Source of the DNA: Girardia tigrina
Taxonomy: Eukaryota
Length of the DNA: 61,582 nt
Reading direction: 5' to 3'
NCBI GenBank assembly: GCA_001938485.1
Contig: MQRK01238663.1
Coordinates: forward strand, 8,001-69,582
A program made the position numbers and the translations under genes. This document shows positions 1 to 61,582 of the stretch, piece after piece. The notes under the pieces were generated by a model. The model saw only the letters and a list, made by a program, of their open reading frames with translations, made no database searches and was not told where the DNA came from. Every line of letters starts with the position of its first letter. Positions within the stretch are counted from its first letter, which is position 1.

Positions 1-1309
1 TTTATGTACGTGTTAATATATGTAAAATTTTAAATTGTAATAAATGTTATTTTTCTGTTGTATATTCATTTTTTGAAATTTATGTCATTTTGTTCTCAAA
101 TAGCTGCCGCACCCTGTATGTACCTAATGGCAATTGAACGGTAGTATCAGTAGATGAGACTGAAATTTTGCAATACCAGACGATGAATGAGGGAATCTGT
201 CTGACAGGAAGTCATTCTTTTTCTCTCCGAAAGCCTTGTGGAAGAAAATGAAATTGTAATCGATATCTGATAAGGGGGGCATGTACCAAAGGTTGGGTGG
301 TTTTTTCACAATGGATAATTGCAGTTATCACAATTACCCATTGTGATATTATCCATAAATTTGTTAAACGATTTTTCACTCACTTCCCATGATCCGAAAG
401 AACTGAAGGTTTTTCCTCATTATCTAATTCTGGTGACAATACATAAATCAATTAAAACAATTAATGAATAAAGGATTAATTTCTTTGTAAAATTTGTTTG
501 CAGAAATACGAATTTGCTTAAAGAATTTTTTTCGATTGTATGTATGATCGTACTTATTTTTAATATTTTCCGCTACAATCACTAAATATATGGCCAAACA
601 ATGCTGGTACAGTAAGGCATAATATATTAATTAATAATCTATGTACAAGAATACTCAAAGTATTTACTAAATCATTTATTGGGTAGACAAGAATTAGGAC
701 TCATCAGGACTGCGTTTAAAGTCAAGGACGTTTTGAAAGAGTTCAATGATAAAATTAAGTTAATTCTATTTGCCTTTGCTTCTGTAATAAAATTATGAAA
801 CATATATTATGTTATTTTTGTTTTTTTGTCACTGGACAAAGATTCCGTGATTTTCATGCTAAGTAATGTACATATTTGTTTATTAGATAAATGGATCAGT
901 CGTATAATGTCGATTGGATTTTAATAGCTCACTGAATTTCTCGTCATATATTAATGTCACGAATCAAATTGGTCATACAAAGCTTGATGGTAAGCAATAA
1001 ATAGACTAAACACTGAGTCGTTACGATTCCTCTCCCGTCATAAAACACCAAGCTTAACTCTTAGTTGATCGTCGTTACTTTCCAGTACCGCAGGACATTG
1101 GTGCTGCATTGCCCGTCTAAGGATTCGATTCATTGTTTCTATACTTTGCTATCTTTTTAAATGTTCATAATTGATATAAAAATAAAGTAATATATGGAAA
1201 AATTGAATCAAATCATTAAGTATAAAATATTCCTAAATCTAAAAAGACATTTTTTTATCAAATTATCTATTATATAATTCAGAGTATGAAACTTGATAGT
1301 TTTAGCTTT

Positions 1310-2906
1310 GTGAGGAATATTTTTGAATGGTGTTTATTGTGTGTTGTTTGGTATGTTGTTTTAGGATTGTGTTTCTCCCACCCAGATGGAAGATTGATAT
1401 CTTAAATATTTTAAAACGTCGAGTTGTTTAATCAATTATTAAAAGTTAAATAATCACTTTAAAATTAAACTAATATTTCATAAATAATATTTTAATAATA
1501 ATTTCTTAAAACAAATAAAAATTATTTTAAATTTCAATTATAAGTAATTTTTTAATAATTAAATTATAATTTAAAGTATAAATTATTTTAGTAATGATTA
1601 AATTGTATTTTAAATTTGTTTGAATAATAAGAAGTTAAAGAATATTATTAAAGATTATCAATCAAGAACGATGACGAGCTACGCAAGTTTTACGGAGAAT
1701 TGTTGCAGTGACAATTCAAATTGTGATAATAATAAATGTAAAGGAAACTCAATTAATGTTCTTAATAAAGGTATTCACCCCGAATTCATGTTTTTCCAAA
1801 AAGAATAATTAATAAAAACACCAGTTTATCTTAAGATCTGCTCACGCAAAGACGTATTATTTCAATTTGGAGTAGTAAAAATAAAATGGGAAATTTATAA
1901 TTATAAATTAAACATAAATGTTTTGAATAAAAAATATTTTAAAAGTTTATTAATTGCTATCAAAGCAAAAAACATTTTTTGACTCACTGGCACTTTTTTT
2001 AAAGCCAAAAAGAATCATATTCTTACATAATAATCGGAGGATGTTCTTAAAGAGTTACAGAAGAATAAAAACGAATTTTCAAACATTATCAATTTTTTTT
2101 GTAGAAAGTCTTTTAAAATGTTTTATAAATATAATATTGACATAACAAAGTTTTTTTATAGAGATGAGCGTTTTTGAATATTTTTACGACTCAATAACGA
2201 AAAGAATCAAGAAAGATGAACATGATCCTGAATCTCTTCGAACTAACTTGGAGGGTACACTTGAAAAAGCATTTTGAAAAGCAAAATATTTAGATAAGCA
2301 AATCATACATATTATCTACATTAAAAAATGCAATATCCTAGAACTGTTCTAGGAGAACACCGTCGCATTTGGTTCCGCAAGAAGGGAATAGTCTGAACTC
2401 TTGGGATAAAAGACAATCTTTTAGTATTGTTGCTCGATATAAATTTAAAATGTGGTTAGATTCTTCCTGGTCAAGAGGAAACTACCGTAAGCCTTATGAT
2501 ACTCGAAAACAATCTGATTTTCGATTTTCGGTTTAATAAAATGTTATTGTTGTAATACACATTTTACAAAGGGAATGAAGTAATATAGTTTTCTTCCTCA
2601 ATATTTGTCCAAATGTAACCATATTCAAGAGTATTTTCGTCCATTAAAATCGAAATATTCTTCATTTTCACCGGTCAATACGAATTTTGTTGAAATAATT
2701 CATAGGATATTTTATTCGATGGATAGTTTAGGAATATGAGAAGAATGTTAGAATTAGGAGCTTCAAGTTCCGTTTTATTTATATCAATAAGAAATATTAT
2801 TTTATTTTAAAGAATTTGTTTATTTTTTCTTTGATATAATTTTGTATATTTGAAAGATTTGTTATTTAAATGTAAAAACATTTCTATGTTCATTGGAAAC
2901 CCTGTA
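1310..2906 (+). mobile_element. Degenerate Tc1/IS630-like DNA transposon; its 5' part recurs at about 16400-18325 and 37040-38690 on the minus strand
   Basis: 1310-1770 matches the reverse complements of 38530-38690, 37040-37290 and 18200-18325. Decayed FLPQYLSKCNHIQEYF near 2590-2640 resembles the FLPPYSPxLNPIEE motif. Boundaries approximate. Confidence 0.55.
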
Positions 2907-3146
2907 AATCATAATTTATAATTAGATATTAGAACGTGTTCAAATTAAAATATTAAATTTATAAATTAGTATTTGTCAGGAAAATGTCGTTACAAAGATC
3001 TAACCTAAACTTTAACAAGAACTTAAACTTTAACTTTAAAATCACAATTAAATACAATTATATACATTATATTCACAGATTTTTTTAATTTCGGGATATT
3101 CTAATAGACTTTTTTGTCAATACTAAAAGCTTCAACTATTTTATAG

Positions 3147-3400
3147 GCTTGGCCAGAGGATGCGCTTGAACGTGTGGCTCTAAAAGCATTGGAAAGTGTA
3201 GATATGGAAGACAAAATGCGCGATGACACAGTTAAAATAGTAAAGTATTTCCATACAAGTGTCATTAATCTTTCCGAGGAATTTTACAAATCCCTCGGTC
3301 GAAAGAACTATGTCACACCGACTTCCTATTTAGAGTTGATTAACAGTTTCAGAAATTTATTAAATAGCAAGCAAGAAGACACAATGAGAGGTAAAAAGAG
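3147..3400 (+). CDS. DNAH12: Dynein heavy chain exon 1 in window ([11 protein letters not shown]...RGKKR)
   Basis: tag| acceptor at 3146, |gtaatt donor at 3401, ends in phase 2. Confidence 0.92.
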
Positions 3401-6400
3401 GTAATTTTTGTTTTTCTAAATGATTTAAGTTAATACAAATTTTACAAAGTCGAAGAAATTTATAATTAGAATCTTTTATAATTCCAAAAGTTGTGAGAGT
3501 TTTACGTTTAGTAAATATAGCTATTATTTATGTAAATTTTTAAGTCATAACCATAACCATTATCATAACCATAACCATTACCATAAAATACAAATTTATG
3601 TTGATTATTGTTCAGAGAGTTATTCAAATTGTTCTTTTTTGACATGGATCAAAACTTAAAAGTTACAAGAGAAATATTGCTGATAAGTTTCCAACTTCAG
3701 CTGTATATACTTTTGTGACTGTGTTGATCATAGATCTACATCAACGTCTGACATAATATGAATTTCGTTACTTAGCTACATATAAAAATAGTGAAGATCA
3801 AGAAAAGCCTAAATTTAAAAAGCATTTAACATAAAATATGGGTCTTTCCTGTTAAATGGGGATTGGTGAAGTTGACATGAGTTCTGCATAGACTTCGTTT
3901 GTGACAACAATTCTCCTACAGAATTTAGAGTAGCATTTTAAAAATTGTTCAAGTGAATTGGAAATCTTTTCTGACAATAGACTTCACGCCTTTTATCTCT
4001 CGGTCGATAAAATTTCTGTTTTTTTGAGTTAGAAAGATTAATCAAAAATTCTAGTTATCCACGGAACAGTCCCCCCCAAGAGTCTCGAATATCAGTCTAT
4101 CGCTGCCGCTTCTTCCCCCTTTCCCGTCAGACAACTACGTAGTATTAGTGAACCAAATATGTCACTACAAAATAAAGAAAAATGTTCTCATTCTCATCAA
4201 TCTTTATGAAGTCAACATATTCACTTGAATAAAAAACTCAGTAATAACATTAATATCACATAAGTCAACCGTCGGATTATCGATAGCCACAAGCGTACCT
4301 GACAGAGTCAGCCCACAAAACATGGTAATAGGTACGCAGCTCTCTGAAATGTTGCAGTTTGCCACTCAAGATTCGTCAAGGGGTTCAATAAGAAGTTCCA
4401 AAAATCCTATTTGACCCAAACACGCTCGCTGGGTAGCTTCGAAGCTGCTAGATGAGCTCAGTCGGTTAAATGTCAAGATATCATGTACCTTCGTTAACGG
4501 TCTGATTTTCGACTACTTTGATCATGACCGATTCCCATTTAAGCATTGTTTGCAATCACAAGTTATTGCTCTAATGAAAGCTTGCCATCTTTCTCGAGAA
4601 TTGGGAGAATATCAAAATATCGAAAGTGGTATTACCAGTTTTACAAAATTTTAGAGGGACCGATACTGGTAATACCGATATTGAAAATATCCGTTATTTT
4701 GCATTTTCTATTGCTTAACTTCTAATGAGTTATATCAAATACATAGTAAAAATATAGCAACATTTTTAAACCTTTGGAAATCGAGTAACAAATAAATGGC
4801 CATTTGAAATTATCATGCATCAATTGGGCAATTGGTATTGGGAATATTGACAATTAGCAGTAGGCCTCTACATCAGTCTTACGAGGCGAAAGGGTCACTA
4901 CATTATAGCTGTGTAATTAAATTAAAAATGCGAATATCCAACAATGAATTAGTTTAGTTTTTATGTTTTAAGTTGAGTGTTTCTTGTAAACAAATGATTT
5001 TTTATGCGAAAAGTTTTTCAAAAACAACGAAGATTCTTCAAAATAAAGAGTTCCTTATCCACAATCTTCTGTCAACGATCTGAAAGCTTTTGGATTTGGT
5101 CAAAAATTTGTTTGGCTTTGATTTCGAAAACTCTTGTTAGGCAAATGTTAACTTTATTGAATGACTCAAAAAATAAAGTATTACATTGACCAGGAAAAGA
5201 CCTTTATTAGAAGAAACAACGTCTATAAAAAAGACAACTTCTACGCAGTTCAAATCTTAAATCTTTTAGTCACTTTGTTTGACCATACCACATCCTTTAT
5301 AAAATTCATAAAAATATTATAATATTTATATACATTTGTGTCTCATGATACTCTAGAAATATAATACACTTTTTAAAATGTTAGAAATCTTTCTAAAACA
5401 ATAACTACAGGGAATATGCAAATATATTTATTATTTTCTACCTTTGATAAAACAGAAAATATTCGATTTTATTTATTTTATAAAGTTTTTTATTTATAAA
5501 ATGAAAATTATTCAAAAATATTTTTGTTTTCCTTTTACGATTTATCGTTATAAATGAATTCCCTTTATAAAAGATATTATTTCTACAATTGGAATTTTGT
5601 TCTTAAATTTTCACAAAGTTATCTAAAAAAATAAACAAAAATAAAATAAATCTTTCTTTCTTTAGGTACGTAAATGGTTTGGACAAATTGGCATTTGCAT
5701 CCGAACAAGTTTCCGACATGCAAATCAAACTTGAAGAATTACAACCTCAATTAGTCCAAGCTAAAAAGGCTAATGAATTATTATCATTGGACATTTCCAA
5801 AGAGTCAATTCTTGTAGAAGACCAACGATTAAAAGTTAAAGCAGAAGAAGAAATCGTCAACGAAAAAGCAGATGCATCAAAGGCACTGAGTGATGAGTGT
5901 AGAGCAGATCTAGCGGAAGCGATTCCAGCTCTGGAAGCCGCCCTTGCAGCGTTAGATACTTTAAGACCTGCAGATATTACAATAGTGAAAACAATGCAAA
6001 ATCCACCGGCAGGAGTTAAACTGGTTATGGAGGGTATTTGTATTATGAGAGAAATCAAACCGGAACGTGTCAATGATCCAAATAATCCGGGTAAAAAAAT
6101 TCTTGATTACTGGGGCCCATCGAAAAAACTTCTTGGTGATATGGCTTTCTTAACATATTTAAGAGAATATGATAAAGATAACATTGGTCTTGCAATTATG
6201 GCTAAAATTCGAAAGGATTTTATCCCTAACCCTGAATTTGATCCAGCTAAAATTTCGCGTGCCTCATCAGCAGCTGAAGGTCTTTGTAAATGGATTTTGG
6301 CAATGGAATCTTATGATCGTGTCGCTAAAGTGGTAGCACCGAAAAAAATTAAATTAGCTCAAGCTGAAGCCGATTTAAAAGAGAATATGGCAAAGTTGAA

Positions 6401-9400
6401 TGAAACGCAAAAGCAGTTACAATATGTCGAAGATAAATTAACGAATCTTAAACAAAAACTAAAGGATACTGAAGATGAGAAACTAAGATTGCAAGAAGAA
6501 GTTGAATTATGCGCCAAAAAATTAGAAAGAGCTAAGAAATTAATCGGAGGATTAGGTGGCGAAAAAGACAGATGGGCACAAGCAGCTGTTAATTTGCAGG
6601 CAATTTATGATAACTTGATTGGGGATGTTCTTCTCTCTGCAGGAGTAATTGCCTATCTGGGACCCTTCACATCTATCTACAGAGATAAATGCCTATCAGA
6701 TTGGTCAAAGTTGTGCAAGAATTACGCAATACCATGTTCTTTAAAGTTCTCTTTAACATCTTGTCTTGGAGAGCCTGTAAAAATTCAAGCATGGAATATA
6801 TTTGGTCTCCCAAGGGATTCTTTTTCCATTGATAACAGTGTTATAGTTGCTAATGCTCGAAGATGGTGAGTTAAAATAGTTTTTTGTTATCGATTTACTG
6901 CAACCATATAGGCCATTGATGATAGATCCACAGAATCAAGCAAACAAATGGATTAAAAATATGGAGAAAGAAAGAGGATTGAATGTAATCAAGTTAACTG
7001 ATTCTGATTTCATGAGAAATCTAGAAAATGCAATTCAATTTGGTTATCCTGTTCTACTGGAAAATGTCGGCGAAGAGTTGGATCCTTCTTTGGAACCCTT
7101 GTTACTAAAACAAGTCTTCAAGCAAAGTAAAACTAATACTTAAAATAATCATGAAGATTTTAAAAATTAAAAAAAATTATAGATGGAGTCGATATGATTC
7201 GATTGGGAGAAAGTATTATCGAATATTCAAAAGACTTTCGATTATACATCACTACCAAGTTACGAAATCCTCATTATTTGCCAGAAATCGCAGTCAAAGT
7301 ATCACTATTAAATTTTATGATCACAGTGGAAGGTCTAGAAGATCAATTACTCGGTATTGTGGTCGCGAAGGAAAAGTAGTTGAATATGCTCTGGAAATGG
7401 AATTAAAATTCTTTTATTAAAGACCGGAACTTGAAGATGCCCGTCAAGAATTGATTATTACCAGTGCCAACAATCGCCGAATGCTCAAAGAAACCGAAGA
7501 CAGAATATTAGCTACTTTATCGGAATCAGAAGGCAACATTCTCGAAAATGAGACTGCCATTCAGATTCTCGATAGCTCAAAAGCGATTTCAGATGACATC
7601 TTGAAAAAGCAAGAAGTAATCTTGTTTTACTCAATTTTAGACTGACAAAAATCGCGCCTACAGACAGCTGAAGAAACACAGAAGAAGATAGACGCGGCAA
7701 GGATGGATTACGCGCCAATCGCTAAACATTCGGCGATTCTCTTCTTCTCCATCACAGATTTGCCTAACATCGATCCCATGTATCAATACTCATTGTCGTG
7801 GTTTGTGAATCTCTATATTAACTCTATCCATGACAGGTACTGCTTTTTATGTTTTCGTTATTAAGATAATAATATTTATTAAATATTTTATTATATTATT
7901 ACTCACAGTAAGCAAATGAATGAGTTGAGTGTCATTCCATTTAAATCCAATTTTATTTTTATTATTTTAAGATTTTTTTCCTTTGCAAAAATTTTTTAAT
8001 GAAATAGAAAATTAGTTATCGATTTTGGATGTACTGTTTATATTTGGTTGTGATAAATGATGACCCGATAGAAGTTTATTATTCTTAGAACATCTCTTGG
8101 CAGGGTTCGCTGCTTCCCTTATTCTACATATTAGAAGCCGGTCAGAACTCAAAAAGTAGATTTCATAAAAAGCTCAGCTTGTTGGCCTCAAGTTACCATA
8201 CATTGCCAACTAACTTTTAGATATATTTATTAAGAATCTACCAAGTCAGCATCTAATTTAATGTGTTTTTACCTGCCGATTGTGAAATAAAGTGAGGTTT
8301 TGAAACAAATTCAATTCATTGCAAGATACAACCTACAAATATGAGAGCCCCATAAGATCGGAGATCGCTAAAATCATAAAAAATAGTCTTTAATAAATTC
8401 ACCTAGGACGAGAGTCCCCTTGATTTTCGAATGCAGGAAATGGCAGGATTGATCACAATAACATATTCATCAAAAAATACTCTGTCTCGTTTAATTGAGA
8501 GATGTGAACCCAAATGTGATTTATTAAAATATAAAAAAGCCGCTCTCTATTTCATCTTCATCATACATAGGGTGTTTATAAAGTCTTTTAACTTTTTGAA
8601 TACGAATATGGGCCTCCCATCTCTTTCAAGAATGGTATTGAGTCTATATGCTCTTTAGATGGTCCACCCAAACCAAATAAGTCTATAAGCTTCTCGATAG
8701 GCCTCCTACGGGGACGTCAGCCTTTCGCTTCGACGCACGCTTTGGCAATCCAGTCAGAAACGACCATTCATGGATAGTAGTCCCATGATTCTGCATCCCT
8801 TTGGCTGTGTACATGGACTTTACACATCCACGAAACGGGCATTTGAAGGTTCCTCTCACAGTTAGATCTGTAAGGCGGTAGTCCAGATGGGTTTCTAAAG
8901 GACTCGCTTCTGACTCTCCGTTTGAAGCAGCATTCAGATCGACGATTGGTACTTGAGTTGCGTTGTCTTCTGGTATCGCGTTCAGTGGTTGGATTCCCTT
9001 ATTCTGATTGTCTGGACTGATTGGTTCTGCTCGGAAAGATTTGGACTAATTGTTCTTCTTCAATTTTGTGCGTTGTTTTAAGATGTCTGATGAGCCATCT
9101 TTTGATCTTGTAGTTCTTTCGGCATAGATGACAACTGAATCCCTCCGGCTCTTCTTGAGGGACTCTTGGTCTATGATCTTGTTTCTCGTGTCGATTCAAT
9201 TCTGTCTGCTCCGCGAATTCCCTGAAACAAGATTCGTTTGAACATTGAAACAGTTTCATCCGCGGTCTGATTAGTTTTGGCATGTCTTCTGATCTCCGCC
9301 CAATTATTCGCCTCTCGCATATTATTGTGTCGATCCTATCTTTCTTCTTGATTTGAGCGCTTTCCTGGTGAATTAATTTTAAAAAATCATCATCAAAGGA

Positions 9401-12400
9401 GGCCGTTTCTCCAAAAATCCATTCCGTGTCGACTCTCAGGCATTCTTTGATTTTTTGCTTCTTTCTTCCTGAGATTTTCTTACCATCTGTCACTGCGGAT
9501 TAAATAACTCTTTTCAGGATCATCTGTCTATTGCCAGTAGCTAAGAGAGCATGGAACAGGAGCCGTCTCTTAGCTAGAATATCCATTGGGTGAGATAACC
9601 CAATTGTGATGGTATCCATTCTGATCTTCTGATCCTTCCTTATCCCTAACACTAGGCGATTACCATGATTGTGTATGCTCCGCAGCTTCTTTACCAGTGT
9701 GTCGGTGGTCCTCCAATTTTCACACCCATAGTATACAACTCTCAATCAATTTTCGCTTGCTTTGGATCGTTAGGTTTGGATACCTCAGGATAGGCATCAT
9801 AGTTCGTAGCTTGTCGTACCATTTCCTTATTCTCTCTCTGATATCTGCCTCACAAGATATTATTGAACCAAGGTGACTGAACTCGGTAACTCATTCGATT
9901 CCAGACATCATCTCGCAACCTGCCGTTTGTATGATCGAGTCACCATTTAGATTAATAATCTTGGTCTTTTCTATGTTGATCTTTAGACCCAGTTGCTGGA
10001 ACACCCCGTTTAGAATATGTAGATTTCTTTTTAACTCATTATAGTCTTTGTCAATGAGATAAAGGTCATCTACATACGCTAAATGATTGATCTTCAGTTC
10101 GGTTCCGTCCTCATTTCGTAATTGTACCCCTCCTGTCATCCCATTTACTTCTGCTAGTTTGAGTACTCTGTCAAACACAATATTAAACAATATCGGTCCC
10201 AGAACACAACCCTGTCTTACGCCTTTGAACATTGTGAACTCATGTTCACCAATATAGCCCTTGAATCCCTCGCGAAATTGAGTAATCATGTTGAGTGTTC
10301 TGCCATTTATCCCCAGTTTCTTTAGGCATATCCAAAGCACATTTCTTGGTACACTATTGAAAGCTTTCTCCAAGTCTATATTGCCGCAAGTAGAGGAAGT
10401 TGGAAGCGCAATTGCACAGCTAAAGAACGGAACAGCTGCAGGAATGAATGGAATAATTCCTGAATTATTCAAATGGAGAGGCCATAATCTTATTTTCAAA
10501 CTGACAAAAATAAATAATTATATTTACACATTTATATATACAATTGTATTATGTTAAAGGATCAAAATCAGTGGTTAGTAACCTTATTTTGTTTGCGTAC
10601 CCCTTGGTACTATATTTCTGTTAAATTCTAATTCTTCTATTAAATAACTGTTTATGATAAATATGTGAAGTTGATTTTATTTCAAACAACGGAAATTTTT
10701 CAAGTTTTCCTAATATAATTTATTGTATCTGATAAGAAGATTATATAAAAACAATACAAGTAAGGACTAAAAGAAAGAAAGAAAATCTAATCTTAAAAAA
10801 TGATCTTGGCCATCATAGTGTAGAAATGAAGCATGAGATTTTACTTGAGATTCTGTCGATTTTTAGTTTGGGATCTATGATCTAAACTAGTTCATTTATA
10901 TGAAACATTCAGAAAAATAATTTATTGTGTAAAAAATTGTATTATAACCATTCGAAAACTTATATTTATATTATTTTCACTTGTTATTTGTTAAACATAT
11001 ATTATAGTTACAACCAAATTGTATTCTCAAATTTCATTGACACTTTCCTTACAGCTCGTCGCTCTGGATCTATAAATTAATGATCATTCAGTACTCGTTT
11101 ACTTAAACATATTTTTCTTTGATTTTTCAAAATGCTAAAATCCAATTCATTTTTATTTAAGATTTCATTTGTATTAAATATTTTAAATTACAATTTTATA
11201 AATAATGAATTAAATAACAGTCGAGGCTAGGATAAACACCACTCTAAAATAATCATACAAAACGTTACAGGAAAATATTCCTCACATTCATCTTTATTAA
11301 ATTCTATCCAGAAATAAACGAATTAATTTGTTAATTATATTTTAAATATATGTAATTTTTAGACATACAGTCGACTCTCGCTAATCCGTGCATTATGGGA
11401 CCGAGAAAATGTGTTTCGACGAATTATCAAATTTTACCGGGTTAAAGAATGTTGAAAAATGTTTTTACAAATTAAAAAAAAATCAGAATGGCAAGATCTT
11501 TTATTAATAATAATTCGCCCGAAACACAATTTGTTCATTTCCATATAACACGGATTAGCGAGAGTCGACTGTAACTATAACTAGTAAATCAAAAAAATTT
11601 CATATCCATTCTTTATGTGGGCAGAACTTGGCCAACAGAAGTTTTTTGTTACCTTTTGTAGAAGGGAAAATTACTCTTACATTTTGTAATAAATTAATTA
11701 CGTTATTAGTAACTATTTAAATCTTTTATAGAAAGGAAAATTTCATACCACAATTTTTTTCAACTCAATTTTGCAATTAAATAGTTACTAATAACATAAT
11801 AAATTTATTATAAAGCATGGAAGGAATAAAAACTAAACATTTCTATATAAAGCAGTGTAAACATTTGTGGATAATCGTAAAACGTTTTTTGCAAAATGTT
11901 TTTTTTATTTTGATCAAATTTTCGCATTATCATTTATTGTCATCGAAAGTGATTAAATGTACAAAGTTTGGAGAAAATTGATTGTATAGAGAAAGTAAGC
12001 TAATAACGAATGGAAAAATAGAAGGTAATACTAACAAAAGAATATTTTATAACTGTTTTTTTTAAATAAAAATAATAAATAATTGTTGTTTTCTAATTTC
12101 CTACCGTTTTGCATTTGAGCTGGAAGCGCTAAGGTACCTTAGAATGTTTGAGTTACAAAAAATAAATGACATTACATAAATGGAAATATTTTCTTTTCTA
12201 ATAAATCAATTTCTAATCAGGATTGGAGATTTAGGCAAATTGCTTGGTCAGGCAAATTGATTACCTAAGACAGAGGGATTAAGGACCCTTAGTTGACTGA
12301 TTGAAAAGAAGTAATTAATGAAGAAATAGTTATTTTTACATGTTGTCTTACCCCCAAAAAAATCATGTAAAAATAAATAAAGGAAAATAAAAATAACACA

Positions 12401-15400
12401 GATAATTAGTATATTTATAGGAGTTCCCGTTCAAATGAATAAGTTTTGCAACCGAATGACTAATTGTTGCAACCAATGAATAAGTTTTGTAATTTTAAAT
12501 CAATAAAAATACTCATAACACATGGAACTTAAAAATTATTATTGTATTTTATTTATTTTTATCTTAATAATTATTTAATGAAATCTCCGAATTAAATTTA
12601 TAATTTCCGTATAGTTATTTATTGATCGCAGATTGATTTACAGATTGTTCATTTCGTAAAAGGGTAGAGAATATAGAAAATATAAAAAAGAAATTAGAAA
12701 ATGCTAACTAGTTTAACGAATAATGACACTTACCGGAAAACATACAATAAAAAATAACGGTTTCATTCACTATTTCAAATAGTGAAATTATTTGGATTGT
12801 ACATTAATTTTGGATTTGATATACGATAACTTTTTTTAAATCACTGATATTAAAATTAATTGAAATACGAATTTACATGTTTTTTTACATTAAAAAAGAA
12901 GATTATTACGAAATTTACATGTCAGATATACGTGATATCAAGAAGATTCACGGTATTACTGTGAAATTTCTTTATACCAACCCGGGTGTCGTACTGAGTG
13001 TGTACCAACATGTGGGGTGTATTTACACCAGTGAATTTTTTATTCCGAATAATAGGGACATACTTACGAAAACCCTTCATAATTGTATTTCGAACTCATA
13101 CCTGGTTCAGTGGAATGCGCAGAATAATGTTGCATATTCCACCTCACCACTGTATGCTGTTCGACTTACAAATGCTGAATGGGAATTTATTCATAAGGCC
13201 AGATCATACACGATCCCTGTAAGGTATCGTCCCTGGATGGAATATCACGTACCCTGCAGCAGAGGTTGTCCTGAAGATGAAACTCTTGCGCATGTACTTG
13301 TGAGTTACAATTCTATGATTATTTTCTGGAATGCAAGACACAATGCTGTGCTTGATATTGTCGCAGCCGAACTCAGGATGCACTCTGGGGCGGTTCTTCA
13401 CGTGAATGAGACATGCCGATACTACCCCTCAACGGCGTTGATCTACAGGTTTATTTTGAAGATAGGAATATTTTATTGTTTATTGATGTCAAGTGCCCTT
13501 ACGATATCATGCGCAATCTTGAGATTGCTGACATCAGGAATGTTGAAAAGTATTTTTATCTTCTTCAGGAGATTACTGCGAGGTGCGGGTTTACAGTTAT
13601 CTTAGATACTTTCATTGTTGGTGCACTTGGTGCATGGATGCCCAACAATGAAACTATCCTTAATGATTTACGTTTAGGGCACAGGATTAAATCTATTACG
13701 AAAGCCTACGTGGAGTCCAATATCCGATGGAGCGCGAGACAATGGACGGCATTCGAGGACCCGCGGGAGAGACGAAACGTGCACACCTTTGCAGACGAGA
13801 TCCACGACCCGACAGCCACGATGGAGACGCTACAAGAGGGGCCAATCTTTGATGATTGTGACTCTGACTCGGTCTTTGGGGCTGATCATGGTTTGTGGTG
13901 ATGTCCTGTTGATGATGCTGAGGATTCATGTTGACAGAGAGATTGTGTTGTATGATGTGTTATTAGGTTTTGACCCCACATCGGTGCGTTTACTGATAGT
14001 GGCAACTGTCCGTTATGACAGAGGTACTTAATTGAGGATCACTGACCCCACTCTTATGTGTTCACAGAGATGGTACCGTTATATGGCGGAGGTAGGGACC
14101 CCTTTTTTGTATGTGATGGATCTCTCGTGTCATAACTCAGTATTCGTTGGCTTGATAATTGCTGCAGCGCCTGATCGGTCATGAATTCTGAGATTGACGA
14201 ACAATCGCAATAATGGGCCTCTCTAAAGGTACTGCCATGAAACCCGATGAACCAGTGCTCCCCGCTCAATTCCCCAATCAGACGTACCGGAAAGCACTAA
14301 AACTAATTGTGGAAAAACCCTGTTTATATTAATAAATTTTGTCCATAAATTACTATAAAAAGCAGATTTAAAAATGCAATTGATTGCAGCACATATTCAT
14401 TTGGTTGCAAAACTTATTCATTTGAACGGGAACCCATATATTTTCTAAATTAGTTACAAACAGACTAAAAAATTAATTTACCAAGTGATCATTCAGGCGG
14501 CCAGAAAACCACAATGTCGCTGAGAATAGAAAACAATACTTTGTGTTATTAAAAAATAGAGATCACTCCAGAAATTCATGAAGAAAACAGAGATTAAAGA
14601 AAGAAGACAAAAACAAACAAATTTAAGGATTCGATCTATTTAAAATTACTTATTCTACAGCCCCGAAAGTCACTTGTACGTGTGAATAGTAACAGTCATG
14701 TGTTTTGATGTTCCTCCAATCATACGAGGAGCGTTCCGAAAGTAAGTGGAAAAAAGGGAGACGACACCACAAGAAAGCATTTATTGAAGGAATACAATGT
14801 CATTCATCATCCTCATCACTGTCAAGGCAGGTAAGGCAGCGATTTGCATTGATGGTCTCCGACACTTTTTCCACATTTTCTACCGTGCTCGTCGTTGCGG
14901 ACGTCCACTCCTGTCCGCGTCGTCCAAGGATTCACGTCCATTTTCGAATTGATGCACCCAATTGTAGACGGCAGACTTTTGCAGGGCTCTTCCTTGAAAC
15001 ACATTTGATAAGCGGCGCACAATGTCAGACACTGGAGTATCCTCTTTCCAAAGGAAAAAGATGATGGCACGCTGAGAACGTACTGCGTCTTCCATGTGTT
15101 AAACAAAAATGAAAACACTTCCTATGACAGTTTCTTCTATGCTGTTCACATGTTGCATGAACTAATGCCACTTTTACTCGATTTCTATTGGCTGGTAAGT
15201 ACATCACGCCACCACGCCATCTGTCCCTCTGTAAGATGCACACACACGCGCACACCCGCATATAAGTATTTCCACTTACTTTCGGAACGCCCCTCGTAGA
15301 ATCAGTTGTATTTAAGTTGTATTTAATCAGTTGTAACATTCTTTATTAAGAAGGAAGGACTATTATTGAAAGTAAACTCTAAATAAAATGTTGCATATTT

Positions 15401-18400
15401 TTTATTGTAATGCTTCTTTGTGAGGTCAGTTTAACTATATCCTGTCAAAGATTGAAAAGGATACAATAAACATTGTTTGAAAAGTTTATTTATTAATTTA
15501 AAGATTGTTAATTCTATTTGGTACTTGCGATAAAACGATTATTTTTTAGCAATAAATCTAAAATTCTTGAGAGAAGATCTAGATATCTAAAAGATCATTT
15601 CCAGTTCAATATTTATGAAAACGTCTGTAGATCTTTGTTTGCCCGCGATAAATTGTTGTTTTCCTTCAAGCTCTGTGCGGATCTTATGATGTGAGTATTT
15701 GGGTAGCACATTTATGTCGCCGTCACGGATATATTGTTTGATTTTTATTATTATAGTATAGATTTATGCAATTAGTTAGCGCTCAATATCAATTTATTTT
15801 TTATATTTCCCGGAGGATTTATGTGATAAGACTGATTTTGTACCGAATATTTGTTATTTGATTTATCACATCTAGATTTTAGTGATTATTGTTTTATAAT
15901 TCATTTATAGCAACAAATCGAAAATCTTAGAAAAACGGTTACGATACCTCAGCGATCATTTTACTTACAGTCTTTACTCAAACGTGTGTCGGTCACTGTT
16001 TGAAAAAGACAAACTTTTGTTCTCGTTTGTCTTGTGCAGTAAAATCTTATCGTTAGTCGCTTTTGTTGATGCGAAGCTTTTTCTCTAATTTCTTTTTATC
16101 GTTTGTTTTGGTTTTGATTGTTTTTACATGCTTTAACTTGCTGTGTTTAACAACCGTTTGGTGTTGATTTAACTTATTTATTTTCAGGAAAGCAGGTAAT
16201 GTTTTCTTATTAACAAAAATGAGAGATAAATATTTTAAATTATTTTTTGTGTTAAATTATTAATATACTTGAACCTAAATTACTTTTTACTTCTACGGAT
16301 TCAAAGAATAGATAAAAAAATTAAGGAAATAATGTGAACTATAATGCTCTTTATTTCTAAAGTTTTATCCATTTTGAAACTTATCTGTCCAAAGACGATA
16401 TTAAGAACACTAATATGATTTTCAATACTTGTATTTAAATCACAACTAGTTAGACTTCGTTCTTGGTTGATAAATTGTAATTTTAGTTTCTAAATATCTA
16501 GTTATTCCAACAAATTTAAATCACAATTCTTTAAAAATTATTTTCAAAAATATTTTAATTCATTTAAAATATTTATCGATGGTTACCGGATTTATCGGAC
16601 TATAAACCGCGGCTTATATGAAAAAAAGTATGAAAATTAAAAAAAATGGTTAGACTTATACGCGTGTGCGACTTATATAAAAATAAAAACATCAAAATAT
16701 AAAAACAAAACCAATAATTTAATTTTAAGATTATTCGATTTCCTCGAATCCATCAAAATCTTCATCATCTATTATTTCAAATGTTTCGAAAATGTCCAAA
16801 AATTCCGTTTGGATTTCTTGTAAATCTTTATCCTCACTTCCAGTTTCAATTTCTGAATCATCACCACCTTCGATATTTTCATCATAAGTTTGAATCCCTG
16901 CTTTCTTAAATACATTTTTAATACACTGTGGTGTAACATCTTCCCAGCTTTTATCAATCCAATCGCATATTTTTGAATATGTCGCTCTTTTGATTTTCAC
17001 CGTTTTGTTGTAAATGTGACAACCATTGATAATCCAATTTTCCCAATGTATCTTTGGCTTAGATTTGAACGATTTGTTAACTGATAGATCAAGTGGTTGA
17101 AGGCTTTTAGTGAGGCGACCAGGGATCACTGCAAGTTCAGAATATTTTTTGACTTCATTTTTAACTTCCTCAGTAAGATGACATCTAGCAGAATTGTATA
17201 TTAAAAGTGATATTAGCTTAAAAAGGAATCATTTCTTTTTATCCAAATTTTTTGTATCGATTTTTTTCATTATTTCACTATTTGACCATCCATTTTTATT
17301 GCCTTCAACAATAATTCCTTTTGGAAAATTTTCTTTGGGCATTGTTAGTCTTTTAAATATCACCATTGGTTTAAATTTTATTCTATCGGCAGTTACAGTT
17401 TATGTAACTGTAAAATTATATTTTTCATTTCTGGTTGTTTTGATCAGAATTTCTTTTTTTCCTTTTTCATCAACTGTCCTTGTATCCGGAATATCGAAAC
17501 TAACAGAAACTTCATCCATATTCCCAAGATGCTTCAAATTGATATCTCTCTTTTATCTTTAATAAAAAGTAAAAATGATTCTTTTTTTCTTCTCAATCGG
17601 CTGGCAACGATTGTCCGACTGAAGTTACTGCTATCATGCTTAAATTATTTCTTTTCATAAATCTTGTGCACCAACCATTCGTTCTTTTAAAATTTTCTAT
17701 ATTAAAATCATATTTTGCCATTTTTTTCGCTGTTAATCTAATATCAATTGTAGAAACTTAAAACCCTTTCTCCCTTTCTCAAATTATTTTTTTCTCAATT
17801 TAACTTTTCTCAATTTTAAATTCAAATTATTTTAATAAAACAAAAATAATTAAAGTCAAAATTAAAATAATATTAATTTAAATTTAATGATTTCTTCATT
17901 TGCATAATTTAAAATAAGTTTTTGATTCAAGTTTTCAAGTCACCAAAATATGCGACTTATACGCTAGTGCGACTTATACGCTGTTGAATTTAATTTTCAA
18001 AATTTAAAAAAAATTGGGATGCGACTTATATGCGAGTGCGACTTATAGTCCGATAAATACGGTAAATAAATCTTTGCGTTACAATTCACTATTTAAATAT
18101 GTTAAGTCACAAAAAATATCGATTTTAAATATTTTGATTAAAATATTACTACATAATTATTGATTAAAGTATTTTAATTTGAAGTTGTTATTTACATTCA
18201 AAATCGTCCAACGGTTCAAAATAATCAAAATATTAATCTTCCATCTGAGTAGGAGAAACACAATCCTACAAACAACATACCACGCACAACATACAATAAA
18301 CAATATTCAGAAATATTCCTCACTGACAATATAATTTTTTTCTGAAAAACATTTTAGTTTCATAGTATTGGTAATGTGGAAAAAGTTCAAATCCAAAATG

Positions 18401-21400
18401 TATTTTATTTTAATCTTTTGAATCGCAAGACATGTTCTAGAACAGCAGAAAATACCTTTGTTTTTGGCATATTCTAGTGCAAGGAACTCCAATCCTGGAA
18501 CATAATTTGAATCCCGATATTAAAAATACATTTTCATTATTCTAAATCAAGAGGATTGTCATTTAATTAAAAATACTTTCCACTTTTTGAAATGGTGATA
18601 GTGATGTGGATCTTACTTTATTAAATATCACTTGATAATAGAGTAATTTTGCCTGCTTTAAGAACTAAATCCTCGTTAATCGACAAATATTCGACATGAT
18701 CTGTAAATAACTACATCTAATACAAATTATAGTCCGTCCCTAAAGGTTTGTTCAATGCAATTAGGCCATTCCTAAAGATTTAGAAATAAGATAATACCAT
18801 TTCTAAAACCGATGAATCAATTGATTTTATGAAAGATATGAGCATGTAAATGATAATTTTTCCAGAGTGTTATCATGTAACTTAGAACGTACATTAATCC
18901 ATTAGTATTCATGGGAAAATAAAAGTCTTTCCGATTCCATGAGTTTAAATGGGTTACTCTATCGCGAGCACAGCAACGGTCGACCGATCACTAAATGAGA
19001 ATGATTACGAATTGACATTCTTTTCAAAGTTTGTATTCAATGCACTATTTTCTAGTGTACATGCAGACCTTCTGTTGATACACCGACGCATTTCAAGATG
19101 CTTTGGCACGGATAACTTTGTGTATTTGGCCAGTTTCGTTTTCTATAGTAGTACTAGATTCCTTCTTTATTAAAAGGAGTAAATTTCTTGGTCATCATAA
19201 TCAAGAAATAAAACATTTTTCATAAAATTTGTGCGGTATTTTTCATTCACAAACCAGTAATCCTGGGATTTCGGGAGATATATTTATAGTTCCGGAGAAT
19301 GGGATCTTGGGATTGGAGGCTCTAACTAGAACATCTTGATCTGCTTTTATATTGCTCACCACATTACGTGAATTATTTATATTAAACAACATTTTTAATT
19401 TGGTTTTATTTAATGAAATCAATTTATAAAAACGATTTTTCATCCCGATAATGAACGAAAGCAGTGACTCCAAACCTGTATTCTATACAATGTAAGTGTT
19501 CCGTTAGATAAACTACGGATACAATTGATGAAAATCACTAACATGAGCGGCAAAACTCAATGAATTCCTTCTTTTACCAGAATGTTAAATAACTTTATTT
19601 AATTCGAGAAAATTTATTGACATAACCCAAATATTAAGTTTTCCTTTAGCTTTTCCTGAACTATCATGTACATGAAATGTGCTTATGAGTTCCATAATCT
19701 GAGAGGATTTTAGGATGTTCCGTGTGAAGTATAAAATTTGGATGGGAACTACTAAGTACAAAGAAGAACATTTTAACAATATTTATTTTTAAATGCAGGA
19801 ATAAATTTTAAAGATTATATGTAATATACTTGTTCAATTGATAATATTTGATAATAAATATAATAAATAATAATAAATACACAATTAAATCATTTTGTCA
19901 CCAATTTCAAAGATATTAAAAGAGACCGTAAAGCATAACTTAAGCTTCAATTGAAAGCAAGTTCAAACTACTTCAGAACTACTTAGGAGAATGACGAGCA
20001 AAGGTTCGGTAGACTCTCCTATAACGACCTCAACAATGATGAATTTTTAATTAATTGACCGATTTATACCAGAATCTACTCTAAATGTTTACAATAAATC
20101 TTCTTTTTACTTCGAAAATCGTTCTAATATTTCTGTCATTATGGATATAAAATTGCGTTAAAGCAACGTCAGTAAAATACGGATTATAATTGCGGTAAAT
20201 TCCAATACTTTTTCGATCTTTAAAAGTTTAATATTCTTTCTTTAATCAGATCTTAACTGAAAAAATGTTTGAAAATAATTGATGAATGTTATTACTTAAT
20301 TTAATTTTTAAAATAGATTTTTCGGATTTCTCATTTTTGTATCTAATATTAATATCAAAGGCATTGAACGGATTTATTTTTACAAAAATTTGAAATTTGA
20401 TGGTCTACTCTCAGTTACCCTCGTGAGAAGTGGTTGCAACATCAATATCTGAATTCATTTTTTAACACCAAAATTTATTACTATAACAACAATTCAAATA
20501 TTTAAAAAAATTTTATGTTAATTTAATTATCTCGCCACAAATTAATCTATTAAATTCTTTTCGATTCAATTTTTAAAATCTTGCAAATTTATTAAATAAT
20601 TTTCACATTAAAACTAAAAATTTATTTTAAAATTTATTTAAAATTGTATCATAACTTCTATTAAAATATATAAATTATTATGACAGTAAAAATATTTTTA
20701 TTTATAAATAAATATTTAATATTTAATGGTTTTCTTATCATTTTTAATTTTAAGATATTTAATAGATATATTAAAAAGATATTTTTTTTTATTTTAAATA
20801 GATATTTAATTTTTTTATGATTTTCTTTTATTATATCATTTTTATTTTTTAAAATATTTAAAAAACACATTAAAAACATATTTTATTTTTAAATACGTAT
20901 TTGATTTTTTTAATAGTTGTTTTATTATATTATTTTTAATTTTAAAATATTTAATAAGCATATTAACATTAAAATATTTTACCTTTTAAATTAAAAAAAT
21001 AATAAATTATTCTGGCGAGATGCAAATTTAAATTAACCCATCATAACCATGTTAACCAAGATGGTGCCCATCAGCTATGTCTACACATCTTCTAATCTCG
21101 ATCAAATAATTCCTTTTGGAATGTCTATATGATTCCCTAAAGATTTCGAGTCCAGAAATAGAATTTGGCGTTTATCTGAGAGTTCAATGCATTTTAGTCG
21201 AAACATAATACAATTTTCGTCTTACTAATATCTTCCAAAGGCTTTTAACATTTTTTAATTTACTATGACAACATATCCGAATAAATAGGCCATATTATTT
21301 CTCCTTTGGATCATTTAAAATTATTATTTGATATTGATTACCTTTCACGAATTTCCTGAACCAATTTGAAACTGTCTGTAGCGTATTAATGTTTCATATA

Positions 21401-24400
21401 GTTTCTGATGCTCAGGTTCATGATACGCATCTTTTAGTTTAATCTACCAACAAGGAAAATAAAACGAAAACAGTTTTTTATAAGATTTTCATAATTTTCA
21501 TTTTTCTTGTCCTTTTCATTAACAAAGTAAATAAATCTGTTCAATAGTTTTGAAAAAAAATAATATAGCATTAATTTTAATTTCATTCTTTTGAAGCAGC
21601 CTTTTAATATTGCAACTATGTTTAGATCAAAAGGAGAATTAGAAACCAATGAATATCTGTTTTTGTTAACCGGAGGTGTCGGTTTAGAAAACAAATTGGC
21701 GAATCCAGCTCCATCATGGTTGTCGGATAAGTCATGGGATGAGATTTGTCGCTTGAGTGATTTGAAAGAATTCAAGAATTTCAAGGAACATTTTAGTGGC
21801 CATTTAGAAGATTGGAGAGCATTTTACGATAGTAAAGATCCTCACGATGCCAAACTACCAGAACCCTGGGGTTCTAAATTAGATACATTTAAACATTTAT
21901 TGGTTCTGCGTTGTATAAGACCCGACAAAGTTATTTTTAAAACATTTTTTCAACTTGTAATTTATTATTTATTGTAACAGATCGTGCCTGCTATAACAAA
22001 TTATGTTAAAGAAAAACTCGGCAAAAAGTTCATTGAACCACCACCATTTGATTTGGGCAGAAGTTTCCAAGATTCTCAGTGCTGTGCCCCTCTAATTTTC
22101 GTGTTATCACCAGGAGCTGATCCAACTATGGCATTGTTAAAATTTGCCGAAGACAAAGGTTTCGGTGGTAGTAAATTCAATTCCATTTCTCTTGGTCAGG
22201 GTCAAGGACCGATTGCATCACAAATGATTATGGAAGCGAAACGAGAAGGTACTTGGGTAATGTTACAAAATTGCCATCTAGCCGTCAGTTGGATGACAGC
22301 GATGGAAAAGATTTGTGAGGAAATGACACCAGAAAATACAAATACCGATTTTAGGTTGTGGCTAACCAGTTATCCATCTCCAAAAGTTCGATTATTTAAA
22401 TTTTAATATTCATACCTTTCTTTTAATGTCACATTCTATAAATTCTTCATAATTGTACTTTTATAAAAATTATTTTGCTTGACCTGAAATTATTGAGATC
22501 GATTAAATTTAGAATAAAAGAAGGATTGTGCGTCTGTAGAAATACCAACCATCGACAACATAATATTCTTCGTTGTCAATGACCAACTGGCAATGATCCA
22601 CGAGCTTCTGTAGTTCATAACTCTAGGTTGTTTATTTGGTGTAGCATCTGTAGCTCGAAGTTTTCCATTTTTTCATCTTTGAAAACTTCTTTGTCCAAAA
22701 CTCTACTTATTTACGAAAATAACTACAGATTAGACGTTTAAATCTTTAGCATTAGTGATAGCATGGATGGACAGATTCCACCACGTATTTCTATTAGGTT
22801 ATCCTACATTTGACTTGCATTTTCTTCAAGGCTAATTTTCACGTACAAGTTCACGCACGTCTTGCCTATTGTGTTAATAAAAATTTACAATGACGTATTG
22901 GGCTGCAAAAAAAGTTAATCTTTTCAGAAACATTAAAAAAATATAACTAGAATATCTTTAATAGAAGGGAAAATTTATATTACATTTTTTAATATTGTTA
23001 CTACAGTAGATACCGCTTAAAGAGAATATTTTTGGGACTTGAAAAAATGTTCTCTATAACCCATATTTCTCTTTAACAGATACTTTTTTATAAGGATAAT
23101 TTTTAAAAAAATATCAAAAAAAACTTTACTAATCAACACATTTATTTTTTAAAAAAAAAGTTCCAAAAGTTAAAAAAAAACCAAAAAGTTCTCTTTATCC
23201 GATTTTATTCTCTTTAAGCAAGTTCTCTATAAGCGAAATCTACTGTATTTATTAATACGTTTTTATCTTTACTTGTTTGCGTAATATAAACTACTTATAA
23301 TTTATAAGTAGATCTTCCTCAATTAATTTTGTTTTAGAACTCCGATGGGACCGTCTTTTCCCATTCAGAGACCTTAAAAAGTTTTTTTGGTCAAATTTTC
23401 ACTTTATCATTTATTGTCATCGAAAATGAGTAGTTTGGATATAATTGATTGAGTAAAAGACCTTCAAAATTTTTTTCGCATGTATATAGAAAGCAAGCTA
23501 CTAAAAAGAATGAAAAAATGGTCTTATTTATTTCCGGTTACCTCTATCAAAACGATGTTTCGCAAATTTCAACGCATTTGGTTCATAAATATCACTGACA
23601 ACATTTTGTTCATAAAAATGACAATAAATATTAATAAACTAAATCGCAAATAGAATAAAAATGTCAACTTAAAGTAAGATAAAATTTATAAGCATAAATC
23701 AGATTATATAAAATAGAAAATTCTGGAAATAATTAATTTTTATATTTTACAAAGGAATTATTTTTTATTAAAACTATATGAAAGATGTTTTTAAATTTTT
23801 GTTTTTAAACTCGCAAAATATTTTTTTGTGTTAACGCTAATACGCTAACGAGAGTTATTTACACAAGAAGGATTTCGACAATTTAAGGAATAAATATGGA
23901 TAATATTTGTGGTATGGTAATCTGAGAGTCAAGGATTCACTATATGGGATGTTTTGGTGATCAAATTCCTCCAAAGAACAAAATAGACATAATACTCTCT
24001 TCAAATGGAATTGACTGTCCTAAACATTTATTTGCTTCATTTATTGCGACTTATGGTCACTGAATACGTATTTATGATTGGATCAGTCAGTTCAACGAGT
24101 TACCAATTAGTGGTTGATGATGAGAAATGTGTTCGGTTCAGTGAGATTTGAGACCAGGAAAAAGAAGAGTTCCAAAGTTGTGGTGGAAGTATTGCCAGGC
24201 AGATATCGCCATTTTGGAGAAATATGGAGACTGTTATTATCACATAAATGTGATTTACAAACGAGGGAAATGTCTGAGTGAATTTTTTCCTGTGAAAACA
24301 ATACCGTCAAGATGTGGTCTGATATCTAGCATCACCAGTCACAGTGTGGCCATCTCTACCGTTTTTTTTTGAAAAATATAATTCAATCAAGTCTTTCAAC

Positions 24401-27400
24401 GACATAAGCTTTGTTGAGACATGTAACCTGATCCGAAAGATAAGGTATCCGCTTGAGATGTTGCAAGATAAAGAATCAGATCACAATAGCAGTCATCGAA
24501 GGAAGGGGATTTCAGCTTTCCAGTCATCTTTCTTTACTGTCCCTATCTCGCATGAAGTGATCCTCACCTCTTACACGTTCTTAACATGCGTATCTGAGGA
24601 AAAATCTATCAAAATCCAGATTTGCTGATGGATTAGCTGAACACTGAAAGACGTAATAAGGAATAATGATTCCATGCCCAGATTATTATTTTACTAAAAC
24701 ATCAAGTTTCTTGCTTAAAGTTTTCTGGTTTATTCTACGTATTTACTAAAATTATTTAAAAATTATAAAATTATTATTTTACGAAATTATTTTTTCAAAT
24801 AAATTTCCAAAATATTCATGCATATTATTAAATTAAATGGGCACAAATTATTTACGTTTTTATAAAGAGACATAGAGACATTAAAATTATAGAGACAATA
24901 TTAATATTTAAAAAGACATTTCTATTGTCCTTTCTTATTTTGCATAGAATTTCGTTGGTTGAAATCGAGACATTTTGGATTTTAAAACTATTTATTCAAG
25001 CCGTATTCAAAATATAAAGTCTCAATTTATAATTTCCATTTCGATTTTCAAATGTCAGTATTTCTTGTAATAAGGTTTCATAAATTTTAATAATCATGTA
25101 AAAGAATGTATTTTTTATGTTTTTGCTTATATTCAAAATTAAAAAAATAATGTAATTAAAAAAAAATTGTTAAAAAATATCTTTAAAATATATTTTGCAA
25201 AGAAAACACGAATAACATTAGCATATTTCAGTTTCCTGTTACGGTTCTGCAAAACGGAGTCAAGATGACCAACGAACCCCCTACAGGCCTTCGTCAAAAT
25301 CTTCAGCAATCATTCATGAATGATCTTATTTCTGAACCAGAGTTTTTCAATGGTTGTCCAGGAAAAGAATCCGTCAGTTTTTTTAAAGAATTTTTTTCGA
25401 ATATAATGTTGATTTTATAGACGTTTGAAAAGCTGTTGTACAGCTTATGTTTCTTCCACGCTCTGGTACAGGAACGACGAAAATTTGGTCCAATGGGATG
25501 GAATATTCCTTATGGGTTTAATGATTCTGATTTGCGTATATCCGCTCGGCAGCTGCAGATGTTTGTCAACGAATATGAACAGGTTCCGTTTGATGCCATT
25601 TCCTACCTGACAGGAGAGTGTAATTATGGCGGTCGAGTGACGGATGATTGGGATCGTAGATGTCTTATGACAATTTTAACAGATTTTTATAATTCTCATG
25701 TAATCTCGGATGCAAAGTATAAATTTTCTCCCAGTGGAATTTACATTGTGCCTCCCAAAATGGAATACAACGAATATATTGAATTTATTAAAGTTAGTTT
25801 TATGACTATACTTATGCATTCATGAAATCTCTTTTTATAACAGTCTCTATAAAGAATAATATTAATCAATGTCATTATTTATAAATTAGAAACCAACAAG
25901 ATGAACCTTTCGGTATTTCAACTTTATTGTATAGGAATTCTCAAAGATTTTCTTTGGATATTGTCATCCTAAAATTTCTAAAAAAATTGGGACATCTCTG
26001 GACGAGGACTCTCGAAAATAAAGTCCGAAATATTTATCAGTTTAACATATTTCTTTACTTCAACAATTGATATTTTGACTTTAAATTTTTACAACTTACA
26101 CAAAACATTCATTTAAACCCCAACAAATACCAGAATCTTTGGTTTTGTTTTTTTTTCTGTACTGTGAGAAGTAGTCGCAATATCAATATCGGAATTCATT
26201 TTTAACTCCAAAATTTATTTATTATAAAACAATTTTCAAACAAATTTTTCAACTATTTCTTTAATTAATAATTAATCCTCCGATCTCTATTTTCAAATAA
26301 TTTCTAAATTATCTCAAATTGCAATCAAAATAATATTTAATTTTTAAAACATATTTAGGAAAATTAATAATTTACGTATATTTAGTTTTTAATGGGAATA
26401 TTTATTTTTTTTAATTTGTTGTTTATTTTAGCCTTTTAAAATTTTGTTTTTCAAAATATTCTGTTTTTTTAAATTCTGCATTTTTTTATAAAAAAAACAT
26501 GTAATTTATTTATAGTATTTTAAATTTTTTTGCAAATATTGGGTTGTTGCATAAGTTCCCGCCGTTACATGAAACTATTTGTTCTACAAAGACTTTTTGA
26601 ATTCTGGCGAAGTGTTATATACCATTAGAAAGTCCGTGCTATGCTCTACAAGATTAAAGTAATCGTTTTTGCCTATATTATTTTTTTGTCTTTTTTTAGA
26701 ACCGTCAAATGGATTGTCAAGTCGACAAAAAAATCGCATTTTCGACACCTCCTTTTTTTCGACTTTAATCGAGGTCAAAAAGCGAGTGAAGCTACCAGAG
26801 ATATTTGTACCGTGTGCGGAGAGGACGCTATAGCTGAAAGAACTACTCGGGATTGGTTTGCCAGGTTCAAACACGATAATTTCGACCTCAACGACGCTCC
26901 TCGTTCCGGAAGACCAGTCGAGATGGACGAGGACCAACTCGGGGATCTTTTGAAGGAAGATGGCNGCCANACATGCAGAGAATTGGCCGAAAAGATGAAT
27001 TGTGATTTTGCGACAATTTCACGCCATCTTCAGTCGATGGGTTTCACTCAAAAGCTTGGAGCTTGGGTCCCGCACGAACTCACCCAAAATCAGAAGGATA
27101 AGCGACTTTCCATTGCTGCTCAAAATCTCGCTCGACACCAAGGAACCCAATGGCCACAGGCAACGTTTCTTATACAGAATCGTCACTGGAGACGAGAAAT
27201 GGTGTCTCTATGTGAATACGAAGCAAAGGAAAGAGTGGATGAGTCCTGGAGAGAAGCCTAAGCCCAGGATCAAGAAAGATCTGCACCCGATGAAGACAAT
27301 GATTTGCGTATGGTGGGATTGGGAAAGTCTAATTCACTGGGAAATGCTTGGCAAGAACATAATAGTAGAAAAGAATCTCTATAAAGCCCAATTGCATCGA

Positions 27401-30400
27401 GTCAATGAGGCAATTCAACAAAAAAGACCGGATCGACAAGGCCAGGTGATCCTCCTCCATGACAATGCTCGACCACACACCGCAAAAACTGTGAAGATGG
27501 CACTTCAAGAGCTCGGTTGGGAGGTCCTTCAACATCCTCCCTATTCCCCAGACCTCGCCCTGACGGATTACCATCTCTTTCGCTGCCTTTCAAATGAAAT
27601 GAGGGGTCTTAGCTTCGAAAATCAGGATCATTTTGAGAATTGGCTGAACAACTTCTTCGAGACTCGACCTAAGGATTTCTGGCGAAATGGAATCAACAAA
27701 CTGGTGGAAAGATGGGAAGAAGTAGTGAACAATGAAGGAGAGTACATAATTGATTGAAGTGTTATTATTTTTGCTGTTAAAATTTTATGATTTCATTAAA
27801 TATATAATTAACTGAGTCATTATTTTGGTTGTTAAAATTCTTTGATTTCTTTGAAAATAAATGTTTAAAAACGGCGGGAACTTATGCAACAACCCAATAC
27901 TTTATATTTAATATTCAATTGTTTTATGTTTAAAATATTTAATTTTTTAATCTTATCCTTAATTGATTTTTAATAAAATTCAAATAAAATGATTATTTTT
28001 TTAAAATACTATTCTATCTGTTTTCTGTTTTAATCCCTTCATTTTTTTGCTAAAATAGTATTTTAAAAATTATACTAAATAATATTTCAAAATATTAAAT
28101 AATATTCTAATATTTCAAAATAATATTTTATACAGAATAGTTTCAAATTCAAAGTTAAAATATTTAATTATCATTTAATTTTTAAAATTTTCAGTTTGAT
28201 TTTAATTCAAAACAATTTTTTAAACCACTTAAATTTTGATCAGTGAACTAAATTAATTACCTCTTCATAGGTACAGTGTATGGAAAAGGTAAAAGAAATT
28301 TCAAATCTTCCAAATTCTGAATACTGTTAGGCCAAGAAAAGAATCGTAGTACAAAATTGATATAATCGTAAAAAATGTTCAAATTAAAATTCCTCTTAGA
28401 ATTTAGGATCTCTGGCATTATCACATTTGTAACTGACTTGCTGAGACTAGATGTGAGAATGAATGCCTTTGGCATGTTCAAAAAGTCTTAAGAAATTACA
28501 AATATTTTTTACACAATAATAACATAAAAAGCTTGTTATTTCGATGTCGTGGAAATTTCTTTTTCTACTTGCATTTTTATTAGTTACTTGAAGTTTACAT
28601 TTTAATACTTGAAAAATGTTAGATAAAATACTTGAAGTTTGTATTTTTATACTTGAACTTTAAATAGTCTATTTTTATAAGCCTAAAATACACTTGTTAA
28701 CAAAATTAGAACAACTAATAATTTTAGTTTTATACACTTCATTATCATTATTTATCAAATTAACAGACTCTTCCCGCTATTCAAAATCCAGAAGTATTTG
28801 GAATGCATGAAAATGTCGATATCACTCGAGAATTGCAAGACTCAAAGCTGCTTCTTGACTCTGTATTAATAACTCTTGGTCAGTTGTCCAGTTCTGCCGG
28901 TGGCAGTTCGGAAAATCAATTATCAGAGATTTCCAATGACATATTGAGTAAAATGCCTCCCAGCTTCGATTTGGAAAAGGCTGAAAAGAAATATCCAGTT
29001 ATCTATAATGAGAGTATGAACACGGTTCTTGTTCAAGAAATGGAGCGATTCAACAAGTTAGTCATCTTACACATGTATCTATCTTTTGTATATATTTACT
29101 TTTCAATGACAATAAAAAAATGTCTTTTATTACTTTACTATAATAAAAATCTCGATACATGTTTCGTTCTTCTTTGAACATCATAAGTCGCTTATTTCTA
29201 GAAATCTCCGAAAAATCCACAATAAAAATATAATGTTTATTTTTTCATACATTGCGTTCCAAAAGTCTGTTCGCACCCATTGAAATTTTGATTTATGCTA
29301 TTTATTAAATTTTTAAATTTGTTTAAATGCTTTAATTTAAATAATTTTAGTAAATTTAAAATTGAAATATCAAGANNNNNNNNNNNNNNNNNNNNNNNNN
29401 NNNNNNNNNNNNNNNNNNNNNNNNNNNNNNNNNNNNNNNNNNNNNNNNNNNNNNNNNNNNNNNNNNNNGAATTAATGAACGAGGGTCATTCAACGGGTCG
29501 GATACAAGAAATTATGAAGGTTAGACATGGTATTATTGTTTCAAAGCGGGCATTCAAAAAATTGTACATAAGTTCAAGACATTAGGTACATATGAAGATA
29601 AAAAACGTAGTGGACGACCTTCAAAATTACCAAAACGTTCTGAAAGAATTATTCGACCTATATGCTTGAAAAATAGGCGCATGTCGATAAGTAAAATAAC
29701 AGGAGCTTTCAATGCAGCTGGAATGATACATGCATCCCGAAGTACAGTGAATAGAATTTTGATAAAGTACGGCTTAAAAAGTCATTATGCTTTTTGCAAG
29801 CCTTTATTGAATGGAAAGCAACGAAAAAGAAGAGTTGAATGGGCTCGGGATAAACAAAATTTGGACATCGATAAGTTGTTGAATGTAGTTTTTAGCGATG
29901 TTCCGCACATATAGCCACACTCGTAGCGAAATCGTTAAAAGGCTTGACAATGAAAGGCTTAGTCACATTTGTACTAAGAAGGTCCTCCAACACGGTGCCC
30001 AAGTTCATGTATGGGGATCTTTCTCCAGATTTGGTGTTGGTATCTTAAAACGGATAAACGGAAATTTAAATTTGAAGAACTATCAAGACCTGATTGTCAA
30101 TAACATAGACATTACAGGGCAAAGCTTGGTATTCCCTCTTCCAAATTTTATATTTCAGCAAGACAATGCCATCGATCAGCATCAACAGTGTCTTTTTTGA
30201 AAACAAAGAAGATAAATATTCTTGATTGGCCTGCCAACTCACCAGATGTAAACCCAATTGAGAATTTGTGGGGTATTATAAAGAGAAAAATAAATAATAT
30301 GGATACTTTGAATTCAGAGAAAATGTGGATAGAAATACAAAAGTTATGGTACAACATACCAAGTTCTTTATATCGTCGACTTGTCGATTCAATGCCGCGA

Positions 30401-33400
30401 AGGGTGTCTTCAATCATCAAGATGAAAGGATACCACACAAAATATTAAAAATAACATTTTTATTCGTAAATATAATATTTACTTCCACTTCATCGTCTTT
30501 TTACTTAGGAAATTTGTATAAGTGATGATTTTTATGGGTGCGAACAGACTTTTGGAACGCACTGTACAAAAAAATCTTTTTATGGTTAATTTAGACTATT
30601 TCAAGAGGCTTTTGTCTTCTAAACTAATAAGGCTGCTTTGCACAAAATGGACAATATCCATTGGATTTATTTATTAATCAATACTCTTTCACTAAGTTAA
30701 AATTTGAAAGAGTTTAGTTAAAAAAATTGTAATTATTCAATAAAATAAAATAAAAAACGATAGGATAAACAAATGAGGTTAAGCGGGAAAAAATACAATG
30801 ACGAGAGATAATAAAATAAAAATAGTTATAATACCTTATGTTCGTTATAAGATCAAGGATAAATCTATTCATAAAACTTGTAGCCCAATTTTGTGTGATA
30901 TAATGTTCGGATAAATTGCGTTTCTTCTTTTGCTGAAAATTGTTGAAGAAAGAAGATTATTTAAATCAATTGAATTATTTTTAATTTTCTTTCTAATTTC
31001 TATTAGAAAATCTTGAACTATTCGGTCCGACTGGAAAATTTTTGATTGAATAGCTTGACGTCGAGTAACTGATTTAGATTGCTTGGTCTTTGAAGCTCTG
31101 TTTCTGCACATGAAACCGCTAAAAACTTGTTTTTCCCACGAGAAAATTACGGGAAAGAATTGGATACCCCGGGTCCTGAAAATCAATATTTTATTTAACT
31201 AAATAAGCTTTAATTAGAAATGGATCTAAAAACATATTTATTACGAAAAAAAATACCAAAAATGTTTGACAATTCGAAAAAACAATTTTGGCACAACAGT
31301 CTATAATCACAAAAAGACTTTTTTGAGAAAGAATGATTAACTAATTATTGGATTAATACATTTTGTAATTGATTCATGTTTCCATTGAGATTACACAACT
31401 GTGTAAATTTTCTGCTCAATATGACAACGGAAAGTTGATGATCAATCGTTCGCAAGATTTGTAGCAAATACATAAATTAAGAAATAGACGATGTGAATTA
31501 ATATACGTGTGGTAATAAAATAGATTTGTAAAAGATTAAATCTAAGTAAAAATTAAATATTCATAATTTATGTTAAAATAAATATTATTTTAAATTTTTG
31601 AAAAATTTAAAATTAAAGGATAATTATGATTTTAAAATAAAGGACAAAATTTCTTAGGATTAAATATATTAGGTCTAACGGAAAGTTCTGTCCGTTTCTA
31701 TCACCAAATGTTCCGACACGTCAGCATATGTTTATTTGCTGAATGTCTGCCACTCTATTTTTATCACTTAATGTAAACACACTGATGTAGCAAAATAACT
31801 ACAATAAAGTTTATTCGTGTTAGTCTTGACTGTATGATGCGATAGTATACCCATGGCTACTGATAAAGTTCATTTACACCACTGTATTTTATATGAATTT
31901 CAACAAGGCAGAAATGCTACAGAAGCATGCAGAAATTTATTGAAAGTGTTTGGAGAAAGTATAGTGTCTGATAGGACATGCAGAAGATGGTTTGACAAAT
32001 TTGAATCAGGGGATTTCGACCTTTCTGATAAGCCACGTTCTGGGCGACCATCTTTAATTGATGACGAAGTTGTTAAGATCATGTTAGAGCAAGATCCTTT
32101 TCTGACAACATCGGATTTCACAGAAAAACTTAATTCAGTTCAACAAACCATTTCAGACTATATTCAGAAGATAGAATTTGTATGGAAATATTCAAGATGG
32201 GCACCACATGAATTAAGTGCGAAGAATTTGGAAGATCGAGTCGTTATATGCATATCTCTGCTTGCTCGGAACAAAATTGAGCCCTTCTTGAACCGGACGA
32301 TAACTGGAGATGAAAAGTGGGTTACATACGAAAACATCGTAAGGAAAAGGGCAATTGTGAACCCGGAAAACCTAGCCCTTCCACACATAAACCAAATTTG
32401 ACTTTGAATAAGAGAATGCTGTGTATATGGTGGGACATTCGAGGACCAATATATTATGAGCTTTTAAAACCGAACGAAAAGCTCAATTCGGAGAGGTATT
32501 GTCAGCAACTTGATAATTTAAACACAACAGTCCATGAAAAGAGGTCAGCATTGTTCAATAGGATGAACATCATATTGCATCATGATAACGCCAAGCCACA
32601 TACAGCTATGGGGACTCGTCGAAAAATTGCAGAACTAGGCTGCTAAATTCTGTCACATCCATCGTATTCCCCGGACTTAGTACCCTCCGACTATCATTTG
32701 TTTTTGTCCTTACAAAATTTTTGAATGGTGAAAAATTCAAAAATGAGACAGATGTAAAAAAAAGCACTGGCTCAATTTTTTGCATCAAAAGACCAAATAT
32801 TTTACGAAAAGGATATAAGAAATTGCCTTCACGCTGGCCAGAAGTCATTAATCATGATGTCAATTATATTATTTAATAAAGTTTATTGACGGTAAGAAAA
32901 ATTTGTATTTTGTTTTATTCCAAAAACGGACAGAACTTTCCGGTAGACCTTAAATTTATTCTAAAATTAGATTCTTTTAGGATAAATAAAAGATTATTTA
33001 AATAATAGAGATCGGGAAAATGATAGTTATAATAGAAAAAGAAGCGGTAAATGGTTCAAATTTGGTTTATAATAAATTTGCATTTTGCTTATCTTGTAAT
33101 TACAATTCTTTATAAATGAATTTGGATATCGACGTAGCTAACATAAACAATTAAGAAGTTATTCCTAATTTTTCATAAGAAGATAATACCAACAAATAAC
33201 ACAGAAAGATATTTTTTTCGTGAACTTCCTAATAATGTTTCGAGGGATCCCAGTTAAGGATCAATGTTTTATAGAATTATTGTAATTACGAAACATTGTG
33301 AAATTCAATCGAATGACGTATTTAAAAAAATGTTTAAAATAGAATTAACACCAAAGAAGATTATGATATTTTTTTCTGATTTATTTATATCACAATATTT

Positions 33401-35910
33401 GATTTCTTTACTTTTTCTTTCGACTTACTAGTTGTACCGTGTTTATTGAAATTTACAATAGGTTGTCTAACGCTATTCGAGACAGTCTTCAAAATCTACT
33501 GAAGGCCATTAAAGGTCTTGTCGTCATGTCAGGAGATTTAGAAGCAATGGCAAGTTCTCTACTTATTGGTAAAATTCCTGCCATGTGGGCTAAACATTCC
33601 TATCCCAGTCTAAAACCACTGGGATCTTATATCAATGATCTAATAGATCGGCTGAAATTCTTACAGGTAATACCTCATTTTAATTTTTTTATCAGATTTT
33701 TTGTAATTATCAATTCAGAAATGGTATGATGAAGGAAAGCCATCGACATTTTGGGTGTCAGGATTCTATTTTACTCAAGCTTTTCTAACTGGAGTGATGC
33801 AAAATTTTGCCAGAAAATACACAATTCCAATCGATTTACTGGGATTCGATTTTGAGGTTTGTTTATAGATTTTTGTGAAAACTTCACGCTTTTATTAGTT
33901 ATAAAAATAAAAAATTTCGGCAGATTATCCATTGTCATTGTCAGTCAATATTAGCATTAGCAAAATAATGATTGTGTAATCAATAATGTTATTAGGCTCT
34001 TTTTGAAGATGTTTAGTAAATGAATCAAATGATTATCTGATTCCTAGAGTTTTAGCCCGGCTTGCGGTCTTTGTTGGTTGCTACAATTTTCATTAGTTTC
34101 AATAATTTCTTTAAATTATTTTGTTCATAACTTCTAGATTCACTACCTACTCTATACATTGTAATGAAAGTTTCCTCACTGGACTTTTGACGATTGATTA
34201 TGAAATTTAAATGACATTAGTATGGCTCCATTTATTGAGTCTCCACTTGCTCTGTGAAACTTTATTAATGTTTCTTCTAACGTACAGTTCAATGAAGAAT
34301 CAGCATACAAAGTTTAGTTAGAATCGGCTCGTTGTTCAATGTTGAAAAATAATCAATACGAATCAGCAAGATAACAACTGTTGGTCGGTTGATAATGTTC
34401 GAGCAGCACCCCAAAAATGATATTGAATCAAGAAGATTTTACCTTTTTAAAAATTTTTACCTTTGTATACCGTTTACACTAATTTCACCAATTTTTTTCT
34501 GGACATCACTTTCTTGTTATACTACTGCCCAGTATAGTATAACTGCAGTGCATTCACAAACAGAAAGAAACTTCCGCATAATTATACGAACTATAACTAC
34601 CATGACTGTAACAGTTTAATACATAGATTCAACAGAAATTTGAAAAAAAAATTTCTTGCATTTGTATGATTTCGAAATGAATTTAACCATTTTTATGATG
34701 CTATAATATTGTTGATTTAAATTAATTTATTTTTTTATATTTAATATTAACTTATCATTCTAAGTAAATAATAAAAGCGTTACGCAGATGAAACTCTGGT
34801 CTTATATATATATTGGGTATTTGAATTAATACTCGGTTTTATCCTTGTTTATATTAAATTTCTAATCTGACTCCAAAACAATCAAAATGTTTCTTCCAAC
34901 TATAATATATGAAGAATGAACACAAATCCTTATAATATACTTTATTTGCAAATGACAACTTGAGCACAAAACTTAAATCGAAACTTTAACAATAAATCAA
35001 TATTTTTCAGCACACTCAACCAGCACAAACCAATATCAATTTAGAACGAGCAATATCTGAAAATTATGATTAGATTTTTCTCCTTTACAGGATACTAGAT
35101 TTGTTAAGTAAACAAAAATTAAATGAAGAAAGATTACCGTAAATCACAATAAAGTTTAAAGATTTAATAGAGTCCACAAGTATAATTTTGTCCGTAATTT
35201 TGTTATGTAATTGACTGAAATAATTATTGTTTATATACTAGTTTTTAAATAACCTTGAAAATTAGTTTGCTAAAACAATTCTAAAAATATTTACAAATAT
35301 TCTAAAAATTTTATTAAAATAACTATTATGATAATCAAAAAAATATTAATTTTAACCACAGTATTATCTTTTATTTTTCTATTAGATTTTAAAATTATAA
35401 TTTATATTTTTCGAAACCCCAACAAATCTCCCCCTAATGGAAAATATCATCCTCGATATTTAAACTAGAGTGAAAGGCATTTATGGGATCAAGAGGGATA
35501 CTAATAAATAATAGTAATATTGATTAGTAACAAGAATTAGAACGATAATAGTAATAAGAGTGATAATAATAATAAAATATAGATATTACCAATAACTATA
35601 AAAATATATGAATAATAATAAATATAGTATCAATCGTGCATATTAAAAGTAAATATAATAATAATAGTAATAATAATAATATTATTAATAATATTAATAA
35701 TAATACTAATCATAACAATAATTATGGCACTGATGATAATCATAATAACAGTAATAATAATACTAATAGCGATAAAACAACTGTATAATAATAACTAGAA
35801 TAATAATAATAAGAGCATTGAAAGATATCAATTATGATAATTATAACAATAATTATAATCGTAATAACAATTGATGTAATATAATATTAATAATAATGTT
35901 AATAGTAACG

Positions 35911-35950
<40 letters not shown>

Positions 35951-38900
35951 TTTTAATTAAAAATATTTTGCCCCTTTAAACATTTGTTTATAAAAAAATT
36001 ATTAATTTTAACCATAGTATTATTTTTTATTTTTCTATTAGACTTTAAAAATATAATTTATATTTTTCGGAACCCCAACATATATAATTTTAAAATTTAA
36101 TCATAATTAATTAAATAATAATAATAAATTTAATTCCAGTTTATATAAATTAATTCAGGTACTCAAAGCGACTACGATGACGAACCACCCTTCTGACGGT
36201 GCTTACATTAGTGGCCTGTTTCTCGATGGAGCACGATGGGACTCAACCAGGTCAGTGAATTTCTTCTAAAGCATTAACAAATATCTTGCTTAAAGTTTTA
36301 TTATTTGTTGAAAGGCCGTCAATGAACATTGATGATGCTATATTGTAATAGCTGGATTTGGACAAATACAGCACATCTCACTCCATAGAACTTGAGTTGG
36401 CAATTTCCCCAGAGACAGCTCGAAATCATCTCATTCAGATGGGGAAAAGATATCTGTGTAATCGATGGATCCCACATCTACTATCCCCTGAACAAATGAC
36501 TAATAGAGAAAGAATATGCAACGAGATGTTAGTAAAGCAATAGGCTTTTGATTTTCTTGGACAGCTGGTAAATATGGATGAATCCTGGATATATATTGAG
36601 GCAATCGAGGTTCACAACATCATCGTTCTTGGTTAATTTTCTTGAAGTAATACAAAATAAGTCAACAAAAAGAGACTTATGAATATTTAAGATCGCAGAA
36701 GGAAAAAGAAGCACAACCATTATACTCATTTAGAAAAATGGATTTAAGATATTTAAATTGCTCATGTTTTAATAGTTTCAAAAAACCGTATGAACATTTG
36801 AACTATTAACCCTACAATAGGGTTAAAATATTCATATTTGAATCAACCATATTTTACCTCAATATCTTTTAATCACGTGATATTCTTTGAGTGTTTACAT
36901 ACTGTGAACCAAAAACATTGTCTATGGAATGATAACTGCCCACAAAGTCATAGATGCAATATATTTTGTCAACAAAAATGACAGTTCAGTTTGTAATACT
37001 GGCCGCGTGTTAATTTATAATTAAAAAAATTGCGCATTGTAGGGTTAAGAACACTAATTGAATTTTCACTACATTTATTTGTATCACAACTTGAATTACC
37101 ACTAGAACAATTCTCCATAAAACTTGCGTAGCTCGTCATCGTTCTTGATTGATAATTTTTAAACGTCTTATTATTCATACAAATTTAAATTACGATTGAA
37201 TTTACAATTCGATTACAAAATAATTTATACTTTTAAACTCAAAAATTAATTGTTATTTATTTTAAGAAAATTATTATTAAAATATTATGCGTGATATATT
37301 AGGTTGGTCGAAAAATAATGGCGGTTTTGGGACACAAACTTCAAAGACGTGCAAATTCACAGAAACAAAAGTTTATTAATCAAAGTATGAACCGTTGGAA
37401 TCAATACATTTTNNNNNNNNNNNNNNNNNNNNNNNNNNNNNNNNNNNNNNNNNNNNNNNNNNNNNNNNNNNNNNNNNNNNNNNNNNNNNNNNNNNNNNNN
37501 NNNNNNNNNNNNNNNNNNNNNNNNNNNNNNNNNNNNNNNNNNNNNNNNNNNNNNNNNNNNNNNNNNNNNNNNNNNNNNNNNNNNNNNNNNNNNNNNNNNN
37601 NNNNNNNNNNNNNNNNNNNNNNNNNNNNNNNNNNNNNNNNNNNNNNNNNNNNNNNNNNNNNNNNNNNNNNNNNNNNNNNNNNNNNNNNNNNNNNNNNNNN
37701 NNNNNNNNNNNNNNNNNNNNNNNNNNNNNNNNNNNNNNNNNNNNNNNNNNNNNNNNNNNNNNNNNNNNNNNNNNNNNNNNNNNNNNNNNNNNNNNNNNNN
37801 NNNNNNNNNNNNNNNNNNNNNNNNNNNNNNNNNNNNNNNNNNNNNNNNNNNNNNNNNNNNNNNNNNNNNNNNNNNNNNNNNNNNNNNNNNNNNNNNNNNN
37901 NNNNNNNNNNNNNNNNNNNNNNNNNNNNNNNNNNNNNNNNNNNNNNNNNNNNNNNNNNNNNNNNNNNNNNNNNNNNNNNNNNNNNNNNNNNNNNNNNNNN
38001 NNNNNNNNNNNNNNNNNNNNNNNNNNNNNNNNNNNNNNNNNNNNNNNNNNNNNNNNNNNNNNNNNNNNNNNNNNNNNNNNNNNNNNNNNNNNNNNNNNNN
38101 NNNNNNNNNNNNNNNNNNNNNNNNNNNNNNNNNNNNNNNNNNNNNNNNNNNNNNNNNNNNNNNNNNNNNNNNNNNNNNNNNNNNNNNNNNNNNNNNNNNN
38201 NNNNNNNNNNNNNNNNNNNNNNNNNNNNNNNNNNNNNNNNNNNNNNNNNNNNNNNNNNNNNNNNNNNNNNNNNNNNNNNNNNNNNNNNNNNNNNNNNNNN
38301 NNNNNNNNNNNNNNNNNNNNNNNNNNNNNNNNNNNNNNNNNNNNNNNNNNNNNNNNNNNNNNNNNNNNNNNNNNNNNNNNNNAATAATGGCTATAGGAAT
38401 ATACAGCTAGGCATAAGATTTCAAATAATATCTAACACTAATGCATTTAAACTTATATACATATCAAAGTAGATAAACAAAGTATAAAGCTCAAAAATCG
38501 CAATTATTTTTCGACCAACCTAATATTAATTTAATTTTAAAGTTGGTTATTTAAATTTTAAAATTGATTAAATAATCCGATGTTTTAAAATATTTAAAAT
38601 ATCAATCTAGCATCTGGGTGGCAGCAATACAATCCTAAAAAAACATACCAAACAACACACATTAAACACCATTCAAAAATATTCCTCATGTGGGCAATCT
38701 TAATTATAAACATCGTCAATATTTCTGATTGATTTCAAGATGTTCTACAACCGAAATTATATAATTATAGATGTTATATTATTTTTTTAATTTTAGAATG
38801 AAATTAGGAGAGCAAAAACCGAAGGTGCTTTATGAGGCCGTCCCTGTGATATGGTTGAAGCCAGCCAAGAGGGATGATATTAACACATCCGAAAACCGTT

Positions 38901-39058
38901 ACAAATGTCCTGTATATAAAACAAGTGAAAGAAAAGGAGTTCTCTCAACCACAGGTCACTCGACTAATTTCGTTCTTCCAATATTTCTGCCATCAGAAGA
39001 ACCCGTCAGTCACTGGGTAAAGAGAGGGACAGCACTCCTCTGTCAATTAGATGATTGA
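3147..39058 (+). CDS. DNAH12: Axonemal inner-arm dynein heavy chain, 3' portion (AAA4 end, stalk/MTBD, AAA5, buttress, AAA6, C-terminal domain); spliced gene model whose 5' part lies upstream of the window
   Basis: Exons join in frame through GT-AG introns. Motifs include [73 protein letters not shown] and C-terminal [15 protein letters not shown]. The DNAH12 call (versus DNAH3/7) rests on recalled similarity of [14 protein letters not shown] and needs a phylogeny. Confidence 0.93.
5666..6865 (+). CDS. DNAH12: Dynein heavy chain exon 2 (stalk coiled coil and microtubule-binding domain)
   Basis: tttag| acceptor, YVNGLDKL...NARRW, |gtgag donor at 6866. Confidence 0.95.
6912..7126 (+). CDS. DNAH12: Dynein heavy chain exon 3 (AAA5, PLMIDPQ)
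   Basis: Follows a 46-nt intron; phases match on both sides. Confidence 0.92.
7183..7375 (+). CDS. DNAH12: Dynein heavy chain exon 4 (AAA5, NPHYLPE)
   Basis: Follows a 56-nt intron; donor gtagt at 7376. Confidence 0.9.
7423..7615 (+). CDS. DNAH12: Dynein heavy chain exon 5 (buttress coiled coil, [10 protein letters not shown]...ILKKQE)
   Basis: Follows a 47-nt intron; donor gtaat at 7616. Confidence 0.9.
7664..7836 (+). CDS. DNAH12: Dynein heavy chain exon 6 ([10 protein letters not shown]...[19 protein letters not shown])
   Basis: cag| acceptor at 7663, |gtac donor at 7837; not in the ORF track, translated by hand. Confidence 0.92.
8610..10506 (-). mobile_element. 5'-truncated RTE-like LINE (RT plus C-terminal C2H2 zinc fingers) with an inverted 5' segment
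   Basis: Minus strand: [34 protein letters not shown] and two C2H2 fingers. Plus strand 10381-10506: [27 protein letters not shown] (pre-RT region). Confidence 0.88.
11368..11571. mobile_element. Tigger/pogo-type MITE
   Basis: Perfect TIR CAGTCGACTCTCGCTAATCCGTG, TA on both sides. Confidence 0.88.
11655..12020 (+). repeat. Dispersed non-coding repeat; second copy at about 22960-23520 (interrupted by a MITE)
   Basis: Shared blocks TAGAAGGGAAAATT..TTACATTTT, TCAAATTTTC.C.TTATCATTTATTGTCATCGAAA and GAAAG.AAGCTA. Confidence 0.6.
12421..14435. mobile_element. Non-autonomous TIR DNA element hosting a retrotransposon insertion
   Basis: About 40-bp TIR G(A/G)GTTCCCGTTCAAATGAATAAGTTTTGCAACC.AATGA at both ends. 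Confidence 0.8.
12895..14337 (+). mobile_element. 5'-truncated NeSL/R2-group non-LTR retrotransposon (restriction-like endonuclease), frameshifted
   Basis: [24 protein letters not shown] (decayed CCHC), ARHNAVL, DL...[18 protein letters not shown]; GC-richer 3' UTR ending at AATAAA. Confidence 0.85.
14725..15296 (-). mobile_element. Internally deleted mariner
   Basis: TIR CGAGG(A/G)GCGTTCCGAAAGTAAGTGGAAA, TA TSD; HTH remnant [11 protein letters not shown]...[21 protein letters not shown]. Confidence 0.9.
15550..15690 (+). CDS. DNAH12: Dynein heavy chain alternative exon 7A ([47 protein letters not shown])
   Basis: ttttttag| acceptor, 141 nt, phase 2/2, no stop, consensus |gtgagt donor; paralogue of exon 7B. 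Confidence 0.85.
15911..16051 (+). CDS. DNAH12: Dynein heavy chain alternative exon 7B ([47 protein letters not shown])
   Basis: tttatag| acceptor, 141 nt, phase 2/2, |gttagt donor; closer to the family consensus [13 protein letters not shown]. Confidence 0.92.
16188..16195 (+). other. Candidate 8-nt microexon GAAAGCAG (or a recursive AG|GT splice site)
   Basis: About 120 nt T-rich tract, then ttttcag|GAAAGCAG|gtaatg; frame is kept if the next exon uses the AAG at 21633. Confidence 0.4.
16586..18062 (-). mobile_element. pogo/Tigger-family transposon, degenerate
   Basis: TIR CCG(G/T)ATTTATCGGACTATAA, TA TSD, subterminal GCGACTTATA repeats; [21 protein letters not shown] (DDE_1). Confidence 0.9.
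21626..21929 (+). CDS. DNAH12: Dynein heavy chain exon 8 ([17 protein letters not shown]...RCIRPDK)
   Basis: tttag| acceptor at 21625, donor gttatt at 21930. Confidence 0.92.
21981..22385 (+). CDS. DNAH12: Dynein heavy chain exon 9 (AAA6, LSPGADP, SLGQGQG)
   Basis: Follows a 51-nt intron; donor gttcga at 22386. Confidence 0.93.
23004..23245. mobile_element. Tigger/pogo-type MITE
   Basis: Imperfect TIR CAGTAGAT..CGCTTA.AGAGAA, TA TSD. Confidence 0.8.
25232..25372 (+). CDS. DNAH12: Dynein heavy chain exon 10 ([24 protein letters not shown])
   Basis: ttcag| acceptor, |gtcagt donor; translated by hand. Confidence 0.92.
25421..25792 (+). CDS. DNAH12: Dynein heavy chain exon 11 (AAA6 lid, [11 protein letters not shown])
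   Basis: Follows a 48-nt intron; |gttagt donor. Confidence 0.93.
26539..27897 (+). mobile_element. Full-length mariner (DD34D) with frameshifted transposase (about 26709-27757)
   Basis: Perfect 28-bp TIR TTGGGTTGTTGCATAAGTTCCCGCCGTT, TA TSD; [30 protein letters not shown]. Confidence 0.95.
28767..29056 (+). CDS. DNAH12: Dynein heavy chain exon 12 ([15 protein letters not shown]...QEMERFN)
   Basis: aacag| acceptor, |gttagt donor. Confidence 0.92.
29250..30564 (+). mobile_element. Tc1-like transposon, degenerate, contains an assembly gap
   Basis: TIR CA(T/G)TGCGTTCCAAAAGTCTGTTCGCACCCAT, TA TSD; [25 protein letters not shown]. Confidence 0.93.
31669..32952 (+). mobile_element. Full-length mariner, frameshifted
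   Basis: TIR TTAGGTCTAACGGAAAGTTCTGTCCGTTT; [21 protein letters not shown]. Confidence 0.93.
33462..33666 (+). CDS. DNAH12: Dynein heavy chain exon 13 ([11 protein letters not shown])
   Basis: tag| acceptor at 33461, |gtaata donor. Confidence 0.92.
33719..33856 (+). CDS. DNAH12: Dynein heavy chain exon 14 ([25 protein letters not shown])
   Basis: Follows a 52-nt intron; |gtttgt donor; translated by hand. Confidence 0.92.
35500..35950. repeat. Degenerate (AAT)n microsatellite field flanked by about 83-bp direct repeats (35342-35424 and 35998-36080)
   Basis: AAT periodicity; both flanks end with TATAATTTATATTTTTCG(A/G)AACCCCAACA. Confidence 0.8.
36159..36250 (+). CDS. DNAH12: Dynein heavy chain exon 15 ([18 protein letters not shown])
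   Basis: ttcag| acceptor, |gtcagt donor; translated by hand. Confidence 0.92.
36310..36600 (+). mobile_element. Mariner transposase fragment
   Basis: GRPS...[11 protein letters not shown]...[10 protein letters not shown]. Confidence 0.75.
37299..38523 (-). mobile_element. Mariner (Hsmar1/cecropia-like TIR); interior is mostly an assembly gap
   Basis: TIR TTAGGTTGGTCGAAAAATAAT.GCG.TTT, TA TSD; C-terminal [10 protein letters not shown] on the minus strand. Confidence 0.85.
38797..39058 (+). CDS. DNAH12: Dynein heavy chain terminal exon ([13 protein letters not shown]...LLCQLDD*)
   Basis: ttttag| acceptor, TGA stop. Confidence 0.94.
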
Positions 39059-39123
39059 TTTAACTAAACGATATTTTGATTGGTTCATCAAGTTATAATT
39101 TGTAGCGAAATAACAAAAAAATC

Positions 39124-39129
39124 AATAAA
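39124..39129 (+). terminator. Putative polyadenylation signal of the dynein gene
   Basis: AATAAA about 65 nt after the stop, followed by T-rich sequence. Confidence 0.5.
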
Positions 39130-39356
39130 ACATTTAAGAAATTTGTTTTTTTCTTTATTGTTATTTTTTTATTATCATTTTTGTGGGTTTATATCGGTCT
39201 GGTTTCGAGCACGATCCATATTCAACAAGAGATATTGGAAAGAACAAAAGTTATTTAGAATTTGTATGTTTCAGAAATGTTTATTTAATATATCGAAAAT
39301 TGTACAGGAATCAAAACAAAAATCAATATATTTAAAACACACACTACAACAATTAT

Positions 39357-39659
39357 TTAAACAAACTTTAAGCGGTCATAATTCTCTGATGATGGCGATG
39401 TGGAGACTCTGGGACGAAGGAAGGGAGAATCAAAAGGAATCTGATTCATTTGATCAACAGTCATCGTCATTTTGCTCGCCGCTCCTACAAGCATCTTGTT
39501 TTCTTCTTCTAATGTGAAAAACGTTGGCGGTCTCGGCCGAGAACAATCCAATCTGACTCGGTTGTGTACGCGGCCCCTATACTGCTTGAGCCAGTCCTGC
39601 TCCGTGTCTGTGATTGGGTAAACACGCGGCGGCCGTTCACACTGCTCTTTACTATTATG
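39357..39659 (-). CDS. Probable terminal exon or remnant of an unidentified gene convergent on the dynein 3' end
   Basis: GC-richer, 100-codon open frame (HNSKEQCERPPRVYP...NYDRLKFV*) preceded by tag; product not recognised. Confidence 0.45.
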   Translation of the reverse strand, partial: HNSKEQCERPPRVYPITDTEQDWLKQYRGRVHNRVRLDCSRPRPPTFFTLEEENKMLVGAASKMTMTVDQMNQIPFDSPFLRPRVSTSPSSENYDRLKFV

Positions 39660-40439
39660 CTACTTGATCATTTTATTGAGGCAGATCGGCAATCTCTAGT
39701 AGGGATTCAAGAACACACAGAACAATCCCGAATAAGTATATATCAAAATGATAGTTTCAATTATTTCGATTTCAGACTCTTCACAATTTTTACTCATGCA
39801 GAGAGCCCCAGTATTACTGGAGATTGCCAAATCGATTTTCACTGGATTATTTTGGTTACCAGAATCATTATTGTTCTGAGAATCTTTAGAACATGCAAAC
39901 ATGTCGATATTCACTGAATTATTTTGGTCACGATAATTATTAATGATGGTGGACGCAATTTTAATGATCAAATTTTCCATTAATGAATTGAAGTCTTTTT
40001 TCCTCTATTTCGACCGAATTTTAACACCCAATTAAGTAATGAAATCAAAACGATATTCAATCACGCATTAATTTTATTGTTCGTGGTTTTAACAATCCTA
40101 TTTTATTTTCTGTGTATTTGGGGATTAAGAAAATGAATGAGAAACTGAAATTGTTTTTGTTTTAATACTGAAACATGAGCGCGCGATATGGGAATAATTG
40201 TAACTCTTGTAAGTTCCAATAAATATCAATGTTGTTACAAAGCTATTCGAGCGAAAATGAAAGATATGAAAATCGTGTTAAAATGTTTTGAAAAATTTAG
40301 CGGAAGCGACAGTTTTGAGATCTGGAAAAATAAATTCGGAATGTTTATAAAGATAAAGAAGATAAACGTTCCAGCTCCGTATGATATATGAGTAAAAGCA
40401 ATAAAAAAAATTAGGAAATATAATATATCGTACATTTAA

Positions 40440-42340
40440 TATGGATTTATTGCCAGCAAAAATAATTCGTTATTACCACAGTGTCTCATTTGCTTAACCC
40501 AACTGACGAATGAATCGATGAAGCATGCCTAATTATCATTACATCTCAATAAATGCCATCCTTCATTGGCCAAAAAATCCAAAGAATATTTCCAGGCGAT
40601 TAGTGACAGTGCATACTCTTCATTGTCAAAACTGAAAAACTTTCTCATCAAACGCAGTAGCGTTTCTGAGCTCACCGCCTCTTACAATATTGCATTTTTG
40701 CTTGCTAAACAAGGTCAACCACATACCATTGCTGAGGATCTCATCAAGCCCACTATCATGGAAGCGTATAAAGTAACTAATGTTTCCAATCCAAATTCTA
40801 TTATTAGCAGCATACCTCTATCCAATAATACTATTTCATCTCGCATTATTGATATGGCAGATAATGTCAAATCTATCCTTATTGAAGACTTGCAAAACAA
40901 CAGATTTTCATTAACTGTTGATGAAAGCACCTTTGTAAACCAGTCTGTACTTCTTGCTTTTGTGCGCTATGTCAAGAATTCTGAAATACGTGAGGAGCTG
41001 CTCTTTATGAAAACTTTCATGAATACTACAGGGGAACAAGTATTCAACGTTGTAGACAACTTTCTACATGCAAATAATATAAGAATGGATAACATTAACA
41101 TTATGGATTGGAAGACTCAAATTAATGAATCAATTAATTATAAACATTTGTGTGTATAATTACTTTTGTTTATTTACCTTGAACTCTTTAATTTTCACTG
41201 ATTGATTTGTTTTGTCACAAATTAAAATTAGTTCTTTTGATTAAATATTTGAAATTTGTAAAAAAAAATAAATTGATTAAATTGCAGTTTGTTTAACTGC
41301 ATCAATTGTAATAATTTAAATTTAAATTTTTAAAAGGTGAATTGTGTTTTGGGTTTTGCATTGAATTCGATATCGAAAATTTGAAAACAAAATTTAAAAA
41401 TGTCTAACTAATAATTTCCATTTGCACAGATGTTGCGCCGTCAATGATCGGCAAAAAGAAAGGATTTGTATCCAGATTTATTCAAGACAGAACCTTGTTC
41501 ACTATTCACTGTGTTTTGCATAGTGAAAATTTGGTTGCAAAAAACATGGGTAACCGTGATCTTATTGCTGTTCTCCAAACCATTGTTTCATGTTTCAATA
41601 TATTAAGAACCCCGGCTCTTCAAGACAGACTTTTTCAGAATGCTTGCCGTGATGAAAATTTTCATCGACTAGTTTACTCAACAGATGTGCGTTGGCAAAA
41701 TTTCTGAGTTTTTGCAGAACAGGCACCCTATTCTGAACAACTCACTTATTGATAATAAGATGATTATATTGTACTTGGAAGAAATATTTCGGAAACTCAA
41801 TGAACTGAATTTATAATTGCAAATGCCAGGATATGAACATTGTGTGTGCTAAACAAATTATAAAAGCATTCAGGAATAAGTTGGTACTTTGGAAAATAAA
41901 AGGTGAGAAAAATAAATTTTGTCACTTTTCCAGTTTAGACTGTAAAGAATTCGATAGCGATTTACAATCAATCATTGAGGGTCATTTGTCTTTCTTGTAT
42001 GATAACTTCCAAACTCGTTTTGAGGATCTTCTGCAGCTTAATATACCACCTTTTGTCGATTTGCTTCATACTATGACAATGGAGGATATCATGGGTCAAT
42101 CATAATGCATTCAGAATGAACTTTGCGAGGTTATCGCGGATGAGCATATGATTCAGGTCTCTAAGAAAAATTGGGTCAAGGCATGACTGCAAAACTCGGC
42201 TAAATATTAAATCTTGTTTGAAAAGGTGGAACCCTTTTTAATTAATTTACCAACGTCCAATTTGGCTGAAAAAGGCTTTTCGATTTTGCTTCATTCATTC
42301 GCAAAGCAAAGAAGGAGCTTGCACTTGAATGATAATGCAG
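40440..42340 (+). mobile_element. Degenerate hAT (Buster/Charlie, ZBED5/SCAND3-like) transposase with a roughly 320-bp AT-rich insertion at about 41093-41410
   Basis: PHTIAEDLIKP, IPLSNNTISSRI, FSLTVDEST, LLAFVRY, SICTD.APSMIG, IHCVLH.E.L, VRW, PTS.LAEKGFS. Confidence 0.88.
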
Positions 42341-42529
42341 AGTGTAAGAGTTTTGTTGTGAATTTTTTAATTTTCAGAAATAGGAAATTTGGTTTTTTAA
42401 AAATTTCGAATGATAATCGAAATAAAAAATAAAAATTTGTTTAAATAACAAATTGAACCTTTTGTATTTGAATAAATTTTGCAAGTCTTTATTTCTTTTT
42501 GATTTAGAATGGAAGATAATTTCAAACCT

Positions 42530-44995
42530 AACACAGAGATGAGGCTACGTCTAAAGTAACTTGCAACCACGGATTTCTGCTCTTGTAAGTAATTCCGTAC
42601 AGTAAGAAACAAGACAATGATGTATCAAGGGAATCACGTGGAAGTGTATGTAACATCGAGACAAAATTCGACAGGGTGCTAAGGTCAGGAGAGAGATTAA
42701 AAAGAGTGTTAGATTGCATAGGTAAAGTAGATTCAAAACTGTTAGAGGTCATTCAGAAACAGGCAGAAGTATTCATCGTTGACAAAGGGGATATTGGATG
42801 TACCAGTTTAGCAAAAAATCATATTAAGACTAATGGGGAGCGAATTAATTTAAAACCTTTTCGTCAACCAATGCCTCTTGATGAAAAAATCATGGAGACT
42901 ATTATGGTAACATATTGCGAGCGAGGCGTTGCTTGTAATTGCGATCAATTAGGTTTAATTTAATTTAAATAATTAATAATTTCATTAGTGTAAAATTTGA
43001 TATTTGGTACCTTGCATCTTGCAAATGAGAGAAGGCATTAGTTTGGTTTGAAATTTATTTTCTGTGGAATATTAATTATTTGAATTTTTATAAAAGATAC
43101 GGGTATGTATTTATATTTCAATGTTTAATTTTTTCAAATCATTCTGATCACAGAAAAAACAGATTGTATCTTGATTGTAATTTGAGTGTTTCAATACGTT
43201 TTTCAAATAATTTGTTATAATTATTTTTTATAGTATTTTTTTATTGATTTCATTAGTATGTTAAAATTAGTTTTTTTTAAAAAAAAATATGATAAAGAAT
43301 TTTGAAGGGAATTGAATTGTAGAAAGAAAAACATTTGATTATGAATTATGATTAACATTATATATGTAAAGCAAAGGAAATTTATTATGATGATTTATAT
43401 ATGTAAATATGCAGATTTAATTGAGAATTTGTTTATATGATTACACAAGGAAAATTGGCTTTACTTACAGTTTGTTTAAATGAATATTTTGATAAAAAAA
43501 TAAATATGTAGAGCGCGAAATGTTATCTTTTTTGAATTAAATACTAAATTGTTGTCAGAACAAACGAAAATACTCTTTATTAGTGAAAATATTAAATTGG
43601 TGTCAGAATTTAAACTATATTAAGAAAAAGGAAAATCGTGCTCATTCAAGAATGGCGAATGTTTTCGATTATTTCAATGTCGTATCGAATTTAACAAGTT
43701 TGAAAAGAATTAATTCTCTGTGTTGTGAGATTTGCAAAAGCGAAAAAATTCGTCGCTGTGTCGGTATCCAATTCGGATATTTGAAAATCGATAAAAACAA
43801 TCAAAAATCGATAAAACGTCGAAAGATTCTGTCAAACGAGTTCTCAAGCCTCATAAAGGAGCAATTTCAGTGCAGACAACCTAAATTCAAGTCGATAATA
43901 TTGAACGAGAAAGATCGATCAGAAATTATGTCGGAAATGATAAAAAAATCAATGCGGAATCGATTCGACTGTGTGTTTTATACACAGCAAACATGGAATA
44001 ATTGGGCTTCATAAGACTCCAGGAACGGTGGAAAGCGTCAACATGGGGTACAGTTAATGGACTCTTTCACGGGTTGTTTTATGGTATGTTTTTGCTTATT
44101 TGTAGTTTGTTTGGCACCCAATATGTATGTGTTTAATCATAATATTAAATTAACTATTTTTTTAACAAAAAGAAAAAATAATAATTCATATAAGACATGT
44201 AAGGCGCAATATTGACCCACCGATAGTGATTTATCCTTCTTCACATGTTCTTCCAGTAACGTCTGCAAAAGTTATCGTTCGAAGGCCCCAACGCCAGGTT
44301 AAGCACGTGGGTTTCTTTTCAACTCCTTTTCGTAACAACAGGGTCATACAATGTAGTTTTGACTCCCTGGATTCTTTTGCTCACATCGCTGAAATACTTT
44401 GAAAAAGGAAAATTGGCTTTACTTACAGTTTGTTTAAATGAATATTTTGATAAAAAAATAAATATGTCGAGCGCGAAATGTTATCTTTTTTTGAATTAAA
44501 TACTAAATTGTTGTCAGAACAAACGAAAATACTCTTTAATAGTGAAAATATTAAAACTCTAAAAAATTTGTATGATAATAATATCTTTCGGAAGTGTAAT
44601 TCACCTTGGAACACACCATTAATTTGTGTGTGGAAAAAAGAGAAGAAGGATTAATATATTTGGATTTTAGGCGTTTAAATGCAATAACTGAGAGACAAGC
44701 TTTTCCGATGCCCAATGTTGATGAGATGTTGGATGCTTTAGGAGGTGCAAAGTATTTTAGCTTTATTGACCTGGGAAATGCCTATTATCAGGTTGAACTG
44801 GACAAAGAATCTCAGGAAAAAACGGCATTTTCTACAAAGCAAGGACAGTATTGTTTTACTCGGATACCGTTTGGTATAGCAGTTGCACCGGGAACTTTCC
44901 AAGAGATGATGACAAAGGTAGTTAAAGGGATCATATAGTTCATATATATCATATATCACTGTATACTTAGATGATATCTTGGTGTACACAAAAGT
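42530..44995 (+). mobile_element. Ty3/Gypsy pol fragment (RT), split by a roughly 1.65-kb insertion at about 42904-44560
   Basis: DKGDIGCT...HIKT...KPFRQP, resuming at NSPWNTP, LDFRRLNAIT, IDLGNAYYQV, KTAFST, PFG...PGTFQ, YLDDILV. Confidence 0.88.
43447..44555 (+). repeat. Near-identical direct repeat pair of about 150 bp (43447-43596 and 44405-44555)
   Basis: AAGGAAAATTGGCTTTACTTACAG...AGTGAAAATATTAAA present twice with few differences. Confidence 0.9.
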
Positions 44996-45178
44996 AGTAA
45001 AAAATATTAAAAGTAGTAGTAAATAGTTGTGTTAAATTTAGTTAATATATTTGTTAAACCTATCGAATTTTTTTTATTATTACCTGCTGTTATTTTGGGG
45101 TACCATTATAGTACGAGTACAGATTCTTTCATTAATACAGAGGCTGAGTTCTGATATATTCTATAGGAATATTGAGCA

Positions 45179-45183
<5 letters not shown>

Positions 45184-45221
<38 letters not shown>

Positions 45222-45271
45222 NNNNNNNNNNNNNNNNNNNNNNNNNNNNNNNNNNNNNNNNNNNNNNNNNN

Positions 45272-45318
<47 letters not shown>
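45184..45318. repeat. (TA)n microsatellite with a gap
   Basis: Directly visible. Confidence 0.95.
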
Positions 45319-45321
<3 letters not shown>

Positions 45322-45789
45322 TATAAGCCATAAATAGTCGGTTGCCTTATAGAAAGCAATGTTATTGCGTAATCAATCAACCTTTTACAGGGTATTGCAT
45401 TTTGATAATACACCCCTTGCAATTCTATATTACACGCTTTGCTTTTCTATATTACACACATTGCACTGCACACAAAAATTGAAAATATATTTTTTTTATT
45501 TACCCCAAATACCATGGTAAGAAAAGAAAGGAAAACGCTTACAGAGGTAAAGAAGGATTTAATACTTCGATTATCACAAGACGAGTCCACAACTATGAAA
45601 AGAATTTTTTAATTCAAGAAATGGTCGATATAAACGTCAGGACGGTGTTTTTTCTGACGGTGGCATCGATTACCCGGGGTTCAAATAACCCACACTCCGT
45701 AATTACTTCTTATAATCCCGTTCCAGCTCTTTCGCCACGTCGTGATGACCATGTTGTCAAAAACATCAGAAACAATTGAGCTTTTCCTA

Positions 45790-46160
45790 CTTGATTGGGT
45801 ATGTTCTGCCAATCAAGTAGAAAAAGCTCAACTTTGGTCCACATAGTGAAATGTCATGGAACTCAAAGAGGAGTATTTGATAATGATTTTCGGGTTTTCA
45901 TTAGTAACTTTGATCACAATTATGAAAGGACAATTACTGAAGCACTCTTGATAAAGTTTTGTAAACCTAGTCTAAATGTGCAAAGTGATTCGTCCAATCA
46001 TATTAGAGTATTTTAACGTAACACATTGTGACGCAATGGTAATCTTTCTATATAAACAATAACTTTCTAATTAAATACAGAACTGAAGATGCCACAAAAG
46101 TGGCGAAACATGTTTTTGAATAAAAATTTAAAATGAAAATGGTGTTATTTGTGTTTCATA
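45790..46160 (+). mobile_element. Penelope-like element 3' end (GIY-YIG C-terminus plus pLTR)
   Basis: H...H...F.V...ERTITEALLIKFCKPSLNVQ, followed by a minimal hammerhead motif and AATAAA. Confidence 0.8.
46078..46118 (+). ncRNA. Minimal type I hammerhead ribozyme (Penelope-type), weak stem I
   Basis: CTGAAGA-T-GCCAC-AAAA-GTGGC-GAAA-CATG-TT: conserved core, 5-bp stem II, palindromic ACATGT stem III. Confidence 0.75.
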
Positions 46161-47187
46161 TATATATCAAAGAATCGAATTTTAAGTACTTTTTTGAGAA
46201 TTTCAGAAATATTCGAAAAAATTGATTTTTCAGCACTTTTTCGAAAATGTTGATATGGAATCTGAATGTACGTATATTGGTTTCTATTCAAGTGCATCAG
46301 TACATTTTTGATATTCTGCTTTCTTGTGCCTGTAAAATCGATGTGCTTTTTGAGTGAATTTACATATTATGTTAATTATAGGAAAAAGTGATCAATATAC
46401 GAAAATTCTAATTGCACATTTGGATAGACAATCAAAATGTGCATCAAACAATGATATCGATTTTTAACACTAGCACTTTTAAAGATTTTATGTGTTGATT
46501 TTTGTACTTTCGCACATGTACAACCTAAATAGCACTGTGTTAGCACATTAAAAATGTGAGGCACAATGTGCACTATCGATTAGCACATTTTTACACTGTG
46601 CAGCGATTGATTAGCACTTTTTTCTACGGTTGCAATGGAAAGAGTCACGGTTACCGTTAACATGGTTACAACTACATTGAATTACTGTATCCTTTGCTAA
46701 TGTAAACGTCCCCTTGTTTACCGTTGCTATGGACCCGGGAGCCAATCAGAAGCGTTTTCAAGTAAACCGGAACCGTTGCCATATAGACGGGAACCAATCA
46801 GAAGCGTTGCTAGGGAAATCGGAACCGTTCACATGGTAACCGCGACCGTTGATATGGCCATCGCGACCATTGCCATGGTCACGGTGACCCCCGGAGGTGG
46901 TGTTGACTTCTTATTTTTCCCCTACTATTTAGAATTGGTTTTTTCTAAATTGATTTAAATTATGGTTGTATTGTTATTTTGGTTTTTTAATTTTTTATCT
47001 TCACAGAACCTGATGTTTTTATGTGAATTTATTAGTTTTTTTAGTTAATTAATGAAAATTTATTATATATAATGTTAAAAAATTACATTGTTGTTAAAAA
47101 GAAATTGTTTAAATAATAGAAAAATTGCGGTAACGCAAAAGAATTGTACAAAAGTTTGAAAATATATGAAATTAAATAAAAAATGTT

Positions 47188-47571
47188 TTATTTGGTGGAC
47201 AGGAAGCCATGTCTCCATGTTTTGGAAAGAGAAGAACTGTCTGTCAAGTTATCATATAAAGCACTCAGAGATTCTCCTCGTTGAATTACATCATCAATGT
47301 TTTTCACCATAACTCTATGAACATTTAAATTAGAATTAATTTGAGTAAAAGTTATTGGTGTTCGGATGACTGTATATTTCTTTCGTGAATTTTGAATATC
47401 TTTATGACATCTTGTCACGGCGATCACAATCGGAGTGTTTCCGATTAGGCCAGGAGCATCAATAGAACAACAATCATTTCGCTTACTGTAATCGATTTTA
47501 TCGGATGACAATTTTAAAGAATCTCTCAAATGTTCACAATATGAATCCAATATAAATTCATTGGACCTCAT
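47188..47571 (-). pseudogene. Chimeric ORF whose C-terminal half is a Sec22-like R-SNARE motif lacking the longin domain and TM anchor
   Basis: IQNSRKKY...QINSNLNVHRVMVKNIDDVIQRGESLSAL...SSLSK resembles Sec22b IQKTKKLY...[29 protein letters not shown]...SSLSK (from recall). Confidence 0.7.
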
Positions 47572-48382
47572 TTTAAAATTGGAAATTCGTTTGTTAAATT
47601 GAGAGAAAACTAAAATTTTTCGAATTCAACCAGAACTTGAAATATAGACAATTTAAATTAAATTAATATAATTGAGTCGGTGTTTCCGCCTTTTTTTAAT
47701 TCAGATATCACACAACTCGAAATGAAAATTTTCAAAATTTATAATTAATCAGTTGTTTTTCAAAGACCATTCACTTTATTCACAAGTACAACTGAGAGCA
47801 AAAACAAACCGACAATTTTTCTTCTTATTTCTTTAAATTCATTTTATTGTGATTGTTATTCACAAACACAAATATATATAAAAAAACACACACTCAACCA
47901 ATCAAATTTAAAATTTTTACATTGAAACACATACACACAGCATTCAAATTACATAATCATACATTTCTATCACATTCACGCAAACATACACAGGGGCAGA
48001 AAGATTAACATGCAAAGATGAGGCTCACCATTTGTTTTACTACTCCAACGAAATGACACACATACATTGATCAATTAAATCTCTGGTGATTATTATTTCA
48101 TTTAATACTCTCGAAAATCGATCCTACATAAATCCAACGAAGTATTAATTATAGAATGTAACAGTGACAAACTCAAATTATGTTCTTTATTCAAAACCAA
48201 ATCAAATTTTAATTTATTTACTTAGTTACACATTTCTTTTATTTAATTTTCTTTTATTTAATTTACTTTTTTTAATTTAATTTCAATTAACTTTATTTAA
48301 TTATTTACTTTTAAATTTAATTACAGTATTTAATTATTTTAATTTTATTTTATTTATTTATTTTAAATTTAAAACTGGTAAA

Positions 48383-48871
48383 ATGTTCGGTAAAAAACAA
48401 AATTTTCCGCTCCATTTGGAATTTGATGAAAATAAATTATTAAAATGGAATCAAATTTTTCATAATAGAAACAGAATCTCGGACGATACATTTGTGAGTT
48501 CTCCAAATTGTCGAAAGTCCGTTAACATTAAATCGATGGAAAATAAAATCTTAGACAATACGTTTAATAATTCGATTGATTATCGATTCGGAGGGAGTCA
48601 TAACGACTGCCAAGAATTCCAACTGGCGCCGGACAGTTGGATTGATGAGGATATGGCTGAATACCCATTTTACGGTCAATCAACTATATTTAAACGGAAA
48701 ACGGTCCTCATTAGGACCAACAATTTTGGTTGTCCAATGAAATTGAAAATTGTGGTTCCAATCTCACCGGAGATAGGAATTTTCGAAATGTATCCCAAAC
48801 TGGGTTATCTAACGGCGAGAGCGGACTGCAGCGACCACGTTACATGGATCGTTCTACGATCACCAACAAAG
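48383..48871 (+). CDS. Probable first coding exon of an unidentified protein
   Basis: 163 open codons from ATG, GC above background, ends at AAG|gtacac; no downstream exon identified. Confidence 0.55.
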
Positions 48872-49289
48872 GTACACACTTCAGGTTTTTCATATTCTAC
48901 AATTGATTTGATCTTTTCCAGATCTGTCTTGATTCCATTTTTATTTATGACATGACCTAAAAATCGAAGTTCCCTTTGAAATAATTAAATTTTCTGGCTT
49001 TATAAGTAGTCCAGCTTTTGGAATTCTCGAAAATAATTTTTCTAATCGTTCCATATGTTTCGTTGTATGGATAAAAAATCATTAGATTCGTATATAAACA
49101 AAACTAATTCATTGGTAACATTTTGAGTATAGAACAGCAAATATATATATATATAGGTAAACAATAACCTGATTGTTTAACTCTTTTAATGCTTAATGGC
49201 ATTATTTTTGCGAACTTTCAAAAAATGTAGCAGTCAGTGAAATTTCTCAGCGTTTTTCGTCTTTTGCTTTGGTGGAAGACTGAAAAGAA

Positions 49290-50045
49290 GGACATCATGT
49301 GTCAGCTGCAGGAAACATATTGAAAGGAATAATCATGCAATGGCACTATTTACAACTGGATAAGAGAGTTTTCCTCTGGAAGGAGCAATAAGTTTGAAGA
49401 AGAAGTGGGTGACCTCAAGAAATTCCTGATGAAAAATTCGAAATTTTATCAATTATTGTGAAAGAAAAGAGACAAATCACCCAGAAAGAGCTGTCAAACC
49501 GACTTAATGTGAGCAAAAAGACTGTGTAGAATATGCTTGGGGACCTTGGAGTTAGAAAATTGTGCAATCGATTTGTCTCACATTTTCTGATAGTCGAAAG
49601 GCGAGAAAAATGAATACAAGCATGCCAAGACAACCTGCCTCTGTTTAAATCTCTTGGACGCAATTTTTAAAGAATATTATAACGGAGAATGAGACTCTAT
49701 TTAGTCTATATATTCCCTACAGTAAGAGGGAGTTTCGTGAATGGGTATTTCCAGAGGAAAAGCCACCGAAAATGCTCCGTTCGGGGACATTTCATTGAAA
49801 ATTTTTCATACTCAGTGTGTTTCAGGACGCAATAGGGTTGGTCAAACTTGACCTTACCTCAGGAATCATAGACTCCCATTACTACTGTGCTCTGCTTAAT
49901 GATGTGAAACAATTGCGACGTATACTTAATAACATATAACAATAACGATATATAACAACACATCTGTGCACACAGCTCGCAGAACAATGAACGCAATCGC
50001 CGAAAAAGGGTTTCTGTTGGCTTCTCATCCGCCTTACAACCCTGA
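49290..50045 (+). mobile_element. Degenerate mariner-like transposase, 3' truncated
   Basis: RKLCNRFVSHFL, NIITENET, REWVFPEE, SHPPYNPD. Confidence 0.75.
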
Positions 50046-50340
50046 CAATAGTGTTTATTCTGATAGTTATGTAAAATTTAAATTTAATTTGATGATTGGA
50101 TTTATTAATAATTTAAAAGCTGTGTGCCAGTTAATGTTATTTACAAATTTGAATGTAATGGATGGCAAAATTCGTACATTGGAGAGAGTAAAGTTTGTGA
50201 AGAGAATACAGAATAAGACAAATAAAGAGATTCTGATTTCGAATTTTTATCCATATTAAGAAAGACAATATTGATCAGGTATCATAACCATGTAATAAAT
50301 GTTTAAAATTTAAACAGTTAAGTTGTAGCAATGCTAAATA

Positions 50341-50406
50341 CAGTCAAACTCGGTTATCTCGATTTTTTTTTCCGCTCACACGATTCGAGATAACCGAGTT
50401 TTACAG
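50341..50406. mobile_element. 66-bp Tigger-type mini-MITE
   Basis: CAGTCAAACTCGGTTATCTCGA / TCGAGATAACCGAGTTTTACAG, TA flanks. Confidence 0.75.
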
Positions 50407-51392
50407 TATTTTATTCAGCACTGTTTAGAATCATTATATTTAAAATTTTTGGATATTTATATATTACAGTAAATTTTGATAAGTACTTTACGAAATTACT
50501 TTTTGAAATTAAGTTTTTAAAATAATATTTATTTATAAATCTTTTAGTCTTAATTGTTTTAATGGTTATAGCAATGTTTATTTTAATTAAAAAAGTTATT
50601 TTTTATAAAAATATCATAAGTCATTTTTCGAAATTTATTTTTTCAATTTTATTTAATATTAATGACCTACACAATTATATAATATAAATAAATATATATT
50701 AAATATAAATTTAAAAATAAAAATTGATCGATTTATCGATCACAAAATAAAAACATAGTTAATTATTTAATAACTTTATTTGAACTATCTGGTCATTTAT
50801 TTATATACTTGACAAATCAGAAGAGCTGAGTCTCATTGATCTAAATCACCCAGAATCACCAAGATATATTATTTACCTACGCTTCTGAATCAAAAGGAAA
50901 TAATTAATAAGAACAAAACATTCCCTCAAAAAAAGTCAACTAAGACAATCAGCATCCTTGATTTAATTTGTTCTATTAAATTATATGCAACATTTACTGA
51001 TCAAATTGCAATTGTTTCGTCATTATTAATTTCCTTCAACTAAAGTAACTTTATTAATCGTAACTATTTTCTCGTTCTTCTTTTCTTGTTTCCTTTATGT
51101 ACTAATACCTCTTTGTTATTCCATTCTTTTAGAACCTGTTACTATTTAGCATATTAATACCTTATTAATTAATTTATTGTCTAGTATAAATGAGTCTACA
51201 GACCGCAGTATAATAATTCTTGATCTGGCAACTTATTCCTATAATTTTTAATTCCGTTAATGTATTATAATGAAATTTAATTATTTTTAGTTTTAAAATG
51301 ATTTTTTTGTCTAATTTAATAGAATTATTTCTAACTGTTTTATAGTTTTAAATAGCAATTAAATTTAGTTTTTATACTTTTATTTATTGTCA

Positions 51393-52179
51393 AGGGGCAG
51401 TCCATTTATTACATACGCAAAAAAAGTTAATATTTTAACCCCCCTCCTCCCCCCATTGCACCCTGTACATTTTGAACTACCATAAGCACATACAAATTGA
51501 GTCTCGAACCACCATTTTTATAAAATATTATAAAGCTTCGTTGTTGTACAATACATGTTAGTGTAAGATCTACTATATTAATTATGATTCTAATTTTTAT
51601 AATATGTTTATATTTAGTTGGTTAGCTATTTCTATTTTCAATTATACATAAAAATGATTAACTATAATGTAAAAATTAGGCATATAAAGCTGTAAAAATG
51701 GTAATTTTGCATAATAGTGCATCTTGGACATAAAATTAAAGTGTAAAATTTGGACATCCAAAGTTTTTTTGACAACCACTTAAGATTTCTATACAATGTT
51801 CTAAATTTCTTCCAACAAACACTGTATCATAACAAATGCTGGCTGTGTGCATTATATTCAAAATCCCCTATATGATTAGAGAAAGCGAAAAGGAACAGAA
51901 CAACAACAATATGCGTCAGGGAATCTTACAATTCCAACTCTATATTTTTACACCAACATTTAATTCTTTATTAGATTTTATATTCCACCTTTGTTAATAG
52001 AATAATGGTGTGTTCACAGAGCAGAAAAATAAAAAGATGTTTTTAAGAAAACCATTGCATGTTTACATATTTAATAATTACCCACCCCCATTATCATACG
52101 CACCCATACGCAAAATCTTTTAAATTTAAACACCCCCACTCCCCCTTCAGTGCGTACATAAAACATGGATGGTCCCCAA
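51393..52179. mobile_element. Non-autonomous TIR element, PIF/Harbinger-like ends
   Basis: GGGGCAGTCCATTTATTACATACGCA versus TGCGTACATAAAACATGGATGGTCCCC; subterminal C-tracts. Confidence 0.65.
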
Positions 52180-53386
52180 TGATTATTTTGAAAAATTTTG
52201 TTATTTAATACAGATTAACCGTTTATAGCTTTTGTTTAAAATTTTCGATTCATCAATCGACCAAACATCTGAAAACGTTCTATTTAAATTGAGATATGTT
52301 GTGAATGTTATACATTATGATTGTAGTGTTAAATAAAAATGATATTATAACAATGGATAATTACAGAACTAATTTAATAGTTTTTAAAATGACATTTAGT
52401 AATTGTCCTAACTTACCCAGATAGTAGAGTATTTTAAACAGTACAAATCACAATTTAAATCGGTTACATTGCTGAGTACGAACATATTCGTGATCATTCA
52501 TAGCATTTTTCATTTGGTGGATGATTAATGAATATGAGACAATGTTAGAGATCCGTTTTTAATGAACTTAATAAAAAAATTTTTTAGACAATTGTTTACT
52601 TTTACTTTTTGTGATATGAAAATATTGTTTAATATTTCTGGGAAACCTTGTTTTTCAAGCTTTACAACTCGCTCTGTTCGAATAATTTCTAACCGATAAA
52701 TTTAACCAAGTAAAATATTTCGGTATAATTCGAAATACATCGAATAATTTGAGATAATAATAATAGTAATAATAATGATAATAATAAATGTCGATAATTA
52801 CAAAAGAAAATAAAACAAACTCCAACAAATACGAATTGCAGCACAATCGCCAACATCGAAACATGTAAACATAATAATAATATTATAATATAATCATAAA
52901 CCAACGCGACTGTTATCTGTCTTCTCATTACAAAATGATGAATTGAGCAAATAACAATATAATATAGTATAAATTGTACAGTCAGTATATCTAGTCTCAT
53001 AGGAACTCCCGACACCTTACAAAAATAGTGAATGCAACGGTTTGCAGCATTGAGCAAAGAGTCAATATTGAAAATGGTACAATGGGCTAATTTGAGCAAT
53101 TTCTATTCCTCACACATACACATCTATATCATTAGTATTGGTATCAATATCGGTATTTCTATTTATATGTCACAATAAAAAATTACAAATCAATTCTCAC
53201 AAAATAGGTCGGTTTGTTATGTTTTTTTAATTTTTTTTAATCTTGATTTACATTTCTATTTTGGCGACAAAAATAGTTTAATATAATTATGTTATTTGGA
53301 TGATATTGATGAAGAATGGAAAACGATGATGATTAAAATAGAACAAGTAGATGTTATCTCGGTGTGAAATTGAGCGAATCGCTTAC

Positions 53387-53628
53387 ACGATCCGATGAAT
53401 TATTTTAGAAGACATTTCACAACTTGAGGGTGGAATAAGGCCAAATTGAGATACAGTGATTGGTTTTGCACATTTCCGATTGTGATAATTTTTCCAAATC
53501 GAACTGGAAATATCTGTCATGGTTGAATGTTTCAATGATGAATGATGATGTTTGATTTTTAACAAATCTGGTGAAGAATGAATATGAGCACTAAGATTAC
53601 GTTTACGATCTGAAATTATATTGTTCAT
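53387..53628 (-). CDS. Possible first coding exon of an unidentified minus-strand gene
   Basis: MNNIISDRKRNL...SSKIIHRI ending at a strong |gtaagc donor; Ser/His-rich. Confidence 0.35.
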
Positions 53629-54019
53629 GGATGAGAGTCGCAAAAAACAACACAAGAAAAATTAAAACATTTTAAAAAAACAACAGTGAAAAGAAATATT
53701 TAAAAAATCATTTAATAACATTTTTATGTTAGATTCTAAAACAATTAAGATTTCCAAATAAAATCATTATTAAAATTACATAAAAAATAAAAATTCTATG
53801 GTAATTACTTCAGGATATTGGATCCCATTCAGACGACCCTTTATTGATAGTAAGTAATAGACAAAAAAGATGCATTACTATTTTATGTTTTTTAACTAAA
53901 TATAAGTAATAGAAATAGTTCCCGTTAGTATTTTTTAATATAGAAAGCATACTTTAGAGAAACTGTGTACTACTAATTTTGACTTACACTGAATCGATGA
54001 TACGATTACGTATTAGTTA

Positions 54020-55253
54020 CTAGGGTGATTCAAAAGTTTTTTTTCGTTTTTCCACTCATATCTTCAAGATAACAAAGCATGTAAACAGAACACATTTATT
54101 CCTCGAAATTCAGGCCTTTATTTTCGATGGTCTTCAACCATCTTTCAACCAGTTGCCCGATTCCATAGGTATACCACTCTGTCGTTTTGGAAGCAATGAA
54201 ATCGCGGTACCCTTGTTCACCTCTTCTACTGAATCTAACTGCCACCCTTTGAGAAAATGCGCCATTGCCCGAAAGAAGTGGTAGTCACTAGTAGCAAGGA
54301 CGGGGCTGTGGGCAGAGTGTGGCAAAACTTCGATCCCTTGCGGCTCTTGCACTTTACCACGAGTCAAATGTGAAGTGTATACCAGTGCGTTGTCTTGTTG
54401 TAGAAGAACTCGGTTTCGATTGACCAATACCAGGTAACACTCACAGCGAATAGCGTAGACTCTGTCCAGCTGCTGAGTGCAGAAGTTGGCATTCACACTA
54501 CGCCCCTCGAAATTCCACCATACACAGAGCACAACTTTGCAATCGAAGCGTCCTTGTTTAACCACGGGTTTGGCGGGCATACCAGGGTAGAGCCACTGAC
54601 TCTCCTTGTTGGGATTACTGAAAAATATCCGCTTTTCATCTCCGGTCATGATCCTTCTTTAGAAGCCGTTGTAATGGGGCTGAGCAAGCAATTGTTTGCA
54701 GAGATCAAGTCGTTGTTGTGCTTGAATGGCTGTCAGTTCATGAGGAATTTGTCGACGCCGTCTATTGACAAGGCCAAGCTGATGAAGATGACGTTGAACA
54801 GTTAGTTGTGAAGGTCGAAGCTCGGCTGATAATCTCCTCCACAGCTTGACGTAGAGTGTCATCATCAACAACAAATGATCGCCCAGAGCGAAGTTGGTCT
54901 TCCAAATTGACCTAACCAGTTGAGAAACGCTAGAAGCACAATTGTGACACACGAACACTGACCGTACTCTCGCCTTCTACTTTACATATTTCCCGGGCTG
55001 CAACAGCTGAGTTGAAACCTTTTTGCAGTAATAACGCAAAAGGATTCGAATTCCGTATTTTTCACTCTTCATAATCTGATAAGAATAAACAAACAAATGT
55101 TCAATGAATAAACCAACACTATACAAGGAGATTCGTCATGCAATACCATAATAAATAATATAAAAATCAATAATGCCAAAATAGAATATTCATGTAAAAT
55201 AACTGTCACAATGCAATGCATAAAAAACGAAAAAAACTTTTGAATCACCCTAG
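54020..55253 (-). mobile_element. Full-length mariner, frameshifted
   Basis: TIR CTAGGGTGATTCAAAAGTTTTTTT.CGTTTT, TA TSD; QIPHEL, MTGDEK, LQQDNA, HSPVLATSDY. Confidence 0.93.
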
Positions 55254-55259
55254 TATATA

Positions 55260-57700
55260 CGGTTCTTCAATATTGGTCTGGTATCATTTGGAGATCTGAT
55301 CCCATTGATAACAAAAGAGTCTCAATTCCCTTAAAGATGTGCAGACTTTTAAGAGTAAAGAATACTCGTCAACTGTTTTTTTCTTCAAAATAGTTTAAAC
55401 TAATGTAATACCAAATATTTAATTGCACTCTTGCATGCTCTCAAGACCAAATCACGTAATCATCTAAATGTTTAGGTTGAGTCCATATTCACATCAGTAG
55501 TTTCGTTGAATCTTTAACTATGTCTTGAGCTTCTGGTTCTTTCATTTTATCATCGCAATATGAGTTCCTATCTTGTAAGGTACCTGATCTCAAACTTCGC
55601 CATCACTGCCTGTGGTGCAATCATCGGAACCAACTGTAGTATATTCTTGAATTTTTGTTGCTCTCCTGATATTTCGTCAAGATCTACCACAACGGCAGAT
55701 TTCAATGATGTAATTAATGTGGTCCAGTTCATAGTTCATAGAATTTTCCATTGATTCTCAAATAAACACTCTCACCAACACTGAAAGGATTTTTTCTATG
55801 TTGTCATAATCATCACTCCAGTTACATTTTGAAATGAATTTACATTTCCCCTTACGCTCATCTCGTATCATAAGCAATCGAAATTTTGCATGGAACATCA
55901 ATTCATAAGGCCACACATCTCTATGACCTGTGTTGCTATTATACCAAAACATACATTCACTAATCGTACTTTTAGATCTCGCTGCAATTGTCTTTATGGT
56001 TCGCTGGTTTCTCTCACACATCCAGTTTCCTTGATGTCAATAGGCTTATGTAAAGCCTTGTTCAATTTTCCATTTATCCATTAATTGTCTCATTGTGATA
56101 CTTCTGTAAGCAGCTCCATTATCAGAAAAGAAACATTTAGGTGACCCGAATTCTGAAAATATATTATCTATATGCTAACTCCTTTCCCCATTTGATTCAT
56201 TACACATATTTCTCTAAATGTTGCTAAATTTTTGCTAAGTCAACTATCGTTAAATATGCAACATCGTTTGATATAAGTCAAGTCACTTTACAGTTGATAC
56301 AACACTTTGTCAGTTTATAATTGCCCATGTTGATACTTTTCTCGAGGGGCTGACAGATTTTTGAAAACGCTTCACATTGATTTATAACTTTCTTAATCTG
56401 ATCCATCTTGACAGAGCTGTTCCCATATTTCTCTTTTAATAGTTCATTTGTTATGTCGACCCTAAAGTGACAGATATCATGTATTTCTTTGATAACATTT
56501 ACTGACACTTTTTTCTTTAGCTGTTTCGGAAACATGGTATCTGGCAATTTAGACTTGGATTTTACTAATTTTAGAACCACTTACAGTTTTTCTTGGTCCT
56601 GGTGATGCTAAATTCTCTGACGATGCCAAGCCTTCGTTGCACTAGATATTCAGATAAGATGCAGGTTCTGGGGTTACGTATGTTCTTTCTATCATCATGT
56701 TGAACTATTAAGAATCAGTTTATAGCCAATTTTATAACAAAAATGGCCGCATCACAAACACATAAAAGCATGCTCACTGATATCTTACTCACCTAAATAA
56801 CCACATTATCATTGCAATTCACTACCCATTTGCCTGTTGCAGGATCTTCCTCAATCCTCAACCTCTGATTGGCTTAATTGATCTTTTCTAATATCTCTTT
56901 AGGCCCTGCTTCATCGCAGCATATCTCGTACTTTTTTGTCAGTCTCTGAATATAGGCACAACAACCCGTAACTATCCCGCAACTGGTACATGACGTATTC
57001 ACTCAGATCTTTGGATAAAAACTCTTGGTCTCTTTCCCACTGAAAATCGTTCTTAACATTTCTTCCAAGCACCCTCACGTCTTTATCTAAGCGATTATTT
57101 ATATCAGTTTAGATTCCAAACCAAACCGCTGAAAGATTCGTACTTCCTCATCTACATTACAAGATCTTTCTTCAATGATTATTGTTTCGACTATCTTAGA
57201 TTCATCTATCTTAGATTCGACTATCTTATTGTTTCGTAAATCAGGTGATATTCTGGGTAGAGTGCAGCTACACGTGATGCTACTTGACGAGATCGATCTG
57301 GGACTTTCAGTATAATGAACAGACCGAACCCAAACCTTGTCATCACATACACTTGGTCGACATCTACAGATAATTTTTCAACCAAAATCGCGTAATCAAG
57401 TCCTAGATCGATCTTGTCAAGTAGCATCACGTGTAGCTGCACTCTACCCAGAATATCCCCTGATTGACGTAAACCACGACAAGACTTATGTTCTTTACCG
57501 TGTCTATTTGTGACTTCATGCACCGTCTTCTGATAATAATAGTACTGCTATCAGTGTCGATCATCCTCATCAGTTTCTTCTCTTAGATTAACGCTTGTCG
57601 GATCAAAAACTGCTGACTCATCACTGAAAATAAGTTTATTAATGGAGATTGAGAATTTGCAAAGCGATTCACTGTCGTCTGACTAGCATAGTTATCATTG
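55260..57700 (-). mobile_element. Degenerate Ty3/Gypsy internal region (protease, RNase H and integrase remnants; RT core apparently deleted)
   Basis: DTDSSTII protease-like motif near 57555; integrase zinc finger IH...HF...C; CERNQRTIKTIAAR...WYN...PYELMF. Confidence 0.7.
57231..57474. repeat. Inverted repeat, arms of about 77 bp (57231-57307 / 57398-57474), 90-bp spacer
   Basis: GATATTCTGGGTAGAGTGCAGCTACACGTGATGCTACTTGAC and its exact reverse complement. Confidence 0.9.
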
Positions 57701-58513
57701 GAACATCTTGATCCCTTTCTTTTATTTTTATGAAATCTAATAAAACCATTGAAACAATGATTAAATTGTTGAATAACAATGGATATTATAAGTCATTTAT
57801 TGAGATACTCACTCGAGAAACTTTAGACAAAAGAAAATTTATTCTTAACGATACCACTAGACAACTTGTCGATCAAGAGAGGTTATAAATAATACGAGTT
57901 AAAATGGAATATCGTGGTGGCCAGACTAAAACTTTCAAATGTTCCAGTGACATGAAAATTATTAAAATTTCAAAAAATGCTAATATTGTAGAAACGGTCA
58001 GAAACGATCTTACTGTTTTGTTAAAGATAAACCATTGAGTTTTTTAAGAAATCCAGAAACTTAAAAAAACGTTGGTGTAGTTTGATAAAATGATGGTGAT
58101 TGATTATCATTGATTAAGAAAAGTAGTTTGATTAAAATGATTGTTCCATCCGATCTCCATTTTGCCATAAAGACCGGAGGGTGGTAACTGAGACCCAGTG
58201 GAGCTCTGGAATTTCGTGTTGAGCCCATTTTATTTTATGTAGACTAATCAGATAAATCATCATTTTATTTCTAGCTCAAGAATGTTGATTGAATTTAATA
58301 ACGTCAAAATCAAAACTCCAAATTGGAAAAAAAACCAATTTCATCTTAAAATTTTCGTAATAAATGTAATCGTCACAAAATATTTCAATCGTAAAATCAA
58401 AACTCACAAAGTTCGTAACAAGCACCTCAAGATTAACCTCATTTTAAAAGTTAATTATTTTAATTATTTTATTTTTAAATCTTTTTTTTAATATTTACAT
58501 TAATTATTATATA

Positions 58514-59718
58514 TTAGGCTGTCAAGTATGAAATTTGTACACATGATAACAATAAATTCAAATAGTTATAATTCGACAATGACTTAACATTTTGTTGCTC
58601 AGTGTTTTTGTTTGATTGATACATATCTTGGATATTGCACACATCAATAAAAATTAATTAAAATTACTGATAACTTGTTCTAATAATCAGTATTTTAAAA
58701 AATGGAAAAGGTTAAAATTCGAACTATTATGAAGTGAGAATTCTTACATGGAACTTGAGCATCAGAAACCATGCGAAATATTAATAGTGTACTTGGATAC
58801 AATGCAGCTATGCAGAAGACAGTCTGAAATTGATTCAGGAAATTTGTGAGAAGTATTTTTAACCTAAATAATGAGTATCGGAGTCGCCCAGGAACGCAAG
58901 TAGACCGGAGTCGAATCCATTACTAAGTGCTCATGACATGCAGTTAATATTTGTTATCACAAAGCAAACAATATTGAATCACTTAGCTCAAATTGGTTAA
59001 GTGATAAAGTTGGATAAGTAGATTTCACATGAGTTGAAAAGAAAAGCAGAAACAAAAGCGTTTTGATGCTTGCTTGACGATGCTTTCTCGTTACAAATGT
59101 GATCACTTTTTGAATCTAATCGTCACTTGTGATGAAAAGTGGATCCAATATGATATTCGCAAACTTTCAGTAAGTTGGGTGGACACGAATGAAGCACCAA
59201 AACACAGTCAAAAGCATAACATTCATCAAAAGAAGCTGCCCCAAGTTTAATCCATTATGACTTCATGAAACTTGGTTCGTCGATCACAGCAGATGTCTAC
59301 TGCAACAAATTTGAATATATGATGCGGAAACTCAAAGAGAAAAAGCCGCGTTTGGTAAATAGGTCTATTACCACCTTGCTTTATGACAATACAAAACCAC
59401 GTACTGCACTTAGGACTGCGACAAAACTACAGGAACTTCAGTTAGAAATTCTGCATCATCCTCCATACTCACCAGACCTAGGCCAAACTGACTACAATTT
59501 CTTCCTCAATTTGAACAACTTTTTGATAGAAAAAAAATTCAATTCCGAAAAATAGCTTTCCAGGAATTTATAGATTGGCCTCAAAAGCTGCCGCTCAAAT
59601 GGTAAAAGTATGTCGATAATATGAAAGTATACTTTGATGAATGAAATAAATATTTGTATTGGTAAATTATCAGTAAACTTTGACTTCAGTTGTACAAATT
59701 TCGTACTTGACGACCTAA
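58514..59718 (+). mobile_element. Mariner, heavily degenerate
   Basis: TIR TTAGG...TCAAGTA.GAAATTTGTACA, TA TSD; [26 protein letters not shown]. Confidence 0.9.
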
Positions 59719-59727
59719 TAATTATTT

Positions 59728-59730
<3 letters not shown>

Positions 59731-59772
<42 letters not shown>
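59731..59772. repeat. (TA)n microsatellite
   Basis: Directly visible. Confidence 0.95.
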
Positions 59773-59776
<4 letters not shown>

Positions 59777-60880
59777 ATAGTTCGTAAAGAAGGAACACCC
59801 AGCAATAATTGTCATAAATGCTTAATAATCCATGAAATAATTTTATTAAAAAAATTTAACGAACACCTATGTGAGCAAGCACTTTATGTACTTGTGTTGG
59901 CATTTTTAGGTGTGACAACATGGTCCCAAGCCTTTGTGATGGATTGAAGGAGGGTGTTTAAATTAGTCACATTGCCATGCTTACGAATGTAATCCCTTAT
60001 CACATATTTTCAATGGGATTCAAATCAGGGCTTAAAGCAGGCCATGGAACCGAGTTGATTTCTGCTACTTGGAGAAACTGACGGGTATGTGCAGCGGAAT
60101 ATGGTGATGTGTTGCCTTGTTGAAATACATGACGCCAGTAGATGGAGAGTGAAAGATCTTCAAGGAAAAGTACAAGATATGTCTCTAACATAGATGTGTA
60201 GTGTGTGACATTCATGTTGCCATCAATGAAGCACAATGCTTTGTCACCATTACTCGCGATACGATCCCTGATCATTAGTTTTCGACGACTGTTTGTTGAA
60301 ATGACACGCACAAGGTCTTCAGGTAAGAACTACATGGGCCAAAATTTTTATTTGACCATCGACGAATAAAAGCACGTCTTTGTGCACTACAGTCCGCGAC
60401 CTCAAGAGAGCTTTCATCCGAAAATAACCACGCACTAAAGTCTGTGTGGTAATGAGAGCGGCACCAATTCCGTCTGGCTATTTTATGCCGTTGGGTAACA
60501 TAGTCTCTTACTGATAGCCTTGAGGAAATTCCAGTCTCCTTTCCACGGCAAATTTTAGTCCACCGGCTCAATTCAAAATCACGGGTCAAACTGGTTGTAC
60601 TGCGAATCGTTCTCGCTTCATGGATAGACGAATGTGGCGGAAAGTTTTACTTGTTGTGACTCGTTTACGTCCAAATTCCTTCTTCTGCTGCTGCATAGAA
60701 TGAGGCACTCAACGATAAATGTCACTGTGAGCCGCATGGACAGAGATAGAAGTGTCTTGCAATTTTCCGTAGAGATAGACCCTCATCATGCTTCCTATCA
60801 ATGACACGCACAAGGTCATCAGATAAGCGCTTCCCAAGAATTGTGTTCTGCTTCAGGAAAAAATGACTTGCTGTGAAATC
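59777..60880 (-). mobile_element. Degenerate Tc1-like transposase
   Basis: WLFSDES, VFQQGN, WPALSPDLNPIENM; N-terminal HTH (GLSLRKIA); second TIR not recognised. Confidence 0.82.
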
Positions 60881-61176
60881 AAACATGTGACTCCTTTACA
60901 TTTCACACAATGATGGCAGAAAGAGCCAAGTATGTACACACATATACCATGACACTGGCACTGACGGTAGAGAGGGCAAAGTACACAATGTAAATCTACC
61001 TGCACTGAGCTAAAAGTATGCACTTTGGCCTGACTTAAACTCTCCTTATCATAATGATTATATATAATAACAAAATTATAGATAGGCTGAATTTAAATTC
61101 CGAATAATGATTATTTCAAACCGAACACGAACTTTTTCAATCATCTAATATGTACTTATATTTATCACTAAAAATA

Positions 61177-61370
61177 TTAGGTTGTTGCAAAAGCAATGCA
61201 GGTTTTCGAACCTAAACTTTAAACTAATGTAACTCAGCACAGAATAGATTTTATTAATCGAAATAAAAACCATCAGAATCAATACATTTTTGCAAACGAG
61301 AAACAATTTTATTCATGCCCCTAGTGTAGAACTCCTTAGTTCTGAAAGCAATGAAAGCGTTAAAGGCGTT
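61177..61370 (-). mobile_element. 3' end of a cecropia/Hsmar1-like mariner related to the copy at 37299
   Basis: TTAGGTTGTTGCAAAAGCAATGC.GGTTT TIR; QKCIDSDGFYFD* on the minus strand. Confidence 0.75.
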
Positions 61371-61582
61371 GTTTCGCGATAAAAAGAAATATTTTAAATT
61401 CAATTTTCCTATTGGTAATCAACCCTCCTACCGAAGACTTCTGAAAGCCAATATAGTTGTGGAAAACTGCTCTGTGTTGGTCTGTTTTCATCTCATACAT
61501 TATCAGTATGGTTTGCTGCAGTCTCTTTAATGCATTCTATTAATAACAACGTACACCTAAAAGAAGAAATGCTAAAAGTGCA

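What the first reader, a model, noticed from the sequence alone, without database searches (positions are those of the whole stretch)
15550..16051. Tandem mutually exclusive exon pair in the dynein motor ring (AAA5 lid, just after the buttress)
Seen: two exons 220 nt apart, both exactly 141 nt, phase 2/2, stop-free and with canonical AG/GT sites. Either one alone joins exon 6 (ends 7836) to exon 8 (starts 21626) in frame. By hand count 32 of 47 residues are identical, while synonymous sites are strongly diverged (AAT/AAC, TCT/TCG, CTT/TTA, AGA/CGG), which suggests an old duplication with both copies under purifying selection. Known: this segment is a folded helical subdomain between the buttress and AAA6, so double inclusion should be structurally intolerable. 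Inference: the gene makes two motor isoforms (RSLFEKDK versus RSLFARDK; TYSLYS versus QFNIYE), perhaps tuned for different cilia types or sperm. Mutually exclusive exons are known in some dynein heavy chains, so whether this cluster is undescribed needs a literature check. Neither exon is in the ORF track.
Basis: partly seen in the sequence, partly recalled or inferred. Interest (0 to 1): 0.88.

Follow-up and report, generated by a model that had tools for sequence, protein, structure and literature searches.

The report
Swappable exon in ciliary dynein motor
A flatworm gene for one of the motors that beat cilia (DNAH12) holds two interchangeable versions of one small piece of the motor ring and splices in one at a time; the same pair turns up in snails, clams, lamp shells, moss animals and tapeworms but not in the starfish, amphioxus or sea anemone examined, so it is an old, apparently undescribed way of making two motors from one gene.

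Summary
Confirmed. Exons A (15550-15690) and B (15911-16051) are both 141 nt, AG/GT, phase 2/2, with 31 of 46 full codons giving the same residue and synonymous sites saturated. The gene is the DNAH12 (inner-arm dynein a) ortholog of a probable planarian. RNA-type contigs show upstream-A-downstream and upstream-B-downstream joins in one run, A in a second study, and no A-B join. The cluster is not planarian-specific. Sixteen other genomic loci carry it in the same order, among them Bugula, Lingula and Taenia; snail RefSeq isoforms X1/X2 differ only here. Amphioxus, starfish and Nematostella have one B-type copy. A-type exons form one well-supported clade (22 of 24) and replace residues 92-97% conserved in related dyneins (T>Q, E>A, D>H). 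The exon encodes two helices between the buttress and AAA6. Spacer introns are about 11-fold enriched in the RBFOX element TGCATG, though not in this window. Cell type and mechanical effect are untested. I found no paper on this cluster; the known dynein case is in Schistosoma cytoplasmic dynein. The scan had not noted it elsewhere in this genome.

The parts
7664..7836 (+). Constitutive upstream exon (end of buttress and the helix carrying YSLSWF); donor GTACTG, phase 2
   Evidence: tblastn of Biomphalaria DNAH12; boundaries read from sequence; its last 25-30 nt are the loose ends before A and B in RNA contigs
7837..15549 (+). 7.7 kb intron with a reverse-transcriptase remnant and another retroelement-like ORF
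15550..15690 (+). Exon A, the derived alternative (FQFNIYE ... SLFARDK); 141 nt, phase 2/2
   Evidence: spliced in runs X5 and X14; in the starred clade of first-position exons
15691..15910 (+). 220-nt spacer intron; no TGCATG, many AG dinucleotides, no unusual folding
   Evidence: no RNA coverage and no A-B joint
15911..16051 (+). Exon B, the ancestral-type alternative (FTYSLYS ... SLFEKDK); 141 nt, phase 2/2; seen in all four runs
   Evidence: 93% identical to the single amphioxus exon
16052..21625 (+). 5.6 kb intron with a DDE transposase remnant
21626..21929 (+). Constitutive downstream exon; acceptor TGTTTAG
   Evidence: its first 30 nt are the loose ends behind A and B
3111..39055 (+). 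Part of the DNAH12 gene in the window (about residues 2460-3997 of the Biomphalaria ortholog, to the stop); three more exons lie upstream on the same contig
   Evidence: only this one region is duplicated

Best explanation
SHOWN: a functional mutually exclusive exon pair in DNAH12, the heavy chain of inner dynein arm a. Either exon is spliced alone between the same neighbours, giving two motors of equal length. SHOWN by comparison: B is the ancestral state. INFERRED (strong): A arose once by tandem exon duplication in an ancestor of flatworms, molluscs, brachiopods and bryozoans, changed several deeply conserved residues and has kept them since. Some lineages later added a third copy. SHOWN on a surrogate model: the exon is a loop plus two helices that follow the buttress and precede the AAA6 large domain. 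INFERRED: these helices belong to the AAA5-small/AAA6-large unit whose rotation moves the buttress and so switches microtubule affinity, so swapping them (acidic residues lost at the start of the second helix, one gained on the first) retunes or repurposes arm a in a subset of ciliated cells. INFERRED (weaker): B is the default, and A is switched on by a cell-type splicing factor, in many lineages an RBFOX protein bound in the spacer. Nonsense-mediated decay cannot police double inclusion, because both exons are 3n. My odds: real exclusive pair 0.95; single spiralian origin 0.8; cell-type-specific functional tuning 0.65. Cell type for A: ciliated neurons or muscle 0.35, sperm 0.3, one class of multiciliated epithelium 0.25, other 0.1.
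For: Spliced joins for both exons and none between them. RefSeq isoform pairs of identical length that differ only inside this exon: Biomphalaria XP_055865511.1 / XP_055865512.1 and Physella XP_059163826.1 / XP_059163834.1. Same 141-nt AG/GT cluster, A-type first, in 16 other genomic loci including Bugula, Taenia and Lingula. Single B-type copy in Branchiostoma, Asterias and Nematostella. 22 of 24 first-position exons in one clade, 99/97; all 24 not rejected, p-AU 0.16. Position profile: T18 is 24/24 in B but Q in 15/24 A; E31 is 24/24 in B but A in 22/24 A; C23 becomes E/D in 20/24 A; D33 becomes H in 21/24 A. Those columns are T 69/71, E 65/71 and D 69/71 in related dyneins. dN/dS of A between close species 0.1-0.26. 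Helices 233-253 and 258-275 of the model, pLDDT about 80-92, between Pfam AAA_9 and D6. AAA5S/AAA6L rotation drives the buttress (PMC4879348). TGCATG 2.85 per kb in spacers against 0.26 elsewhere; 27 seen against 6.1 in dinucleotide shuffles; top hexamer by number of loci.
Against: Contigs show presence, not absence, so a minor A+B form is not excluded, and their depth is a poor measure of level. No tissue labels were available. The tree has only 46 columns; the two cestode first exons fall outside the clade, and a window-specific duplication is not formally rejected (p-AU 0.062). No ecdysozoan or gnathiferan gene was examined, so the origin could be older (protostome). The window's spacer has no TGCATG, nor do Bugula or the held-out Lingula locus. 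The window's A keeps D33. No coordinates were returned, so contacts were not measured. E31-to-A also occurs in a few single-copy dyneins (3 of 71).
Confidence: 0.8

Rival explanations
1. Exon A is a decaying or neutral duplicate that is spliced in by leak; only B matters.
For: A is absent from two of four runs and has lower depth where present. It departs from residues conserved elsewhere and evolves faster than B.
Against: Intact frame, length and splice sites in every locus seen across at least four phyla. The same derived residues are shared between phyla. dN/dS is 0.1-0.26 with saturated synonymous sites. Modelled as RefSeq isoform X1 in two snails.
Confidence: 0.04
2. The exons are tandem cassettes that can both be included, giving a 47-residue longer motor, as many public gene models draw it.
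For: A+B is in frame. Predicted proteins of Biomphalaria, Pomacea, Nucella, Sinanodonta, Plakobranchus, Lingula and tapeworms carry both.
Against: No A-B joint in four runs; in X5 both forms run straight into the downstream exon. The RefSeq snail isoforms carry one copy each. No non-spiralian DNAH12 has an insert of this kind. In the double model one copy drops below pLDDT 50, though the alignment gave that copy no support.
Confidence: 0.04
3. The exon was duplicated several times independently, and the A-type likeness is convergence.
For: Extra third copies did arise separately in bivalve-like loci and L010. Cestode first exons are not in the clade. p-AU 0.062 for window A plus window B.
Against: Same order everywhere; four shared derived positions; starred clade of 22 whose inner groups follow taxa (gastropods together, bivalves together, Bugula with L022).
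Confidence: 0.12
4. The swap is real and regulated but changes a surface for an outside partner (assembly chaperone, neighbouring axonemal complex, C-terminal domain) rather than the motor's own cycle.
For: The changes are mostly charge swaps (E>A, D>H, C>E/D, S>K) while the hydrophobic core positions stay. DNAH12 has an assembly role in mammalian sperm (PMC11949491).
Against: The changed residues are conserved across DNAH3, DNAH7, DNAH12 and fungal or protist dyneins, which have different neighbours; that suggests an intra-motor role.
Confidence: 0.3
5. Assembly artefact: two haplotypes or a paralog's exon placed in tandem.
For: Fragmented 1.43 Gb assembly of 255,254 contigs.
Against: Only 58% nucleotide identity between the copies; both are joined to identical flanking exons in RNA; same arrangement in other species.
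Confidence: 0.005

Closest known systems
Mutually exclusive exon in Schistosoma mansoni cytoplasmic dynein heavy chain DHC1 (Pillmann et al. 2011, PMC3228551)
   Same: Two equal-length homologous internal exons with split codons at both ends, in a flatworm dynein heavy chain.
   Different: Different gene (cytoplasmic, not axonemal class 7). Given there as a software test case. Its position in the motor was not checked here.
Unlisted alternative motor-domain splice forms in the 3,272-sequence dynein survey (Kollmar 2016, PMC5100056)
   Same: [quoted passage not shown]
   Different: Names only the DHC1 example. No mention of DNAH12 exons in the text, and no supplement was held.
Mutually exclusive exon clusters of arthropod muscle myosin heavy chain (PMC3228551; PMC3912159 listed)
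   Same: Working analogy: exchangeable motor-domain segments fine-tune mechanochemistry for different cell types from one gene.
   Different: Myosin rather than an AAA+ ring. Several clusters per gene there, one here. The functional effect is established for myosin and untested here.
DNAH12 / inner dynein arm a (Walton et al. 2023, PMC10266980; Yang et al. 2025, PMC11949491)
   Same: Ortholog by sequence. Exon B matches residues 3179-3224.
   Different: Vertebrate, amphioxus, echinoderm, hemichordate, acoel and cnidarian proteins seen here have the B type only. Axonemal position is inferred from orthology.
RBFOX-controlled mutually exclusive exons in C. elegans egl-15 and unc-32 (PMC3585155)
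   Same: UGCAUG in the intron upstream of an exon represses it (egl-15 5B), and RBFOX selects the neuronal exon in unc-32. Orthologous spacers here lie upstream of B and downstream of A.
   Different: Only motif enrichment here, with no binding data; the motif is missing from this window's spacer.

Membership tests
Mutually exclusive exon cluster (criteria of PMC3228551) | Neighbouring internal exons of the same length | tested here: met
   141 and 141 nt
Mutually exclusive exon cluster (criteria of PMC3228551) | Same reading frame and compatible splice sites | tested here: met
   phase 2/2, AG/GT, both in frame
Mutually exclusive exon cluster (criteria of PMC3228551) | Homologous, encode the same structural region | tested here: met
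   31 of 46 identical; both match DNAH12 3179-3224
Mutually exclusive exon cluster (criteria of PMC3228551) | Each exon spliced alone into transcripts | tested here: met
   runs X5 and X14; snail RefSeq X1/X2
Mutually exclusive exon cluster (criteria of PMC3228551) | Never both together, never both skipped | tested here: inconclusive
   no A-B joint in four runs, but contigs drop rare forms; skipping could not be seen on the stretch laid
DNAH12 / inner arm a (class-7 dynein) | Closer to DNAH12 than to DNAH7 or DNAH3 | tested here: met
   63-68% to named DNAH12s against 54-58% to DNAH7/DNAH3; another locus of this genome (L003) is the DNAH7 ortholog; PDB 540 against 478 bits
DNAH12 / inner arm a (class-7 dynein) | Shared exon boundaries with other DNAH12 genes | tested here: met
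   same 141-nt exon in Branchiostoma and Asterias; paralogs L003 and L005-L007 show no matching AG/GT pair
DNAH12 / inner arm a (class-7 dynein) | N-terminal tail that sets the axonemal position | not tested
   the tail lies outside this contig
Exclusion by nonsense-mediated decay | Double inclusion shifts the frame or adds a stop | tested here: not met
   A+B is in frame and stop-free
Exclusion by steric interference (under 50 nt from donor to branch point, PMC5740500) | Very short spacer or distal branch point with an AG-free zone | tested here: not met
   220-nt spacer with many AGs in a gene whose ordinary introns are 44-58 nt; plausible elsewhere: 54 nt in L018, 68-70 nt in L013 and L016
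Exclusion by competing RNA pairings (Dscam docking-site type) | Conserved complementary intronic elements | tested here: inconclusive
   only AT-rich chance-like inverted repeats; folding z -0.93; no close genomes available for covariation
RBFOX-regulated exon | TGCATG downstream of the enhanced exon or upstream of the repressed exon | tested here: inconclusive
   absent from this window, Bugula and Lingula; enriched about 11-fold over the pooled spacers, 7 of 13 after collapsing close relatives
RBFOX-regulated exon | Binding, and a splicing change on knock-down | not testable with these tools
   needs CLIP or RNAi data

The most novel reading that the evidence does not exclude
A single exon duplication at the base of Spiralia created a second, cell-type-specific form of inner dynein arm a, switched by RBFOX-type splicing. 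Its conserved substitutions in the AAA5-AAA6 helices change how ring closure is passed to the buttress. It would then be a natural variant, older than 500 million years by the usual dating of these phyla, for ciliary motor tuning, and a molecular trait of spiralian cilia.
Probability: 0.35. Interest if true: 0.8.

Novelty: new variant of a known kind. Interest (0 to 1): 0.6.

Why it matters
How animals tune motile cilia for different jobs is usually explained by gene duplication of dynein heavy chains (PMC5100056). Here one axonemal motor is diversified by a conserved exon switch in the part of the ring that couples ATP-driven closure to microtubule release. Planarians glide on cilia and take RNAi well, and the two exons are only 58% alike in DNA, so each isoform can be knocked down or probed separately. 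The pair is also a candidate shared derived character for Spiralia. It shows too that many public DNAH12 models in molluscs, brachiopods and tapeworms probably join both exons in error.

Tried and rejected
Third copy or other duplicated exons in the window: none. RNA-structure control of exclusion: no signal. NMD and, for this species, steric hindrance: do not apply. The Lingula locus, fetched after the motif was noticed as a held-out test of the RBFOX idea, has no TGCATG in its spacer (one GCATG). The first homolog search with a short ORF gave only 17 hits. The top hit (Schistosoma bovis) is a DNAH7 with a repeated annotation, not this cluster. P0070, a divergent intron-poor plankton dynein, has no cluster. 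A paper search for the accessions of unnamed loci found nothing, so their taxa rest on similarity or memory. The AlphaFold double-inclusion model is confounded by alignment coverage. Ten paper searches in all; none returned a description of this cluster. Left out by rule: the joined (spliced) window protein was not sent to any search or fold; exons were searched one by one by reference, and Biomphalaria database proteins served as fold surrogates. No human contig was fetched or compared. P0009, which equals the human segment, and the human-named proteins were not followed. N stretches were left as they are.

Full report
Observation. The two exons are as described: 15550-15690 (A) and 15911-16051 (B), 141 nt each, AG before and GT after, 220 nt apart. 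Each has one base of a split codon at the start and two at the end. Either one joins the exon ending at 7836 to the exon starting at 21626 in frame; so do both together and so does skipping both. Of 46 full codons 31 encode the same residue, and 22 of these differ in DNA. pS is 0.96 and pN 0.26. There is no third copy in the window and no second locus with the pair in the genome.

Gene and organism. Exon B and the long stalk exon match DNAH12 best among solved structures (residues 3179-3224 and 2521-2920). Over all window exons, identity is 63-68% to named DNAH12 proteins and 54-58% to DNAH7 or DNAH3; a different locus of this genome is the DNAH7 ortholog. DNAH12 is inner dynein arm a in the human axoneme (PMC10266980). 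The genome is 1.43 Gb and AT-rich, and its COX1 copies read correctly with ATA as Ile, as in the flatworm mitochondrial code. I take it for a dugesiid planarian. From memory the assembly size fits Girardia tigrina, which I could not verify.

Transcripts. I laid four runs from four studies on 15350-16250. Run X5 holds two 198-nt contigs with identical flanks, one through A and one through B; their loose ends are the last bases of the upstream exon and the first 30 of the downstream exon. X14 holds A joined to the downstream exon (its contig starts 9 nt inside the upstream intron) and B joined on both sides. X4 and X7 show B alone. No joint from A to B was listed and the spacer has no coverage. 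Contig depths were 17.9 (A) against 40.6 (B) in X5 and 3.3 against 13.1 in X14. The tool warns that such depths are a poor measure and that rare forms are dropped, so I use them only to say that B looks like the commoner form. Independently, RefSeq has isoform pairs of equal length that differ only inside this exon in Biomphalaria glabrata and Physella acuta.

Spread. A search with exon A returned exon-sized ORFs of two types. Their contigs, a metagenome scan and named genomes gave 16 further genomic loci with two or three 141-nt AG/GT exons in tandem, A-type always first. Named ones are Bugula neritina (bryozoan), Taenia solium (cestode) and Lingula anatina (brachiopod). Predicted proteins with both copies add gastropods, a bivalve and other tapeworms. 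Several JGI loci are, from my memory of the accession series, gutless marine annelids; this is unverified. Branchiostoma belcheri and Asterias amurensis have one exon with the same two boundaries, B-type; Nematostella has the B-type sequence with only the upstream intron. Hemichordate, acoel, lamprey, frog and mouse proteins are all B-type. No ecdysozoan gene was available.

History and selection. In a tree of 62 exon peptides, 22 of 24 first-position exons, the window's A among them, form one clade (99/97); B groups with the single-copy exons. The two long-branched cestode exons fall outside, but holding all 24 together is not rejected (p 0.16); pairing window A with window B has p 0.062. With 46 columns this is support, not proof. 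A-type exons share T18 to Q (15 of 24), C23 to E or D (20 of 24), E31 to A (22 of 24) and D33 to H (21 of 24), while B has T and E in all 24. In 71 related dyneins these columns are T 69, E 65 and D 69. The window's A has Q18, E23 and A31 but keeps D33. Between close species A has dN/dS of about 0.1-0.26. A therefore shifted once and was then conserved.

Structure. The joined window protein was left out of all searches and folds by rule; Biomphalaria isoform X1 (residues 2990-3720) served as surrogate. The model (mean pLDDT 81) matches the DNAH12 chains of sperm and airway axonemes best. After the two long buttress helices and two short ones, the exon forms a loop, a 21-residue helix, a four-residue turn and an 18-residue helix, between Pfam AAA_9 and the AAA6 P-loop domain. 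E31 and D33 sit at the start of the second helix. AAA5S and AAA6L rotate as a unit on ring closure and move the buttress, which slides the stalk (PMC4879348). That the exon's helices belong to this unit follows from their position; contacts could not be measured because no coordinates are returned. In a model with both exons one copy falls below pLDDT 50, but the alignment gave it no support, so this is weak.

How exclusion may work. Decay cannot enforce it, since A+B is in frame. The 220-nt spacer is four to five times this gene's short introns and has many AGs, so steric hindrance is unlikely here, though spacers of 54-70 nt in other loci would allow it (criterion from PMC5740500). No RNA pairing stood out. 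Across 16 loci the spacer after A holds 27 TGCATG in 9.5 kb (2.85 per kb) against 0.26 per kb in the rest of the loci and 6.1 expected from dinucleotide shuffles (maximum 13 in 300). It is the commonest hexamer by number of loci in the first 200 nt, with none in the 200 nt before A or after B. After collapsing close relatives 7 of 13 loci have it. RBFOX proteins repress an exon from its upstream intron and pick neuronal exons in nematode clusters (PMC3585155); enhancement from the downstream intron is from my own knowledge. Both effects would favour A over B. The window, Bugula and the held-out Lingula locus lack the hexamer, so for this species the regulator is unknown.

Comparison and novelty. 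It is a member of the known class of mutually exclusive homologous exons, and it probably works like the clusters that tune the myosin motor. The published dynein case is in Schistosoma cytoplasmic dynein (PMC3228551). Kollmar's survey mentions unlisted motor-domain splice forms (PMC5100056), so the cluster may sit uncommented in that dataset, and RefSeq models it in two snails. I found no paper describing it, its spread across Spiralia, its conserved substitutions or the motif enrichment; the library lacks most subscription journals.

Verdict. Real, expressed, ancient and apparently undescribed. The class is known and the function is untested. Interest 0.6.

Noticed in passing
window:16188-16195: Eight bases (or three, using a second AG) between a good acceptor with an upstream TTTAAC and a GTAATG donor, 136 nt after exon B: a candidate microexon. 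None of the B contigs includes it. In run X7 a low-depth contig matches 16195-16235 without a difference.
   Followed up: partly
L100:43537-43557 (Asterias amurensis); P0451/P0320 (Ptychodera): Starfish and a hemichordate have an optional 7-8 residue insert right after this same exon; in Asterias it is a 21-nt AG/GT microexon. The site is alternatively spliced in deuterostomes too, by another route.
   Followed up: partly
L099:34249-34390 (Branchiostoma belcheri): Four TGCATG within 143 nt downstream of the single exon, against 21 in the whole 41 kb gene; no second exon copy was found. The RBFOX sites may predate the duplication.
   Followed up: no
L013:11809-12160, L016:11734-12083, L023:1414-1843, L010:6756-6896: Third copies: B-derived in bivalve-like loci (spacers 68-148 nt), and a strongly diverged middle exon in L010, whose organism is unidentified (closest to Bugula, 71%).
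   Followed up: partly
P0198, P0415, P0297-P0302, P0422, P0464-P0468: Public protein models (for example KAK6963637.1, XP_013387188.1, CDS39708.1) carry both exons in tandem, probably an annotation error.
   Followed up: partly
window:5667-6866: This exon aligns over its full length to the DNAH12 stalk region and to solved microtubule-binding-domain constructs, whereas PMC11949491 describes DNAH12 as lacking that domain; that claim may rest on the short 3092-residue annotation.
   Followed up: no
window:9894-10517 (-), 16734-17228 (-), 26629-27754 (+), 29525-30445 (+), 31838-32873 (+): Transposon remnants in the dynein introns: reverse transcriptase (RVT_1), DDE_1 and a mariner-type transposase by Pfam; the last two are Tc1/mariner-like by eye only.
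   Followed up: partly
window:12820-13898 (+): Two overlapping ORFs without a Pfam hit; a CxxxC...H motif and a nuclease-like tail recall the C-terminal end of an R2-type retroelement (from memory).
   Followed up: no
window:47191-47625 (-) and 48281-48952 (+): A synaptobrevin-like ORF (below Pfam's cut-off) and a divergently oriented 224-codon ORF without a Pfam hit, downstream of the dynein gene.
   Followed up: no
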